This document shows positions 1 to 64,000 of a stretch of 64,000 nt of DNA, piece after piece (positions within the stretch are counted from its first letter, which is position 1; every line of letters begins with the position of its first letter). The translations under genes were made by a program, and so were the position numbers. The notes below the pieces were generated by a model that saw nothing but the letters and a program-made list of their open reading frames with translations, was not told the DNA's origin and searched no databases. Origin of the DNA: Bdellovibrionales bacterium (GTDB lineage Bacteria > Bdellovibrionota > Bdellovibrionia > Bdellovibrionales > UBA1609); NCBI GenBank assembly GCA_965261545.1, contig CBDHDF010000011.1, positions 224,001 through 288,000 of the forward strand. The letters are read 5' to 3'.

Positions 1-181
1 TTTGCAAAAATTGTTTGAGGTGAACTTGTGAAATGAATAGCTCCAAGCAGCCGCTTCCTTCTCTTCCTCCTCTCCCTATGCTGCGGAGCAATTGGTTATC
101 CTCCTCTTCCTCGAAAGCTCCTTGAAACCCATGAAGAAGAGAGCAAGCTATTGTGATTTTAGGTGTGTAAAATTTACTCAT
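1..181 (-). CDS. Partial hypothetical protein running off the left edge (MSKFYTPKITIACSLLHGFQGAFEEEEDNQLL...), possible target of the divergent sigma54 promoter
   Basis: ATG at 181-179, frame open for 60 codons to position 1; GAGG upstream; lies downstream of the -24/-12 element at 391-374. Confidence 0.35.
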   Translation of the reverse strand, partial: MSKFYTPKITIACSLLHGFQGAFEEEEDNQLLRSIGRGGREGSGCLELFISQVHLKQFLQ

Positions 182-373
182 ATTTTGCCTCAATTTTTTC
201 TTACCCCCTCATATACGGGAATTTGTAAACCCCCCCGTTTACAAATGTCCTCTAGGTGGTTTACAAATGCCTCTGACCGGGGGGCGCTTTTTTCTCAATT
301 GTCCATTTTTTTTAAAGACTGATAGGACGATAAAAATTATGTCATCACCAGCAATCATATTTCATAAATACCT

Positions 374-391
374 ATGCATACTTCTTGCCAA
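374..391 (-). promoter_or_regulatory. sigma54 (-24/-12) promoter, divergent from the response regulator
   Basis: Minus strand TTGGCAAGAAGTATGCAT has exact GG-N10-GC spacing; next to a GAFTGA-type activator gene. Confidence 0.65.
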
Positions 392-442
392 CTTTAAAAT
401 TGACCTAAGTTATTGAATATACTCATTTCTTGATTTTTCAAA

Positions 443-491
443 AAATTCTCTTTTTAGAATTTAAAATAGAAAAATTCTCTTTTTAGAATTT
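443..491. promoter_or_regulatory. Two identical palindromes AAATTCT-N6-AGAATTT, candidate enhancer (UAS) sites
   Basis: Copies at 443-462 and 472-491 (29 bp period), about 80-130 bp upstream of the predicted sigma54 start. Confidence 0.55.
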
Positions 492-655
492 GTGAAGTAA
501 GAACTCATAAAATATTTCTTATATATTCTTTCTTGACAAGTGAGTATAAGGGGAGTAAAAGGTCGTAATTGTAGAAAAATGAAAAAAATATTTAAAAAAA
601 TTTAGAAATATTTTAAGGCATATGAAACAAAGGCTTCTCAAGGAGGTTAAGCCCG

Positions 656-2206
656 ATGATGCACTATGAGAATACAGACCCTAAAGTGAGTGCTCTCATT
701 ATTGATGACGAAGAGTCAGCACTCAAAATCAATCGCATGAGCGTGATGGACCTTCTTGAAAGATCAAAACTCTCCCCCGATGAGGTCCGTGTTCACCTGG
801 CTTCAAATATCAATGATGCCTTCTCAGTACTCCGCAGACACACATTGCATGTCATTCTACTCGATCGCGACCTTGGCCTGGATGATAGCGGAAAAAATGT
901 GGATGGGATGGACTACATTCAAGAAATGCTTGATATTCAACCCTCCGCTCAAATTCTTGTGGTGACAGGTCATGATGATACAAGGCTTGCCGTGGAAGCC
1001 ATTCAAAGGGGGGCTTGTGGATATATTGTGAAAAGCACAAGTTCCGATTATCTGGAGTACAGAAATCATCAAATTCTCAAAGCCCTCAGAAAAGCCAAGC
1101 TAGAACTCCAAAGAGCCCAAGAAAAAATGTTGGATAAAATACCCATGGGGGAATATGTTTGTAAATCTCCAGCCATGCGGGGCATAGAGATACAGCTCAA
1201 GACACTGGCCCAATACTCCACACCTGTTTTGTTTTTAAGTGAGTCCGGCCTGGGCAAAACCGTGATGGCCAAGAGACTGGGGCACCTGAGAGCTGAGTTT
1301 TTACAGCAAAAAAACCGCCCCTTCTTTAATATCAATATGGCGAATATACCCAAAGACCTTGCCGATAGCACACTCTTTGGCCACGAACGAGGGGCTTTCA
1401 CTGGGGCCGATACAGCCAAACAAGGACTTTTTGAACTCGCCAATGGTGGGGACCTATTCCTTGATGAAATTGGAGAGGCAAGCCTTGAGGTTCAAGCAAA
1501 ACTCTTAAAAGTGATTGAGGAAAGAGAGTTTTGTCGTGTAGGAGGAAATAAAAACTTTGCCACAACGGCTCGCATTATCCTTGCGACAAACAAAAACCTA
1601 AAAAAGATGGTAGAGAAAAAGGAATTTCGTGAAGATTTGTATGCGAGAATTTGCACCTTTGACATCACTCTTCCACCCCTTGAAGAACGAAAGGAGGACA
1701 TTCCCTATATCTGCCAATCTATTATCAACGATCTTCAGAAAGACAATCTGAGAAAACCTTTTTCCTATGAAGACCTTCCCCATGATTTAAAGGAATATCT
1801 CCATCGAGACAACATACCCTTTAACATCCGAGGAATCAGAAATGATCTTGAAAGGCTTATGATTAGCTCTAAATCTGACAAAAATGGAGCTTTGGATTTT
1901 TCCAACTGGAAAAACATCTTAGGGGTTTCAAAAAGGTCTGTCTTTCATAGTAAAAAGCCTACAGAGTATATTGAATACTCAGATTTTGAGAATCTTCCCA
2001 CTCGGTTTTTAACTGAAAAATTTCCAGGAATTAAAGAGTTCAAGAGACTTTTTGAGAAAAAACTCATGGAAGAAGCTTCTCTGAAGTGTCAGACCAAAAA
2101 AGAGATGGCCCAGCTCTTGGGCATATCAGAATCTAATATTTTATCCAAAATGGATAAATACAGTGTTTCCCTTGGGAAATATAAAGAAACATCAACAAAT
2201 AAATAA
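656..2206 (+). CDS. NtrC-family sigma54-dependent response regulator (REC-AAA+-HTH)
   Basis: REC motifs IIDDE, LLDRDL, VVTG, YIVK; Walker A SESGLGKT; GHERGAFTGA; LFLDEIGE; FREDLYAR; C-terminal HTH; GGAGG RBS. Confidence 0.95.
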   Translation: MMHYENTDPKVSALIIDDEESALKINRMSVMDLLERSKLSPDEVRVHLASNINDAFSVLRRHTLHVILLDRDLGLDDSGKNVDGMDYIQEMLDIQPSAQILVVTGHDDTRLAVEAIQRGACGYIVKSTSSDYLEYRNHQILKALRKAKLELQRAQEKMLDKIPMGEYVCKSPAMRGIEIQLKTLAQYSTPVLFLSESGLGKTVMAKRLGHLRAEFLQQKNRPFFNINMANIPKDLADSTLFGHERGAFTGADTAKQGLFELANGGDLFLDEIGEASLEVQAKLLKVIEEREFCRVGGNKNFATTARIILATNKNLKKMVEKKEFREDLYARICTFDITLPPLEERKEDIPYICQSIINDLQKDNLRKPFSYEDLPHDLKEYLHRDNIPFNIRGIRNDLERLMISSKSDKNGALDFSNWKNILGVSKRSVFHSKKPTEYIEYSDFENLPTRFLTEKFPGIKEFKRLFEKKLMEEASLKCQTKKEMAQLLGISESNILSKMDKYSVSLGKYKETSTNK

Positions 2207-2220
2207 CAAATAACGGAGGA

Positions 2221-2535
2221 ATGGCCATGAAAATATTAAAAATATGCCTGCTTTCAATCGGTTCTTTTATTTTAGCTCCCATGTTCTTGTCCGCTGAGCA
2301 TGAAAGGTCTCCAGAAGATGATGCCCAAGAAGGAGTTAAAATCACCATGGAACCAGGTTGCTACATGTTTAGTAATTCAAGAAAAGAGTTCATCATTTGC
2401 CGAGAGGAAGCCTTTGAAGTGGCCCCTCTCTATCTGTGGCGATATAAAGTGATGCCTGTTGACCCACAAGATATTGAATCTTTTGATGAATTATCAGAAA
2501 GTGCTCCAACAACATTCTCAGAAGATGGGAGATGA
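2221..2535 (+). CDS. Small exported protein with signal peptide, unknown function
   Basis: GGAGGA RBS; basic N-terminus plus hydrophobic stretch ending FLSA; acidic mature part with two Cys; ATGA overlap with next gene. Confidence 0.75.
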   Translation: MAMKILKICLLSIGSFILAPMFLSAEHERSPEDDAQEGVKITMEPGCYMFSNSRKEFIICREEAFEVAPLYLWRYKVMPVDPQDIESFDELSESAPTTFSEDGR

Positions 2536-4037
2536 GAAGAGTTTTTGTTGCAAGCCTTATTTGTTCCACTATATTTCTTGGAGTTGCTTTGAGCTATCAT
2601 AGTGAATTATCAAAAAAAGACCCACCGAGTGGGCTCACAGTGGTCTTTCCTAACCTTCATTTTGAGAAGTCTTGGGATATTTCCGATGGGTCCAGTCTTT
2701 GGAGTATTTTCATACTGAATAATATTGTTGAAACTTTGGTGCGAGTTGGCAATAATTCTGACGTAAAGCCTGCTTTATCAGATGGATGGTCTTTTTCTGA
2801 AGATAAGAAGGTTCTCAGTCTATCTTTATCTGATAAATATACCTTTCATGATGGAACTTCTATCACCCCAGAAGATATTATTCTAAGCCTGAAGCGCTCT
2901 TTATCATCTCCAAAAATGAAGCATTCAGAGGTCTACAAATCCCTACTCAATGAAAAGATGGACGAATCTATAGTCCTCAAAGGAAATAGTATAGAAATTA
3001 GGCTTAAAGAACCTCTCAATGCACTTATTTATCAATTAAGCGTTCAAGAAATGGGTATCGCTCCAAGAGATTATATAAGTAAATCTCCAAAAGAGAGCCT
3101 TAGAAATTTATCTGGACCTTATCAGATTATAGATTTTACACCTCAGAAAATGAGTCTTAAGAGGCATCCATCACACCCTTTACTCAATGATGATTCTCCC
3201 GCTCAAGTAGATATTGTTGAGATAAATAATATGAGAGAGGCTATAAAATATTACAATGAACAAGAGGATGTTATTCTTATTGGTTCTGACTATGCAAAAA
3301 GTCTCAAATACCTAGACCTTGAGGGAAAAAAGTACCTTAGTGCCTTTGCCCTCACAGAATTTTTTCTGCCAAATATTGACTCAGAAAGATTAAATTCTAC
3401 AGAAAAAAGACAAGTCATATTTTCATTGATTAAAAAAGCCTTCAGCGAGGTCACAATAGATGAAAGGGTGGCAGAAAGAACCAATCAAATATTTACAAAA
3501 AATAATATTTCAAGACTCAGTGAAGAAAATTTAAAGGAAATTTATAATACTCCTCTCTTCTCCCAAAAAATGCAATTGGATGTGCTTATTCTTGGGTTCA
3601 TGAAAGACAATCCTATCCCATCCTTGCTCAAAGATAAGTTGAAAGAACTTAACATTGATTTAAATCTTATCGTTTCAGATTATAAGAAAAATGCAAAATT
3701 TCTTCAAGAAAAGAAATACGATCTTTTGTATGTATATTCTGGAGTCAGTGCCTTGGATCCCATTGTAGAAATGATTTACTTATTCAATCATCCTCTGTCC
3801 AATTTTTCATACGATAACGAAGAATTAAAAACCTTTCTAGATCAAGCCAAAAAAGAACTTGATCGGAAAAAATATGTTTCTCTTCTGAAAGAAATTCACC
3901 TTGGTCTCTTAAAAAAATACAGAATTTTACCTCTTATGCATACCAAAATGGTTTACTGTGCCAAGGGGCGATATGAACTCAAAGAAATGAACTACTTTGA
4001 TGGAAGCTTCAATCTATGGGATTGGCATCAAAAATGA
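2532..4037 (+). CDS. Family 5 (oligopeptide/nickel-type) extracellular solute-binding protein, orphan
   Basis: ETLVR...PALSDGWSFSEDKK...FHDGTSITPEDI...SL and SGPY motifs of SBP_bac_5; no permease or ABC ATPase nearby. Confidence 0.88.
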   Translation: MRRVFVASLICSTIFLGVALSYHSELSKKDPPSGLTVVFPNLHFEKSWDISDGSSLWSIFILNNIVETLVRVGNNSDVKPALSDGWSFSEDKKVLSLSLSDKYTFHDGTSITPEDIILSLKRSLSSPKMKHSEVYKSLLNEKMDESIVLKGNSIEIRLKEPLNALIYQLSVQEMGIAPRDYISKSPKESLRNLSGPYQIIDFTPQKMSLKRHPSHPLLNDDSPAQVDIVEINNMREAIKYYNEQEDVILIGSDYAKSLKYLDLEGKKYLSAFALTEFFLPNIDSERLNSTEKRQVIFSLIKKAFSEVTIDERVAERTNQIFTKNNISRLSEENLKEIYNTPLFSQKMQLDVLILGFMKDNPIPSLLKDKLKELNIDLNLIVSDYKKNAKFLQEKKYDLLYVYSGVSALDPIVEMIYLFNHPLSNFSYDNEELKTFLDQAKKELDRKKYVSLLKEIHLGLLKKYRILPLMHTKMVYCAKGRYELKEMNYFDGSFNLWDWHQK

Positions 4038-5056
4038 GAGTATCTACCCTCATAGAGGATCACTTTTCTGAAATAGAAACCCACCTTGGAGCCAAATATA
4101 GCTTCATGGATATTAAAAAATCCATTGATAAATTTCTCCATGACGGAAGATTAAAGATAAAGAAAACGAATGAATGCCCTGCATTGATACCATTTTTTTG
4201 GTATAAGGGTGAATTTTCTATCAATAAAAAAATAATAAATTCCAGTGGTGAGGGTCATCGTCAAGAAGTGGCACAAATGAGATGCATAGGAGAACTTTTC
4301 GAGAGAATTCCTATTTTTCATGATGATATGAATTGTCTAAGAATTGATTCTTCTAAAAAAGTTGAGAATCATACACACAAGATGACAGCTTCCAATGGCG
4401 TAAGCTTTTCACTGGACCCATTCCTAGGTATCTTTAACTCATACAGAGAAATCATTGAACGACAAGTGGTTCTTGATTTTTGGTTGAGGAAGAAAGAGTG
4501 TCAAGAAATAACAGGTCTTTACAAGTGGGGTGCCTTAAACTTCCTATCAGGTTTTAAGAATAATCTTAAAGCTCATTTTTATTGCCTTCCCAATGACTAC
4601 GGACTCTTTGTCATTTGTTGTCACTTGTCACAAGATAAAGTTCCTTACAATATATTTGGCTATGGGTGCCATGAGAATATTTATTCATCTCTAGAAAAAG
4701 CCTTCTTTGAAGCATGGCGATTTTATTGGGAATTTCATAAATTGAAAGGCAAGAGTTACAACAAATATAAAGGTGTCACAAAATTTATAGACCATTTTTA
4801 TTTTTATGCTTTTAAGGAAGATATTGAGAATGTTTATTTTCCTACTCAAAAGAGAAGGTTCTCTCAAATAAAAGGGAGCCTTCATAAGACCAATGACTTT
4901 CATATAGACGAGATATATATATTTGATCTTAAAAAATTTGGCATTCCTGGCTACTCTGTGCAAGTTATAAAAAACAACCTTTGGCCCTTTAAGCCTGGTG
5001 CTTTGAAAGAGGATACAATGGAGAGAGAGTGCGGTGAAGTCCATCCTGTGGCCTAG
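4034..5056 (+). CDS. YcaO-like protein (short, divergent)
   Basis: CIGELFER, TASNGVSF...YREIIERQ, GYGCH...LEKAFFEAW and terminal HPVA resemble YcaO ATP-binding Glu motifs and Pro-containing C-terminus; ATG 4034 overlaps the SBP stop. Confidence 0.75.
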   Translation: MRVSTLIEDHFSEIETHLGAKYSFMDIKKSIDKFLHDGRLKIKKTNECPALIPFFWYKGEFSINKKIINSSGEGHRQEVAQMRCIGELFERIPIFHDDMNCLRIDSSKKVENHTHKMTASNGVSFSLDPFLGIFNSYREIIERQVVLDFWLRKKECQEITGLYKWGALNFLSGFKNNLKAHFYCLPNDYGLFVICCHLSQDKVPYNIFGYGCHENIYSSLEKAFFEAWRFYWEFHKLKGKSYNKYKGVTKFIDHFYFYAFKEDIENVYFPTQKRRFSQIKGSLHKTNDFHIDEIYIFDLKKFGIPGYSVQVIKNNLWPFKPGALKEDTMERECGEVHPVA

Positions 5057-6524
5057 ATATCTAAGCAAGAAGAAGCTTATCTCTCTCATTATTTTCTTGG
5101 CCATTATTTTAAATCTATCTCTGACCCTCTTCATTGTGCATACCCAAAAAGAGAACTTTCTCAAAGAGTCCGCTCTATCTCAGTCTCAGTTAGCTCTCAG
5201 TCTGCTTTCCAGAGATATTAATGAGGGGAATTACCGAAGAGTCATGGAGCAGCTTCTTAGCAAAGAGCTATCTCATGGTGTCAAAATAGATTCCATCTTG
5301 TTTTATGACCTCATATCAAAAAAAGAAATTACTTCCAATGCCAGTCCAAAATTCATTTGTGAATCGAATGCGACATCTTCCTATTACCAAAGGGGTCCCA
5401 GCGACCAACATGCCTATTGTATTTTCATCAACAAAGGGCTTCTCGTTCAAATCACATTCAATTTAGATTCATTTGGAGCTCTAGGAACACCTCAGATTCT
5501 CACGGTGTTCTTGCTGAACTTCCTTTTCGCCATTGTTCTCACAGTCCTGACACTGCTTGGTATGAATCTATATCTTGACCGATTTATTTTACTTCTTAAC
5601 CGCCTCTTGAAAAAAGGAGAGATTGATAAAAATGTTCCTCAAGAATTTAAAGGGTCCTTTAAGTCCATCAAGAATCTTTCCCATGCTCTGGACGAAATGA
5701 AAAAGATGATTTCTGAGAGCACAAGAGCGAGAGTCTCCCATGAGATATCTAAGAAAGTTCTTCACAATATTAAAACACCTCTAAGTAATATCAACACCAT
5801 GCTCCCTCTTCTAAAAAATGGCTTTGATAAAGAAAAAGAAGAGATGCTGAGGGGCTCCATCCAAGAAATTGAAGAATCTGTTTGCAAGGCCCTCGAATAC
5901 AAGAAAAACAGGCCACTTGCCAAAGTTAACCTCTATGAGATTGTTGAGCAAGCTGCATCTGAGATTCGATTTCAAAACTTCCAAAGACAGGATCTTGTCA
6001 TCTCAGAAATTCAATCCTGTCCCTTTTCCTCTTCATACACAAAGGAAGTCGATCCCATAGACTTTAAAGCCGCCATCAACAACATATTAAACAATGCCAT
6101 CGAAGCTATGAGCTTGAATCCCTCCTCTCATCCGACGGGCTTCCATTCAGACCATGGAAGTCATAGCAATCACGGTAGTGGTCACAGTATCGATAAAGAT
6201 TATGGCCACCACGACAACCCAGACGATAGTCACATAGGCCACATAGATGGGATTGGCCGCAGTCATCGTAGTCACACAGGCGAGATTGCAATCCATATGA
6301 AAAAACAAGATAACTCCATTTCCATATGCATCACAGATGAAGGTCCAGGCTTCAGCGACCAAGTCCTCCCTCACATAGGCACCCAAGGCTTCACCTACGG
6401 GAAAAAAGGTGGCCACGGCCTAGGTCTTTACACAGCTAGACTCGACATCGAATCATGGGGTGGTAGGATAATCTTTGGCAATCAGAAAGATTCCCATGGA
6501 GCTTGGATTTGTGTTGTGATTTGA
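5034..6524 (+). CDS. Membrane sensor histidine kinase with a His-rich insert in the HATPase domain
   Basis: Two TM segments around a periplasmic domain; H-box LHNIKTPL; N-box NILNNAIEA; G1 DEGPGF; G2 GHGLGL. Confidence 0.92.
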   Translation: MKSILWPRYLSKKKLISLIIFLAIILNLSLTLFIVHTQKENFLKESALSQSQLALSLLSRDINEGNYRRVMEQLLSKELSHGVKIDSILFYDLISKKEITSNASPKFICESNATSSYYQRGPSDQHAYCIFINKGLLVQITFNLDSFGALGTPQILTVFLLNFLFAIVLTVLTLLGMNLYLDRFILLLNRLLKKGEIDKNVPQEFKGSFKSIKNLSHALDEMKKMISESTRARVSHEISKKVLHNIKTPLSNINTMLPLLKNGFDKEKEEMLRGSIQEIEESVCKALEYKKNRPLAKVNLYEIVEQAASEIRFQNFQRQDLVISEIQSCPFSSSYTKEVDPIDFKAAINNILNNAIEAMSLNPSSHPTGFHSDHGSHSNHGSGHSIDKDYGHHDNPDDSHIGHIDGIGRSHRSHTGEIAIHMKKQDNSISICITDEGPGFSDQVLPHIGTQGFTYGKKGGHGLGLYTARLDIESWGGRIIFGNQKDSHGAWICVVI

Positions 6525-6654
6525 AGAAAGTGAAGCTAATAATAGCTTCTTATTTTAACCTGATGCAGCTAGGACTCAAAATTAAGTCTGGAATTTAGTT
6601 TTAACTCCTTGATCTATCTTAGCAGCTCATAGGTGTTCGTGGTTTTTAATTCTT

Positions 6655-7703
6655 TCATAGCAAGACCTTTTTAGCCATATTCATTGATGTTTTTCGCCGT
6701 CGGTAGTTTGTGTCATAAATTTCATGGGAGAATATCTTGATCTTCTCTATCAAAATATTTAAATACTTTTGAGATGAGCTTAGGAGATATTTGATAAAAT
6801 CAGAGGCTAATAAGACGGTAACCTTAGCAACTCTTTGAAACGATGTGGAGTCATTTTGTTCCTTATTGAGTTTAGTTCTTCCTATCCTCAAAACAACACT
6901 TGATGTGAGGTGAGCCGCTAATGAAGCAAGAAGAAGACTCTCTATGATATTTTGATCGTTTGAGGTGATCTGATTTGCATTCAAAGAATTCTTACAAGAT
7001 TTGAAAATAAGTTCACATTGCCAACGTAAACGATAAATTGGATATATGGACTCCGCTGCCACATCTAAATTCGTGCAATACCAATGATAGCGTTTTTCGG
7101 AGGAATTCCAGAAGCCTACAATTCTCAAACTTACCCATTTACCATTGGACAAGACACTGCCTATAAATTCAACAACATCGTTTTTTTTCTTGAGTTTAAT
7201 ATCAGAGAATTCTTTTCCAACATAGTAATCTGGCAAACCTTCAACAACAGCATCAATAAGAATAGAGGCATTTGACTTCACTCTAGACAAGAAAAATCCT
7301 TTAGCTTCATGAATAGATGACAATAAGCCATAGTCCCAATATCCCAAATCAAAGATGACTAATTTTCCAACGAGTTCCTTTATATCAGGAAAGCACTTCC
7401 TATCGTTAGTGGAAGACGGAGTTAATTCGAACCAAGTCATTATACCACTGAATAAACTGAAACAAGCGTGCCATTTAATTCCTGCGTTTGTTCTTGTCCC
7501 TGGAAAATTCTCAGATGCTCCATCCCAAAGGCTTATTGTGCTTGAGTCAACAAGAAGAACGTCTGAGACTCCCAGTTGTAATAATATGGCTTTGCTCCCA
7601 TGAAAAGCTCCATGAGATAGCTTTATCATGAGCATTTCAACCAGTTTACTCAGAAGCTCTTTTAATCTTTTTCTAGAGAGTCTTTCCCAGAAGCTGTGTC
7701 TTT
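6655..7703 (-). pseudogene. IS4-family DDE transposase, 5'-truncated by IS21
   Basis: LVDSST, IFDLGY, YRLRWQCELIFKSCK motifs; ORF start runs into the IS21 end at 7704. Confidence 0.88.
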
Positions 7704-8270
7704 TGTTAGCTGACAATTAAAATGCCCCACCGTCGCCAATGAAAAGTGGCCACTTTTCAGAGGAGGACCTATGGTGATTTTTGGCATTGTCAACCGAGAC
7801 GCATATAATCAATTGATATTACTCATAAAAAGGCTCCGAGCTGATAAGAACTCCTTTTGGGTTCTTGTCGACCTGGAAAGGGGCTCCGTGTTGGAGAGTC
7901 CTTCCATGACAGCCTATTCAGGTTCCATATTTCTCATTTGTAGACTGTTTCTGGATTTCAATGAGGTTAAATATATAGTCAAGAAAAGCCTGTTTAGGCT
8001 GTGCCCATTTTCTAAAGTATTTAAATTCCACAAGATTCCAACATTTGCCTCAATTTTCATGGAATTTCTTTCTGAAGACAGGCTTCCCTTAAAGCCGTCG
8101 CCAATTAAAATGTCCCACTTTCAATATGGAGGTTGTCGCCAATGAAAAGTGACCAATCTTCAGGGAGTGTTCAAATACTAGACAATGAAGTTTCTTCTTC
8201 TGATATAGATACTAAGCTCACAGAGTCCCTCCCTTTTGCAACTCAAAAGGTTAGCAATGAGGAGGATCTT

Positions 8271-9737
8271 ATGATTAGTCAATACACTTTCGGCCGCATT
8301 CGTGACCTGAGTCACAGTGGTAAAAATAAGACAGAAATATCTCGTGAATTAGGGATCAATCGTAAGACGGTGCGCAAGTACTGTGAGTCCAACACCCCAC
8401 CGAAGTACAAGGCGAGGTCCAAAAGAACTCGCCCAGATCCCCTTAATGGATATATGGATCGGGTGAAGTACTTTTTGAAGTTGAACCCAAGTAACACCGC
8501 CCGTGAAATATATGAGCTATTAGTTGAGGAGGGTTATCGTGGGAGTGAGAGAACGGTTCAGAGAAGAGTTTGTGAGATTCTTGGTTCTCGCCCCAAGGAG
8601 CGTTTTTTCAGCCAAAGATATGATCCTGGAGAACAGGCTCAGTTTGATTTTAAGGAGAAGGTTGCTTTACCATTTGCCGATGGTGTTCAGATCGTTCATC
8701 TCCATTTTGGAACATTGCCTTGTAGTGGCACCTGTTGGGTTCGTGCCTACCCCTTTCTTGTCTATGAGTGTTTCATCGATGGGGTGCATGCTTTTTTTGA
8801 AAAGATAGGTGGGATGAGTGCGAACATCCGTATTGATAATTTATCTCCCTGTGTGAAGAAAGTTCTTAAAGGAAATCAGCGAATTTACACCCAATCTTTT
8901 GATCGAGCCATCCAATACTATGGATTTAAGGTTCTTCCCTGCCGCGCAGGGAAGGGCTCTGACAAGGGAGATGTGGAGCGTGATATTCGAACCTTCAGTT
9001 CTCGGATAAAAAATATTGTTAGAAACAAAGGAATTGTTTTTAAAGACTGGGATCATTTGAATCAGTTTTTAGAGTCTTATATGGATCAGCATCAGAGTGA
9101 CTCCACCAAATCTCGCTTTGAGGAGGAGGCCAAAGTTCTTAAGCCTTTGCCTCCACGAGATGAAGATATTCTCTGTAAGGTGAATATTTGTCAAAGTAAT
9201 GGTTATGGGACTTTGAGAATAGGTAAAACCACATATTCCATACCTGATGAGGTGATCCAATCTCCCTGTAAAACCGTACAGGGTCCCTATCATGTCACGA
9301 TCTATCGTGCAGGAGGGAAGCAAGAAATTGTCGCTCGCCATCAAAGAAAACCTGATGGGGAGCATAGTCTTCTTCTTGAACATATCCTTCCCTCTTTAGT
9401 TCGTAAGCCGCAAGCCATGGTAAGATGGGCTCACCGATCCATTCTTTTTCCAACAAATGTGTTTGAAAATTTTTATCAATACCTCAAGCAACAAGATTCA
9501 AGCCGTGCCGAGCATGAATATTTAAGAGTTATCAACTTGATTCAGCATGTGAGTTGGCAGGACTTATCTACAGCCATGGAGCTTCAATTAGAAAGTCGTG
9601 AGATTTTCGACTTTAAATCCATAAAAGATTTGCTCTTAGGCAATCCCACCAAAATTAATTTGAATGACCAACAAAAACCACTTCAACCTAGATTGTCTCA
9701 ATATGACAGTCTTGTTCCAAACATAGGAGGTTCTTAA
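8271..9737 (+). CDS. istA: IS21 transposase IstA
   Basis: N-terminal HTH, QAQFDF, IRIDNL, DKGDVER; probable start MISQY after GGAGGA (ORF track starts 8133). Confidence 0.95.
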   Translation: MISQYTFGRIRDLSHSGKNKTEISRELGINRKTVRKYCESNTPPKYKARSKRTRPDPLNGYMDRVKYFLKLNPSNTAREIYELLVEEGYRGSERTVQRRVCEILGSRPKERFFSQRYDPGEQAQFDFKEKVALPFADGVQIVHLHFGTLPCSGTCWVRAYPFLVYECFIDGVHAFFEKIGGMSANIRIDNLSPCVKKVLKGNQRIYTQSFDRAIQYYGFKVLPCRAGKGSDKGDVERDIRTFSSRIKNIVRNKGIVFKDWDHLNQFLESYMDQHQSDSTKSRFEEEAKVLKPLPPRDEDILCKVNICQSNGYGTLRIGKTTYSIPDEVIQSPCKTVQGPYHVTIYRAGGKQEIVARHQRKPDGEHSLLLEHILPSLVRKPQAMVRWAHRSILFPTNVFENFYQYLKQQDSSRAEHEYLRVINLIQHVSWQDLSTAMELQLESREIFDFKSIKDLLLGNPTKINLNDQQKPLQPRLSQYDSLVPNIGGS

Positions 9738-10519
9738 TGAATCACGAAGAACTTATAGGTTCTCTTAAAAAACTCCGACTTCCAGCGATGGCGGATGAAT
9801 ATGTTGCAACGGCTAGAGTTGCCGAAAAAACAAAAAAGACGTATGAACAGTATTTAGGTATACTCGTTCAAAATGAGCTTGCTGACAAGCATTCCCAGAG
9901 AGTGAAAAGATTGCTTAAGGGGGCCAAGCTTCCTCAACTTAAATCACTCCAAACTTATAACTTCCAGAAAAGAACGGGAGTGACAGCTCAGCAAATTAAT
10001 TGGATGGCAGAGGGAGAGTGGGTCAGAAAAGCCTGTAATGTTGTGTTTTACGGAAGCTTTGGAATGGGGAAAAGTCATTTGGCCATGTCCCTAGTTCGTT
10101 CACTCTGTGAACAAGGCTATCGATGTTTATGGGTCACCACTCATGAACTTATTGAAACAATGCGTGAAAGCAAGAAAGAACTCTCATTGAATGCTCTTTT
10201 TAAGAAATTAGACCGTTTTGATCTTATTGCTTGTGATGAACTTGGCTATACAGCTTCCTGCACAGAGGGGGCAGATCTTTTCTTTCAATTCATATCTCAG
10301 CGATATGAAAGGAAAAGTCTCATGATCACTACAAACTTAACTTACTCTGAATGGGATAAGGTGTTTCTTAACCCTATTACCACCGCTGCTGCTGTTGATC
10401 GAATTATTCACAACTGTGAAACCCTCAACATTGAAGGAAAAGAAAGTTGGAGAACCGAATCCGCAAAAGCCAAGTCTAAACAGAGCAAAGAGGAAAGTTC
10501 AACCAAAGAAGTTCATTAG
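9737..10519 (+). CDS. istB: IS21 helper ATPase IstB
   Basis: Walker A GSFGMGKS, Walker B IACDELGY, ITTNL, AAVDRIIH. Confidence 0.95.
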   Translation: MNHEELIGSLKKLRLPAMADEYVATARVAEKTKKTYEQYLGILVQNELADKHSQRVKRLLKGAKLPQLKSLQTYNFQKRTGVTAQQINWMAEGEWVRKACNVVFYGSFGMGKSHLAMSLVRSLCEQGYRCLWVTTHELIETMRESKKELSLNALFKKLDRFDLIACDELGYTASCTEGADLFFQFISQRYERKSLMITTNLTYSEWDKVFLNPITTAAAVDRIIHNCETLNIEGKESWRTESAKAKSKQSKEESSTKEVH

Positions 10520-10546
10520 AGATCCCCACTTTTGGGGAAGGAACCC

Positions 10547-10644
10547 GCCAGTTATCCACAAAATTTATCCACAGCAGCACTGCGTTGCTAGACATCGGGG
10601 TCACAGCCGCAGTGTCGCCATGGATAAATTTATGGATAACTGGC
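10547..10644. repeat. Long imperfect hairpin with TTATCCACA motifs downstream of istB
   Basis: GCCAGTTATCCACAAAATTTATCCA...TGGATAAATTTATGGATAACTGGC; near-identical copy at 14376-14473. Confidence 0.85.
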
Positions 10645-11965
10645 TTTTACCGTACTATTTGCTCGTCACTCTCGCGGAGCTTTAGACATTAGCTGCGCCA
10701 AGGAATCCTGAAAAATACTCCATTTACCTCTGCCATAGGGTTGAAGGATGCATTTGGGGTCATGCCAAAAGTGGTGGGCAGAAAATCATTCCTCAGAATC
10801 TTGTGGCATAGTCCGAGTTAAATGATGAGCAAAATAAAGACACTTGACTAAACTCTGAACGAAGAATAACTAAATCAGTACATCATCAACTGGCCGTTTT
10901 TCATTGGCGACGGCTTCTAAAAATGGCCAATTTTAATTGGCGCCTAACACCAGCGAAGACTCCAATAGGATTTTTGGGCTTAATTGATGGTTTAGAGTGG
11001 TGTTGGGCAAAGTTTGAGGAGAATGGGGCCAGAAAAATATGTTGTTTTGTGGTGTTGAGACGTACCTCTCCATGGACATAGAGGGAGCAGATAATACAGC
11101 TCTTGCGTCATTCAGGGTAGTCAGAAGTTAAGAAAATGAATCGAAGCTCTCACTTTGTGGTGGACCTCTAGGAGGCCATAGGCTTGGAGGTTGTGAGGTG
11201 ATGCCGAGATGAGTAAGAATTTTTTCAATGACCTGAGGGTCTTCAATGGAAGAAATGACTTTTACTTTTCCACCACACTCATGGCAAGTTTCAATGTCTA
11301 TGTCAAAAACCCTCCTGAGCCTTTGAGCCCAGGTCATTCCTGAAAATTTTTTCTTGTTTGGCCTTGGCTCTGAATCTTCTAAATCTAAGGTTTCTTCCCT
11401 TGAGTTTTCATAGATGGAGGCTTCGATTTGGGGCTGAGGGACGATTGAGGATCGATACTTAAAATTGGGAGCGAAAACTCCGTGGAATCTTGTGAGATTC
11501 ACTCGTGGTCGAGGTATGAGGGAGGCAAGACGGCTAAGGAAATCAAGGGGGTCCAGAACGATATGAGTGGTTCCATTGTCATAGGCAATTTTGAGTTTAT
11601 AGACGACTTGGCCCCTGGCATTTAATGAGAGCCTTTCCTCACTGAGGCTGGGTCTTGAAATATACCGGCATACCCTCTCTCGCTTTTTTTTCTCATGGTC
11701 TCTACATGCGACTCCTCCATGGAGGCTAAAGCCAGAATATTTGGCGAGAAATTCACTGTTAAAATCTTTACCTCTTGATGATACAGTGTGAAGAGTCAGT
11801 GCTTTTTTCCCTTTGTGAGTGCAAAATTTCACCTAGTTTGACCCACCCAATTTCACCTGGTTTGACCCACCCAATTTCACGAAGTTTGACCCACTGAATT
11901 TCACCAAACATTGACCCACTTAGATCTTCATAGATATTCTTTCTGCGCTACGCATTAACGAGGAG

Positions 11966-13489
11966 GTGTCTATGGGCAAACAAGGTAAGAAAAAAGGAGC
12001 AAGAATGATCAACAATATTAAGAAATACATAGAGCTTGGACTCAGTTCGAGACAAATAGCTCGAGCTATGGGTGTTAGTCGGAACACTGTGAAGAAGTAT
12101 GTGAAGGATAGTCCCGGAGGCCCTAACAGCCGCTCAAAGGGGTCGCATGGGCCCTACCAAGCCCCATGGTCATCCAAGGTGAATTGGACAGATGTTCGCC
12201 TCAAGCAAAGCCTAGGGACTCAATTGGCTCATTACTGGGAGCGACATATTCAGTCCGAGATTGACGGTGTGAGTTATCTTTCTTTTTGGAGAGAGTTTCG
12301 TCGGAGGCACCCAAGTATAAAGCTTGATATGCACCAGACATTCACCCCTGGTGAACGGAGTGAGTTTGACTATAAGGGAAAAGACTCTTGTTTTGGCTAT
12401 ACAGATGCCAAGACTGGGGAGTTCATCCCATGTCGATTATTTGGAATGATACTTCCATCGAGTCAGTTTTTCTTTCCATGCGCCACATTAACAGAGCAGC
12501 GGGAAGATGTTTTTTCCTCCATAGCTTCTGGTTTTGAGTTTTTTGGTGGTGTGACCGGAACCATTGCTTTTGATAACGCAAAGGTTCAAGTGACAAGAGC
12601 TGATACTTATGACCCCGATATTAACTCTGAGTTTCACCTCTTGTGTGATCACTACAATGTGGCTCCTTTGGCGATGAGGCCATCTCGCCCCAAAGACAAG
12701 AGTCTTATCGAAAATACCCTTGGAGTCTTTTGGCGCTGGTCTTGGCCCCAGATAAGAGAGCGGCAAATGTATTCTCTAGCAGACATCAACGCTGAGTTGA
12801 AGCATTTGGCAGCTATTTTCAATGATCGTATTCAAAAAAAGTATGGGTTGAGTCGTCGACAGAAGTTTGAATCTTTTGAGAAGTCAAAATTGAATCCTCT
12901 TCCTGAAAGACGCTATGAGAGTGGATTCTGGAAGCATTCCAAGGTTCATCCGGATTGTCACATTCAATATAACTACAATTTTTACTCTGTTCCTTATAAG
13001 CATCGCGGCAAGAAGTTAGATATTCGTATTAGCCAACAATGCTTGGAGGTTTATTCAGAATTAGAGCGGGTGGCGATACATCACATCCCCCAGGGCAGTC
13101 GAGGGCGCTACTTTACGACAAAATCTCATCTCCCTAAGTCCCACCGGGCCATTTTAGAGCAAACGCCACAAAATGTACTTAAAGAGGCATCAAGCCTTGG
13201 AGAAAGCATTCACAAAGTTGCCGAGCGGCTTATCAAAGAGCCTCGCCATCCGCTTATGTATCTTCGTCGTGTTCAGGGGATACTCAATCTAAGAAAACGG
13301 TATTCAACAGCTTCTTTGGAGCAGGCTTGCTCATTTTTTGTAGATGCAGCTTTAAGTGACATTAGGGTTCGTGGAGTTGAGAAAGTTATTTCAGCAAAAA
13401 GTCATCGAAAAGAGGAGCCAAGAGTCTGCCGTCAACCTAATGAAAATTTAAGAGGTTCAGAGCACTGGGAGAATGCTTGCCGCCACTAA
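11966..13489 (+). CDS. istA: IS21 transposase IstA
   Basis: HTH, PGERSEFDY, AFDNAK, PKDKSLIEN, YSVP. Confidence 0.95.
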   Translation: MSMGKQGKKKGARMINNIKKYIELGLSSRQIARAMGVSRNTVKKYVKDSPGGPNSRSKGSHGPYQAPWSSKVNWTDVRLKQSLGTQLAHYWERHIQSEIDGVSYLSFWREFRRRHPSIKLDMHQTFTPGERSEFDYKGKDSCFGYTDAKTGEFIPCRLFGMILPSSQFFFPCATLTEQREDVFSSIASGFEFFGGVTGTIAFDNAKVQVTRADTYDPDINSEFHLLCDHYNVAPLAMRPSRPKDKSLIENTLGVFWRWSWPQIRERQMYSLADINAELKHLAAIFNDRIQKKYGLSRRQKFESFEKSKLNPLPERRYESGFWKHSKVHPDCHIQYNYNFYSVPYKHRGKKLDIRISQQCLEVYSELERVAIHHIPQGSRGRYFTTKSHLPKSHRAILEQTPQNVLKEASSLGESIHKVAERLIKEPRHPLMYLRRVQGILNLRKRYSTASLEQACSFFVDAALSDIRVRGVEKVISAKSHRKEEPRVCRQPNENLRGSEHWENACRH

Positions 13490-13570
13490 TCACATAGCCC
13501 CGGTGGGTGGTTCTCAACCACCTAACGGGTCATTTTGACCTCCATAAGAGAGGTCGTATAGGAGAAGAAA

Positions 13571-14299
13571 ATGATTAAACAAACAGAAAATTTATTAGAG
13601 ATATTAAAAATGAGGGGAGTTTTAGCAACCTTGAGCCAGAGGCTCAAAGAAGCTGAGGAGCAGGATCTTGGTTACGAGGACTTTCTAAATGTCATCTTTG
13701 AGGACGAAAAAATCCATCGTGAAAATCAGAAGGTCTCAAGACTTATCAAAAGAGCAGCTTTGCAGCAAAAAGCAAGCCTTGAGGCCTTTGAAACCAAATC
13801 CAACCGAGGAGTCGATCGAAGAGTTTTGAGTGATCTAGCCCTTATGAGATTTGCTCAAAGAGGTCAAAATATAATTATCTCTGGCCCAACGGGTGTTGGA
13901 AAGTCATATTTGGCTTGTGCCATAGGTAATCACGCCTGTCGCCAAGGTTTTTCCACTCAGTTCTTCAGAATGAATACTCTTGTTGAAAAATTCAACTTAG
14001 AAAGAGCCCAGGGGACATATCTAAACTTCCTTAAAAGGCTAAAATCAGTCTCGATACTTGTGTTGGATGATTTTGGTATCAAGCCCCTTACCTCTAACCA
14101 ATATCAAGACCTTTACGATGTGATTGATGAACGAGGCCCTGACCTGAGCCTCATTCTTACAACCCAACTTCCAATAAAAAATTGGAGTGAAGTCATTGAG
14201 GATCCCATCGTTTGTGAAGCTATTATGGATCGCATAACCTCTCAAGCTATCAAAATAGCCATGTCTGGAAGCTCATTTAGGCAGAGAAAGACGATTTAA
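13571..14299 (+). CDS. istB: IS21 helper ATPase IstB
   Basis: GPTGVGKS, LVLDDFG, TTQLP, AIMDRI. Confidence 0.95.
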   Translation: MIKQTENLLEILKMRGVLATLSQRLKEAEEQDLGYEDFLNVIFEDEKIHRENQKVSRLIKRAALQQKASLEAFETKSNRGVDRRVLSDLALMRFAQRGQNIIISGPTGVGKSYLACAIGNHACRQGFSTQFFRMNTLVEKFNLERAQGTYLNFLKRLKSVSILVLDDFGIKPLTSNQYQDLYDVIDERGPDLSLILTTQLPIKNWSEVIEDPIVCEAIMDRITSQAIKIAMSGSSFRQRKTI

Positions 14300-14375
14300 G
14301 GAGAATCCATGCAAAGGCAGACCTTGGAAGACACCATCGGGAGACACTCCATCGGAACTATTGAATCATGTACCC

Positions 14376-14473
14376 GCCAGTTATCCACAAAATTTACCCA
14401 CGGCAGCGCTGCGTTGATAGACATCGGGGTCACAGACGCAGCGTCACCATGGATAAATTTGTGGATAACTGGC
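14376..14473. repeat. Second copy of the TTATCCACA-containing hairpin downstream of istB
   Basis: TTATCCACA at 14381-14389 and TGTGGATAA at 14460-14468 on opposite stem arms. Confidence 0.85.
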
Positions 14474-16314
14474 TCGCTATTCTCTGCCATTTTGAGCAAT
14501 GGATTCAACATCCCCATTGAAAAACCCTCCATTGAAACCTCAGAAATGGGGAGGGTCGAGATTCTCAATGACAAAGTGGCCAATTTTAGTTGGCATCTAA
14601 CATTCTGGCAAATAAGCCTTAACCCACCGTTGGGACATCGTGACATTGAGGGTGTAAAAGTTACTGAGTCAGCAGAAAAAAGAAGGTTTAAATTGACAAA
14701 GTTTGAGCCACCGTGAAATTCAAAATTGGACCTCAAATTGACTGACTGAGGGGTGGGTCAAACTTCGTGAAATTCAGTGGGTCAAACTCGTGAAATTCAG
14801 CATGTGAGGACCGAGAGCTATTCTATAGGTGACTGATGATCCGTGGACTTGGTCCATACTGTCAGAGGCTTCCATAGCCAGATACTCTTGCCCTGTTTCA
14901 TCCCTTAGGATAAGTCCCTTTTTTTCTAGGTGCTTGACCACTCTATGAGCTATGCTCACCAAGATGTGATCCATTTCACTTTGGGTGGGTGGAGTTATGG
15001 GGTGAAAATGAGGTTTACCTTCGGGGAATGTGTACACTCCATCCAAATACATCATATGGAAATGAATATTGAGATTGATGCTTCCGCCAAATCGTTGAAT
15101 GAAGGTAACAGAACCCGTCTTGGCTCCTGATTTTTTGGTGAGGCCAGCTCTTTTGATCAGGTAGGTGGAAATGGCTCGATGAACGATGGCTAAAACCTCT
15201 CCCATGACCTTTGGATTTTTGGCAAAGAGAAATCTTATTTGAAAAGGAAAGCTAAGGACCCATTGTCGTAGTGATTTTTGTGGAAAAACTTCATCGACTA
15301 AGTGGGCTGCACTTTCAGCCATTCTTCTTGCGCCGCAGCTTGGACAGAAGCCTCGACGCTTGCAGCTAAAGGCCACAAGGCTTTCATGGTGGCAAGATTC
15401 ACACTGGGTTCTCAAGAAACCATGGGCAAGAATTCCACACTTGAGAAACTCATCGAATTCTTTTTTAACGAACTGGGGAAGGCCATTTTCATGCTCATTT
15501 TCTATGTGCCGGTAGAAAGTGAGTAGATTTTCTTGCACCAGTTTGTAAAGGAGAGTCTTTTCAGGGCGGTGTCGTTGGTATTTGGGAGCGTTGTTAAAGA
15601 TATGGGGATCAACAAGGGCCATGGCCTTTGTTGGAAGGCAAATTCAATGCCAACTGTGGGTGAGCACCAAAAAACTTCTGGGAGAAGCCTACTCCATGTA
15701 TGGAGCAGAGCATTGTAATGATCCCTTAAAGCAACCTCCATTTTCTTGTCCTTATCAGCCATTTTGACCTCTCTTTCTTTGATTTAATTTCCGTTATTGG
15801 AAATCTTTCTTGAAATAAGAGATACACAACTTCCTGACTCTTTGTTAATGACAAGAAACGGTAACATTTTCTAGGTCCAATATATTTGTTATATTATTTT
15901 TTAGGTAGAAAAATGTCATTAAATGATAAAAAAGAACATTCTATATCTTTACTTGTTTGGGTTATTCCTATTCCCAGGTAATAATGTCTGATAAACTATT
16001 TTAATGTTGGGGGTATTAAATATTAAGTAGTGTCAAAATAATAATAAACTAAAAATAACCATAAAACGATAAAAGAGGGGTGTTTAATGGAAGTAAAGGA
16101 AAATAGAAACAAAAAAAGAATCAAAGTTTTCAAGCACGCTTGAAAAAAAGCTTAAGAAGTCTCAAAAACAAAAAAGGCTTCTCACTCATTGAGTTGATGA
16201 TTGTTGTAGCGATTATTGGAGTCTTGGTGGCCGTTGTCGTTCCTAACTTCCAGAAGCTCATGGCACGAACCAAACAAACAGAAGCTAAAAATAACCTCGG
16301 CGCCGTCTATGTAG

Positions 16315-18196
16315 GGGACTGTAAAAATAATTGTGTAACTGCAATTTTTTTCTTAAATCTTAAAGCCACTTATGTGGCTCCACTCCTAGTAAAAAGCACA
16401 GCCCCATATTATTCGTCAATGTATAATTGACATTTTTTCCTTCAAGCGATTTTGTCAGTCACAATGCATTATAAGTTAATGGGGAGGTGGACAGCTTCGC
16501 TGGTCTATATAATTGGCCTCTTTAGTTACTCTGGACTTTTGATTGTATTATGGAGCCGTAATGGGATCATATCAGAACTGGAAAGAACTCAAATAAATAA
16601 TTATCATCTTGGTTGAAAAAAAATCAGCAATGGCTCTCTCAAAAAAATGGAAATTCCAATCTCATCAAAGGGTTCATGTGTTTAGGTTCCCATACTATAT
16701 TACCCCCTTTTTTTTATTTTTTTTAACTTAGGATATTCGAGAAATACCAGCATTGGGATGAAATATGAAAAAAAATGGAAACCCAAATCTGCACCAAGAG
16801 GGCATGTATTTAGGTCCCCATACTATATTACCCTAACCATAGTCTCGGTATTCCAGTACTTCTGTCAACGCCTTAGAGGGGCTTTTAAGCCCCCTTATAA
16901 GGCAGGGTGGACCTTAAAACTTAGTTGTCAAAACGGTCACCATATTCAATGGCAAATCTATTCATGGCTGGCTTCCAGTTGTGTAATGGTCGTGTCCATC
17001 GCTTAGAGGCCATTTTGATCGCTAAATATACGATTTTTAAGGCCGACTGATCACTGGGAAATATCTTACGATTTCTGATCGCCTTGCGGATCACGCTATT
17101 TAACGACTCTATGGCGTTTGTGGTATAAAAAATCTTTCTGATTTCATCTGGATAATCGAAAATAGTGATAAGATTGTCCCAATTTCTACGCCAAGACTTT
17201 TCAATATTCGGATACTTTGAAGACCACTTAGCACTAAATTCCTCAAGGGCTTTCTCGGCTTCTGTCAGAGTCGTAGAGCCATAAATGGACTTGAGGTCTT
17301 TGGCGACAGCTTTCATATCCTTGGAAGGCACATAGCGAAGGGAATTGCGGACCATATGGACAATGCACAATTGTACTTTAGACTTGGGAAAAGCAGCTGA
17401 AATGGCTTCAGGAAAACCTGTAAGACCATCTACAGAAAATATAAATACGTCTTTCAACCCCCTATTTTGCATCTCAGTCAAAACACTCAACCAAAACTTT
17501 GAACCCTCATTCTCAGAAATCCATAGGCCCAACAAGTCTTTCTGACCCTCCTCTGTAAGACCAAGAGCTACGTAAATTGATTTATTAATAACTCTTTTGT
17601 CTTGATGGACCTTCACCACGATACAGTCCAAAAATACGATAGGGTAAGTACTATCCAAGGGGCGGTTCTGCCAAGTCGTAACTTCATCAATAACAGCATC
17701 CGTCACGTTGGCTATCACTGAGTGGGATATCTCTGCACCATGGTAGAGGTCTTTGATAGCTCCTTGAATATCCCTGGTCGTCATTCCTCTCGCATAGAGG
17801 GTCAGAATACTGTCTTCAAAGCCCTCAAGACGAGTCTTACCCTTGGGAATGACTTGAGGTTCAAAGGAGGCGCTTCGGTCACGTGGGACCTGAAGCTCCA
17901 CCTCACCTTTTTCTCCCTTTATGGTCTTTCTACTGTAACCATTGCGAGTGTTGGATTTGCGGGTCTCAGACTTCTCATGTTTTTCATAACCTAGGTGATC
18001 GTCCATTTCCGCATTAAGGGTCGTCTCTAAAACAACCTTCATCAGTTGACCTGTTATGTCGGATAAATCCTTTTGGGTCTTGACGTTCTTCGCTAGTTCC
18101 TTGCCTATTGTCTTGATATCCATTCTGCCTTCTCCTCTCAGGATGATATTTCATCCTAATATGATTCGGCAGTTACACAAAATACTTTACAGGCTC
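16315..18196 (-). mobile_element. IS256-family element, copy 1
   Basis: Ends GGGACTGTAAAAATAATTGTGTAACTGC / GCAGTTACACAAAATACTTTACAGGCTC; 8 bp TSD CTATGTAG. Confidence 0.95.
16921..18123 (-). CDS. IS256-family (Mutator-like) transposase
   Basis: RNGY, VPRDR, FLDCI, VDGLTGF, QLCIVH, YTTNAIES. Confidence 0.96.
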   Translation of the reverse strand: MDIKTIGKELAKNVKTQKDLSDITGQLMKVVLETTLNAEMDDHLGYEKHEKSETRKSNTRNGYSRKTIKGEKGEVELQVPRDRSASFEPQVIPKGKTRLEGFEDSILTLYARGMTTRDIQGAIKDLYHGAEISHSVIANVTDAVIDEVTTWQNRPLDSTYPIVFLDCIVVKVHQDKRVINKSIYVALGLTEEGQKDLLGLWISENEGSKFWLSVLTEMQNRGLKDVFIFSVDGLTGFPEAISAAFPKSKVQLCIVHMVRNSLRYVPSKDMKAVAKDLKSIYGSTTLTEAEKALEEFSAKWSSKYPNIEKSWRRNWDNLITIFDYPDEIRKIFYTTNAIESLNSVIRKAIRNRKIFPSDQSALKIVYLAIKMASKRWTRPLHNWKPAMNRFAIEYGDRFDN

Positions 18197-18690
18197 CTAT
18201 GTAGCTCAAAAAGCCTTTCATGGTGAGTGGAATACATACCACCCAGGGTTTGGAGTCATTGGATTCAACCCTGAAGGTAATCTGAGATACCTCATTAAAA
18301 CAGCAGGTAAAGAACTTATCTTTGTACCTATTGGCCACCCTTGGGGCAGTACTGCTATGATAGATGCAGCGTTAAAAGCAGTAAGTTCAAAAGTTTATTG
18401 TACTGTAACCACCACCTCCTGTAAGAGTCTAGCTACTTTTGCTATACCAGCAGCGACCAGTCCTACGGCCTCAGCATATAGTTCTACAGCATTTCTATCT
18501 GTAGCTTCCTCTGATTTAGATGGTGATGCTACTGACGTAGATGAATGGACTATCAGCCAGAAGAAAGAAATAAAAAATACCAAAGTAGATATTTAATATG
18601 AAAACAAAGCTCACTTTCCTTCCGGGAGGATAATTACCATCAAAGCCCTCTTGGCACTCCTAAACCCTATCTTATGAAGGTAAAATGTGC

Positions 18691-18812
18691 GATGTATTTG
18701 GATGGAGTGTACACATTCCCCGAAGGCAAACCTCATTTTCATCCCGTAACCTCGCCCACCCAAAGTGAAATGGATCACGTCTTGGTGAGCATAGCTCATA
18801 GAGTGGTCAAGC
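18691..18812 (+). pseudogene. Short internal fragment of the IS91-family transposase, inverted
   Basis: Near-identical to the reverse complement of ~26008-26130 (MYLDGVYTFPEGKPHFH...AHRVVK). Confidence 0.85.
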
Positions 18813-18873
18813 TGTAGTGGATACTTTCTCTTTCTTAAGGAAATTCAAGGATTTAGAATTTGTATCCAGCACA
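18813..18873. repeat. 61 bp MITE-like element with TGT...ACA inverted ends
   Basis: TGTAGTGGATAC / GTATCCAGCACA; right end recurs at 24633-24646 and 24696-24709. Confidence 0.45.
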
Positions 18874-18947
18874 GGAAGCCAAAGAGCCCTGAAATTCAAG
18901 AATATGAAACCAATAAGATCATGAAGTCAAAGAGTGATGAATTCACT

Positions 18948-20590
18948 CAGAAATTCCCGCCGAGCTTGAAAAAACATTGAAATTCCTCCAAATCTCAGTG
19001 TGAGAATTGCACTGCATCGAATAAGGTAAACCTCCCCGTCTTCGCCATTTAGAGGCGAATGTCCAGACTTTAGTTTAGGGCAAATACGTTAAACTCTTTG
19101 GGGCACTTTGAGAAAAATGGCTGCTCATGATGTGTCGAAAACATCTGAGGCAGCAATAGGCTTAATCCCATAAGCCATTATGGCGAGGAGTTCCTGCCAA
19201 TTTTTAAAGTATAGGGTATGGAAATACCCCCTCATATGATCCCATAGATAAGATAGTCTCCTCTCTTTTTCTACCGCCTTTTGAAACAATTTACAGGCCA
19301 AATGTTGAAGTTGGTCCACTAAAAATACCAGCATCATAATCACGGCTAAATTGTTACACAAATTTTGCTTGCCGTGGCCAAAATTGTGCTCAAAGTTGTA
19401 ACCCAAATTCTTTAACGTATTAAATGTTTCATTTTCTATCTTCCAGCGTGCTCTTCCCCCCCTCATTATTTGCATTATGTTGTCTTCGTTGATCTCAATG
19501 TCAGTCACCCAGCTAAAGTGCTGAACCTTACCGTTTGCTTTCGTTTCTTTGTATTCAATAAAATTCACTCGACAATCAGGATTTGAATCATTGAGTGAAA
19601 CATCATTTATGAATCGAAATTCATGTGTCACTCCATTCTCTACCACGGTGAAGTGAGAAACTGTTCCTAAGCTATCTGCTCCATTTACAAACTCAAATAA
19701 AACTTTGTGGTCCCCCATCTTACAGCCTAAAATATAACTTAATTTTAATTCGTTAAGAAGAGTGATGTGAGGAGCATTGGAAGCCAATCCATCCTCAATA
19801 ACAATCACTGGAAGGTGAGGGTGTTCCCTGCGAAAATCTTCAAGGAGTCGTTTGGCTGCATTACGCTCACAATCATTTTTGCTCGATCCATCTGTGTTTG
19901 AAATGGGCTCTGGAGCAATAGGTATAACCTGTTTCTTATCGGGGTGAACAATCACTCCTGCTAACATTTGATGATAGTAGGTCTTCGTCTCATCACGATG
20001 ATTCTTTATACAACAATTCTCACAATGAATAGTCGAGGAGCTAAAGGCACCTGTTCCATCAATGCTGAGAAGATATTTTCCACCCAAATATGGGTAACCC
20101 TCCAAAACCTTCCCTCTTTGAGCTTCGGTAAACAAAGATTTAAAAAAATTTTGAAAGTCACGGGTTGGAACAGGATCTAAAATCTCTCGCATAGCCGTAT
20201 CACTAGGAATTTGGCCTATTTGAAACAAATGGTGTAGGTTGTTTTTTGCCACTGGGTCATGGACACGATCACAAAACTGAAGCATGGATGGGTCTTTCAA
20301 GGCAAACATTGCCACAGATGACATAATGGCATCACTCAGAGGAATCCTATGGGGACGCTGCGATCTTATATCTGGAACTGCAAGAGATTTACTCTGTAAC
20401 AGGGAATACATTCCTGAAGCGGATAGACCTTTTCTAAAATGTTGATGCGACATGACGAACCCTCCTTGGTCTGATGTGCAACAACAAATATTCAAACAGA
20501 TACTTAGGCAAAAGTCTACGAACTCTTTTTGAGGCGAATCTTTTGGAAGCCACTACTGTGGCCTAAACTATTTTTCGACGGGAATTGCTG
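18948..20590 (-). mobile_element. IS element (ISNCY/IS4-like DDE)
   Basis: IRs CAGAAATTCCCGCCGA / TCGACGGGAATTGCTG; 9 bp TSD GAATTCACT (18939-18947, 20591-20599). Confidence 0.9.
19125..20495 (-). CDS. DDE transposase (ISNCY-like)
   Basis: SIDGTG, KNDCERNAAKR, IEDGL, GRARWKIENETFNTLK. Confidence 0.9.
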   Translation of the reverse strand: MNICCCTSDQGGFVMSHQHFRKGLSASGMYSLLQSKSLAVPDIRSQRPHRIPLSDAIMSSVAMFALKDPSMLQFCDRVHDPVAKNNLHHLFQIGQIPSDTAMREILDPVPTRDFQNFFKSLFTEAQRGKVLEGYPYLGGKYLLSIDGTGAFSSSTIHCENCCIKNHRDETKTYYHQMLAGVIVHPDKKQVIPIAPEPISNTDGSSKNDCERNAAKRLLEDFRREHPHLPVIVIEDGLASNAPHITLLNELKLSYILGCKMGDHKVLFEFVNGADSLGTVSHFTVVENGVTHEFRFINDVSLNDSNPDCRVNFIEYKETKANGKVQHFSWVTDIEINEDNIMQIMRGGRARWKIENETFNTLKNLGYNFEHNFGHGKQNLCNNLAVIMMLVFLVDQLQHLACKLFQKAVEKERRLSYLWDHMRGYFHTLYFKNWQELLAIMAYGIKPIAASDVFDTS

Positions 20591-20594
20591 GAAT

Positions 20595-21977
20595 TCACTC
20601 TTGCCCCCCATCGATAATGGTCCAGCCCTTTCCCCTTAAGCTTGCATAAGCTAATGCAGCACTGGAGTTATATTTTAATGTGCCCACATTAATTTCAGTA
20701 GATCTTGTTGTAGGCGTGCTTTTGTTGAATTGTATTAGAAATTTTGAATAATTTTCAATGGATAAAGATGAATAGTTAAGGAAGCTGGTTTGGTCGGAAA
20801 TGTTCGTAAAGTTCCACTTACCTACATCTGGGTTCGCTTGGGTTGCATAATAAAACATATATTCCATATTTGTGACCTTAGAAGTATCCCACTTACTTAC
20901 ATCTGGGTTCGCTTGGGTTGCATTTTCAAACATATATCCCATATTTGTGACCTTAGAAATATCCCACTTACTTACATCTGGGTTCGCTTGGGTTGCATCA
21001 AAAAACATAGCACTCATATCTGTGACACTGGAAGTATCCCACTTACTTACATCTGGGTTCGCTTGGGTTGCATCAAAAAACATATAACGCATATGTATGA
21101 CATTGGAAGTATCCCACTCACTTGTATCTGGGTTTGCTTGGGTTGCATCAAAAAACATAGCTCTCATATCTGTGACCTTGGAAGTATTTCCTCCAAAGAC
21201 TGTTTTGAGCAAAGAATTGTCTGAAAAAGCATAGGACAAATCTTTCCATCCTACATTTCCAAGATCGTTCACCTGAAGTAAACTATCTTTTGAAGAATCC
21301 ACGTTATTTTGGAATCCCTCACAAAGACCCATAATTGTGATTGTATACACTCCATCGATAAAGTAGGTATGTACCTTATCGGGATCATCAAAAGACGTCA
21401 CTTCACTGACACCACTGTTATCTCCCCAATCCACAATAAAATCATATTTTAAATTTGATTTAAGGGGAAGGGTAAATTTATCTTTACTATCGATAGTCCA
21501 TACTGTTACAAAATGATGGATATCATTGACGACAGCAACACTTTGTGTGTCCTCTCCATGTGTCACTGTGACTATGATTTCGTCTGATGTTGTTTGGCTC
21601 ACATCGAAAGTTCCTGTAAAGATATTGGAACTGCAAGGCACTTCTACAGAAGTGATTTGAGGTTCTCCAACAACCACCGACACGTTTCCATTCATATTTG
21701 AATCACAGATTCCTTGTATCGTGTAGGACCTTGAATTGGATGAATGAAGGGAGGCCAATGGTTCATTGATACTTAGTGTGGGGCGCTCACTCGGTATCGG
21801 GTTGGAGTTCGACGTGGGAGCCGTGTTCGACGTAGGAGTGGTGCTCGAAGTAGGAGAGGTAACAATACTTTCTTGATTTTGCTTGTCGCTATCGTTCTTC
21901 TTGCAACCGATAAGGATTGTCAAAGATAAGGTGAGTAAAATTTCATGGATTGTCTTCATTTTTTTGTTGTTTCTCAT
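20595..21977 (-). CDS. Surface lipoprotein with DUF285/BspA-like 25-aa repeats
   Basis: Lipobox ILIGC, Thr/Ser/Pro linker, VDWGD PKD-like motif, ~5 repeats of WDTSxVTxMxxMFxxATQANPDVSK. Confidence 0.88.
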   Translation of the reverse strand: MRNNKKMKTIHEILLTLSLTILIGCKKNDSDKQNQESIVTSPTSSTTPTSNTAPTSNSNPIPSERPTLSINEPLASLHSSNSRSYTIQGICDSNMNGNVSVVVGEPQITSVEVPCSSNIFTGTFDVSQTTSDEIIVTVTHGEDTQSVAVVNDIHHFVTVWTIDSKDKFTLPLKSNLKYDFIVDWGDNSGVSEVTSFDDPDKVHTYFIDGVYTITIMGLCEGFQNNVDSSKDSLLQVNDLGNVGWKDLSYAFSDNSLLKTVFGGNTSKVTDMRAMFFDATQANPDTSEWDTSNVIHMRYMFFDATQANPDVSKWDTSSVTDMSAMFFDATQANPDVSKWDISKVTNMGYMFENATQANPDVSKWDTSKVTNMEYMFYYATQANPDVGKWNFTNISDQTSFLNYSSLSIENYSKFLIQFNKSTPTTRSTEINVGTLKYNSSAALAYASLRGKGWTIIDGGQE

Positions 21978-22152
21978 TTTCTACCTTGATCTTCAAAGAA
22001 GGAACTTGTTCCGTTACTACTTCTACTAAATAGTTCGGTAAATTGTTTGGTTGAGTGAAGTCAAAGTATGATGATTTAAGATGAGAAATATGCATAGTAA
22101 TTTCATTCTAGTACGATTTTTTCCCAAGAAATACGAATCTGTCCTGGCGACT

Positions 22153-23220
22153 TTATGCTATATTGGCGATATTGGGTTCAAATGAGGTAATTTTTCCACC
22201 TAAGTGTTCTTTCTTATTGAAATTAACTTGAGTTTGAGAGTGCTTACTTGATGTCCTTGGTATTTTTCCATGGAGCCCTTGATGTGGGCGATAGTGATTG
22301 TAGTAGTTTTGATATTCTCTAGAGATTCTTTGAGCTTGTAAAAGGTTGATGGGAATAACATTTTTAAATGCTTCTGATTTTAGGGAGCCATGAAATCTCT
22401 CTACAACTCCATTTTTATGAGGAGCATTGTAAGGTATTCGTTTTAACTTTATCTTGAAATAGTCTTTTAGCATCTTTTCAAAAGAAGTTTGGAATATTGA
22501 ATCATTGTCACAGATACACAGGGTAGGATAGTCATCTCTGTCAAAAAAAGCATTTCTGAATTGCTGTTTAATCCACTGGAAGTCTGGGTTATAGGTTACG
22601 TTGATAAAGATTAATTCCCTTGTATCTAAATCAATTATTATAAAGATGCACAACTGATGTCCCATCAATGAAATTAATGATGTAAAGTCAATGCCAATTT
22701 TAAATTTATGATTATTGATAAATTCGCTCCAAGAAGGCCCTCGAATGGGAGGGTTATGATTGAGACCATAAAATTCAAGATACTTTAAAACAGTTTTTTT
22801 AGATGCTTTATGACCTATCTTTGAGAGTTCATCAGAGATTTTTTGGGCTCCCCATTTTGTATTTAGTCTTTTCATTTCTAATATAAGGGAAATGGTGGCT
22901 CGCTCCAAGGGCTTCCGACCTTTACTATTTGGGGACCAAATGATTCGGAGACTTCTATTGGCTAAAACCCATTTTCTCAAAAAAAGATGAATGGGCCATG
23001 GGGAAGAATAGTAAAAGTATACCTCAATAAGTGCTTCATTAAAATATCTGAAATATGATTGGATGGATTGACAAATTTTTCTTAGAAACGGAGACATGAA
23101 TAGCGTTTTAACACATTGGGGGCCAAGGGGACAGATATTTGTATTATTCAATAAGCTTATAAAAATTAATGGGTTAGAATTTGTCATCAGCACAGGCCGC
23201 AAGATAATTGCGGCCTCCAA
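22153..23220 (-). CDS. Integrase-core (rve) DDE transposase, IS481/IS3-like
   Basis: WGAQKI HTH, GIDF, CDND, NGVVERFHGSLK, YNHYRPHQGL; imperfect TGT...ACA ends at 22140 and 23194 put the true start inside 23194. Confidence 0.88.
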   Translation of the reverse strand: MEAAIILRPVLMTNSNPLIFISLLNNTNICPLGPQCVKTLFMSPFLRKICQSIQSYFRYFNEALIEVYFYYSSPWPIHLFLRKWVLANRSLRIIWSPNSKGRKPLERATISLILEMKRLNTKWGAQKISDELSKIGHKASKKTVLKYLEFYGLNHNPPIRGPSWSEFINNHKFKIGIDFTSLISLMGHQLCIFIIIDLDTRELIFINVTYNPDFQWIKQQFRNAFFDRDDYPTLCICDNDSIFQTSFEKMLKDYFKIKLKRIPYNAPHKNGVVERFHGSLKSEAFKNVIPINLLQAQRISREYQNYYNHYRPHQGLHGKIPRTSSKHSQTQVNFNKKEHLGGKITSFEPNIANIA

Positions 23221-23254
23221 ATATTAGAGAGGATTTTGGTGGTCTAAATGAGGG

Positions 23255-23929
23255 TCAGGCAATAAGTGATTCAAGGTTTTCACAGGCGGAGAGTTTATTC
23301 CACAGGTCGTAGACTACTGCTCTGGAGCAGCCCATAAGTGCAATTGCTTCTACTGGAGTCTTAACAATTTTAGCAGACTTTAAATATACTAAGTCAGACC
23401 TATATGTTGGACCTACAAGGACTCGCAATCTTAACCAAGCGTTGTTTTCAACTATAGACGCTTTGGTGAAAAACTTTCGCTCAGGAGGAATGTGACCATC
23501 AAGCATCTTCACTTTAAATTTTAGAAAGTCTTTGTCTAGGCCGTACTGTTTAAGCAGATAGGGGTCAAAATTTGCTTTTGGAACATCTACAATTTTAGAG
23601 CGACCCGTGTTGAGCTTCCCAGTGATCAGAGAATACCTTTTGTCGCCCTTCATATGTAGCTTGTGACAGATTCCTTTTAGAAGAATCTTTTCTTCTACAC
23701 TTAAATCTTGTGCCAAGGAAAACAGTCGCTCAACATGAATCAAGTCATAAATTCTGTGGACAAGAACACCAACTAGCATTTGAAAAATATCTGGTTTATC
23801 CCAGTACAATCGCAATGAACTCAAAATGGTATTCTCTGGGTCTGCGACTTTAACAGGTCGTTTTATGGCATATGCACAGCCTAACGAAACCAAATCCCGA
23901 AGATAAGGCTGTATCTCTTTATCTTTCAC
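23255..23929 (-). CDS. Hypothetical protein coupled to the nucleotidyltransferase (possible antitoxin/partner)
   Basis: Overlaps the upstream gene by 11 bp; possible C-terminal HTH (TPVEAIALMGCSRAVVYDLW). Confidence 0.65.
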   Translation of the reverse strand: MKDKEIQPYLRDLVSLGCAYAIKRPVKVADPENTILSSLRLYWDKPDIFQMLVGVLVHRIYDLIHVERLFSLAQDLSVEEKILLKGICHKLHMKGDKRYSLITGKLNTGRSKIVDVPKANFDPYLLKQYGLDKDFLKFKVKMLDGHIPPERKFFTKASIVENNAWLRLRVLVGPTYRSDLVYLKSAKIVKTPVEAIALMGCSRAVVYDLWNKLSACENLESLIA

Positions 23930-24557
23930 GGCTTATCTTCTTGTTTTTTGGACTTAAGATCTCTCTTTCTAGTTCTTCTACTCGATCTTTAAACAGTTGT
24001 GAGTCGTTGTTAGATAACAAATGCTTTTTCGCACCGTTAATCTCAGCCTTAGACGGCTTTAAAGATAGTAGATCATCCAGGTCATTTTTATCTCTCTGAG
24101 CTGCAGCGTGAAGCTTCGAAAAAATCATGTCACTTCGGCCCAGGACTTTAACTTTAAGATTTTGAGCTTTTATATGGAGCTTTGTTCTTTCTTCCCAACC
24201 GTTAGGAAGTTCACTGGCAAATGCTGTCGCGGAGCTATTTAGCCATCCGTAACTCAATCCGTGTTTTTCACCTACTGCCATCGCGGCTTTGAAAAGTGGA
24301 GAGTCAATTTCTGGATCTATCAAATCTATATCTACTGTTTGTCGGTTTATTTTATTAAGAGCAATTAGCGCACTGGCACCGACCACTACAATCTCGTAGG
24401 ATTCCCCAGCTTTGCCTAGCTCAGTATCTAAATCTAAAATAAGTTCCTTAAAAATCTTATTGTCTATCACACCAAACACCATATCACGTCTTGTATGGAA
24501 TATCCAGACAAAACTATAAATAGCTAAAATTACTGATTCCGATAGGGTGTCGGCCAT
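23919..24557 (-). CDS. DUF6036-like nucleotidyltransferase (AbiEii-related fold)
   Basis: IVVVGASAL, RQTVDIDL, WLN, LPNGWEER, SKLHA...DLDDL; start may be 24482. Confidence 0.78.
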   Translation of the reverse strand: MADTLSESVILAIYSFVWIFHTRRDMVFGVIDNKIFKELILDLDTELGKAGESYEIVVVGASALIALNKINRQTVDIDLIDPEIDSPLFKAAMAVGEKHGLSYGWLNSSATAFASELPNGWEERTKLHIKAQNLKVKVLGRSDMIFSKLHAAAQRDKNDLDDLLSLKPSKAEINGAKKHLLSNNDSQLFKDRVEELEREILSPKNKKISRER

Positions 24558-24620
24558 CAGCGGCCATCAACTCTTGCACAAGTTCTACCTCAATTAATTT
24601 CCACAGATTAAAAGTAGAAG

Positions 24621-24709
24621 AGCTACCTAAAAGTATCCAGCACAGGCTAGTTAAATCAATATATTGGAATTTCTCCCCATCACAGCTGCCTAAAAGTATC
24701 CAGCACAGG
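24621..24709 (+). repeat. 26 bp direct repeat pair AGCT(A/G)CCTAAAAGTATCCAGCACAGG
   Basis: Copies at 24621-24646 and 24684-24709, one mismatch. Confidence 0.85.
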
Positions 24710-24724
24710 TATATTATGTAAACT
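24697..24724 (+). other. dif-like (Xer) site with recognisable XerD arm only
   Basis: Spacer GGTATA plus TTATGTAAACT resembles dif TGTATA-TTATGTTAAAT; left arm TATCCAGCACA is non-consensus. Confidence 0.4.
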
Positions 24725-24949
24725 ATGTGTCAGGAAGGACACTTAGGAAAGGAGTTTCATGAAAATGTTTATGTTTTCGTGACGGATTCAAGTAAAATGG
24801 ACATATATTACTTGATTAAATCCAAATAAATGGCTATTTATCGCTTTATAGACATTTTCATCAAGTAAATACTCATATTCTTACTTGACATACCGATTCA
24901 TATATTGGTACACTATGAAATAGGAGCCGACTCTATGATTAATGGAATG

Positions 24950-26734
24950 GGAATAGGAAGGATAAAAGGTCTTTTTTAGAAATCCGCAAAGCATGTCAGT
25001 AGAAACTGCAGAGGCCAGCGAAGACTCCAATAGGATTTTTGGGCTTAATTGATGGTTTAGAGTGGTGTTGGGCAAAGTTTGAGGAGAATGGGGCCAGAAA
25101 AATATGTTGTTTTGTGGTGTTGAGACGTACCTCTCCATGGACATAGAGGGAGCAGATAATACAGCTCTATGCGTCATTCAGGGTAGTCAGAAGTTAAGAA
25201 AATGAATCGAAGCTCTCACTTTGTGGTGGACCTCTAGGAGGCCATAGGCTTGGAGGTTGTGAGGTGATGCCGAGATGAGTAAGAATTTTTTCAATGACCT
25301 GAGGGTCTTCAATGGAAGAAATGACTTTTACTTTTCCACCACACTCATGGCAAGTTTCAATGTCTATATCAAAGACCCTTCTGAGCCTTTGAGCCCAGGT
25401 CATTCCTGAAGATTTTTTCTTGTTTGGCCTTGACTCTGAATCTTCCAAATCTAATGTTTCTTCCCTTGAGTCTTCATCGATGGAGGTTTCGATTTGGAAG
25501 TGAGGGACGATGGAGGATCGATACTTAAAATTGGGAGCGAAAACTCCGTGGAATCTTGTGAGATTCACTCGTGGTCGAGGTATGAGGGAGGCAAGACGGC
25601 TAAGGAAATCAAGGGGGTCCAGAACGATATGAGTGGTTCCATTGTCATAGGCAGTTTTGAGTTTATAGACGACTTGGCCCCTGGCATTTAATGAGAGCCT
25701 TTCCTCACTGAGGCTGGGTCTTGAAATATACCGGCATACCCTCTCTCGCTTTTTTTTCTCATGGTCTCTACATGCGACTCCTCCATGGAGGCTAAAGCCA
25801 GAATATTTGGCGAGAAATTCACTGTTAAAATCTTTACCTCTTGGTGATACAGTGTGAAGAGTCAGTGCTTTTTTCCCTTTGTGAGGACCGAGAGCTATTC
25901 TATAGGTGACTGATGATCCGTGGACTTGGTCCATACTGTCAGAGGCTTCCATAGCCAGATACTCTTGCCCTGTTTCATCCCTTAGGATAAGTCCCTTTTT
26001 TTCTAGGTGCTTGACCACTCTATGAGCTATGCTCACCAAGATGTGATCCATTTCACTTTGGGTGGGTGGAGTTATGGGGTGAAAATGAGGTTTACCTTCG
26101 GGGAATGTGTACACTCCATCCAAATACATCATATGGAAATGAATATTGAGATTGATGCTTCCGCCAAATCGTTGAATGAAGGTAACAGAACCCGTCTTGG
26201 CTCCTGATTTTTTGGTGAGGCCAGCTCTTTTGATCAGGTAGGTGGAAATGGCTCGATGAACGATGGCTAAGACCTCTCCCATGACCTTTGGATTTTTGGC
26301 AAAGAGAAATCTTATTTGAAAAGGAAAGCTAAGGACCCATTGTCGTAGGGGTTTTTGGGGAAAAACTTCATCAACTAAGTGGGCTGCACTTTCAGCCATT
26401 CTTCTTGCGCCGCAGCTTGGGCAGAAGCCTCGACGCTTGCAGCTAAAGGCCACAAGCCTTTCATGGTGGCAAGATTCACACTGGGTTCTCAAGAAACCAT
26501 GGGCAAGAATTCCACACTTGAGAAACTCATCGAATTCTTTTTTAACGAACTGGGGAAGGCCATTTTCATGCTCATTTTCTATGTGCCGGTAGAAAGTGAG
26601 TAGATTTTCTTGCACCAGTTTGTAAAGGAGAGTCTTTTCAGGGCGGTGTCGTTGGTATTTGGGAGCGTTGTTAAAGATATGGGGATCAACAAGGGCCATG
26701 GCCTTTGTTGGAAGGCAAATTCAATGCCAACTGT
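24950..26734 (-). mobile_element. IS91/ISCR-like rolling-circle element, intact copy
   Basis: Similarity to copy 1 spans 25015-26734; oriIS-like TTTTATCCTTCCTATTCC on minus strand near 24950-24967; hairpin GTTGG...CCAAC upstream of tnp. Confidence 0.75.
25194..26699 (-). CDS. IS91-family transposase (Zn-binding plus Y2 HUH)
   Basis: CESC...SCKRRGFCPSC, NIHFH (HUH), RYISRP, RFHGVFAPN, C-terminal CHECGG. Confidence 0.95.
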   Translation of the reverse strand: MALVDPHIFNNAPKYQRHRPEKTLLYKLVQENLLTFYRHIENEHENGLPQFVKKEFDEFLKCGILAHGFLRTQCESCHHERLVAFSCKRRGFCPSCGARRMAESAAHLVDEVFPQKPLRQWVLSFPFQIRFLFAKNPKVMGEVLAIVHRAISTYLIKRAGLTKKSGAKTGSVTFIQRFGGSINLNIHFHMMYLDGVYTFPEGKPHFHPITPPTQSEMDHILVSIAHRVVKHLEKKGLILRDETGQEYLAMEASDSMDQVHGSSVTYRIALGPHKGKKALTLHTVSPRGKDFNSEFLAKYSGFSLHGGVACRDHEKKKRERVCRYISRPSLSEERLSLNARGQVVYKLKTAYDNGTTHIVLDPLDFLSRLASLIPRPRVNLTRFHGVFAPNFKYRSSIVPHFQIETSIDEDSREETLDLEDSESRPNKKKSSGMTWAQRLRRVFDIDIETCHECGGKVKVISSIEDPQVIEKILTHLGITSQPPSLWPPRGPPQSESFDSFS

Positions 26735-26802
26735 ACACCAATTGATAGGTGAGTCGTTGAAAATCTTCTAGTGAAAGATGCGGGCTAAAGAAAACCTAGA
26801 AA

Positions 26803-26818
26803 TGGTCAGCCCGACGGG
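26803..26818 (-). other. Candidate att core: tRNA 3'-end fragment (tRNA-Pro-like)
   Basis: Minus strand CCCGTCGGGCTGACCA = T-arm 3' strand, acceptor strand ending G72, A73, CCA; about 85 bp past the integrase stop; no rest of tRNA. Confidence 0.55.
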
Positions 26819-26903
26819 GCAACATGTAAACCACTGTAATTACTTGGTTTTCAAATGCCAAGTCACCCATGAGCACCCAACCTCTCACAGCATAAATCCC
26901 TCT

Positions 26904-28073
26904 TCACGGTACAAACTTCATTCCCAAACTCGATGGCATAGATAGCACATTGTCGGTCATATCTGGTTGCGGCAAACGATAGCCCACCTTTTGAGTGGCT
27001 CCATGTATACTCACACCAGCAAGCCTCAAATACTCATCTGTGGTGGACATTTTGCGATGTCCCACAATGGCCATCACCTTCACCAAAGGCACTCCGTGTG
27101 CCAGCATGTTGGTAATAAATGTGGCCCTGAGATCGTGAAAGCGTATGACTGTAATGCCTATCGCTCTACAAAACGCCCTCAAGACTTGAGCCTGCTCACC
27201 ATGCTCCCATTCCTTCAATCTCGGCAGGAGCAGATCATCAAAAGTCACCTTCTGCCTTAAACGCATATCCCAAAACTCTTGAGAATAGCTTTCTTGTTTA
27301 GCTCTTAAGCCTTTGAGGAAAGCACTCAAGTCATCGTTGATGGGAACCATCCGATTCTCACGGTTCTTCGGGGGAGCAATGCCATCCTTAGATGTCCATT
27401 GCTTGTTGACAGAAATCAAACCCGTTTCCATGTCAATATCTTGCCAACGCATGGCAAACATCTCTCCCGACCTCATCCCTGTCATCAAAGCAAAAACCCA
27501 AACCTTGTAAAACCGATGTTGGCACTTACAAGCTTCTTCCAAAAGAGTTCCAGCTTCTTGAGCATTCAACACTTGTTTTTGAGCTTGAGGGACTTTCACC
27601 TTAATGCTTAGAGCCGGATTCTTGGCGAGAATCCCTTCTTCCACAGCCATTTCAAAGATTCGTTTCACCATCTTTAAAAGATTGCTTTGGTAGCGCTTTG
27701 AGACTCTATCGCCAACATCTTCAAAGAGAAATTTACGAATATCCTGAACATTGATTTCTTCAAGATACTTGTCCATAAACTCTTTGGAAAGCCACTTTTT
27801 GAGCCCACCATCATAACCCATCACAGTGGAAGCTTTATAAGAAAGTCCCATCTTCTTAAGGCATTCTTGGTGCCATTCTCTCCAAGTCCAACGAAGATAT
27901 CCACCCTTAATAAGTTGGTGAAGTTCGTTCTTAAACTGAAATTCAAGTTCTTTTGCTTTTCTTTCTGAAGTTATGCCCTTTTTCTTTCGACTGTGTTGCC
28001 TTCGTCGAGAGTCTTTCATGCGAACAACAACTTCATAAAGTTTTTTTCTATTCTTAATATAAGATCGGATCAT
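26904..28073 (-). CDS. Tyrosine recombinase/integrase
   Basis: TGMRSGE, RFHDLRATF, VGH...TTDEY catalytic R-H-R-H-Y; N-terminal arm-binding region. Confidence 0.96.
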   Translation of the reverse strand: MIRSYIKNRKKLYEVVVRMKDSRRRQHSRKKKGITSERKAKELEFQFKNELHQLIKGGYLRWTWREWHQECLKKMGLSYKASTVMGYDGGLKKWLSKEFMDKYLEEINVQDIRKFLFEDVGDRVSKRYQSNLLKMVKRIFEMAVEEGILAKNPALSIKVKVPQAQKQVLNAQEAGTLLEEACKCQHRFYKVWVFALMTGMRSGEMFAMRWQDIDMETGLISVNKQWTSKDGIAPPKNRENRMVPINDDLSAFLKGLRAKQESYSQEFWDMRLRQKVTFDDLLLPRLKEWEHGEQAQVLRAFCRAIGITVIRFHDLRATFITNMLAHGVPLVKVMAIVGHRKMSTTDEYLRLAGVSIHGATQKVGYRLPQPDMTDNVLSMPSSLGMKFVP

Positions 28074-28315
28074 GAGTGTCCTCCTTGGTTATGGAGAAAG
28101 CACTCTAAATCTTGCAGCTTGAATCTCAGACGGTTTCCAATTTTATAAGACCGAACCTTTCCACGGCACACCCAAATGCGAAGAGCATTGGGGGTCATCC
28201 GAAGATAGTTCGCAGCCTCTTTTGTTGAAAACCATTTTTGAGGTACTGTTAGTTCATCCAAATTGTCAAAGAACGCATCCCTTTTTGGGATCAGCTTACT
28301 CATTGATAAGCTCAC
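28070..28315 (-). CDS. Excisionase-like HTH (HTH_17) protein
   Basis: WFSTKEAANYLRMTPNALRIWV...YKIGNRLRF; overlaps integrase start. Confidence 0.85.
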   Translation of the reverse strand: MSLSMSKLIPKRDAFFDNLDELTVPQKWFSTKEAANYLRMTPNALRIWVCRGKVRSYKIGNRLRFKLQDLECFLHNQGGHS

Positions 28316-28407
28316 CTATAGTTATAGGTTGAATACCAATGAAAGGCAACATTTTTTGATATCTATAGTTCAAATAAATACTCAAAAAAATGCAATTCTT
28401 TATGATT

Positions 28408-28779
28408 TCATTCTTCATAATTCACCTCCTCAGAAGGGGCTTTCACAGGCTCTTGGAGAGCTACAGAAGGCTTCTTTTTTGCTCTATAAGATCGCCCCTT
28501 ATTTAATTCATTCACTTGTTTTATAAAGTCCTCTGGAGAGTTCGTGGTGGATAGCAAGTGCTTAATGTAACGCTTCTTATCAAAAAGTTTTTCACTTAAT
28601 CCTTTTTTTTCTTTGGAAAAATATTTTTGAGCGTATCCTATCAAAATCAAACTTGCCACTCGGGACGGTGAGTCCCTCAAGTAAGGGTTCTCTTCCACAA
28701 GAACCCTTATCATCTCATTTAAATGCTCCACAGCTTGCTCATCTATATATAAACGCCCTGTCTTTGTTGCCTTGGCCAT
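28408..28779 (-). CDS. Hypothetical ICE protein
   Basis: GGAGG RBS, coupled to upstream gene. Confidence 0.65.
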   Translation of the reverse strand: MAKATKTGRLYIDEQAVEHLNEMIRVLVEENPYLRDSPSRVASLILIGYAQKYFSKEKKGLSEKLFDKKRYIKHLLSTTNSPEDFIKQVNELNKGRSYRAKKKPSVALQEPVKAPSEEVNYEE

Positions 28780-29447
28780 TATTTCACCTCCTTTGTTTTC
28801 ATTATGGTTGGATTCATGGGTCCTAAATTCTTGAGGCCCGTGCCATGACGAGAGCCCCTTGAGCCTGCTCCCATTTTGTGAGACCTCCGAGGTTGTTTCT
28901 TGGAAAAGCCTGTAGGAAATCTTTTGGAAGAACTCTTAGAAGAGTTCTTAGGAAAACTCTTCGGGGGAACCAAGTTAAACTGTGGATACCCAATAAGAGT
29001 CCAAACCCTGTGACCTTCAATGAGCTTCTTTCCATCCTCAGTGGTGTGAGTTTCCACATAATCTTCACGCACCTTGGGACTATTAATGAAGGCCCTCATC
29101 TTTTCCAAATCAGATGAAGAGATTCCATCAATACCATTGGCCCCACTCCATTTATTGACGTCTACACTGGAAGAACTTGGAGAAAGCCCGTAGGACTCAA
29201 GGTTAAAAAGAGTTTCTCGACGAGCACGGCTTTCTCGTTGGTCTATGAACTGGTGGAGAGCATAGCCTGCAACTCCACCTAACAAAGCCCCTGCCATAGC
29301 TCCCCTTACAAGTCTTGGATCATGGGGTCCTTTGGATATGGGAGCCGCTGACACAACCCCCAGACCGACACCCATACCACTTCCTGCAAGAATTGACTTT
29401 TTCATACTTGAACAACCTAAAGCTCCTATTAAAAACGCACACAACAT
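28779..29447 (-). CDS. Lipoprotein with glycine zipper (possible VirB7/TraV-like or exclusion protein)
   Basis: Lipobox ALGC; GAMAGALLGGVAG. Confidence 0.7.
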   Translation of the reverse strand: MLCAFLIGALGCSSMKKSILAGSGMGVGLGVVSAAPISKGPHDPRLVRGAMAGALLGGVAGYALHQFIDQRESRARRETLFNLESYGLSPSSSSVDVNKWSGANGIDGISSSDLEKMRAFINSPKVREDYVETHTTEDGKKLIEGHRVWTLIGYPQFNLVPPKSFPKNSSKSSSKRFPTGFSKKQPRRSHKMGAGSRGSRHGTGLKNLGPMNPTIMKTKEVK

Positions 29448-29734
29448 GATTTTTATGACACTTTGAATGTGACACCTCCATGGTTTATTTGTGATTTATA
29501 TTCCATAAATATCTTCTTACATGCCTATTTCTATTTCTTTTCTTATGCACTGATTGCATTGACTCTGAATCTTATGACTCTCTAACTACATAACAATAAC
29601 GACTCTTTGTGCAGCCTTCTTCCTCACCTTGGAGGTCTTAAGGCTCCTAAATATAAACGCATACATTATAATTCTTAGTACATCCTGACTTCACACCTCC
29701 AAATTTATCAAACTACTCCAGACTACCCCGGCCC

Positions 29735-29870
29735 CAATTTTAATCCTGACAAAATTAGAGATGAGTTATTTCATATACTTAGGGCCAAAAACCCCAAAAA
29801 ATTGATCCTGATAATGTAAGTAGACAATCAGGATGCAAATCAGGATGTAATCAAGATATAATCAGGATCA
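29735..29870. repeat. Iterated AATCAGGAT repeats with inverted copies; candidate oriT/ori
   Basis: Four direct copies 29826-29869 and inverted ATCCTGA near 29743 and 29805, in the intergenic gap next to the relaxase. Confidence 0.5.
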
Positions 29871-29925
29871 CAGTCACGCTCCAAAAAAAATATTCATTGT
29901 TATTCATAGAAATTTTATTTGTTCC

Positions 29926-30705
29926 TCAAGGAAATTTTTCCTGCTGTAAATGGATCTTCAAAATGTGATTATCTGCATCCTTAAGAACAAAAAAATCTTT
30001 CGCCTGCTTCATCTCTTGGTAAGTGACAGCGAAAATCTTTGAACTTCGATCACTACGAACCTCCTTATCAACCTTAAAGATAGATGAACGCAAAGATTCA
30101 GAAGACGTAATATAAAAGACAAAAACGACATTTGAAGAACAGTAGTATTTCAAGAATAAATCGTTATATCTTGACCTACTTTTTGCAGACTGTTCAAACT
30201 CAATGGCTCCTGAAAACTCACCTCCAGTTAGATTTATTCTCAAAAAAGCATCACTGTGACACTCAATAAATGCATCATAATTAAATACCTTACTCCCAAA
30301 AAGCCCTGATTGGAGTTCATTTTCTGTCAAATAATGGACAAGGCCCTTAGCTCTTAAGAACTGCTTTCGGACTTCAACCAATGAAAATTCATGATCTGAA
30401 TTTGCAGACCTAAGCTCCAATCTCTTCGGTTCCACTCCAAAAAGATCACACTTTCCAAGAATCTTATGTGTCAGTTGGTAAGCTGTTCTAGCTCCTTCAA
30501 ACCAAGAGGGAATACCTTTTATAAAACCATACTTAGATAACTTCCTTAATCTCTCATGAACCACTTGCCTAGAAAGTCCTGCAAATACATCCCGGTGGAT
30601 TTGCCAACGAGTGGCCCCCTTGGTGATAAAAAGATATTTTAACAATTCCTTATCTCTATTCGTTAAACGCATCTTATAATGACGACTATTCCCCATGAAT
30701 CTCAA
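29926..30705 (-). CDS. Replication-relaxation / MOB_C-like relaxase (wHTH plus PD-(D/E)XK)
   Basis: LTNRDKELL...RLRKL wHTH; SDA...AIEFEQSAKSRSRY motif. Confidence 0.75.
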   Translation of the reverse strand: MRFMGNSRHYKMRLTNRDKELLKYLFITKGATRWQIHRDVFAGLSRQVVHERLRKLSKYGFIKGIPSWFEGARTAYQLTHKILGKCDLFGVEPKRLELRSANSDHEFSLVEVRKQFLRAKGLVHYLTENELQSGLFGSKVFNYDAFIECHSDAFLRINLTGGEFSGAIEFEQSAKSRSRYNDLFLKYYCSSNVVFVFYITSSESLRSSIFKVDKEVRSDRSSKIFAVTYQEMKQAKDFFVLKDADNHILKIHLQQEKFP

Positions 30706-32209
30706 CCTTCTGGCTTTGGGAGGTATCTATAGGTGCCGAAAAAGATCCAACACTATCATTGTGCTTACCTTCCGAAGTGAGTTTTTCAGGTGGCTTTTCT
30801 AATGGTTTTGAGGAAGAAGAAATGAACTTTCTCATCCTTTCTTTAATCTCCTCTGTGGAAATAAAAGGTGTTTGAACCTCATCCATATCAACACCCACCT
30901 TGCTGATGGCACGACCTGCAATCTTTGGAAGGTCGCGAGCGGCCTTCGTACCAATAACAAGAGCTGAACCTTGAACAGATATAACTTTGAAACAAAGTCT
31001 CCCCTCAATGTTTTCCTGAATGTGGGTGCTCACCGTGTGTTTGCTAATTTTCTGAGTCCCTAGCACCAAATGAATCCGAGCCGCCCGTGATAGCTTGGCA
31101 ATCTCATCTGTGATTTGAGTGGCCTTCAGTGAACTTTTCCTTTGAAGATCGGTTTTCCGAGAAAAGTCATACAACATCGAACACTCATCTATGAGAATCA
31201 AGATGGGGTCTTTTTTGTGCTTCTGGGGGTCAATGACGTCATCATCTCCTTTTTCTAATATCTTAAAGCGTTCTTGCATTTCGCATTGAATCTTTTCTAA
31301 AATCTCAACAGCCTCAAAAATATCTTTTATCACCGTCACCCTTGGATGTTCCCGAAAGGGCTTCATAGAAATACCCTGTTTAAAATCAAGGGCATAAACC
31401 TGAAGATTCGGAGTGTTTTCCAAGAGATTAAGAAGCATTTGCCTAAGAAAGCATGACTTCCCCATGCCTGTGCTTCCAGCCACCAGCATATGAGGCAGAT
31501 CAAAAAGATTTTGGGTGATTGTCTCCCCATGACTCTGACCTACAACAAACTCTCCGGATTTGGAGGCTTTTGCGCAAACACTGGCATAGGCTACCTTTTG
31601 AGGTAGTAGCTGATTTGTAAGAAAAAGCTCCACAAACTTGGGCTGAGACTGCTCAACAATGGATTCCACTTGGGAGTTTAAAGACGCTCTAATGGCATTT
31701 TTCTTTTTTTGAAAATCCTCTATAGGAACCCCGTGGGTGTCCACAATCACTTTATGGCGAAAAGAGGTTAAGTTCACCACATCCACAGCAATGGGTTGAG
31801 TTCCCAAGGCATTTTTTAACCCCGCTTTTCTTAAAGCCTTTGTGACCCTCTTCATCTTTTTTATGCTTCCATAGGATAAAATATAGATGATAATTGCAAG
31901 CAAGGGGGTACTCAAAATGAGGAAGTGAACTTCCCATGATAGACTTCCCATGGTTCTTACAAAAGACAATGGAACAGTTTCGGGATACCATTTGTTGAGC
32001 CATATAAGATAAGTGTTCTTATAGGCCCAAACAAACATCAACAAAAAAAGGCTTATAATGTTCATTATACCATTTCCTGTGAGAGTTTTCGACCTCTTCA
32101 CAGCATGGTAACAACGCACATAAATGATAATAATGATTTTTCTAAGAGCATTAAAAACGTCCATAGGGCTTATGCCCCCTTTTGATTTACTCATAATTGT
32201 TCCTTTCAT
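30686..32209 (-). CDS. FtsK/SpoIIIE-family ATPase, probable coupling protein
   Basis: Two N-terminal TM helices; PHMLVAGSTGMGKS; LDFK; ILIDEC; RAARIHLVLGTQ. Confidence 0.9.
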   Translation of the reverse strand: MKGTIMSKSKGGISPMDVFNALRKIIIIIYVRCYHAVKRSKTLTGNGIMNIISLFLLMFVWAYKNTYLIWLNKWYPETVPLSFVRTMGSLSWEVHFLILSTPLLAIIIYILSYGSIKKMKRVTKALRKAGLKNALGTQPIAVDVVNLTSFRHKVIVDTHGVPIEDFQKKKNAIRASLNSQVESIVEQSQPKFVELFLTNQLLPQKVAYASVCAKASKSGEFVVGQSHGETITQNLFDLPHMLVAGSTGMGKSCFLRQMLLNLLENTPNLQVYALDFKQGISMKPFREHPRVTVIKDIFEAVEILEKIQCEMQERFKILEKGDDDVIDPQKHKKDPILILIDECSMLYDFSRKTDLQRKSSLKATQITDEIAKLSRAARIHLVLGTQKISKHTVSTHIQENIEGRLCFKVISVQGSALVIGTKAARDLPKIAGRAISKVGVDMDEVQTPFISTEEIKERMRKFISSSSKPLEKPPEKLTSEGKHNDSVGSFSAPIDTSQSQKVEIHGE

Positions 32210-33449
32210 TTTGATGGTTTTTATAATGATGATGGTTTGTTTTTTGCATTTTAAGAGTCTCTGTAAGACTCACAACAAGCTCTTTTCCGGGCTTCAGGGT
32301 GATGTAAGGCCCTTGACCACTAGAAGTCTTTAGCTGCAAGTTACCTTCCTTTTTGACGAACCCTGAAACTCCTCCTAAAAAGGCATTTCTTAGGGTGGGC
32401 TTTGTCGTAATGGTTTTTCCTTCACCGAGGGCTTCTTTTTCTTGGAGAACCTCACTGGCTCCAGAAACAAAACCCAAACCTAGAGTGGACCCCATTCGCC
32501 TGACCAGCCCACTGTGGTAATGGCCCATAAGTCCTGAAGCAAAATCCTTGGCATCCAAGGCCATGGCTGAGATTTTTATCTCCCGTCCATTTGGAAGAAC
32601 TCCCTTGTGGAACTGAATAAAGACCCTTGGCCCGTGTCCTGGATATGAGGGAGCGCCCCAAAGAACACTCCCCTGGGGGAGGCTCATATGCCCTTGAAGT
32701 CTGCCCTCCAAGGGAAGCACCACACGAACTAAAATGTCGGATTGACGGGTGTCCACATGGGAAAGAAGCTTTCCGATGAAAAGAGTTCCTGAAGGCAAGG
32801 TTTTGCTGTCACTGATATCTGGGCGGACAAAGACTTGCTGGGCCTTATACTTAATAGGAACTTTTTTTCTCTGTCTTCTCAAGACAGCCTTTTGGGGAAA
32901 GGGAGAAGGGCCATCGCTAGCAAGATTTTTTCTCTGAAGCTCATTAAATTCATTGAGTTTAGCTATAGCGGAGCCTTCCCCTTCTTGGCTTGAGCCAAGG
33001 GGCTGAGGGTTTCCATTGAGGTTGCTCTCACCTATGATCTCTTCCAGAGAAACCGCTTCATAAAGACTACGATCCTCTCTTGACGAAGATAGCCAACTCA
33101 TAGTGAGTGAAACAAAAACAGAGAGCCACATCACCGAAAGAAAAGCTCTTGCCAGATTTATGGTCACTTTCTTTGGATATTGAGTGAACAAATAGCCTAG
33201 AACAAAAGAGGTACCATTTGAGATACTCTTTGAAAGACTATTTGAGATACTCCTTTGAATCCACCTTTTGCTTTTAAGAAAAAAAATTTTCTTGAATTTC
33301 AAAGATTTTAAAGACTTCAAAGATTTCTTGTCCTGCTTAGTTTTCTTAGAGTCTAATCTCTGAAATGACTTCTTCTTGCCTGAAAAAAGGAATCTAAAAA
33401 TAGAAAGAAAGAATCTAAAACTAAATATTTGATACTTCATTTGTACCAC
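32187..33449 (-). CDS. VirB10/TrbI-like T4SS core protein
   Basis: Single TM then LPSGTLFIGKL, LPQGSVLWG, RVFIQF, GLMG, C-terminal ITLKPGKELVV. Confidence 0.75.
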   Translation of the reverse strand: MVQMKYQIFSFRFFLSIFRFLFSGKKKSFQRLDSKKTKQDKKSLKSLKSLKFKKIFFLKSKRWIQRSISNSLSKSISNGTSFVLGYLFTQYPKKVTINLARAFLSVMWLSVFVSLTMSWLSSSREDRSLYEAVSLEEIIGESNLNGNPQPLGSSQEGEGSAIAKLNEFNELQRKNLASDGPSPFPQKAVLRRQRKKVPIKYKAQQVFVRPDISDSKTLPSGTLFIGKLLSHVDTRQSDILVRVVLPLEGRLQGHMSLPQGSVLWGAPSYPGHGPRVFIQFHKGVLPNGREIKISAMALDAKDFASGLMGHYHSGLVRRMGSTLGLGFVSGASEVLQEKEALGEGKTITTKPTLRNAFLGGVSGFVKKEGNLQLKTSSGQGPYITLKPGKELVVSLTETLKMQKTNHHHYKNHQNERNNYE

Positions 33450-33970
33450 CTCCTAAAGGTTGTGATTGGATCTAATGCTATGATTTGACTTGATGTTGTA
33501 ATCTGCCCTGGTGCAATAATTTTGATTTGACTTGATGTTGTGATCTGACCTGATTGATCTCCATGGGTCTTCATTGATCTCAAAGAGAGCTTCTTAGAAA
33601 ATCTTGTGGGACGTTTCCAATAAACTTTCACTAAGTCATCATAGACTTGGCACCTGCAAACTCTTAAAATAAAACCAAAGCGATGCTGGCCACTGTAGAT
33701 GAATAAATTGCTCGAAAGTTGAGACAAAGGCTGAATGGTCACGTCATTACCTGTAAATTTGATGCTAAAATAATTGCTGTTCCCGTTCACAGCCTTCTTG
33801 GGCCTATCAATGAAATGAAGAATGGTGGAATGCCCCATGGAAAGGGTGATTGTTTCCATCTTATTGTCATTCATTTCAACAACACGCACCCTAGAGTAAG
33901 ATAGAGTCGTAGCAAGAAAAACACTCAAAAAAATAAAAACTAACCAATAAATGCTCCTTTGAATATTCAT
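33437..33970 (-). CDS. VirB9/TrbG-like T4SS protein (short)
   Basis: Signal peptide; ITLSMGHSTILHF...VTIQP...SNLFIY; position between VirB8- and VirB10-like genes. Confidence 0.65.
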   Translation of the reverse strand: MNIQRSIYWLVFIFLSVFLATTLSYSRVRVVEMNDNKMETITLSMGHSTILHFIDRPKKAVNGNSNYFSIKFTGNDVTIQPLSQLSSNLFIYSGQHRFGFILRVCRCQVYDDLVKVYWKRPTRFSKKLSLRSMKTHGDQSGQITTSSQIKIIAPGQITTSSQIIALDPITTFRRWYK

Positions 33971-34563
33971 TATTTATTAAACTCCTTAATGGCACTGATA
34001 TAAATGCCTTTTGGGTTCCACTTGTTGGGTTTATCTCTCATTAATTCAAGATGGATTTTTAAAGGCTGAACCGATTTGACCCTCTTGCCCAATGAAATAA
34101 CACGGTCTATTTCCACATGAACATATCCGTCCTTGGCTTCTATGTTTTGAATCACTACATCTTGAGAAATAGAGTTTTTCTTTATAAATTCTTTGGAATC
34201 CTTTATTTGTTGAAGCACCTTTTTTAGTAAACTATAAGACGCATAGGGGCTTATGTTTCGCATGATGTTTTCCATATTGTAGGACTTCCATTGATAACGC
34301 TCTAAAACAAATCTCTTGGCTGCCTTTTTAAGGTCGGATTCTTGAAGTTCCACCTCCTTTCTTTCTCCGACAAAATAAAAACTTTCTGACTCTGTGAGAG
34401 CAATCACTAGATTTTTCTGATTCATTAAATAAATCATAGTTCCCACAAGAAGCACATTGGACAGAATGAGCCCAAGAGATATTGTTCTTAAATTCCTAAT
34501 AATAAGACTGGCCTTGATCCAATGATTGCAAGGGCCTAAACGCTTTGATTTCATGTTCATCAT
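33970..34563 (-). CDS. VirB8/TraE-like bitopic T4SS protein
   Basis: N-terminal TM, FVLERYQW, C-terminal NPKGIYI. Confidence 0.7.
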   Translation of the reverse strand: MMNMKSKRLGPCNHWIKASLIIRNLRTISLGLILSNVLLVGTMIYLMNQKNLVIALTESESFYFVGERKEVELQESDLKKAAKRFVLERYQWKSYNMENIMRNISPYASYSLLKKVLQQIKDSKEFIKKNSISQDVVIQNIEAKDGYVHVEIDRVISLGKRVKSVQPLKIHLELMRDKPNKWNPKGIYISAIKEFNK

Positions 34564-35684
34564 TTTTTATCACCTCCTTGAGGGCTTTCTCCCCCTGGTT
34601 TGTTAAAATCTTCTTTTTGTCTCTTCATGCTTTGGCTCCCATAGCGACTCTGAAAATAACTTTTGGAATGGCCCTCGGAGTGGTCTCGGAAGTGGCCTTG
34701 AAAATGACTCTGGGAAGGATCTTGAAAATGACCTTGGGAATGACTCTGAGAACGACTCCGAGAATAGTTTTTGGGTTGAGATTGAGTCCATTCACTGAGC
34801 TTCTTAAAACCTCTTGATTGAGCAAAATTCCCAAAATTTTTGAGGTTTCTTGCTGTGATCTTGACTCCATGACTTGCCACTTGTTTCCCTTTTTGGGATG
34901 AGAGGGTCGCAGCCTTTTTTATATGCCCTGTAATGATTTTTTGAGAAGCAATGGCTGGAATGGCCGCCAAGCCTCCTGCAAAAGTTGCAAAATCAGAGGA
35001 TAAAAAAGCCTTGGTTGTGATCGGAACGACAAGCATACTTGTACCAATGAAAAGATTGATGACAATGAGAAGTATGGCATTGTAGTCATCTCCTTGGGTA
35101 ATGGGAGCATGGGCTGTAAGCTTCAAAAGAATGACTCCAAGAGCCGTCCAAGTGATTTTCCAGACCATAACAATGCATAGACTTCGGTAAAGCCCCTTGG
35201 TGATCTGTGAGGTGGCCTCGGAGATATAGGCAAGTATCATCAAAGGGGACATGACAAATAAAATTCCCCAACAAAAATGCACCAAGGCATCAGCAATAAA
35301 AGCCCCCAAGTAGGCAAAAATAAAAGAAAGGAGGCTTAAAACCCAAATAAGGGTTTCTTTAAATTGATGCCAACTAAGCTCCATATCTTTGACAAACTTC
35401 CACATCTCGCTAAGCACCTCATTGATATGAGGCGTGGGGCTGATATGAGTGACAATGCCGTCACCAATCAGAGATATCATGCGAAAGACCTCATCAAAAC
35501 TCATAAGCAATATGATGGATAAAGCCGCTCTTTTGATAATGCCAAGGGCATTGGGTTCACGCTCTGGCAACTTAAAAAATTCTAAAATAATCAGCAAAAG
35601 AGTGAGGGGCACAATAGATATCCAATAGATTTCTATCATGTTAGACCGGATCTCTTTACAAACCTCTGGTAGCCACTCGTACAT
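34560..35684 (-). CDS. VirB6-like polytopic membrane protein
   Basis: Several TM helices, FVMSPLMIL motif, low-complexity S/Q/H tail. Confidence 0.7.
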   Translation of the reverse strand: MYEWLPEVCKEIRSNMIEIYWISIVPLTLLLIILEFFKLPEREPNALGIIKRAALSIILLMSFDEVFRMISLIGDGIVTHISPTPHINEVLSEMWKFVKDMELSWHQFKETLIWVLSLLSFIFAYLGAFIADALVHFCWGILFVMSPLMILAYISEATSQITKGLYRSLCIVMVWKITWTALGVILLKLTAHAPITQGDDYNAILLIVINLFIGTSMLVVPITTKAFLSSDFATFAGGLAAIPAIASQKIITGHIKKAATLSSQKGKQVASHGVKITARNLKNFGNFAQSRGFKKLSEWTQSQPKNYSRSRSQSHSQGHFQDPSQSHFQGHFRDHSEGHSKSYFQSRYGSQSMKRQKEDFNKPGGESPQGGDKK

Positions 35685-36553
35685 TAAAACACCGGAGGAG
35701 TTGCAAAAGTTGCTTCAAAGGTGTTCAAACTATGGCCCAAGTCACGGGTCACTTTCTTAAAATGATGGTTGGACTCCTTGGCCGCCTTGTTGGACAATGC
35801 CAAGGATTCACTTTGAAGTTTTAGCATTTGACCATTGATCTTTAAAATCTGACTGAGAATATGAAGAATGGCTGCCTGCCCCTCAAGGTTTGTGCGAGCC
35901 GCACCTTTAAGGCCCATATGAGGGGCACTTGCTGCCATACGCCTTGAGTTCTGTTCCTGCGAATGGGCGTAGGAATTTATGGAGCTTACCATTTTAATAC
36001 TCTCTGCCACTGTCTCATCGTGAAGCCTTAACAATAGCTCTTCTTTCCCACGGGGGATTTGACCATAAAGGCGTTCAACCTCATCCATGGCCCCTTTAAA
36101 TGATTTCAAGTCTCCAAGGATTTTCCCACCTTCAATGGGAAAGCTTTCTAAAAGGCCCATGGCCTCATTAAGACCCATATTGATAGACTCGATCATATCC
36201 TTATGTTCCTTGGCATTTTCATAAATTACTTTCATTTGTTCGTATTGTTTGACGGACTGAGAAAGAATCTTAATGAGGTAAGGGGTTGTCATGGCTCCAT
36301 CAATACCTAAAAGCGCATGGCTTTTGTGGGGAGTGAAAGTGACAACAGTCCCTACAAACAGTAAGAATCCTAGGGCGAACAACAGGCGAGAAAATAATGG
36401 GTTCAAGGTGAACAACAGGCGAGGGAATAGCAGGCTTAGGGGGAACAATAGGCGATGAAATAACAGACTTAGAGCGAGTAACAAGTTTGGTGTGACAGAC
36501 TTACATATAAATTCACATAGAAACGCATAGAAAGGAATTTTAATTTTTTTCAA
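35684..36553 (-). CDS. VirB5/TrbJ-like exported helical protein
   Basis: Extended repeated signal region ending SHA; YLIKIL...QYEQMK helical body; position after VirB4. Confidence 0.55.
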   Translation of the reverse strand: MKKIKIPFYAFLCEFICKSVTPNLLLALSLLFHRLLFPLSLLFPRLLFTLNPLFSRLLFALGFLLFVGTVVTFTPHKSHALLGIDGAMTTPYLIKILSQSVKQYEQMKVIYENAKEHKDMIESINMGLNEAMGLLESFPIEGGKILGDLKSFKGAMDEVERLYGQIPRGKEELLLRLHDETVAESIKMVSSINSYAHSQEQNSRRMAASAPHMGLKGAARTNLEGQAAILHILSQILKINGQMLKLQSESLALSNKAAKESNHHFKKVTRDLGHSLNTFEATFATPPVF

Positions 36554-37749
36554 CTTTGCCCTCCTTGGGTTATCTTATGGCTTACAATTTCTTCCAAGAC
36601 CTCCAAATAACTGTGGTCTGGGAATTTCTCTTTAAATTGATGAATAATGGCCTTGTCCTTGGGGTCCGTGGTGCAAATCCAATAGGACAAGGGATCAGGT
36701 TCAATCTTGAGGATGGACTCTTTGTCATCTTGAATATAAAGACATTCTGAAAAGCCTCCCTTCTGTGAACGCAGAGATTTGACAACCTCAATCTCTGTTT
36801 CATTGAGTGAGAGAATTTCTTGAAATTCCTTCCAGTCCACCCCACGCTGCTTTAAAATGATTCGACTGGGTGTGTTTTGCATAATGGCGGCGGCCACCTC
36901 TGGATCAAACATAAAATCTTTAATGGATTGAGTGATTCCCCAAATTCCACCATAGAACTTCCTCATAGTGCGGTAGCACTCAATGACAAATTGGGCGGCA
37001 CTCTCGTTTTGTAAGAGCTTCCAAATCTCATCCACAATGAGAAGGTATCTCTGGGAGGGATTTTTAGACGCCTCATTCATAATATACTCAGTTAAAATGA
37101 GTAAAAGGACTCGCTGAAGATCGGGGTAAACATCAAGCCCCTTCACTTCAATGGCCACAAGGGGTTTTGTGAGTTCAATATTGGTGGGACCATCAAGAAG
37201 CTTTCCGTAGGCACTGGCCCCTGTCCAAGAATACAAAATATCAGCGTACCTTCTCATTTCAACAAGGGGGTGGTTCTTCAATATCTTGAGAAGATCGGTC
37301 ATTGTGGGAGACCCACAAGGTGACGCACAAGAAGATCCACGGGAGGGAACGCAGGAGGAAGTACTGAAAAAGGGAATGTTGAAAAATTGAGTGTAGGTTT
37401 CAGAAATGGCTTGTTCCAAAAGAGCTTTTTCTCTTTTGGGTAACCCCTTTGAATCATCTTCTTTGCAGATGGATTCAATAACTCCTAAAAGGAGTTTTTT
37501 CTTAGTGGGGGAAGCTTCCATCTCTCCCCGGCCCAATTGAAAGGCGTTCAGGACAATGCCACTTTCAAGATTCAAGTCAATGAATTGCCCCCCCAGTGAG
37601 TCCACAAGTCCACGGGAAGAAGCCCCATTGTCTATCCAAACCACCTTGGAAAGTCCAAGGTGGTTTTTTGTCTTCGCCTTCTTCATATTCTTCATATTTG
37701 ATTTCCTATTCATGTCTGGTTTCCTGCTTATGTTTGATTCCCTATTCAT
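36550..37749 (-). CDS. virB4: VirB4 ATPase, C-terminal part
   Basis: VVWIDNGAS, LNAF, PTMTDL, Walker B LLIVDEIW, RKFYG...ITQS; own AGGAG RBS. Confidence 0.85.
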   Translation of the reverse strand: MNRESNISRKPDMNRKSNMKNMKKAKTKNHLGLSKVVWIDNGASSRGLVDSLGGQFIDLNLESGIVLNAFQLGRGEMEASPTKKKLLLGVIESICKEDDSKGLPKREKALLEQAISETYTQFFNIPFFSTSSCVPSRGSSCASPCGSPTMTDLLKILKNHPLVEMRRYADILYSWTGASAYGKLLDGPTNIELTKPLVAIEVKGLDVYPDLQRVLLLILTEYIMNEASKNPSQRYLLIVDEIWKLLQNESAAQFVIECYRTMRKFYGGIWGITQSIKDFMFDPEVAAAIMQNTPSRIILKQRGVDWKEFQEILSLNETEIEVVKSLRSQKGGFSECLYIQDDKESILKIEPDPLSYWICTTDPKDKAIIHQFKEKFPDHSYLEVLEEIVSHKITQGGQS

Positions 37750-39149
37750 GTTTGATCTCCTATAAACATTAAAATAAGTTGGCTTATGGTGAAGGATTTC
37801 CCACTCCCACTGGAACCAATGACAAACCCATTCCAGTTGGGCAGTTCTGGCGCAAAAGGGTCGATGGACACCAAAACATGATCCCGGTTAGTGACAAGGC
37901 ATGTGGGCTTGTTGTTTCCCCTCCAGAATGAAAAAACAGGCAGCAAGTGAGAGAGGTTGGAAGATTTCATTTTCTTAGGACGGTTGGTTTGGCAAAGGCC
38001 CGGAGTCGTCTTTAAGAAAGTATCCAGTGTTGCGAAGGTTTCCACCAAACCCTCGGAGTGATTAAGGCTTTTAAAGGTTCTTAAGACTTCATCGCATTTC
38101 TCATCAAGTTCTCTTGTGGTTTTTCCCCAAATAATGACATTCAGGTCAGCCTCAACCACTTTTTCAGAGCTATCAATAATATCAGACAAAAGACCCTCAA
38201 TTTGGCCAAGCTTTGATTCGCTCTCAAGGTCTTGAACGTGATTGCGCTCACTGCTTGCCATGGAGTGGACAATTCTCCTTTTAAGTTGAAGGACGTTGTA
38301 CTCCCTCGTCTGGTCACAAACTTTAACCACCTGGCTGATCCAGCAATGAAAGGGTAAGGCCAAGAGTTCACGAATGAGCCCCGAATAAGTTTCATCGGGA
38401 AGAGTTCTTAAACTCACGGCTCTAAACTTGTAGCTTCCCACCATCACGTCATGAGAGCTTAGGTGGATATCACTAAGCAAAAACTGTGAGAGCAGGGAGC
38501 TTGGTGAAAAAGCCCTAGGACCTTTGAGTTCTGGAACCCTATGGACTTCGGACCTTGATAGGTTGAAATGTTCATACAGAAGCTCAAACCATTCCTTAGA
38601 TGACAAACGACTCTTGAAGAGTTGCCCATCCTTAAGAGAAGATTCCAAGTGGCTCACCGTTCTTTCAAATCGTTCCACATGGGTTTCAAAGTCCTTGGCT
38701 TGAGCCTTTGTGAAGGGTTTTGTTTTTTGAAAAATCCCCTGCTTCCTAAAGGCAAAGGGAAGACCCTTGAGAAAGCAATAGATTTCAGGTTCAAAGAAAT
38801 AACCCATTTCACGATGACTCTTAAGATGAGAAGTTCGCCCCTCCATGATCTTGCGATAGCCCTCAAGAGGACAATTTCTTGATAAAGAAAGATGCTCCTC
38901 AACAAGGGAGTCCACCTTGGGGGTGAGCTTATAAAGAATCTGCAAAGAGGTTCCCGTTCCAAGACCTGTGATAAGGTTTTCAAGTTTTCTTGTAAACTGG
39001 TTGATCTCATCTGCGGTGGCACAGGAAACATCTTTTCCCTTAATCTTAAAGCCGCAACCCAAGGAACCATCTCCAAAAACCATATAATTTCCAAAGAAAT
39101 GCCATAGATTTAAAAAATCACCGATGTTCTGAGGAACTAACAATTTCAT
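37746..39149 (-). CDS. virB4: VirB4/TraC ATPase, N-terminal part including Walker A
   Basis: DGSLGCGF, SLRTLP, IDPF...NWNGFVIGSSGSGKSF; likely start MKLLVPQ at 39149 after GGAGG. Confidence 0.85.
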   Translation of the reverse strand: MKLLVPQNIGDFLNLWHFFGNYMVFGDGSLGCGFKIKGKDVSCATADEINQFTRKLENLITGLGTGTSLQILYKLTPKVDSLVEEHLSLSRNCPLEGYRKIMEGRTSHLKSHREMGYFFEPEIYCFLKGLPFAFRKQGIFQKTKPFTKAQAKDFETHVERFERTVSHLESSLKDGQLFKSRLSSKEWFELLYEHFNLSRSEVHRVPELKGPRAFSPSSLLSQFLLSDIHLSSHDVMVGSYKFRAVSLRTLPDETYSGLIRELLALPFHCWISQVVKVCDQTREYNVLQLKRRIVHSMASSERNHVQDLESESKLGQIEGLLSDIIDSSEKVVEADLNVIIWGKTTRELDEKCDEVLRTFKSLNHSEGLVETFATLDTFLKTTPGLCQTNRPKKMKSSNLSHLLPVFSFWRGNNKPTCLVTNRDHVLVSIDPFAPELPNWNGFVIGSSGSGKSFTISQLILMFIGDQT

Positions 39150-39537
39150 GCCTCCTTTCTTCTTCAAAGCTAAGCTCATCTCCCACACAAAAAATGCCTG
39201 GGAGTACGGAGAATTTGATAAAGTCTTGAATATAACGCTCAGGCTTTCCCCTCTTGCCAAAATAAATTCCAAGTGCTAAAAGGGCCGGGAGCCCAAAAAC
39301 AAGGGCTCCCGTAAACAGGTTTAAGTTTTGGCTATAAAGGCTTTGACTATAAGCTTGGTCGTAAACATGGCTATATGCCTGACCATAAGTTTGACCATGA
39401 ACCTGACCATAAATCTGGCCAAAAATAAGATTCATCACAGATGCAAAAGCTCCCACAGCAATCACATCAAAAAGCTCCATGCCCAAAATCTTGATCTTTG
39501 AATCAAGGTTTCTATGAACAACAGACCGATCTATCAA
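39118..39537 (-). CDS. VirB3-like membrane protein
   Basis: VHRNLDSKIKILGMELFD, two TM helices, GKRGKPERY; TTG start overlaps VirB2 stop. Confidence 0.6.
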   Translation of the reverse strand: MIDRSVVHRNLDSKIKILGMELFDVIAVGAFASVMNLIFGQIYGQVHGQTYGQAYSHVYDQAYSQSLYSQNLNLFTGALVFGLPALLALGIYFGKRGKPERYIQDFIKFSVLPGIFCVGDELSFEEERRHEIVSSSEHR

Positions 39538-39857
39538 TTGAGGACCCCTTGGAGCCACCCAATAATGTAGGGAGCTAAAAAACCCACCCCACTGCCGATC
39601 AGACAAAACCAAATCTTTGACTTGGCTCCTTCATTGCCAATGGCGGCAAGAATCCCAGCCATGACTAAACCCAGAACACTCATCACGGGGAGAATGAAGG
39701 ATGACAATTTGTGTTGTAGATGAGTCATTTTATTTTCAAAACCTGACTTCAAGACCACAGCAAGGGCTTCACTTTGATAGAAGAAAGAAAAAAGCACCAA
39801 AAGGCTTAAAAGAAATATAATGACGGTTATTTGCTTCATCTCAGTTGTTTTCTTCAT
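39534..39857 (-). CDS. VirB2/TrbC-like conjugative pilin
   Basis: Signal peptide ending ALA followed by two hydrophobic helices; first of the virB-like genes. Confidence 0.65.
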   Translation of the reverse strand: MKKTTEMKQITVIIFLLSLLVLFSFFYQSEALAVVLKSGFENKMTHLQHKLSSFILPVMSVLGLVMAGILAAIGNEGAKSKIWFCLIGSGVGFLAPYIIGWLQGVLN

Positions 39858-39858
39858 T

Positions 39859-40296
39859 TTAGTTGGCCTCCTTCATAGGTTGATTAAATTGATTTGAATG
39901 ATTTAAAGAGTTTTTGGATTCGTCCCTTAAGCTCACCACAAGCTGTTTGAAGAATGGGGCGGGTTGCATGATAATCTCATGGGTGGAGGGGTCTAAAAAC
40001 CCCTCCCCTTGAGTAAAAATTTTTGTTCTTCCTCCTCTTTCTTTCATGGGTTTCATGGAGATGAGTCGGTAGCGACATGGCCTGCCAGCCTCACCTCCCA
40101 TGGGTTTTACAAAGTAATGGTTGTCTGGAAAGAAATTGAGAATGAGGCGGTAGTCACCATTTTTCTCATTGTAGTAGGCAACACCTGCCATTTCTCTGGA
40201 ATTTGTGTGGGGGCAATGCCACCACACATAAAACCTTTCATTGGCCTTGTTCTTATCATTGGAGTCGTTGGCATCGTTCTTAGGAAGTCTATTCAT
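39859..40296 (-). CDS. Hypothetical ICE protein (small beta-rich)
   Basis: Probable start MNRLPK at 40296, overlapping the upstream stop. Confidence 0.6.
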   Translation of the reverse strand: MNRLPKNDANDSNDKNKANERFYVWWHCPHTNSREMAGVAYYNEKNGDYRLILNFFPDNHYFVKPMGGEAGRPCRYRLISMKPMKERGGRTKIFTQGEGFLDPSTHEIIMQPAPFFKQLVVSLRDESKNSLNHSNQFNQPMKEAN

Positions 40297-41476
40297 GGTG
40301 AACCGCCTTTTCATTCTGATTTGCCACTTTACCCTTAGGGTCTGTGGCCTTTTTCTTACCGCTTTCCATCTTCTCACTATGGTCTGCCGCCTCCTCCCTA
40401 TGGCCTGCACCCTTCTTATTCTGATCTTCCTCCTTCTCCTCGATGAGTTGCCAATTAAGAATCTCTAGGCTTACATTAAATTCTCTTGTGACTTCATGGA
40501 GCATGGTCGTTGATGAATCGGATTTTCCAATGCTAAAATCTTTTTCTGCCTTTCTAGGGCAATAGCTATAGTCCTGAAAACCCACCTTCACCTCACCCTT
40601 GGATTCAACTATGGGCTTGATGTAAAGTTCATTGATTCCATCAGAGAGCATATCTTCATTGATTTGAAGGGAGGCATAGAGGTATGGGTCATTGAAACCT
40701 TTGAAGTATTTTATTTCCTCAAAGTTATACTCCTTATCTCCAATTCTTAGAACCAAGTCGATGGATTTTGAATCCTTATCAAAAGGAATGGGTGATTCAT
40801 TCTTTCCAAGATAGTCTCGGTGAGAAACCACACACTTTCCCTTTTCCTCTATGTATCCACACCTTTTTGAGATGTTAGACTTTGAAGGGTCTTCACAAAA
40901 ATGATTCTTCCAAGATGCTTCAACAGAGACATCATAGATGCTCGAGAACCGACTCTCTTTTCGCACACCACTTCTCACTTTGACTTCGACCATATCACCG
41001 GCTTTCACACGGCTGACCCAAAGCTCCTTATCAACTCTTTGGTCTCTAAGGATCACATCCATCATTCGTCTAAAGCGAGGAGGAGATACCTTTTTCTTAT
41101 TTTCAGGTACTGGCTCTTTAACATTGTCGGATTCCTGAGTAGGTCCTTCCTCTTTGTTTGTGGTGTCATTCAGATTATTGATGTCTTCCATGGCCTTTAT
41201 GGAATCTATGGCATCTCGACACCCATGACGTCCTTTTTTGCCTTCTGCCACCTCTGTAGGATCCATTAAAAGATCGTTCCTAAAATATTTCATCTTCTCG
41301 TCTTCTAGTCCTCTGAAAATGATGCAAGGAGTGCCTTCTGACTCTTCATCCAAACCACCACACGCAGACAAAACCATTGGCAAGGTAATAAGACCTAAAA
41401 AAGCTATTCTTTTAAAAATTCTTACTTCATTCTTCTTACAAAAAAATTGGCAGATATTATTTTTTCTTTTATTCAT
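40289..41476 (-). CDS. Lipoprotein, unknown function
   Basis: Lipobox LSAC; paired Cys in the mature part. Confidence 0.75.
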   Translation of the reverse strand: MNKRKNNICQFFCKKNEVRIFKRIAFLGLITLPMVLSACGGLDEESEGTPCIIFRGLEDEKMKYFRNDLLMDPTEVAEGKKGRHGCRDAIDSIKAMEDINNLNDTTNKEEGPTQESDNVKEPVPENKKKVSPPRFRRMMDVILRDQRVDKELWVSRVKAGDMVEVKVRSGVRKESRFSSIYDVSVEASWKNHFCEDPSKSNISKRCGYIEEKGKCVVSHRDYLGKNESPIPFDKDSKSIDLVLRIGDKEYNFEEIKYFKGFNDPYLYASLQINEDMLSDGINELYIKPIVESKGEVKVGFQDYSYCPRKAEKDFSIGKSDSSTTMLHEVTREFNVSLEILNWQLIEEKEEDQNKKGAGHREEAADHSEKMESGKKKATDPKGKVANQNEKAVHHE

Positions 41477-41682
41477 GACTGTAATTCTCCTAAAGGTTGG
41501 ATTTTTATTTTTTTTAGTTTTTTTAATTTTATTAATCTTCTTAATTTTTCTTTAACTTGTTTGCGATATTTCTTATCGTAGAATTTATTATTCTTCTGCA
41601 TATCACATCTTCTACTAATGACTTCCAAATCATTTATTTCTTTACCTTTCTTAAACGCACCTAAATTTCGTAGTTTCGACAT
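41473..41682 (-). CDS. Small basic hypothetical protein
   Basis: In operon, overlaps next start. Confidence 0.45.
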   Translation of the reverse strand: MSKLRNLGAFKKGKEINDLEVISRRCDMQKNNKFYDKKYRKQVKEKLRRLIKLKKLKKIKIQPLGELQS

Positions 41683-41686
41683 TACA

Positions 41687-41899
41687 TTAACTCTCCACCA
41701 CTATGATTGATTTGATCAGATTGAAGGTATCTACAAGATCAAGTGTTTTTTCGTTTCTCTCTTGTATTTCATCAATCGCATCAAAAATCTCCATTGTTTC
41801 CAAACTATAAAGACCACATGATGGGCACTTGTACGGAAAGTTAAATTCAACATAAAAAGCCTCATCACAACGCAAACAACTTTTCATTCTATATCTCAA
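41687..41899 (-). CDS. Small Zn-ribbon protein
   Basis: CLRC...CPSC; GGAGGTG RBS. Confidence 0.6.
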   Translation of the reverse strand: MRYRMKSCLRCDEAFYVEFNFPYKCPSCGLYSLETMEIFDAIDEIQERNEKTLDLVDTFNLIKSIIVVES

Positions 41900-41936
41900 A
41901 AATTTATCACCTCCATTTCAAATAAATTCTTTTTTA

Positions 41937-42512
41937 TTAAATTCTTTTTTTTATCACTTTTTTATTCATTTTCTTTTTCCCATGACATCGATTTCTTCTT
42001 ATGACTTCTTTCAACAAAAGATCAGAAATTCTCTTAAGGGCACGATCTTTTGTGTATTTAACAGCCACACGACTGACACCAAGCTTTTTTGAAGCTCCGC
42101 CCAAGCTAAGGTTTTCCCAGAAAATGTGATGTAAAACCTGTCTTTGATTCTCTGAAAGCTGATTGATGATCTCTCCCAGAATTTCTTCCAGATGAAGGAA
42201 ATTCTTTGGATCGGTGGCCGGAGAGAAGACTTTTTCATGATCTTCTTGAGAAAGATTCTCAGAAAGACGCCCCATCATGCTTGAGTTCTCCATGAGAAGC
42301 TCTTTTTGTTTAACGTCTACAGTGGAATCAAGATAGGTCTCCCAATCACTCGCTGACCAACTATGACAGACCTTTTTGATCTCTTCATCAGACATTGGTA
42401 AGCCGTCTTTTTGGGTCCAAATTTTACTTGTACTCTTTTTTTTCATATCAACTCCTTGTAATGCTCCCTGCAATGTTCTCTTGTTTTCAAGGAAGCTAAG
42501 AATTAAACTCAT
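41937..42512 (-). CDS. Sigma70 region-4 HTH protein (ECF/phage-type sigma-like regulator)
   Basis: LSENQRQVLHHIFWENLSLGGASKKLGVSRVAVKYTKDRALKRI; start may be 42446. Confidence 0.8.
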   Translation of the reverse strand: MSLILSFLENKRTLQGALQGVDMKKKSTSKIWTQKDGLPMSDEEIKKVCHSWSASDWETYLDSTVDVKQKELLMENSSMMGRLSENLSQEDHEKVFSPATDPKNFLHLEEILGEIINQLSENQRQVLHHIFWENLSLGGASKKLGVSRVAVKYTKDRALKRISDLLLKEVIRRNRCHGKKKMNKKVIKKRI

Positions 42513-42557
42513 TTTCTCACTTCTTTAATTATTTAATAATTTACTCTTCTTTCTATT

Positions 42558-42900
42558 CACCTCCTCTCATATATGTGAAAATGTTAATGTAGAGGATTAA
42601 CAGCTCCTTCTTTTATGGCGAGAACATCTCACTCAATCAGAAACCATCAAAACCCATTCCTTGCTATTCTGAGTCTCTTTCAAATGCTTCAAAAAAAGCC
42701 TTTCCCCCCTACCTATGTGAAAACGTTAATGTGGGGGGGTTAACAGTCCCGTATTTATTGAAGAAAATGGAATTCATTAAAAAATCTATTTCCTCCTATT
42801 TTTGAGCTCCTTTCAAATACTTGCCCAAGGTCTCTCCCAAAAAAGCCATTCCCCCTACCTATGTGAAAATGTTAATGTAGGGGGTTAACAACTCCTTATT
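42558..42900. repeat. Three degenerate direct repeats (~143 bp period) with core TATGTGAAAAYGTTAATGTRGRGGRTTAACA
   Basis: Cores start at 42572, 42714, 42860. Confidence 0.85.
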
Positions 42901-43470
42901 TATTGAAAGAAGCACCTGAACTCATCACGACCCTTCCATCATTGCCTTTCAATTTATTCAATGCACAAGACGGACCAAATGTTCCAAAGACATAAATGAC
43001 TGATTTTATTGGATATTTAATTTTGAGATATGGACCATAAATAGGTCATGGCCCAAAATATTGAGTTAATTTCATCGAAGCGAAGTAAAAGTAAAGAACA
43101 GTGGACCACTTTCGGTCTATTTAAAATATGTGATGAATGATTTAAGGGATTTAGACAAACCCACAAGTGGGACAGAATAATAAAGTGATGGATTATTTTG
43201 TCATTTATTACAATAAAATATTAAACGATAACCCAAAATCTAGAAATTTTTCTGATTTTTTTATGATTTTTTATTAATGAACTCGACGGAAAACCATGAG
43301 AGTCGGAAATTCAAAATGAGTTATATTAAAAGTTTAGAAAAATCCTCTCTTGTATCTCACAATCATAATTGCAATAGCACCTTGAGTTTGGCTTTCATTG
43401 ATAATCATAGCTCTCTGGATTCCTGTTTCAAGGGGTGATCTATTCAGTCGACATAGAGATTGGAGCCCTC

Positions 43471-43587
43471 GTGCGCCACGAAGCGCAAACACATCGGTGG
43501 TGAAAGTCCACACGAGGAAGTGCCTCAGCACACCTCGCAGCGAGTCTTGGGCTCATGGAGGTAACAATATGAGTTAAGCGTAGATAG
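43471..43587 (+). mobile_element. Group II intron 5' fragment (domain I), truncated by IS4
   Basis: Starts GTGCG; GGTGAAAGTCC, GCGAGTCTTGGG, GGTAAC, TAAGCGTAGAYAG landmarks in order. Confidence 0.7.
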
Positions 43588-45004
43588 CAATGCCGTTTCC
43601 TTAAGCCACCACACCCCTCTGCCTCTGCGTTAAGCTATTTCTTTTAAAAGAACTCCCAGCCCTTTTGATAGACCTTTCATAGCTTCTTTTGAAGTGCCTC
43701 CTCTTCTCCATTGAAATCTTCATCAGCAACTTTATCTGCTTCCTAAATTTCTGATAGAGCCCCGCAACAAAAAGGGGGATGCTATCCATTATGAAATCAA
43801 GAATCAGTTTAAAGTTAGGTTTTTTGTAGTCATTTTTTACCAACTGATTCACACTGTCTTCATCCTCATTTATGCTCATTTGAATCTTTGTATAATTGAA
43901 GAGCCAAAAATAAGAATACAGCTCTTGCAATATTCCATTAAGGCTTGTTGAGTGCCACTGCTCCATTTTCATTGTCGATGTAAAATCACGAAATGTCGTT
44001 TCTATTTCCCAACGACGAGAGTAAAGAGCAACCATATCCTTCTTGTCCAAGGAGCCATGCGGAAGATTAGTGGCCAAAACAGAGAACTCCCCAGTCTTTG
44101 GGTTTTTATACTTATAGAGATGAATGACCACCCCCTCAATAACCATTTGTGAATACCAACCTGGGCCATTAAATAAATTTACGATGGGGATAAAAGTAGA
44201 GCCTCGCTTACAACGCGCAATAAAGAAGTTACTGGCTTGAGCATGGGCCTTAATAATCTCTGTAGATAAATAAAGCCTATCGTAGAGAGTTATGCTATTA
44301 CTCTCAAAACTACCTATCATTTGAATAGCATTGGCGATTTCGTTGAGAGCGGGAGAATAGCAAAGATTCTTTGTCACACCCGATAAAACGTCATAAGCAT
44401 GAGATAGATACATACGTAAGAAATGAGTTTCCATCTCATTTGGGCAAGGGTACCCACAATAACCCTCCTTTAAAAGATCTTTAGAGCGAGGAAGTGCTAA
44501 TTGGTCGCCATCTATGGCATAGATATAAAAGCCATGAAACGTTTTTCTCAATGGTTCGTAGTCTGTAATCAGAGATTCAAAGATATTTTTAAAAAATAGG
44601 TAAGAAATACTTTGACGTATCTTGCTGAGACTGCTTTTGACTGGCATGAGAAGCAGGTCACCAAAATGAGTCCATACCGTCTTAAGAGCGATTTGGTAGC
44701 CTTCGTAATTTGTTCCGGAAATAAGATAGATAATAGTAAAAAAGAAAATTTGAGGATTAAATTTTCGATTCCTTTTTTGTTTTTCTGGATCGACAAGGTG
44801 CTCTGGCTTGAAGGAAGAATCAAGTTTTGGTAGAATAAAATGGTCATCTGTGACGCGAACTCGTCATTTGGGGGCTTTCGAGATCAATATTGGATTGCAT
44901 GTGACTTACTCCTTGGTTGAGGGTTGGGTGTAAAATAAAACAAGTCTTATTCTTGTCGATTTATCTAATAATTTCAAGAGATTTTTCTTAAGGAAACGGC
45001 ATTG
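43588..45004 (-). mobile_element. IS4-family element, copy 1
   Basis: Perfect 18 bp IRs CAATGCCGTTTCCTTAAG / CTTAAGGAAACGGCATTG. Confidence 0.93.
43601..44647 (-). CDS. IS4-family transposase
   Basis: AIDG, YDRLY, YSRRWEIETTFR; frame stays open upstream to 44863 without an ATG. Confidence 0.92.
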   Translation of the reverse strand: MPVKSSLSKIRQSISYLFFKNIFESLITDYEPLRKTFHGFYIYAIDGDQLALPRSKDLLKEGYCGYPCPNEMETHFLRMYLSHAYDVLSGVTKNLCYSPALNEIANAIQMIGSFESNSITLYDRLYLSTEIIKAHAQASNFFIARCKRGSTFIPIVNLFNGPGWYSQMVIEGVVIHLYKYKNPKTGEFSVLATNLPHGSLDKKDMVALYSRRWEIETTFRDFTSTMKMEQWHSTSLNGILQELYSYFWLFNYTKIQMSINEDEDSVNQLVKNDYKKPNFKLILDFIMDSIPLFVAGLYQKFRKQIKLLMKISMEKRRHFKRSYERSIKRAGSSFKRNSLTQRQRGVVA

Positions 45005-45008
45005 ATCA

Positions 45009-46897
45009 GGGACTGTAAAAATAATTGTGTAACTGCAATTTTTTTCTTAAATCTTAAAGCCACTTATGTGGCTCCACTCCTGGTAAAAAGCACAGTCCCA
45101 TATTATTCGTCAATGTATAATTGACATTTTTTCCTTCAAGCGATTTTGTCAGTCACAATGCATTATAAGTTAATGGGGAGGTGGACATCTTCGCTGGTCT
45201 ATATAATTGGCCTCTTTAGTTACTCTGGACTTTTGATTGTATTATGGAGCCGTAATGGGATCATATCAGAACTGGAAAGAACTCAAATAAATAATTATCA
45301 TCTTGGTTGAAAAAAAATCAGCAATGGCTCTCTCAAAAAAATGGAAATTCCAATCTCATCAAAGGGTTCATGTGTTTAGGTTCCCATACTATATTACCCC
45401 CTTTTTTTTATTTTTTTTAACTTAGGATATTCGAGAAATACCAGAATTGGGATGAAATATGAAAAAAAATGGGAACCCAAATCTGCACCAAGAGGGCATG
45501 TATTTAGGTTCCCATACTATATTACCCTAACCATAGTCTCGGTATTCCAGTACTTCTGTCAACGCCTTAGAGGGGCTTTTAAGCCCCCTTATAAGGCAGG
45601 TGGTGGACCTTATTAAAAAACTTAGTTGTCAAAACGGTCACCGTATTCAATGGCAAACCTGTTCATGGCTGGCTTCCAGTTGTGTAATGGTCGTGTCCAT
45701 CGCTTAGAGGCCATTTTTATCGCTAAATATACAACTTTTAAAGCCGACCGATCACTGGGAAATATCTTACGATTTCTGATCGCCTTGCGGATCACGCTAT
45801 TTAACGACTCTATGGCGTTTGTGGTATAAAAAATCTTTCTGATTTCATCCGGATAATCGAAAATAGTGATGAGATTGTCCCAATTCCTACGCCAAGACTT
45901 TTCAATATTCGGATACTTTGAAGACCACTTGGTACAAAATTCCTCAAGGGCCTTTTCAGCTTCTGTCAGAGTCGTAGAGCCATAAATGGACTTGAGGTCT
46001 TGGGCGACAGCTTTCATATCCTTGGAAGGAACATAGCGAAGGGAATTGCGGACCATATGGACAATGCACAGTTGTACTTTAGACTTGGGAAAAGCCGCTG
46101 AAATGGCTTGAGGAAAACCTGTAAGACCATCTACAGAAAATATAAATACGTCTTTCAACCCTCGATTTTGCAGCTCAGTCAAAACACTCAACCAAAACTT
46201 TGAACCCTCATTTTCAGAAATCCATAGGCCCAACAAGTCTTTCTGACCCTCCTCTGTAATACCAAGAGCTAGGTAAATCGCCTTATTAATAACTCTCTTG
46301 TCTTGATGGACCTTCACCACGATACAGTCCAAAAATACGATAGGGTAAGTGCTATCCAAGGGGCGGTTCTGCCAAGCCGTAACTTCATCAATAACAGCAT
46401 CCGTCACGTTGGCTATCACTGAGTGGGATATCTCTGCACCATGGTAGAGGTCTTTGATAGCTCCTTGAATATCCCTGGTCGTCATTCCCCTCGCATAGAG
46501 GGTCAGAATACTGTCTTCAAAGCCCTCAAGACGAGTCTTGCCTTTGGGAATGACTTGGGGCTCAAAGGAGGCACTTCGGTCACGGGGGACCTGAAGCTCC
46601 ACCTCGCCTTTCTCTCCCTTTATGGTCTTTCTACTGTAACCATTGCGAGTGTTGGATTTGCGGGTCTCAGACTTCTCATGCCTCTCATAACCTAGGTGAT
46701 CGTCCATTTCCGCATTAAGAGCTGTCTCTAAAACAACCTTCATCAGTTGACCCGTTATGTCGGATAAATCCTTTTGGGTCTTGACGTTCTTCGCTAGTTC
46801 CTTGCCTATTGTCTTGATATCCATTTTGCCTTCTCCTTTCAGGATGATAGTTCATCCTAATATGATTCGGCAGTTACACAAAATAGTTTACAGGCTC
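45009..46897 (-). mobile_element. IS256-family element, copy 2
   Basis: Same ends as copy 1; 8 bp TSD ATTGATCA (45001-45008, 46898-46905). Confidence 0.95.
45622..46824 (-). CDS. IS256-family transposase
   Basis: Near-identical to 16921-18123. Confidence 0.96.
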   Translation of the reverse strand: MDIKTIGKELAKNVKTQKDLSDITGQLMKVVLETALNAEMDDHLGYERHEKSETRKSNTRNGYSRKTIKGEKGEVELQVPRDRSASFEPQVIPKGKTRLEGFEDSILTLYARGMTTRDIQGAIKDLYHGAEISHSVIANVTDAVIDEVTAWQNRPLDSTYPIVFLDCIVVKVHQDKRVINKAIYLALGITEEGQKDLLGLWISENEGSKFWLSVLTELQNRGLKDVFIFSVDGLTGFPQAISAAFPKSKVQLCIVHMVRNSLRYVPSKDMKAVAQDLKSIYGSTTLTEAEKALEEFCTKWSSKYPNIEKSWRRNWDNLITIFDYPDEIRKIFYTTNAIESLNSVIRKAIRNRKIFPSDRSALKVVYLAIKMASKRWTRPLHNWKPAMNRFAIEYGDRFDN

Positions 46898-47092
46898 ATT
46901 GATCACTCAAGTAGGTGTATGGTTCGCCCAGAGTTCGATTTGCTCCACGGTGTTATACGATACTTTATTCTGACTAGAATTCGCCTTTATTTTTTATTTT
47001 TCTTTGACCATCCCTAGAGAATTATTACATTCCCTTGACTAAGTCTTGTCATAACCTCCCCATGAGTTTAATACTCTGCATCAGGAGGTGTT

Positions 47093-47216
47093 ATGATTTT
47101 AGCTACTTTTGTATCAACGGATGACCTTGTAAAAGAAGGTAAGAATTACAATTGGAAGAGGCCATGTAAGTGCCAAAATCCCGGCTGTAAAAGTGAGAAG
47201 CTCTGGGGCCATGGCT
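47093..47216 (+). pseudogene. 5' fragment of a Zn-ribbon (DUF6431-like) transposon accessory gene cut by IS4
   Basis: AGGAGG RBS, MILATFVSTDDLVKEGKNYNWKRPCKCQNPGCKSEKLWGHG. Confidence 0.5.
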
Positions 47217-48631
47217 CAATGCCGTTTCCTTAAGCCACCACACCCCTCTGCCTCTGCGTTAAGCTATTTCTTTTAAAAGAACTCCCAGCCCTTTTGATAG
47301 ACCTTTCATAGCTTCTTTTGAAGTGCCTCCTCTTCTCCATTGAAATCTTCATCAGCAACTTTATCTGCTTCCTAAATTTCTGATAGAGCCCCGCAACAAA
47401 AAGAGGGATGCTATCCATTATGAAATCAAGAATCAGTTTAAAGTTAGGTTTTTTGTAGTCATTTTTTACCAACTGATTCACACTGTCTTCATCCTCATTT
47501 ATGCTCATTTGAATCTTTGTATAATTGAAGAGCCAAAAATAAGAATACAGCTCTTGCAATATTCCATTAAGGCTTGTTGAGTGCCACTGCTCCATTTTCA
47601 TTGTCGATGTAAAATCACGAAATGTCGTTTCTATTTCCCAACGACGAGAGTAAAGAGCAACCATATCCTTCTTGTCCAAGGAGCCATGCGGAAGATTAGT
47701 GGCCAAAACAGAGAACTCCCCAGTCTTTGGGTTTTTATACTTATAGAGATGAATGACCACCCCCTCAATAACCATTCGTGAATACCAACCTGGGCCATTA
47801 AATAAATTTACAATGGGGATAAAAGTAGAGCCTCGCTTACAACGCGCAATAAAGAAGTTACTGGCTTGAGCATGGGCCTTAATAATCTCTGTAGATAAAT
47901 AAAGCCTATCGTAGAGAGTTATGCTATTACTCTCAAAACTACCTATCATTTGAATAGCATTGGCGCCTAACAAGAGCGGGAGAATAGCAAAGATTCTTTG
48001 TCACACCCGATAAAACGTCATAAGCATGAGATAGATACATACGTAAGAAATGAGTTTCCATCTCATTTGGGCAAGGGTACCCACAATAACCCTCCTTTAA
48101 AAGATCTTTAGAGCGAGGAAGTGCTAATTGGTCGCCATCTATGGCATAGATATAAAAACCATGAAACGTTTTTCTCAATGGTTCGTAGTCTGTAATCAGA
48201 GATTCAAAGATATCTTTGAAAAATAGGTAAGAAATACTTTGACGTATCTTGCTGAGACTGCTTTTGACTGGCATGAGAAGCAGGTCACCAAAATGAGTCC
48301 ATACCGTCTTAAGAGCGATTTGGTAGCCTTCGTAATTTGTTCCGGAAATAAGATAGATAATGGTAAAAAAGAAAATTTGAGGATTAAATTTTCGATTCCT
48401 TTTTTGTTTTTCTGGATCGACAAGGTGCTCTGGCTTGAAGGAAGAATCAAGTTTTGGTAGAATAAAATGGTCATCTGTGACGCGAACTCGTCATTTGGGG
48501 GCTTTCGAGATCAATATTGGATTGCATGTGACTTACTCCTTGGTTGAGGGTTGGGTGTAAAATAAAACAAGTCTTATTCTTGTCGATTTATCTAATGATT
48601 TCAAGAGATTTTTCTTAAGGAAACGGCATTG
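47217..48631 (-). mobile_element. IS4-family element, copy 2
   Basis: Same IRs as copy 1; 2 bp shorter. Confidence 0.93.
47230..48274 (-). pseudogene. IS4 transposase, frameshifted near 47965
   Basis: ATTTCGTTG of copy 1 replaced by CCTAACA; ORF split into 47939-48274 and 47230-47973. Confidence 0.92.
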
Positions 48632-48633
48632 AC

Positions 48634-49068
48634 TTGAGTGATGTATCTGTTTTTATTCCACATTTTCTATGCCTGCCCAGCTTCAACCATGGAATTTTAC
48701 GGAAACTCCACACTGAATGGAGGCTTTCTGCACGCAGTATCGTTGATCTCAGTGGGGGAGTATGGGCAAAAACTTCTATTTCCCAGGCTCTCCGCAAGCA
48801 CCAGTTAACAAAGCCCAGCCATGCTCAGCAAACTCCAACCTTTCATCGAAGATATGGAAAAACTCTCCTCAAAGGAAAATTGGTGGATCATAAGGGAGAG
48901 CAGAGAATCATTGAGCAGATGCTCGAACTAAAATCCCAGGGAAAATCTTCCTACCAAATTGCCAAACATTTAAACAGTAAGAAAATCAAAAGCAAAACCG
49001 GTGGACTGTGGACGTACCCCACAGTCACAGTCATCATCAAGCGGGAAACCCAGGAGGAACTATCATGA
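48634..49068 (+). CDS. Recombinase-domain (serine recombinase DNA-binding type) protein lacking the catalytic domain
   Basis: YG...LVDHKGEQRIIEQM...GKSSYQIAKHLN...GGLWTYPTVTVII. Confidence 0.7.
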   Translation: MSDVSVFIPHFLCLPSFNHGILRKLHTEWRLSARSIVDLSGGVWAKTSISQALRKHQLTKPSHAQQTPTFHRRYGKTLLKGKLVDHKGEQRIIEQMLELKSQGKSSYQIAKHLNSKKIKSKTGGLWTYPTVTVIIKRETQEELS

Positions 49069-49253
49069 AAAGTATCATCGACACCATCATTGCCATTTTA
49101 TTTATTCTCTTTGGCCTCGATTTTGGCCTGGAGTATCTCCACAGAGAGGTCAAAAGAGCCACCATCAAGAGACTCCACAAGGGACTCCCCCCACTGAGCC
49201 CAATGACTCAGAGAATGACGGGCCGGAAAATGACAGAGCCGAGAAACCCTTAG
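49065..49253 (+). CDS. Small membrane protein
   Basis: AGGAGG RBS, ATGA overlap, N-terminal TM. Confidence 0.55.
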   Translation: MKSIIDTIIAILFILFGLDFGLEYLHREVKRATIKRLHKGLPPLSPMTQRMTGRKMTEPRNP

Positions 49254-49855
49254 GGGTCCGGACGGAAAGGCAAAACAGGCAATGAAGCCTTACTCCTCCG
49301 GGCGAATCTACAAACCTGACTTTGTCTCTTTTTCAGAGATATTGTACGAATCTTTGTAAGAACAGTTCTGTTTTACAAACTTTGACTCAAGGAACCCCAT
49401 CCAATGGCATTAAAGATTAAATTTTCTTTTCCAACACATAAAAATTTTTCTCAACGACCTGTTTTATCTATTTTTTTATATTTCTAACCTGGCGCAGCCA
49501 GAACCCAGAATTAAGACTGGACTCCAGACTTAATTCCTAAGTCTATGTTTGCTGTGAGCCTATCTCACAGTACTTAAGAGGGTCGGAATAAAATTATGTT
49601 CGAATTTTGCAGATATAATGACAAGTAAGGAACTATATGCCCTCTTGATAACTCTTCCATTTTCTTATGTAAACCCTCCGTTAAGAATTTGTTTTTCTAA
49701 ATCTCGACATCCTGACAATCTCCTCTTGGGGAAGCCTCCGAATACTATAAAGTGCAAATGTGGTCGCAAAAATATTCCTTGGACATATAGGATTAAGACT
49801 TGAAACTAAGGTCTTCCTATAGTAGATTGCTTTTTGAAAGCATATAAAGGAGTTT

Positions 49856-50164
49856 ATGATGGAAGTTTACGAACTAATCAAAAAAGCAATTATTGAAAAA
49901 AAACAGGTACACGCTAAGTATAAAGGTCGTTCAAGAGAGATGTGCCCCCATATTCTTGGAACTAAAAGTGGAAAACCACGGGTTTTATTTTATCAGTTTG
50001 GTGGCGATAGCAAAAGTGAATTAAGCGATAATGGAGGCTGGAGATGCATACCATTAGATGGTTTAGAAGATGTTTCCCTCAAAGAGGGTGAGTGGCATAC
50101 AGTCATGGGAACAACTGACCAGAGAAGCTCCTGTGTTGATGAAATCGATGTTGAGGTAAAGTAA
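49856..50164 (+). CDS. Stand-alone WYL-domain-like protein
   Basis: IKKAIIEKKQVHAKY...REMCPHILG...LFYQ...WRCIPLDGLEDV; AAGGAG RBS. Confidence 0.72.
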   Translation: MMEVYELIKKAIIEKKQVHAKYKGRSREMCPHILGTKSGKPRVLFYQFGGDSKSELSDNGGWRCIPLDGLEDVSLKEGEWHTVMGTTDQRSSCVDEIDVEVK

Positions 50165-50219
50165 GGTTAGAAAATGAAGTAGTTTAGAATAATGTTGACA
50201 TGACTCTCCTCATCACAGA

Positions 50220-50260
50220 CTGGAGTTCCCCACAAAAAGTGGAGAGTTTTTTAAGCGAAT
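50220..50260. repeat. IS-end-like 41 bp sequence, repeated at 59651-59691
   Basis: CTGGAGTTCCCCA-AAAAA-TGGA...TTTT-TAAGCGAAT in both places, same orientation. Confidence 0.6.
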
Positions 50261-50513
50261 CTTGATTGTTTATAGCCCTTGAGTCCCTATGCATCAAGGA
50301 CCAAAGCGCCAATGTTTATTCAATTCCTGTAGTACTTTCTCTCCCATTATTCACATCCTCCGTGCTGTAAAAAGCATTTTGGGGTCATGTCACTTCATGG
50401 GTAAAATCGCTTTCAACCAAAACAACATTTTTCCACGATGTTGAGTTTGCCGTCACAAATACATTCGAGGAATTTTCAGGGAAGTACGTGTAATTCAAAG
50501 GGAGATTAGACAA

Positions 50514-53099
50514 ATGGTTTCATTAACAACAACGGAGTGGTTATCGAAAAGACCAAAATGGCTGCAGTCTGCTGCAAAGCGATTGTTAGAATCTGGCGAA
50601 ATCAATGAAACCGCCATTGGTGAACTTGTAGTGCTATGCCAGCAGGAAGCCAACAGTAAATTCCCTGATATCGATTACAGTATTCCAACAAATACCTTTG
50701 ATACACATGATTCGGAAGAAATCCGCTTATGTTCGATTAGCGAAATTGCAGGAGTTAATAGACTGGCTCCCAAAAAGCCACTTCATTTTGGTACCAACAA
50801 TATTGCTGTTGTTTACGGAAAAAACAGTTCTGGAAAATCAGGCTATGTCCGCCTACTCAAACATATTTGCGGAGCCCGTGACTGTATTCGTGGCCAACTG
50901 CACAAAGATGTGTTCTCGACTAAAGACGTTGTTCAAAAAGCCAAAATATCCTTTCTCAAAAACAACTCTCCTTCTGAACATGAGTGGTCAGGTCAGGGTG
51001 TTTGTGACGATCTGAGATCAGTTGACATTTTTGATACCTCTTTTAGCCGGGTGTTCATGGGTAGTGAGAATGAAGTCAGCTATGAACCTCCAGAACTTTC
51101 TTTTTTCAGCAGGCTTATTGATGTTTGTGAGAAAGTGGCGGCAAAACTTGATGCAGACAAAGAATCACTCAAATCAAAAATGGCGAATCTCCCTAACAAC
51201 CTCCTTGGTTCCACTGAGGCAGATTGGTGGGGAAAGCTTAGTGCTAAAACGCAGACTGATGAAATTGATATCCATTGTTCTTTCACTCTGGAAAACGAGA
51301 CGGAACTACTGGATATCCAGAAAAGAATTTCAGAACAATCGCCAGTTGATAAGGCCAGTCAATTAAAGAACAAAAAAACTTACGCTGACAGTATTATCAA
51401 TGACGTTCAAAATTACCTCAATCAACTATCTGATGAAAATTGCAAACGAATCATCGCTACCAAAAAAAAATCCATCCTAAAAGAGTCGGCCTCTGAAACT
51501 GCTGCCAAAGATGCATTCAATGGCGAACAGCTTGAAGGAATTGGTTCCAATGTCTGGAAAGAGCTTTGGAATGCTGCTCGGAAATATTCAGAGGAATTAG
51601 CTTATAACGGGCAGGTGTTTCCTGTTGTTCAGGACGATTCTGCTTGTGTGCTATGTCATCAGCCACTATCAGAAGATGCGAAGCAAAGGTTCATATCTTT
51701 TGAATCGTACATAAAAGGAGAGACTCAAAAACAAGCTGTTCAAGCAGCAAAAAAAGCTAAACAGGCTATTGATGCCCTGCCGGATATCCCCAGCGTTGAA
51801 GCACTAAAAACAAAGATAGACGCTGCAGGCATAGAGAATCAGAATATTATTAAGGCTCTGACTGATGCAGTCACCACTCTTCTGGATAGAAAAACAAAAT
51901 TACTATCACTTGAATCAGAAGACGCTTTAACGAGCATTGAGCAGACTCCACCTTGGTTGAAGGAAATACATAAAATCTCGCAGGAATACGAGGAAAGCGC
52001 TAAGAAATATCAGGAAGATACAACCAAAGACAATCGGGAAGAACTTCAAAAAGAATTGAAGAATCTTCAGACAAAAAAGTGGCTTGCCGAGCAAAAAACT
52101 GCGATTCAAGAAGAAGTCAATCGTCTCCAGATTCTTGAAAGAATTGAGAAAGCTAAAAAGAAAACCAGTTCTGCGGTATTGTCCAAGAAAAAGGGAGAAT
52201 TGGCAAAGACGCATATCACTGATGACTTCGTTAAGCGTTTTTATAATGAACTCAAATGCTTGGAAGCCTCTCAACTTAATGTCAAATTAATCCAACCCAA
52301 GGTTTCTAAAGGGAAAGTCCTTTACACTCTTCAATTGAATGGGGCTGCCCATAATCACCTCAATGACGTCCTTAGTGAAGGTGAGTATCGAATTGTCTCT
52401 ATTGCCGCATTTCTTGCTGATGTTACGGGTAGGAATTATCCGGCTCCCTTTGTGTTTGATGATCCGATTTCTTCTCTTGATCAAGATTATGAGGAAGCCG
52501 TGGTTCGACGGCTTTGCCAGATCGCCTCCAAAAGACAGGTTATCATATTCACGCATCGTCTTTCACTCCTGGGGATGGTTCAGGATTATGCCAAAGGTGC
52601 AAGTATCGAGCCTACAATCATTTGCATTCGTGAAGAACCATGGGGAACTGGTGAACCTGGAAACACTCCATTGTATGCACAAAGACCATTACAAGCACTT
52701 AACACTCTAATCGAGAGGCTTTCACAAGCAAAAAATATTTTTAATAAAAAGGGTTATGATGCTTATGAATCAGAAGCGAAGTCTCTTTGCATTGAATTCA
52801 GAATTCTTCTCGAACGAATGGTAGAGTATGAGCTCATGTCAGATGTTGTACATCGGTATAGGCGGGCAATTAATACAATGGGCAAAATTGGCAATTTGGC
52901 AAAGATCTCAAAAAAAGACTGTACATATTTTGATAATTTGATGAAAAAGTATTCAAAATATGTACACTCCCAGCCACTTGAAGTACCCCTCCCTCTTCCA
53001 AAGCCAGATGACTTAGAATCTGATTTTAAGGAACTAAAGCAGTGGCAAGAGGAGTTTAAAAAGAGACCAATAACTCCAGTTCTTCAGGAGGCTCAATGA
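50514..53099 (+). CDS. RloC/AAA_13-like coiled-coil ABC ATPase with zinc hook and possible C-terminal HEPN domain
   Basis: Walker A GKNSSGKS, CVLCHQPL, LSEGE, FVFDDPISSLD, IFTH; C-terminal RILLERMVE...SKYVH. Confidence 0.8.
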   Translation: MVSLTTTEWLSKRPKWLQSAAKRLLESGEINETAIGELVVLCQQEANSKFPDIDYSIPTNTFDTHDSEEIRLCSISEIAGVNRLAPKKPLHFGTNNIAVVYGKNSSGKSGYVRLLKHICGARDCIRGQLHKDVFSTKDVVQKAKISFLKNNSPSEHEWSGQGVCDDLRSVDIFDTSFSRVFMGSENEVSYEPPELSFFSRLIDVCEKVAAKLDADKESLKSKMANLPNNLLGSTEADWWGKLSAKTQTDEIDIHCSFTLENETELLDIQKRISEQSPVDKASQLKNKKTYADSIINDVQNYLNQLSDENCKRIIATKKKSILKESASETAAKDAFNGEQLEGIGSNVWKELWNAARKYSEELAYNGQVFPVVQDDSACVLCHQPLSEDAKQRFISFESYIKGETQKQAVQAAKKAKQAIDALPDIPSVEALKTKIDAAGIENQNIIKALTDAVTTLLDRKTKLLSLESEDALTSIEQTPPWLKEIHKISQEYEESAKKYQEDTTKDNREELQKELKNLQTKKWLAEQKTAIQEEVNRLQILERIEKAKKKTSSAVLSKKKGELAKTHITDDFVKRFYNELKCLEASQLNVKLIQPKVSKGKVLYTLQLNGAAHNHLNDVLSEGEYRIVSIAAFLADVTGRNYPAPFVFDDPISSLDQDYEEAVVRRLCQIASKRQVIIFTHRLSLLGMVQDYAKGASIEPTIICIREEPWGTGEPGNTPLYAQRPLQALNTLIERLSQAKNIFNKKGYDAYESEAKSLCIEFRILLERMVEYELMSDVVHRYRRAINTMGKIGNLAKISKKDCTYFDNLMKKYSKYVHSQPLEVPLPLPKPDDLESDFKELKQWQEEFKKRPITPVLQEAQ

Positions 53100-54334
53100 A
53101 GTTCCTCCACACATCAGACTGGCATTTAGGGCGCTCCCTTTACGGCAGGAAACGCTATGAGGAGTTTTCGGCATTTCTGGATTGGCTGACCCAGACCATC
53201 AAAGATGAAGGGGTTGACGCTCTCCTTGTGGCTGGTGATGTGTTTGATACCAGCACACCAAGCAATCGGGCACAGGAGCTCTATTATCGATTCCTCTGCC
53301 GGGTTTCCACATCATGTTGCCGCCATGTTGTGGTCATTGCCGGTAACCATGATTCCCCTTCATTTCTCAATGCCCCTAAGGAATTGCTGCGGGCGCTGAA
53401 TGTGTATGTGGTCGGCTTCATGACTGAATCTTTGGAAGATGAGGTGATTGTTCTTTACAAGGATGAGCAGCCGGAGGCAATTGTCTGCGCAGTACCGTAC
53501 CTGCGGGACAAAGATATCCGGACGATCGAGCCGGGAGAAACCATTGACGATAAAAATGCCAAGCTTGCTGAAGGGCTGAAAAAGCATTATACGGATGTCT
53601 GTAGCATTGCAGAACAGAAACAAACCGAATTTGAAAATGCCGGGCACGACGGTATTCCTATCGTTGCCATGGGGCACCTCTTCACAGCGGGCGGCAAGAC
53701 CGTTGACGGAGATGGAGTCAGAGAACTTTATGTAGGCTCATTGGCTCACGTTGGTGAGGAAGTCTTTCCTTCATCAATCGATTATCTCGCGCTCGGTCAT
53801 TTGCACGTTCCTCAGGCCGTCGGCAGCGCTGAGCACATCCGTTATTGCGGATCGCCCATACCGATGGGCTATGGCGAAGCGACTCAGGAAAAGAAGGTTG
53901 TACTCATTGGGTTCAACAGCACTACTTCAAATATTCGGGAACTTTCGGTGCCGTGTTTTCAACAACTGATCCGAATCGTCGGTTCACTGGACGATATCCA
54001 TGCAAAGCTGGAAGAGCTGAAAAAGGAAGAAAACTGTGCATGGCTTGAGATTGAATATACCGGCAGCGACATCATCGGCAGCCTGCGTGAAATGCTTGAT
54101 GAGGCATTGGCCGATTCCTTCATGGAGATTCGGCGGATAAAAAACAGGCGCATCATGGATCAGGTAATCAGTACGATTGCGGAAAATGAAACCCTTGATG
54201 ATTTGGATGCCGGTGACGTCTTTACCCGCTGTCTGGATACTTTTGATGTTCCTGATGAAGACCGGGAGGAACTGACGGCGTCCTATAACGAAGTAGTCAA
54301 GTCTCTTCGTGAAGAAGACGTAAATGCGGAATAG
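53096..54334 (+). CDS. sbcD: SbcD/Mre11 nuclease
   Basis: HTSDWHLG, AGDVFD, AGNHD, GHLF, YLALGHLH, YCGSP. Confidence 0.96.
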   Translation: MKFLHTSDWHLGRSLYGRKRYEEFSAFLDWLTQTIKDEGVDALLVAGDVFDTSTPSNRAQELYYRFLCRVSTSCCRHVVVIAGNHDSPSFLNAPKELLRALNVYVVGFMTESLEDEVIVLYKDEQPEAIVCAVPYLRDKDIRTIEPGETIDDKNAKLAEGLKKHYTDVCSIAEQKQTEFENAGHDGIPIVAMGHLFTAGGKTVDGDGVRELYVGSLAHVGEEVFPSSIDYLALGHLHVPQAVGSAEHIRYCGSPIPMGYGEATQEKKVVLIGFNSTTSNIRELSVPCFQQLIRIVGSLDDIHAKLEELKKEENCAWLEIEYTGSDIIGSLREMLDEALADSFMEIRRIKNRRIMDQVISTIAENETLDDLDAGDVFTRCLDTFDVPDEDREELTASYNEVVKSLREEDVNAE

Positions 54335-54345
54335 AGAGGCTAATT

Positions 54346-57300
54346 ATGAAGATACTTGAACTCCGATTTAAAAACCTCAATTCCCTCTACGGTGAATGGG
54401 TCATTGACTTCACCGATCCCGAACATGTATCCAATGGAATTTTTGCTCTGACCGGCCCGACCGGTGCGGGTAAATCGACTATTCTTGATGCTATCTGTCT
54501 TGCCCTGTATGGAGCGACGCCCCGCCTTGGAAAAATCACGAAGAGCGGAAACGAAATCATGTCCTGTCAGACCGGTGAGTGCTATGCCGAGGTGTTGTTT
54601 GAATCTCAGTCTGGCCGCTTCCGTTGCCACTGGGAACAGCACCGTGCGCGAAAAAAAGCTGAGGGTAATCTGCAGGATCAGGAGCACCAGATTGCGGATG
54701 CCGACACCAGCAAACCCATCGAAACCAAAAAGAGTTTGGTCGCCGGAGTCATCGAAGAAAAGACGGGGATGGACTTTGACCGGTTCACCCGCTCCATCTT
54801 GTTGGCTCAGGGTGGCTTTGATACCTTCCTGAAGGCAAACGTTGAGCAGAAGTCTAAGATTCTGGAACAGATCACCGGCACTGAGATTTATTCGAAAATT
54901 TCACAACGTGTTCATGAGCGCCAGCGTGACGAACAGGAAAAGTTGAACCTGCTGCAGGTCGAAACATCCGGCATTGTGATTCTGGAGCCAGAACAGGAAA
55001 AAGAGATTCAACAGGATCTTGAAGGCAAGCAAAAAGAAAATATCGAGCTCAACGGCAAATCAGCTGAAACAAGAAAAGCCATTACTTGGCTCACTTCCAT
55101 TGATGGATTGAAAAAGAAAATCAGCAGCCTTGCTGAAGAAGCAGTTAAGTTGCAAAATGATGTAGAGGTATTCAAACCGAAACGTGACAAACTTGATCGA
55201 GCCATAAAGGCCGCTTCATTGGATGGATTGTATGCAACACTCACTACCATCCAAAAGCAGCATTCAGAAGATCAAGCGAACCTGAAAGCCAAGGAAGCAG
55301 CTCTTCCAGAACTGGAGTCTTCTGCCAATACGCAGGCAGAATTACTCAATTCGGCGGAACAACAAACGGTTAAAGCCAAAAAGGAGCTGAAAGCAGCAGC
55401 ACCGCTCATCCAGAACGTTCGCCTTCTCGATCAAAAACTCACCGAACAGGAAAAGGCTGTTTCAGACGGTACCGAGAGCTGCACCAAGGATGTGGCAAAG
55501 ATTGATGCGGATAAGCAGGATCGAGCTAAAAAACAGGAAAACTGGACCGAGGCCGAAAAAACTCTGAAGCTTGCTGAAGGCTATCTCAAGGAGCATGCAC
55601 AGGATGAATGGCTGATCAGTGGTCTGGCCGGTATTGAAGAACAGCTGGACAGACTGCTCTCCAGACAAAAAGAGATCGATCAGAAAGAGATAGATTACAA
55701 GAAGGTTGAATCGACTCTGGAGCAAGTGGTAAAGAAACTCGACGAATGTGCAAAGCAATGCGGTATCCGCAAACAGGAAATTGAGGACGCATCAAAAAAA
55801 CTTCAGCAAGGGAAAGATACCTTGGGTGCATTGCTGAGTGACCGACCGTTGCGTGAATATCGTACCGAGAAAGAAACTCTATTTCGTGAAATGACTTTTC
55901 TGTCAAGGATTGCGGAGCTTGAAGGTCACCGGGCCAAACTGGAAGACGGCAAACCCTGTTCTCTTTGTGGTGCTAAAGAACACCCCTTTGCCAAGGGGAA
56001 TATTCCGGTACCCGATGAAACCGAACAGAAAATTGAGATGCTCACCAAGTTGATCACCAAGGCTGAGGAGATGGAGGCCGCCAATAAAAAGCTGGAAGAG
56101 GGAAAAACCGCTGCCAACAAAAATCTAACCAAAAGTGAAAAACTGGAAGCAACTGCGGTCAATGATAAAAAAGCAGCTAAGAAAGACCTTGTGGAATTGA
56201 AGAATGACCTGGAGAAACTTCGGGCCGATTTTACCAAACTGAAAGAGGCGGTATCCGTCAAACTTCAGCCGCTTGGCATTACAGAAATACCCGAGACGCA
56301 AGTTTCATTACTATTTAAATCTCTCAAGGGTCGTTTGAATGCATGGAAGGATCAGGTTAAGAAAAAGGTGGGAATCGAAAAACAGATTGCAGACATCGAT
56401 AGTGAGATGAAGCGTCTGGATGCAGTCATTGCAACTCAAGAAGCCGCCTTGACTAAGAAGTTGGAAGGTTTGGAAACGCTGAAAAAGGAACATGCGGACG
56501 AGAGTGAAGAGCGGAAGAAATTGTATGGAGATAAAAAAACTGACGATGAAGAAAGCCGCCTGAATAAAGCCGTTACAGATGCTGAGGAAGCTGAAAAAAA
56601 GGCCAGCGCACTGAACTTTAAGCTGCAGCAGGAATTCACAACTTCAAAAACGCATGTTGAATCCCTGAAAGAGCGCATCGAACAGAGAATGCCGGAACTG
56701 ACAAAAGCGGAAACCGATTTCTCATCAGCACTCGAACCGGCTGGATTTTCAGATGACAAGCAGTTCCTTGAAGCCAGACTGACAAATGAAGAGCGGACTA
56801 TTTTATCTGCCAGAGCAAAGAAACTGGATGACACTCAAACAGATATCAAGGCCAGACAAAAAGATCATGAAACGCACTTGACCACGGAGATAGCCCAAAA
56901 GATTACTGACAAATCCCTTGAGGAGTTGGAATCGCAATTCAAGAAGTATGAGGAGTCACTAAAAGAGCTGTGCGAAGCCATTGCCGGTCTCAAATATAAG
57001 CTGAATGAGAATACAGCTTCCAAAGAGCGGATAAAGGAAAAGCAGATCGCTATTGAGGCTCAGAAAAAAGAGTATCATCGCTGGGAAAAACTGCATAATC
57101 TGATCGGTTCTGCTGACGGAAAAAAATACCGCAACTTTGCTCAGGGGCTGACCTTTGAGTTGATGGTTTTACATTCCAACCGCCAGTTGGAAAAGATGAC
57201 CGACCGTTATCTGCTTATTCGTGATGACGAACAGCCTCTGGAGTTGAACGTCGTTGATAATTATCAAGCAGGTGAAATCAGATCGACCAAGAATCTGTCC

Positions 57301-57603
57301 GGTGGAGAAAGCTTCATTGTCAGCCTCACATTGGCGCTGGGACTTTCCAAAATGGCCAGCCGCAAAGTTCGTGTGGATTCCCTGTTTCTCGATGAAGGCT
57401 TCGGTACCTTGGATGAGGAAGCTCTGGAAACCGCTCTGGAAACATTGTCCGGTCTTCAGCAGGACGGTAAGTTGATTGGAATCATCTCCCACGTCTCTGC
57501 ACTAAAGGAAAGGATCAGTACACAGATAACGATAACACCTGTCTCCGGCGGCCGCAGTTCACTTGCCGGTCCGGGCTGTAATAAGGTCGCTAACAGTGAA
57601 TAA
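54346..57603 (+). CDS. sbcC: SbcC/Rad50 SMC-like ATPase
   Basis: FKNLNSL, GPTGAGKS, LAQG, hook CSLCG..EHP, LSGGE, LFLDEGFGTLD, IISH. Confidence 0.96.
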   Translation: MKILELRFKNLNSLYGEWVIDFTDPEHVSNGIFALTGPTGAGKSTILDAICLALYGATPRLGKITKSGNEIMSCQTGECYAEVLFESQSGRFRCHWEQHRARKKAEGNLQDQEHQIADADTSKPIETKKSLVAGVIEEKTGMDFDRFTRSILLAQGGFDTFLKANVEQKSKILEQITGTEIYSKISQRVHERQRDEQEKLNLLQVETSGIVILEPEQEKEIQQDLEGKQKENIELNGKSAETRKAITWLTSIDGLKKKISSLAEEAVKLQNDVEVFKPKRDKLDRAIKAASLDGLYATLTTIQKQHSEDQANLKAKEAALPELESSANTQAELLNSAEQQTVKAKKELKAAAPLIQNVRLLDQKLTEQEKAVSDGTESCTKDVAKIDADKQDRAKKQENWTEAEKTLKLAEGYLKEHAQDEWLISGLAGIEEQLDRLLSRQKEIDQKEIDYKKVESTLEQVVKKLDECAKQCGIRKQEIEDASKKLQQGKDTLGALLSDRPLREYRTEKETLFREMTFLSRIAELEGHRAKLEDGKPCSLCGAKEHPFAKGNIPVPDETEQKIEMLTKLITKAEEMEAANKKLEEGKTAANKNLTKSEKLEATAVNDKKAAKKDLVELKNDLEKLRADFTKLKEAVSVKLQPLGITEIPETQVSLLFKSLKGRLNAWKDQVKKKVGIEKQIADIDSEMKRLDAVIATQEAALTKKLEGLETLKKEHADESEERKKLYGDKKTDDEESRLNKAVTDAEEAEKKASALNFKLQQEFTTSKTHVESLKERIEQRMPELTKAETDFSSALEPAGFSDDKQFLEARLTNEERTILSARAKKLDDTQTDIKARQKDHETHLTTEIAQKITDKSLEELESQFKKYEESLKELCEAIAGLKYKLNENTASKERIKEKQIAIEAQKKEYHRWEKLHNLIGSADGKKYRNFAQGLTFELMVLHSNRQLEKMTDRYLLIRDDEQPLELNVVDNYQAGEIRSTKNLSGGESFIVSLTLALGLSKMASRKVRVDSLFLDEGFGTLDEEALETALETLSGLQQDGKLIGIISHVSALKERISTQITITPVSGGRSSLAGPGCNKVANSE

Positions 57604-57618
57604 AAGGGAACGATTCTA

Positions 57619-59592
57619 ATGGTGAAAAAAAGATATCTGACCAAATCAAGATTCAAACTGGCAACCAAATGCCCCACGAAACTCTTCTATACAGAGAAAA
57701 GTGAGTACGCAAACCAGAACCTCGATGACAGTTTTCTCCTTGCGCTGGCCGATGGCGGATTTCAGGTGGGTGACCTGGCTAAATGCTATTTCCCCGGTGG
57801 CCATGATATCAAAACGCTGGATTATGAGCAGGCTCTGACTGAAACCAATAAACTGTTGCAGTTGGATCAGGTCACAATATACGAAGCCGCAATAGCAACC
57901 GAGAACCTCTTTATTCGTGCGGATATTCTGGTCAAGAACGGCAACCGGCTCAGCCTCTATGAAGTAAAGGCCAAATCTTTTAATCCGGAAGAGAAATATC
58001 CCTTTGTCAATAAAAACGGGACAATCAAATCCGGCTGGAAATCTTACCTCTACGACGTTGCCTTCCAGAAATATGTTATCAATCAGACCTTCTCGCAGTA
58101 TGAAGTATCAGCCCATCTCATGATGGCCGATAAATCCTCAATGTGCCCGACTGAGGGGCTTAATCAGAAGTTCCGTCTAGTGAAAAACCACAATGGCCGG
58201 AAGTCTGTTTCCATATCGGACAGTTTGATAGAAGCAGATTTAACACCACCAATTCTCTGCAAGGTCAATGTAGACACAGAGTGTGAACAGATTTATGCCG
58301 GAACAGATGGCGGAAGCGATCAGTCCCTGAGTTTCAAACAACGAGTTGATCTGTTTGCAGATCACTATGCCTCGGATACGAAAATTCCGTCACCGGTATC
58401 AATTAACTGCTCCGACTGTGAGTTTTATACCACTGACAGTGATGAACAGTCTGGATTGAAAAGCGGCAGGAAAGAATGCTGGAAAAAGAATCTGGGCTGG
58501 GACGACAAGGATTTCGAGTGCCCAACAGTGCTGGATGTATGGAACTTCAGGAAAAAAGCCAAACTGATTGAGGCTGGCTGCATCAAAATGTTGGACCTTA
58601 CCAAAGAGGATGTGGCTCCAAAGCCTGACAAAAAGCCGGGAATATCCGCAAGTGAACGGCAATGGCTTCAGATTGAAAAATACCAGGCCGGCGACAATAC
58701 GGTCTGGCTGGATCGGAATAGCCTGCAAAGCGAAATGAACAGTTGGGTGTATCCGCTTCACTTTATTGACTTTGAAACCACGATGGTGGCTATACCCTTC
58801 AATGCAGGCCGTCGGCCTTACGAAGGAATCGCTTTTCAGTTTTCTCATCACATTGTTCATGAAGACGGAACCGTCGAACACTATGGTGAGTACCTGAATG
58901 CGGAACAGGGAGCATTCCCGAACTACGATTTTTTGAGAGCACTTAAGGCTCAGCTTGAAAGCGACGCTGGAAGCATCTTCCGCTATTCCAACCACGAAAA
59001 CACATTCCTCAACATGATTTACCGTCAGCTTCAGGATGATAACACCGTTGAGGACCGGATGAAATTGTGCAACTTCATCAGATCGATCACCAAATCTGTT
59101 AATGACTCGGTAGATCAATGGATTGGCGAACGCAATATGGTGGATATGTTGGAAATTGTTAAGCGCTACTATTATAACCCAGCCACTAATGGTTCTAATT
59201 CTATCAAGCAAGTGCTTCCGGCAATCCTGAATAGCTCGAAATACCTGCAGGATAAATATTCAAAGCCGATCTACGGTTCGGAAAACGGGATCAAGAGCCT
59301 CAATTTCAAAGATTGGCAATGGATCAGGGTGGAGTCCGGAAAAGTCGTCAACCCCTATAAAATGCTGCCTAAAATGTTTCAGGATATCTCTGACAAAGAT
59401 ATGAGGATATTGAGTGATAACGATGAACTGAGAGACGGTGGAGCTGCCCTGGCAGCATATGCGCGAATGCAGTTTGAAGAAATGACAGATTACGAATGTG
59501 AGGATATCCAAAAGGCTCTGCTCAAATATTGCGAATTAGACACCATGGCAATGGTGATGATCTATGAAGGTTGGAAAGATCTTCTGCAGTAG
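57619..59592 (+). CDS. DUF2779-type protein: Cas4/RecB-like PD-(D/E)XK nuclease plus RNase H-like exonuclease domain
   Basis: LTKSRF...CPTKL, RADIL...YEVKAK, DVAFQ, CSDCEF...C; FIDFET...FQFSHH, SIKQVLP, LLKYCELDT. Confidence 0.82.
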   Translation: MVKKRYLTKSRFKLATKCPTKLFYTEKSEYANQNLDDSFLLALADGGFQVGDLAKCYFPGGHDIKTLDYEQALTETNKLLQLDQVTIYEAAIATENLFIRADILVKNGNRLSLYEVKAKSFNPEEKYPFVNKNGTIKSGWKSYLYDVAFQKYVINQTFSQYEVSAHLMMADKSSMCPTEGLNQKFRLVKNHNGRKSVSISDSLIEADLTPPILCKVNVDTECEQIYAGTDGGSDQSLSFKQRVDLFADHYASDTKIPSPVSINCSDCEFYTTDSDEQSGLKSGRKECWKKNLGWDDKDFECPTVLDVWNFRKKAKLIEAGCIKMLDLTKEDVAPKPDKKPGISASERQWLQIEKYQAGDNTVWLDRNSLQSEMNSWVYPLHFIDFETTMVAIPFNAGRRPYEGIAFQFSHHIVHEDGTVEHYGEYLNAEQGAFPNYDFLRALKAQLESDAGSIFRYSNHENTFLNMIYRQLQDDNTVEDRMKLCNFIRSITKSVNDSVDQWIGERNMVDMLEIVKRYYYNPATNGSNSIKQVLPAILNSSKYLQDKYSKPIYGSENGIKSLNFKDWQWIRVESGKVVNPYKMLPKMFQDISDKDMRILSDNDELRDGGAALAAYARMQFEEMTDYECEDIQKALLKYCELDTMAMVMIYEGWKDLLQ

Positions 59593-59747
59593 AAACAACA
59601 AAACTAAAAGGTACCCAAATGTCAGCCAAATTGATCGAAACAACAGTCAGCTGGAGTTCCCCAAAAAAATGGAAGGATTTTGTAAGCGAATTTTGCTTCC
59701 CGAGGGGCTCTCAAAGATAGAGCGAAGGGCCCTCACTCGAATTGCCA

Positions 59748-59835
59748 GGGACTGTAAAAATAATTGTGTAACTGCAATTTTTTTCTTAAATCTTAAAGCC
59801 ACTTATGTGGCTCCACTCCTGGTAAAAAGCACAGT
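59748..59835 (-). mobile_element. IS256 terminal fragment (copy 3) interrupted by IS21
   Basis: Matches 45009-45096. Confidence 0.9.
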
Positions 59836-60492
59836 TGTTAGCTGACAATTAAAATGCCCCACCGTCGCCAATGAAAAGTGGCCACTTTTCAGAGGAGGAC
59901 CTATGGTGATTTTTGGCATTGTCAACCGAGACGCATATAATCAATTGATATTACTCATAAAAAGGCTCCGAGCTGATAAGAACTCCTTTTGGGTTCTTGT
60001 CGACCTGGAAAGGGGCTTCGTGTTGGAGAGTCCTTCCATGACAGCCTATTCAGGTTCCATATTTGTCATTTGTAGACTGTTTCTGGATTTCAATGAGGTT
60101 AAATATATAGTCAAGAAAAGCCTGTTTAGGCTGTGCCCATTTTCTAAAGTATTTAAATTCCACAAGATTCCAACATTTGCCTCAATTTTCATGGAATTTC
60201 TTTCTGAAGACAGGCTTCCCTTAAAGCCGTCGCCAATTAAAATGTCCCACTTTCAATATGGAGGTTGTCGCCAATGAAAAGTGACCAATCTTCAGGGAGT
60301 GTTCAAATACTAGATGTAAAATTGCATGGCATTGCCCTCACCAGTTGCATGGTATTACCCGCACCGATTGCATGGCATTACCCGCACCAGTTGCATGGCA
60401 TTACCCTCACCAGTTGCATGGCATTGCCCGCACCAGTTGCATGGCATTGCCCGCACTGATTGGCATGACTGATTCCCCTTAGCATAGCGTCA

Positions 60493-62061
60493 TTGATGTT
60501 CTATAAAGACCTCCAATCTTTAACCAAGGAGGTCGAAATGAGAACAAAGATGGATCATGAGCGTTACACAAAAATAAAATCATTAATAAAGGCAAATATT
60601 CCCGACCGAGAAATCAGTCGCCGCATGAAATGCTGCACCAAGACTCTTAGAAAGATAAGACGTGGTCTTTTAACAGACCCCAAGGATTGGAAGACCCAAA
60701 GAGAAATTCCCCCTTGGTCTTACGGTATAGATTGGAAGATTATTGAGAAGGAGATTGAGGATAGGCATTGTTTAAGTGACGTTTGGGAGGAAAAATTTCT
60801 GAAGGTCATTAGCTACCCCCAGTTTACGAGGGAGTTTCATAAGCAATTTCCAAAAGCTGGCAAAAGGATTATTACCTTGCGTGATTTTCAGCCAGGCCAC
60901 CAAGTTGAGGTTGATTACGCAGGGTTTCAGCAAGAGTGGATCGATGAAGACCTTAATATTCATAAGGCCCATATATTTTGCTCAAATCTATGTTTCTCTC
61001 AGCGTATTTTTGCTTATGGCTCTTTGAGCGAATCCAGTGAAGATTTTCTTCATGCTCACGTTCTGATGTTTGAATATTACGGTGGGGTTCCGAGAGTGGT
61101 TGTTCCTGATAATTTAAAGACTGGAGTGAACACACCCCATTTGTATGATCCAGAGTTGAATAAATCCTACCAAGAGCTTTTGGAACACTATGACACGGTG
61201 GCTGTTCCCGCTCGAGTTCGTCGTCCCCAGGATAAAAGCCTTACTGAGAATGCCGTGAAGCTCGTTACAAGGGCCCTCAGGTTCATGTACAGACGAGAGA
61301 CCTTCACCAGTCTGGATCAAATTAATAAGGCTTTAAGGGAGGTGTGCGAGAAGATAAATGCTCGCCCTCACACAAGATTTAAGGTCTCCCGCAATGAAAA
61401 ATTTCAACGAGAGGTAAAAACTTTAAAACCCTTGCCTTCTTTTCCCTACCGGTGGGGACGTTGGGAGAAGAAAAAACTCCACCAAGACTGTCATGTGAGC
61501 GTTGAATCCAACTTCTACTCGGCTCCGTTTCAGCACCGAGGGGAGTATGTAGATGTAAAAATTGGAGTGGAGAGTGTGGAGATTTACTTTCAAAAACAGC
61601 TCCTCGCTCGCCACAAGAGGACCAAAGGTAAACTCGGAGAGTACATCACCAAAAACGAACACCTCCCGGAGCCCAGTCGCGCCTACAAGGAGGCCACTCC
61701 CCAGAACATTCTCATTCAAGCAAGTATGATTTGTAAAGAGCTTGAAAACTTCATTGAGGAGCTTTTTCAGGGTGGGACCATTGAAAATCTCAGAAGAGCT
61801 ATGGGCTTTGTAAGCTCCTGTCACAAAGAAATCCAGAAAGAGGGCAAGGAAAAGTCCCTTCCTCTCATTATCAAAGCCCTTGAGGACTGCAAGCAGTGGG
61901 AGAAAAGGAGGGTTAGATATTTTCAGCAACAACTCCATTTCTATAAAGGGCAAAAAATAAAAAAGGTGAACGAGAAAATAGATCGTAAACAAGGCAACCC
62001 TTATTTGCGACATAACGAAAATCCAAATAACCAAAGCCCCAAGGAGGTGCCAGATGGATGA
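60493..62061 (+). CDS. istA: IS21 transposase IstA
   Basis: PGHQVEVDYAG, VVPDNLKTGV, PQDKSLTEN, YSAP; start likely 60538. Confidence 0.95.
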   Translation: MMFYKDLQSLTKEVEMRTKMDHERYTKIKSLIKANIPDREISRRMKCCTKTLRKIRRGLLTDPKDWKTQREIPPWSYGIDWKIIEKEIEDRHCLSDVWEEKFLKVISYPQFTREFHKQFPKAGKRIITLRDFQPGHQVEVDYAGFQQEWIDEDLNIHKAHIFCSNLCFSQRIFAYGSLSESSEDFLHAHVLMFEYYGGVPRVVVPDNLKTGVNTPHLYDPELNKSYQELLEHYDTVAVPARVRRPQDKSLTENAVKLVTRALRFMYRRETFTSLDQINKALREVCEKINARPHTRFKVSRNEKFQREVKTLKPLPSFPYRWGRWEKKKLHQDCHVSVESNFYSAPFQHRGEYVDVKIGVESVEIYFQKQLLARHKRTKGKLGEYITKNEHLPEPSRAYKEATPQNILIQASMICKELENFIEELFQGGTIENLRRAMGFVSSCHKEIQKEGKEKSLPLIIKALEDCKQWEKRRVRYFQQQLHFYKGQKIKKVNEKIDRKQGNPYLRHNENPNNQSPKEVPDG

Positions 62062-62806
62062 AGTACAAATCAAAAACCACATGCATGAGTTGAAGCTCTA
62101 TGGAATGTTAGACAGCCTTGAAGTGGCGCTGGATAACACAAGCCACAAGACTCAAGCATTGGATCTATTGAACGAGCTGTTATTTGCAGAAGTGGAGGCT
62201 CGGAAAATCCAATTCAGCCAAAGACTTCTCAAGACCTCAAAGCTGCCTCACAAGGTCAGAGGTGAGGCATTTGACCACCATGCCAAAAGGTCTATTAGTA
62301 AAAGAGAGGTGGATAGGCTTCAAACTTTATCATGGGTTAAGGAGCAAAGGTCTATCATTGTCGAAGGGCCAACGGGGGTGGGTAAAACCTTCTTGGCCCA
62401 GAGCCTGGGACACCAGTGTTGTCAATCCAGAATCTCCACACTGTTTATAGACATCAACATATTTCTAGAAACCTTGGCCCTGGAAAGGCACTCAGGAAGG
62501 TATTTGAACTACTTGCGTCGTCTGGGCCGCCCCCAAGTGTTAATTTTTGATGACTTTGGATTAAGGAAGTTCTCCCAAAGTGAATCCACAGACTTCTGCG
62601 ATATTTTAAAGTTTCGTTCCGATAGGTCCACCATTATTACCACTCAACTGCCAATAACGCATTGGTCAGAAATTATTGATGATGAGGTGCTGGCAGATAC
62701 TATCATCGACCGTTTGAAGCATACCGCCATAAAAATTTTACTTAAAGGAGAGAGTTATCGAAAAATCCAGGGAACAAAACTTGACCAGGACTTTTCCCTA
62801 AAATAG
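62054..62806 (+). CDS. istB: IS21 helper ATPase IstB
   Basis: GPTGVGKT, LIFDDFG, TTQLP, IIDRL. Confidence 0.95.
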   Translation: MDEVQIKNHMHELKLYGMLDSLEVALDNTSHKTQALDLLNELLFAEVEARKIQFSQRLLKTSKLPHKVRGEAFDHHAKRSISKREVDRLQTLSWVKEQRSIIVEGPTGVGKTFLAQSLGHQCCQSRISTLFIDINIFLETLALERHSGRYLNYLRRLGRPQVLIFDDFGLRKFSQSESTDFCDILKFRSDRSTIITTQLPITHWSEIIDDEVLADTIIDRLKHTAIKILLKGESYRKIQGTKLDQDFSLK

Positions 62807-63030
62807 GAAGAAATAGGATTACAAATTAACTAAAATTTTCCCCAGAAATGGGAAGGAAAATCATCAATGACGCATTGAAATAGGGAAAGTGAGGGTAATG
62901 GGTGCAACCAGTGCGGGCAATACGCGCAATTGTACAACTAGACAATGAAGTCTCTTCTTCTGATATAGATACTAAGCTCACAGAGTCCCTCCCTCTTGCA
63001 ACTCAAAAGGTTAGCAATGAGGAGGATCTT

Positions 63031-64000
63031 ATGATTAGTCAATACACTTTCGGCCGCATTCGTGACCTGAGTCACAGTGGTAAAAATAAGACAGAAATAT
63101 CTCGTGAATTAGGGATCAATCGTAAGACGGTGCGCAAGTACTGTGAGTCAACACCCCACCGAAGTACAAGGCGAGGTCCAAAAGAACTCGCCCAGATCCC
63201 CTTAATGGATATATGGATCGGGTGAAGTACTTTTTGAAGTTGAACCCAAGTAACACCGCCCGTGAAATATATGAGCTATTAGTTGAGGAGGGTTATCGTG
63301 GGAGTGAGAGAACGGTTCAGAGAAGAGTTTGTGAGATTCTTGGTTCTCGCCCCAAGGAGCGTTTTTTCAGCCAAAGATATGATCCTGGAGAACAGGCTCA
63401 GTTTGATTTTAAGGAGAAGGTTGCTTTACCATTTGCCGATGGTGTTCAGATCGTTCATCTCCATTTTGGAACATTGCCTTGTAGTGGCACCTGTTGGGTT
63501 CGTGCCTACCCCTTTCTTGTCTATGAGTGTTTCATCGATGGGGTGCATGCTTTTTTTGAAAAGATAGGTGGGATGAGTGCGAACATCCGTATTGATAATT
63601 TATCTCCCTGTGTGAAGAAAGTTCTTAAAGGAAATCAGCGAATTTACACCCAATCTTTTGATCGAGCCATCCAATACTATGGATTTAAGGTTCTTCCCTG
63701 CCGCGCAGGGAAGGGCTCTGACAAGGGAGATGTGGAGCGTGATATTCGAACCTTCAGTTCTCGGATAAAAAATATTGTTAGAAACAAAGGAATTATTTTT
63801 AAAGACTGGGATCATTTGAATCAGTTTTTAGAGTCTTATATGGATCAGCATCAGAGTGACTCCACCAAATCTCGCTTTGAGGAGGAGGCCAAAGTTCTTA
63901 AGCCTTTGCCTCCACGAGATGAAGATATTCTCTGTAAGGTGAATATTTGTCAAAGTAATGGTTATGGGACTTTGAGAATAGGTAAAACCACATATTCCAT
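63031..64000 (+). pseudogene. istA: IstA copy with 1 bp deletion near 63149, runs off the window
   Basis: GAGTCCAAC in copy 1 versus GAGTCAAC here. Confidence 0.85.

Follow-up and report, generated by a model that had tools for sequence, protein, structure and literature searches.

The five-gene cassette near the start of the window (the whole stretch of 64,000 nucleotides analysed, from a Bdellovibrionales bacterium) is the regulatory end of an integrative conjugative element (ICE). In the reading that we consider probable, its YcaO enzyme would cyclodehydrate the Cys/Ser/Thr tail of a small protein before Sec export, and a solute-binding protein (SBP), a kinase and an activator would read the product and so gate conjugation. 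This arrangement, in which a modified secreted peptide would be made, sensed and used to control the DNA transfer of its own element, appears to be undescribed.

Table 1. Cassette genes and upstream elements in the window.
Feature	Positions	Strand	Length	Remarks
Sigma-54 -24/-12 promoter, predicted (TGGCAAGAAGTATGCA)	375-390	-		reads leftward into the conjugation operon, which begins just outside the window
IHF-like site (TTCAATAACTTA)	406-417	-		between boxes and promoter
Two identical 22-nt repeats, probable activator enhancer	441-491	.		each with palindrome TTCT-N6-AGAA
Sigma-54 activator, NtrC-type response regulator	656-2206	+	516 aa	receiver, AAA+ with GAFTGA at 246, HTH
Small exported protein, probable precursor	2227-2535 (alternative start 2221)	+	102 or 104 aa	
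Orphan family-5 SBP	2532-4037	+	501 aa	one N-terminal hydrophobic helix
Stand-alone short YcaO	4034-5056	+	340 aa	no membrane segment, ends HPVA
Sensor histidine kinase	5034-6524	+	496 aa	GTG start

The first-pass annotation had described five co-oriented genes, the last four overlapping, with no permease, TfuA, E1, dehydrogenase or exporter. We confirmed both points: the five ORFs lie on the + strand and are intact, the overlaps are ATGA, ATGA and 23 nt, and none of these functions was found among the cassette ORFs or their Pfam matches. For the small protein, the second ATG (2227) has a better-spaced GGAGGA than the first (2221). The YcaO start was set at the ATG overlapping the SBP stop codon (4034); the start given by the ORF caller (4016) falls within the SBP gene. 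Conserved synteny, which the same annotation had suggested looking for, was borne out, as the gene order is repeated four times in this genome and also occurs in many others; it is therefore far beyond chance.

The operon divergent from the cassette encodes a TrbC pilin, VirB4/TraC, TrbI, FtsK and a relaxase-like Replic_Relax protein and extends to an integrase that adjoins tRNA-Leu; the defining components of an ICE (T4SS genes, a relaxase-like gene and an integrase at a tRNA) were thus found. The tRNA-Leu 3' end is not repeated elsewhere on the contig; att-like repeats flank copy 2 and the C2 copy. In the first reading, neither the promoter elements at 375-491 nor the conjugation operon adjoining the window on its left had been noticed. 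Four YcaO cassettes are present in the genome, each (4/4) divergent from a transfer operon, together with three sister cassettes that carry a radical SAM enzyme in place of YcaO, one of them at C11:302963-306005.

In 84 homologous loci chosen by hand, SBP and kinase are kept in 67. Transfer genes lie within 9 kb of 25 of the 34 loci with an activator, compared with 4 of the 50 without. The adjacent activator is missing from 50/84 loci, most of them without transfer genes, and conjugation is therefore not the sole output. Between two close copies of the cassette the small protein (54% identity) and the SBP (64%) are the most divergent, compared with 81% for the kinase, 86% for the activator and 85% for VirB4, these values being raw identities with no baseline for the usual rates of the two proteins.

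RpoN is encoded in the genome and, judged by sequence pattern, the region upstream of the cassette carries the DNA elements of a sigma-54 enhancer-binding system, a -24/-12 promoter and upstream boxes. The direct repeats span 441-462 and 470-491, with palindromes at 446-459 and 475-488. The promoter has 2 mismatches to the -24/-12 consensus (genome background, 0.043 sites/kb), and the site at 406-417 appears to resemble the IHF consensus. The promoter could be aligned in the window, copy 2, L003 and L062; the IHF-like site is kept in all four (4/4), with 2 changes in L062, and the TTCT-N6-AGAA boxes are kept in copy 2 and L003 and partly in L062. Upstream sigma-54 sites were found in 19/31 cassettes with an activator versus 2/37 without. 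Sites pointing at transfer genes with at most 2 mismatches are seen at only 9/29 loci and are absent from the close relative L063.

No + strand sigma-54 site toward the cassette was detected at up to 3 mismatches in C11:223000-231000; such sites are present in 14/31 other cassettes with an activator. Autoinduction was rejected on this ground for the present subtype, and the self-contained produce-and-sense loop of the first-pass annotation was not supported for it either, since the sole upstream sigma-54 site points away from the cassette, to the transfer genes. Scanning for sigma-70 promoters yielded 6 sites where 1.9 were expected, and did not reveal a clear promoter for the cassette.

The activator matches REC, Sigma54_activat (E 4.6e-54) and, below cut-off, HTH_8; its receiver Asp, Walker A/B motifs and GAFTGA are all present. 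The kinase matches HATPase_c (E 5.7e-12) and, weakly, HisKA, and has two membrane helices, a periplasmic domain, the H box HNIKTP and the N, G1 and G2 boxes. The SBP belongs to SBP_bac_5 (PF00496, E 5.7e-18); Foldseek matched its model (pLDDT 88.7) to AapF, OppA, NikA and PrgZ (4faj among the matches) at TM 0.71-0.77. As binders of peptides, opines and nickel all obtain similar scores (13-18% identity), the modelled fold cannot separate peptide from metal-chelate binders. The five cassette proteins match only REC/AAA, SBP5, YcaO and kinase families, with no cytoplasmic TPR (RRNPP) receptor among them and no Pfam or NCBIfam match to AgrB/AgrD or a LytTR regulator.

The small protein has a hydrophobic N-terminus, a predicted signal peptide assigned by eye from hydropathy, followed by an acidic middle and a C-terminal core, PTTFS (2506-2520). 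It matched no Pfam or NCBIfam family, and a homologue search with its sequence returned only itself. All aligned relatives (7/7) keep the Pro of P-x-[T/C]. Cys occurs within the last 15 residues of 47/58 small proteins from YcaO cassettes versus 48/235 control ORFs, and in none of the 20 tails from radical SAM cassettes; its share is 7.2% in YcaO-cassette tails versus 0.8% in the middles and 1.7% in control tails. The remaining 11/58 tails are Cys-free. A Cys/Ser/Thr-rich core in an adjacent candidate precursor, as looked for in TOMM/LAP systems, is present as the window core PTTFS, which contains neither Cys nor His. Trp-rich tails, expected in radical SAM cassettes, were dropped from consideration (Trp in 4/20 only). 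Because tail chemistry follows enzyme class, the small exported protein is likely both substrate and signal. The other candidate of the first-pass annotation, the divergent ORF, was rejected, the genes heading the conjugation operon encoding sigma-70 region-4 proteins.

The assignment of 4034-5056 to the YcaO family held in profile and structure comparisons: the protein matches PF02624 (E 7.5e-12, 45.6 bits against a cut-off of 25.7), and its model (pLDDT 81) superimposes on LynD with Z 22.7 (rmsd 4.0, 305 aligned) and on McbD with Z 21.5, the acidic ATP/Mg-binding residues of the active site being kept. In 73 YcaOs, picked by a profile of the same family, E87, R91, G122, E139, E142 and R143 are invariant (73/73), with E90 and S/T at 120 in 72/73 each and E226 in 70/73. 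S120 and E139 align with McbD T148 and E167, whose roles have been described (PMC6395948). The position of McbD Q264 is Arg in the window enzyme and in 41/73. The last residue is Ala, versus the terminal Pro of McbD that was proposed as a base (PMC6395948); in the HPVA terminus, compared with PxP, His is kept in 68/73 and Pro in 45/73, the last residue being mostly Gly or Ala. Structural alignment matches the C-terminal tail with the ends of LynD and McbD. Foldseek E-values rank thioamide-forming archaeal YcaOs on top, and Z values of the azoline-type and thioamide-type classes are tied. An azoline (-18 Da) is the likelier product and a thioamide (+16 Da) the less likely one.

No E1-like or RRE partner, fused or adjacent, is encoded in the cassette. 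Across the genome (completeness 96.8%), searches for TfuA (PF07812; control positive in 1/14 genomes), ThiF/E1 (PF00899; 12/14) and relatives of one SagB query were negative. In L069, a SagB dehydrogenase above cut-off sits between YcaO and kinase; in G906, YcaO is interrupted by an insertion sequence. A single-protein search of 60 related genomes found no YcaO relative (0/60), although the profile later matched some of those genomes. Profile matches were obtained in 77/238 and 141/390 genomes searched, part of them outside cassettes; a Pfam YcaO search of 238 genomes was set aside as dominated by a YcaO of 590-770 aa. ESM Atlas returned generic YcaO clusters only, and JGI metagenome scans gave no match with query A1 and five distant loci (25-28%) with query A4. 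L012, a second YcaO in G061, was not counted as a cassette, there being no adjoining SBP-sized or kinase gene in the ORF list.

Chemistry, ligand binding and sign of regulation are what we infer from these sequences. In the cytoplasm, YcaO would probably use ATP to turn Thr, Ser or Cys of the C-terminal core, P-T-T-F-S in the window, into oxazolines or thiazolines. The modified small protein would leave through Sec, so that no dedicated exporter would be needed, and host proteases may release the core. The tethered SBP would bind the product and toggle the kinase. The kinase is likely to control the activator, and this in turn to act, from the TTCT-N6-AGAA boxes, on the sigma-54 promoter that serves the transfer genes. 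With precursor and receptor diverged as pairs, related elements that share a cell would each be tallied on their own. By analogy with ICEBs1, we lean slightly towards transfer being repressed when many cells already have the element.

In favour of this reading we counted the ICE context, the conserved promoter layout, the link of sigma-54 sites and transfer genes to loci with an activator, the invariant YcaO residues, the Cys enrichment with YcaO, the SagB of L069, the divergence of small protein and SBP between the two close copies and the precedent of Sec-exported RiPPs. Against it we counted the Cys-free window core and the other Cys-free tails, the Arg at McbD Q264, the Ala C-terminus, the archaeal thioamide YcaOs heading the Foldseek ranking, the few loci with a transfer-facing sigma-54 site, the loci without activator, the ambiguous SBP fold and the split YcaO of G906. 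A broader view, to which we give somewhat less than even credence, is that Bdellovibrionota elements carry RiPP-like pheromone cassettes as separate chemical languages gating conjugation. The sensing chassis would stay constant, with its Sec-exported precursor, its orphan family-5 SBP, its kinase and its sigma-54 activator, and the chemistry would be exchangeable: a stand-alone YcaO, YcaO together with SagB, or radical SAM/SPASM. YcaO would be a partner-free signal synthase in a modified-peptide quorum sensing of diderms, and co-resident elements would each count themselves.

The modified small protein might instead stay in the periplasm of its own cell as a private co-receptor, a fixed partner of SBP or kinase, the real cue being external (recipient contact or envelope state) and no signal passing between cells. 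The small proteins are long (50-205 aa across loci), there is no gene for a dedicated protease or for an exit through the outer membrane, and SBP-kinase pairs sensing outside ligands are known, CBP/ChiS being one (10.1101/2020.01.10.902320). Proteins that vary so strongly in length and sequence outside a short chemical tail, however, suit the role of precursor, and the same chassis is found with another enzyme and another tail, so that we consider this rather improbable. It is less probable still that an azoline peptide serves as a bufferin-like chelator whose metal complex a NikA-like SBP hands to the kinase. NikA and CntA are the top NCBIfam matches of the SBP, although both score far under the cut-off, CxxC occurs in 6/58 YcaO-cassette tails, and the kinase ATPase domain carries a His-rich insert (12/54 residues); yet the window core has no Cys or His, the insert is missing in L003 and L103 and only 28% identical between the two copies, and what the cassette faces as output is a transfer operon rather than metal homeostasis.

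E. coli YcaO modifies uL16, and the present enzyme might thioamidate or otherwise modify a folded protein (kinase, activator or host protein), the small protein acting unmodified. TfuA-free protein thioamidation exists (PMC13063428), and the Foldseek ranking and the lack of an E1/TfuA partner in the genome agree with it. Against this stand the Cys enrichment that tracks YcaO presence, the cassette with SagB, the alignment of the tail to the LynD and McbD ends and the tied Z values, and we judge it unlikely. Characterised azoline RiPPs are mostly toxins, for example microcin B17 (PMC6395948), and an antimicrobial RiPP could be ICE cargo, with SBP and kinase giving immunity or regulating production; as the cassette encodes neither an exporter nor a protease nor an immunity transporter, and the promoter points to transfer genes, this seems very unlikely.

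In agr and ComQXPA, precursor, modifier, kinase and regulator share one locus, with probable specificity groups, as in the present cassette. The precursor and modifier families are unshared, however, and the present cassette adds an SBP, has DNA transfer as its output and, in this subtype, gives no indication of autoinduction. The enzyme resembles McbD and LynD/TruD in fold, ATP/Mg residues, Ser/Thr at McbD T148, a Pro near the C-terminus and Cys/Ser/Thr cores, but differs in its 340-aa length, the E1/RRE partner not found in the genome and the Arg at McbD Q264; its precursor is of Sec type and it is embedded in a sensing operon. RapI-PhrI of ICEBs1 and Rap-Phr of pLS20 likewise place an element-encoded secreted peptide precursor beside a conjugation regulator, although their peptides are unmodified, Opp-imported and read by a cytoplasmic RRNPP protein (PMC6540685); the present cassette has a modifying enzyme, a periplasmic SBP with kinase and a sigma-54 output, in a diderm. 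PrgZ of pCF10 is likewise a family-5 SBP that is encoded by the element, lacks a permease of its own and is linked to conjugation control, but it serves peptide import (PMC6540685), whereas the SBP here is coupled to a kinase gene and accompanied by YcaO. Bufferins show that Sec-exported RiPPs exist: a precursor with a Sec signal is heterocyclised and exported without a dedicated exporter, as proposed here, but by an MNIO enzyme to give a folded metallophore, with no receptor or kinase (PMC11626156). In CBP-ChiS and LuxP-LuxQ, a periplasmic binding protein likewise controls a membrane kinase, the ligand being a sugar or AI-2 (10.1101/2020.01.10.902320) and not, as proposed here, a peptide from the same operon.

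Known peptide control of conjugation concerns Gram-positive elements and unmodified peptides read inside the cell. The proposed system, if true, would be a diderm counterpart with backbone-modified peptides read outside the cell, and would explain what a widespread group of short YcaO enzymes does. The cassettes would offer partner-free heterocyclases of 300-350 aa, as well as a radical SAM family that is uncharacterised, in both cases with a likely substrate adjoining, and the promoter, the enhancer boxes and the predicted mass shifts make the proposal directly testable. They may also provide a means of influencing how genes move among predatory bacteria.

The five co-oriented genes described in the first-pass annotation are all present, and the last four have overlapping reading frames. 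Domain searches identified a regulator with receiver, sigma-54 AAA+ and HTH domains (516 aa), a small protein of 102-104 aa that matches no family, a family-5 solute-binding protein (SBP; 501 aa), a YcaO (340 aa) and a histidine kinase (496 aa); GAFTGA is retained in the regulator and the H, N and G boxes in the kinase. None of the NCBIfam models fitted the small proteins (8 + 1 tested). By hydropathy, the small protein and the SBP each carry one N-terminal hydrophobic segment, the kinase has two such segments and the YcaO none. RpoN is encoded in the genome, as are Opp-type permeases of the host elsewhere. The insert in the kinase ATPase domain differs in copy 2, the second close copy of the cassette, and is missing from two related loci (L003 and L103); similar tandem-like expansions are common among genes of integrative conjugative elements (ICEs) in this genome.

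Coordinates of the cassette, its relatives and neighbouring features (C2, C10 and C11, contigs of the window genome; L, loci fetched from searched genomes)
Location	Feature	Remarks
Window 656..6524 (+)	Cassette	
Window 375-390 (-)	Sigma-54 site	Sole pattern <=1 kb upstream of regulator
Window 6117-6278	Insert in kinase ATPase domain	His-rich, low complexity
C11:482758-476837	Copy 2	Ends at serine recombinase and tRNA-Ala; att-like repeat past cassette
C11:438665; C2:29382	Two copies of distant cassette type	
C11:301572-307723 (L148)	Radical SAM cassette	
C2:538533-546413	Radical SAM cassette	
C10:140515-149894 (L149)	Radical SAM cassette	
Window 6655-26699, 43601-47973, 59903-62806	Dense insertion sequences	From directly behind cassette
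Window 26904-42512 (-)	Second conjugative operon	Integrase; VirB4 as two ORFs (36550-39272), a split recurring in its C10 copy; sigma-70 region-4-like gene
Window 50514-59592	AAA ATPase, SbcD/SbcC-like pair, 657-aa protein	GC higher (46-50%); probably cargo from a separate acquisition
C11:198649-199068	Two partial copies of tRNA-Leu 5' part	Ahead of intact gene; spacing 166-167 nt
L181 3578-4576 (-)	Mom-family DNA-modification gene	Between transfer operon and integrase; similar gene in copy 2
C11:982993-990010; C10:77227-84243; C10:226421-232439	Large ankyrin-like lipoprotein flanked by related activator and kinase	Two of three also with probable outer-membrane protein (both names by sequence reading)
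L062 10694-13647; L063 5972-8943	Tandem pair of SBP genes behind one small gene	Second SBP possibly a receptor for another element's signal

The cassette is the regulatory end of an ICE, because the divergent transfer operon left of the window, which encodes two sigma-70 region-4 proteins, a TrbC/VirB2 pilin, VirB4/TraC, TrbI, FtsK and a Replic_Relax protein, closes at a tyrosine integrase adjoining tRNA-Leu. On the other side, the kinase is followed by insertion sequences (IS21, IS4-like, IS256-like and IS91-like, named partly by sequence reading), and a search for the right att site of this ICE found none. All four YcaO cassettes of the genome are divergent from pilin/VirB4 operons. Copies 1 and 2 are 54% identical in the small protein, 64% in the SBP, 74% in the YcaO, 81% in the kinase, 86% in the regulator and 76-85% in five transfer proteins; this pattern, compared without rate control, would fit specificity groups. 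The ankyrin-like-lipoprotein loci belong to another kind of element, which carries PilB- and TraD-like genes; a sigma-54 site points at these.

A model of the YcaO built from a 15-sequence alignment (pLDDT 81) bore out the predicted fold: its top structural matches are YcaO structures only (Foldseek E 2e-11 to an archaeal YcaO), with a near tie in Z between LynD (22.7), M. kandleri YcaO (21.7) and McbD (21.5), and residues E87, R91, E139, E142 and R143 are kept. These five and G122 are invariant among 73 cassette YcaOs (56 clusters at 45% identity, most <35% identical to the window enzyme), 72 of which have Ser/Thr at position 120, 70 E226 and 68 H337, in a set gathered with a profile of the family itself, a sampling that favours conservation. 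Profile alignment places S120 on T148 and E139 on E167 of McbD, both required for activity according to PMC6395948; an Arg at the Q264 position and a C-terminal HPVA rather than Pro count against a plain McbD reading. The window YcaO appears to work without a partner protein, since relatives of TfuA, ThiF/E1 and SagB were looked for across the genome and not found. A SagB dehydrogenase scored above the cut-off between YcaO and kinase in L069, the sole such case in 84 annotated loci. In a quick tree, the enzyme clusters with that of copy 2 and three from the order of a Bacteriovoracales MAG (SH-aLRT 99), a grouping that fits mobility and is silent on its direction. Another architecture, at L076, L079, L087 and L098, lacks an SBP: a short YcaO lies next to an acetyltransferase-like gene, and kinase and receiver genes form a convergent pair; three of these loci hold a B12 radical SAM gene. 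A conserved 590-770-aa YcaO (L016-L045) occurs in most Bacteriovoracales genomes searched (200/238 with any YcaO) and is apparently missing from the window genome.

The cassette is a real, conserved system. Its close YcaO subfamily has few members: counts came to 15 proteins, 16 representatives with E <=1e-30 and, when genomes were scanned, 2 loci. A wider profile found YcaOs in 141/390 genomes of the window genome's class and 77/238 in the order of the Bacteriovoracales MAG; the window genome appears to lie in a different order of Bdellovibrionota. The conserved linkage predicted at first pass was borne out in 84 loci, a non-random set with kin included (4 from searches, 80 hand-picked from the best-ranked rows with long flanks preferred): an SBP and a kinase accompany the YcaO in 67, an activator and an SBP in 32, and a same-strand SBP lies <=2.2 kb away in 72. 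Of the 34 loci that have an activator, 25 contain transfer genes within 9 kb (a further two had short flanks), against 4 of the 50 that lack one. L141 holds a row of several small gene/SBP/kinase units, with a YcaO in just one.

No sigma-54 site facing the window cassette was found in the upstream scan. Ahead of the minus-strand site lie two identical 22-nt repeats carrying TTCT-N6-AGAA and then a 12-mer, which we take to resemble an IHF site, and this order is kept in the window, copy 2, L003 and L062, whose YcaOs are 47-74% identical to the window's. The other six regulator modules checked in the genome each have a minus-strand site (four at 2 mismatches, two at 3). When loci were limited to those that have an SBP and an upstream stretch of >=600 nt, a site (<=2 mismatches) preceded 19/31 cassettes with an activator versus 2/37 without (background, 77 sites in 1.8 Mb). 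As 14 of these 19 have a site towards the cassette (6 have one away from it), putative autoinduction is present in other subtypes. A site faces the first transfer gene in 9/29 loci, with ~1.6 expected from background; at the same stringency none was found in the remaining 20.

The small protein, called by a crude rule (small ORF before the SBP with a signal-like N-terminus), was found in 63/72 loci, or 58 after removal of one doubtful call and four duplicates. Cys makes up 7.2% of the last 15 residues of these 58 and 0.8% of their middles, against 1.7% in tails of 235 control ORFs; at least one Cys occurs in 47/58 tails (39/49 by cluster) versus 48/235 controls. Seven members of the close subfamily carry a P-x-[T/C] core (PTTFS in the window, PTTIS, PVTVC twice, PTCIT, PICGP, PICDP), absent from the C-terminus of an eighth, L065; Thr, Ser and Cys interchange within it, the pattern that would be expected of cyclodehydration sites. 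Three sister cassettes in the window genome, two of them broken by insertion sequences, contain a sigma-54 activator, small exported protein, family-5 SBP and hybrid kinase, with a radical SAM/SPASM enzyme replacing YcaO; two of the three have a plus-strand sigma-54 site ahead. Relatives occur in 24/390 genomes, and the small protein was called in 20/30 loci. Their tails are Ser/Thr-rich, often SG-x-[LI]-S, with Ser/Thr in the last 15 residues of 20/20 and Cys in 0/20. The tail is thus a putative enzyme substrate, the best evidence here being that its chemistry tracks enzyme class.

Most likely, cytoplasmic YcaO would turn the tail into azolines and Sec would carry the product out, for which PMC11626156 offers a precedent in bufferins. 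The tethered SBP would then capture the product and switch the kinase, as CBP does with ChiS in 10.1101/2020.01.10.902320, and the activator would drive the transfer operon. The SBP structure model resembles peptide, opine and nickel binders equally, PrgZ among them, so its ligand may belong to any of these classes. Rival explanations run as follows. The product might serve as a private co-receptor rather than a cell-to-cell signal, or the cassette might sense metal. The YcaO might instead thioamidate a protein, a reaction treated in PMC13063428, or the product might be toxin cargo.

The logic of ICEBs1, as set out in PMC6540685, suggests that the signal may keep transfer off at high donor density. 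A full-text literature search, with subscription journals mostly outside its coverage and supplements not included, found no description of such a system, in agreement with the first-pass annotation, which knew of none with this architecture; PMC9426513, met in that search, does not describe it in its accessible part. The system is apparently undescribed, and its putative working mode would resemble peptide quorum control of conjugation, yet it lies outside all known families.

Follow-up and report, generated by a model that had tools for sequence, protein, structure and literature searches.

Identity and setting of the locus

Do two zinc-hook ATPases and the nuclease genes adjoining them form one dedicated defence system, or are they exchangeable parts that lie side by side? 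The question is raised by positions 49856-59592 of the window (the whole 64,000-nucleotide stretch of Bdellovibrionales DNA analysed here), in which an earlier note had proposed a horizontally acquired five-gene unit against phages or plasmids. The five ORFs on which that proposal was built were confirmed, together with the ATGA overlap between the ATPase gene and sbcD and the gaps of 11 bp (sbcD/sbcC) and 15 bp (sbcC/DUF2779). The features are as follows:

48634-49068, + strand: short ORF with a partial serine-recombinase domain (PF07508 over residues 89-138, E=3e-8)
48644-59825, no strand: single-copy stretch containing the block (genome self-BLAST)
49856-50164, + strand: WYL-like ORF, 102 aa (101 from the second ATG), a separate mobile gene outside the conserved block
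50514-53099, + strand: RloC-family ABC ATPase, 861 aa, PADLOC candidate PDC-S06
53096-54334, + strand: SbcD (Mre11) nuclease, 412 aa, intact, its start overlapping the ATPase stop codon (ATGA)
54346-57603, + strand: SbcC (Rad50) ATPase, 1085 aa, intact, CxxC hook at 538
57619-59592, + strand: DUF2779 dual nuclease, 657 aa, PF11074

We consider it reasonably likely that the four-gene block represents a piece of an integrative element's defence island, acquired horizontally and made up of three independently acting modules rather than forming an obligate system. Judging by their spacing, the four genes probably share a transcript; a promoter scan returned one site against 3.0 expected by chance. 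No RNA holder is listed for this stretch, a result with no bearing on expression. The single-copy stretch is flanked by high-copy IS elements, of the DDE_Tnp_1 type on the left and IS21 on the right (Pfam, flanking ORFs). The short ORF at its left edge is a possible remnant of the carrier element, and the related islands L010 and L246 terminate in a full serine recombinase. All listed pieces of the block were matched by short-read contigs of the source sample with zero listed differences, which validates the assembly only, because the reads come from the same sample. One contig with a joint skipping 48634-59836 (29-letter side) was discarded as a likely repeat artefact.

The WYL-like ORF lies 349 bp upstream of the ATPase gene. 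Its WYL label is weak: Atlas gave 0.96 to a WYL-named cluster, and in Pfam PF13280 reached E=0.034 and 14.6 bits, under the cut-off of 21.8; the same model appeared at E≤1 in 7 of 10 family members. Nothing in Pfam, PADLOC or NCBIfam matched the ORF at E≤0.01, hhalign against three canonical WYL domains gave 0.7% with shallow alignments, and a PDB search with the family profile found nothing credible. Its homologues are found on viral contigs and on small plasmids of E. coli, where the other block genes are missing, and no ATPase or sbcD locus examined had the gene as a neighbour. It is an unrelated neighbour and a separate mobile gene.

Composition, selection and foreign origin

The rho(CG) of the block was 0.83 (genome mean 0.59 ± 0.07), a value reached by only 2 of 475 9-kb genome windows. 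Specifically, sbcD (0.97), sbcC (0.85) and the DUF2779 gene (0.84) carry the excess, and the ATPase gene (0.68) and the 102-aa ORF (0.59) are near host level. The same step in CG from the ATPase gene to sbcD was present in loci L257, L003 and L010. The block is indeed free of IS copies, as had been observed, but this is weak evidence of selection: windows of 9079 bp lack repeats in 31% of cases across the genome and in 7% of cases locally. All four genes are under purifying selection (dN/dS 0.05-0.12), and their dS relative to L257 varies from 0.94 to 2.4.

The block was acquired horizontally and is foreign to its host, as the earlier note had suspected. SbcD exceeded the cut-off in none of 24 genomes of the same family and in 1 of 16 other genomes of the order, and a protein search agreed. 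A search of the genome for a housekeeping sbcCD found no second copy; the concern that this might be the only vertically inherited sbcCD does not apply, because the present copy was not vertically inherited. The host genome also holds an AddAB-like pair. The block DNA had no match among plasmids.

The RloC-like ATPase

The RloC-like and SbcCD identities were both supported. The PADLOC model PDLC04893, a full-length HMM of PDC-S06 (PADLOC's label for a single-gene candidate), matched ATPase residues 6-851 at 1013.6 bits. The ABC motifs (G102/G107/K108, S621/G623, D649/D650 and H681, i.e., Walker A, signature, Walker B and H-loop) were invariant in 141 of 141 homologues, as was, among the homologues, the zinc-hook CxxC (C378/C381), which is borne on long helices in the AF2 model (pLDDT 91; top Foldseek matches SMC, Rad50 and Lamassu). 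Residue 105 is S here and G in 134 of 141. Decay of the protein was considered and rejected, with 11 departures over 304 conserved columns and a dN/dS of 0.06; at least 11 departures were also counted in 10 of 34 family members. By hhalign, the protein aligned to seven AAA_13 proteins at 99.4% over residues 375-690, and AAA_13 annotation is precomputed on many homologues 56-75% identical to it. A PDB search with the ATPase profile matched only the ABC motifs.

The C-terminal domain is probably HEPN. The tail is a predicted four-helix bundle (pLDDT 91.6) with R763, E767, E771, R781, S814 and H818 invariant in all 141 sequences. Among HEPN toxins, it aligned with 5YEP over 112 residues (Z 7.7, rmsd 3.6) and with 8XDJ over 111 (Z 7.5, rmsd 3.8), scores tied with those of unrelated bundles. 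No Foldseek match to the tail was found at E≤0.001. Atlas placed it at 0.92 to AAA_13 fragments, and hhalign against eight RloC tails gave 1.2% with shallow alignments. The canonical Rx4-6H motif is not conserved: S814 and H818 are invariant, but at position 812 K was counted in 107 of the 141 homologues, R in 16 and E in 11. Several AAA_13 tails also lack this arginine. The tied Z scores, the 1.2% and the unconserved arginine weaken the RNase part of the modular reading.

The subfamily has 2716 representatives at 50% clustering (E≤1e-30), and 100 plasmid records carry the family. Homologues lie within or beside RM, BREX and TA loci, including one between hsdS and PrrC-hsdR (L207); a defence-island context is thereby supported for relatives of the block.

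The SbcD, SbcC and DUF2779 proteins

Both zinc-hook ATPases are intact, as claimed, each with Walker A, CxxC, signature and Walker B motifs, and the catalytic motifs of SbcD and of the DUF2779 protein are intact as well. SbcD matched TIGR00619 at 213.9 bits (cut-off 77.65), with DxH, GDxFD, GNHD and GHxH motifs and the C-terminal domain. SbcC contains the Pfam domains AAA_23 and SbcC_Walker_B and was covered over its full length by PRK10246 at 529 bits, below the equivalog cut-off of 750; it also fell under the TIGR00618 cut-off. Full-length matches of the sbcD lineage at ≥46% identity were found in 29 of 300 genomes of a phylum sample. Among 30 full-length loci from that sample, two had the ATPase upstream, none had DUF2779 and many lay among housekeeping genes. 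Of the 100 plasmid records with the ATPase family, none had an SbcD match at E≤1e-80. The pair belongs to a patchily distributed mobile lineage, found in islands and among housekeeping genes.

PF11074 matched the DUF2779 protein at 82.9 bits (cut-off 23.3). Following the domain assignment of PMC3985635 and PMC13621843, it has an N-terminal Cas4-like PD-(D/E)xK domain (D102, E115, K117; Cys 18/264/267/287) and a C-terminal DEDDy-type exonuclease domain (D384, E386, D509, Y637, D641), with the motif residues of both invariant in 31 of 31 sequences. The four cysteines are invariant in this clade, which suggests that it retains an Fe-S cluster. In the first phylum sampled, none of 301 genomes yielded DUF2779, although the set contained no positive control.

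Exchange of modules around sbcDC

The four-gene order with identical junctions recurs in one other element, represented by two near-identical IMG/VR contigs, at 77% DNA identity over 9.1 kb. Homology begins at the ATPase start codon, and that copy lies behind a C5-methyltransferase/SNF2/MORC/HNH/Vsr cluster. The five-gene set including the WYL-like gene was found in no other element. The co-conservation on which the earlier note's proposal depended holds for four genes in a single further element; the modules are swapped or lost in close relatives. From sbcD through DUF2779, loci L255 and L257 share 90-93% identity, yet upstream L255 carries Sir2-HerA and L257 the ATPase. This upstream slot is exchanged exactly at the sbcD start codon and holds Sir2-HerA, an AAA_13-type RloC (as in L147), AbiE or RM genes. 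The slot downstream of sbcC holds DUF2779, GmrSD (L010), a pPIWI-associated nuclease (L011, L166) or unrelated genes. Of 62 loci with room upstream, 6 have DUF2779 directly after sbcC (6 of 12 at ≥66% identity and 0 of 50 below); a second phylum sample showed it in none of 5.

Of 81 non-duplicate homologous loci that leave room downstream, 13 have sbcD after the ATPase gene: 4 of 4 at ≥60% identity, 8 of 16 at 45-60%, 1 of 4 at 38-45% and 0 of 57 below 38%. Three of the 13 have a full-length ATPase match and only a 5' remnant of sbcD. In the 300-genome phylum sample, 2 of 10 ATPase hits adjoin sbcD. The longest contigs of P0005 and P0151 are both 20300, a hint of another linked copy. The link persists down to about 46% identity and across at least five phyla. 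ATPase and sbcDC have travelled together for a long time, as swappable modules and not as one new machine. Each module is usually found without the others, all slots are exchangeable and there is no fixed multi-gene set.

Explanations of the arrangement

In the modular reading, the four genes would have arrived together. The 861-aa protein would be a single-gene toxin-sensor of the RloC family, whose Rad50-like ATPase and zinc hook may bind DNA ends and whose ATP hydrolysis may unlock a HEPN-like RNase, so that cleavage of tRNA or other RNA would halt translation; the architecture is shown, and the trigger and target would be as in RloC. The sbcDC pair would be an ordinary, intact hairpin and DNA-end nuclease, presumably the conserved fixed point about which recombination exchanges island cargo; the exchanges themselves are observed directly. 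DUF2779 would be a stand-alone two-nuclease protein that fills the downstream slot in one sub-lineage. This reading is supported by the swaps at the sbcD start and after sbcC, the differing dS values and the ATPase genes on plasmids without SbcD. Counted against it are the exact recurrence of four genes, the low dN/dS, the long-lived ATPase-sbcD link and loci L009 and L068.

That link is what speaks for a functional pairing, which we regard as unlikely, in which SbcCD is kept beside the RloC-like toxin to clear away the cell's own hairpins and DNA ends before they set off the RNase. The brake would then be lifted by phage SbcCD blockers or end-protecting proteins, so that the toxin fires, and packing both would let the toxin enter hosts lacking sbcCD, with DUF2779 optional. 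The link is limited to one ATPase subclade (14 of 20 rows, SH-aLRT 99) and ancestral in it, in a quick tree of the 43 of 85 proteins that were ≥33% identical, but 6 of the 20 members have no sbcD at the locus and 3 more keep only the 5' remnant. ATPase and SbcD divergence are correlated (Spearman 0.81, 0 of 5000 permutations, over 11 non-independent pairs), and in L009 the link is kept though the SbcD comes from another lineage. Two more RloC-family/Mre11 adjacencies point the same way, the AAA_13-type RloC of L147 and a distant ATPase homologue preceding an unrelated Mre11/AAA_27 pair in L068, although the same slot is also filled by non-RloC genes. The host family without sbcD would fit, but the AddAB-like pair could clear ends, and the linked genomes G041 and G042 carry a second sbcD. 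Under the fuller and equally doubtful version, an RloC-like clade would have been domesticated together with its own SbcCD as a portable unit, in which SbcCD sets the firing threshold and, though intact, has been recruited for defence. The RNase would be a non-canonical HEPN enzyme, with R781 possibly standing in for the motif arginine, and the unit would represent a surviving intermediate step in the passage from repair to immunity that has been proposed for Lamassu.

The dedicated relay of the earlier note, in which SbcCD opens invader hairpins, DUF2779 degrades the ends and the breaks trigger a backup RNase, appears very improbable. Tight coupling, purifying selection and the full order found once elsewhere favour it, as do the activation of RloC by linear DNA and double-strand-break inducers (PMC3874168), the threat of SbcCD to the hairpin-ended phage N15 (10.1101/2025.06.15.659773) and sbcD insertions among hits that restored conjugation (10.64898/2026.07.06.735840). 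However, the full set occurs in one independent element, close relatives have replaced or lost each of the modules, and none of 156 genome and metagenome loci combined DUF2779 with the ATPase. We give still less credence to a non-defensive role, with sbcDC and DUF2779 as DNA-repair or element-maintenance cargo and the ATPase as a genotoxic-stress or dormancy factor. It would suit the roughly two thirds of the 30 sbcD-lineage loci whose scanned neighbours include no defence, TA or mobile gene (a reading of Pfam hits in which some neighbours had no hit or were off contig), a DUF2779 member quasi-essential in JCVI-syn3.0 (PMC13621843), the persistence role discussed as an alternative for RloC in PMC3874168, and the fact that PDC-S06 is only a candidate label. 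The RM, BREX and TA settings of ATPase homologues, including L207, and the methyltransferase-led cluster before the other four-gene copy speak for defence instead.

Comparison with known systems

No description of this gene arrangement or of an RloC-sbcDC linkage was found in the literature listings and passages covered. The ATPase resembles the RloC anticodon nuclease (PMC3458546, PMC3874168): in both, a coiled coil bearing a CxxC zinc hook interrupts the ABC ATPase, and a helical domain with RxxxE and a terminal His lies at the C-terminus. PADLOC files both its family and AAA_13 proteins under PDC-S06. Unlike RloC, it belongs to a distinct subfamily of about 860 aa without a match to Pfam AAA_13 (PF13166) at E≤0.01, and its tail reads K/T-Y-S-x-x-x-H instead of a conserved Rx4-6H, with the additional invariant E771 and R781. 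The nuclease pair has the intact SbcD, full-length SbcC and canonical order of SbcCD, but, unlike ordinary SbcCD, comes from a mobile, patchy lineage foreign to its host. The DUF2779 clade is likewise mobile and island-associated, unlike the PF11074 systems of PMC3985635 and PMC13621843, and has four invariant cysteines where the Mycoplasma member keeps two. On the likeliest reading, the block neatly illustrates how modular defence islands are and offers a clean test object for an RloC subfamily whose RNase motif departs from Rx4-6H.

Lamassu (LmuABC), proposed to derive from SbcCD (PMC12663957), also ties a zinc-hook, SMC-like DNA-end sensor to a toxic effector. In the block, however, SbcD is whole, with no LmuC split, and the toxic domain would be fused to a second, separate ATPase; neither LmuA nor LmuC was matched, and LmuB models matched only partially (52 bits at best). 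P2 OLD couples an ABC-ATPase sensor of DNA structure to a tRNase effector and is damped by host SbcCD/RecBCD (10.64898/2026.07.10.737580; PMC13648713), a published result that points to SbcCD damping rather than feeding a DNA-sensing tRNase. OLD uses TOPRIM and unlinked host nucleases, whereas the nuclease genes here are adjacent and their coupling is hypothetical. If the ATPase-sbcDC link is functional, a repair nuclease would be carried along to tune a DNA-end-sensing toxin, and the recent autoimmunity findings on OLD, SbcCD and RecBCD would be connected with the proposal that Lamassu arose from SbcCD.

Organization and composition of the block

Five ORFs, placed in the earlier note, were found again at the same coordinates:

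49856-50164 (+), small WYL-like ORF, 102 aa
50514-53099 (+), ATPase, 861 aa
53096-54334 (+), sbcD
54346-57603 (+), sbcC
57619-59592 (+), DUF2779 gene

The last four are as tightly coupled as claimed: the ATPase stop and sbcD start codons overlap in ATGA, and only 11 and 15 bp separate the genes at the two following junctions. The small ORF is set apart from the ATPase start by 349 bp. The rho(CG) of the four-gene block was 0.83 versus a genome mean of 0.59, with 2 of 475 genome windows as high. The CG richness ascribed to the whole region held for sbcD, sbcC and DUF2779 (0.84-0.97) but not for the ATPase gene (0.68) or the small ORF (0.59). Genome repeat comparison showed that 48644-59825 is single-copy and bounded by high-copy IS elements; its freedom from IS insertions is real, but 31% of equal windows genome-wide and 7% locally were equally repeat-free, which makes it weak evidence of selection. 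Short-read contigs from the source sample matched the sequence inside the block, which, as the same sample, bears on the assembly alone.

Repeats of at least three copies make up 39% of the bases of this genome, and IS elements reach 126 copies, an extreme expansion. A tandem repeat (23 bp, 5.9 copies) lies at 60322-60456, just 5' of an IS21 transposase. Additionally, an ICE-like element with up to three genome copies (27016-43470) lies 5 kb from the block, with IS elements between, and includes:

26904-28073, tyrosine integrase
36550-37749, TraG/VirB4 P-loop gene

The encoded proteins

The 861-aa protein matched PADLOC PDC-S06 over its full length (1013.6 bits), answering the PADLOC check proposed earlier; this label also covers AAA_13-type RloC, as at locus L147. 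The ABC motifs and the C378/C381 hook were invariant in all 141 aligned homologues, and the AF2 model (pLDDT 91) resembles SMC, Rad50 and Lamassu LmuB. With hhalign, residues 375-690 aligned to seven AAA_13 proteins (99.4%).

The last 141 residues are probably a HEPN RNase, although this is unproven. They are predicted to form a four-helix bundle with invariant R763, E767, E771, R781, S814 and H818; the R763-x-x-x-E767 spacing equals that of the R-x-x-L-E motif of AAA_13 tails, and Atlas placed the tail near AAA_13 fragments (0.92). However, HEPN structures (Z 7.7 and 7.5) scored only as well as bundles of no relation, Foldseek gave no significant match, hhalign profile alignment to eight RloC tails gave no match, and the Rx4-6H arginine was not conserved among the aligned homologues. 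Among other homologues, P0260 (1118 aa) carries an additional 270-aa C-terminal extension that, judged by eye, looks like tandem S24 peptidase-like repeats, and L207:5231-14934 holds a PDC-S06 gene inside a type I RM operon beside PrrC, giving two ABC-HEPN-type genes in tandem.

Domain models and a motif check showed SbcD and SbcC to be intact. The DUF2779 clade has four invariant cysteines (18, 264, 267 and 287), suggesting what we take to be a Cas4/AddB-type Fe-S cluster. Its PD-(D/E)xK and DEDDy-type residues were kept in 31/31 homologues, and its reading as a two-nuclease protein follows PMC3985635 and PMC13621843.

The WYL label of the small ORF was reduced to WYL-like, given weak support from Atlas and a sub-cut-off Pfam match. 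Across 260 loci and the genome, its profile matched only the window and L156, where the homologue lies downstream of a lone DUF2779 gene; other homologues stand alone on plasmids and viral contigs. This mobile gene family (49856-50164; L268:3489-3803; L261-L267) lacks an annotation and has three conserved cysteines; the plasmids on which it stands alone are colicin N plasmids.

Origin and conservation of the gene order

The window sbcCD is the sole copy in the genome, so the suggested search for a housekeeping pair found no second one. Even so, vertical inheritance does not account for it: the family model for SbcD exceeded its cut-off in 0/24 same-family genomes and 1/16 other same-order genomes, and close homologues came from unrelated phyla, bearing out the proposed horizontal acquisition.

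The complete four-gene order occurred in two IMG/VR contigs, which are 99.5% identical and therefore count as one independent case. This copy is collinear with the window (77% over 9.1 kb, same overlap and gaps), with homology beginning at the ATPase start codon. A C5-methyltransferase/SNF2/MORC/HNH/Vsr cluster lies 5' of it, and one contig ends close to a serine recombinase. Between window and copy, dN/dS was 0.05-0.12 for each of the four genes, which are under purifying selection. In a third contig, where identity is 90-93% between the start of sbcD and the end of DUF2779, the upstream slot has been exchanged for type I RM and Sir2-HerA. No ATPase and DUF2779 genes shared a locus among 76 ATPase genome loci and 80 DUF2779 metagenome loci.

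Linkage was scored for 85 near-full-length ATPase homologues after duplicate removal, leaving out of the rates the window and three loci with <600 bp downstream. sbcD followed the ATPase gene in 4/4 loci at ≥60% ATPase identity, 8/16 at 45-60%, 1/4 at 38-45% and 0/57 below. A quick tree restricted to the 43 nearest homologues grouped all 14 sbcD-linked copies within a single clade of 20 members (SH-aLRT 99), which extends over Thermodesulfobacteriota, Spirochaetota, Chlamydiota, Pseudomonadota and Bacillota. ATPase and SbcD identities correlated (Spearman 0.81, 11 non-independent pairs), with one clear partner swap (L009). In three linked copies sbcD was reduced to a remnant. Remnants of the 5' third only, behind RloC-family genes, suggest recurrent deletion or recombination inside sbcD:

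L001:12583-13147, sbcD remnant
L002:12580-12983, sbcD remnant
L014:3425-3733, sbcD remnant
L147:1432-1766, sbcD remnant, abutting an internal DUF2779 fragment

At L003:17988-21521, an intact sbcC is immediately followed by several tandem, degenerate duplicates of the gene's 3' end. At L068:195-7545, a distant PDC-S06 gene precedes a different Mre11/Rad50-like pair (metallophosphoesterase and AAA_27), possibly an independent pairing.

DUF2779 followed sbcC at 6 of the 62 loci with upstream room (18/80 dropped), all six at ≥66% identity, and at 0/5 in a Spirochaetota sample. Among 30 full-length sbcD-lineage loci fetched from 300 genomes around G041, two had the ATPase gene upstream and none had DUF2779; about 10 lay, by our judgment, beside a defence, TA or mobile gene, and many amid housekeeping genes.

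Proposed working and alternatives

By analogy with RloC (PMC3458546, PMC3874168 and PMC3710099), the ATPase and hook would detect DNA ends and activate the putative RNase tail, whose firing would arrest translation in infection or genotoxic stress. SbcCD would perform its usual trimming of hairpins and ends and may on its own impede phages with hairpin ends (10.1101/2025.06.15.659773) or plasmid DNA entering the cell (10.64898/2026.07.06.735840), with DUF2779 as an accessory nuclease. We moderately favor modules working side by side, shuffled around sbcDC.

The main alternative, that SbcCD is kept as a brake on the toxin, seems unlikely. It draws on OLD: absence of sbcD potentiates OLD defence (10.64898/2026.07.10.737580), and RecBCD restrains OLD (PMC13648713). 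Against an obligate brake, sbcD is often lost next to full-length ATPase genes. The earlier idea of a single relay system is less probable again, and a non-defence role of the locus appears slightly more doubtful still.

Comparison with known systems

Although the ATPase is likened to RloC in its working, two RloC features, the canonical motif and an AAA_13 match, were absent as tested; it is therefore filed as a RloC-family PDC-S06 member, not RloC proper. Lamassu, as described in PMC12663957, has LmuA and LmuC; the window locus has neither, and this identity was ruled out. S06 is not named in the main text of the PADLOC source preprint, and a literature search found no account of the RloC-like/sbcDC/DUF2779 arrangement. 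The parts of the locus are all of known kinds; what is new is the persistent linkage of the putative toxin with sbcDC, together with a variant of the presumed RNase motif.
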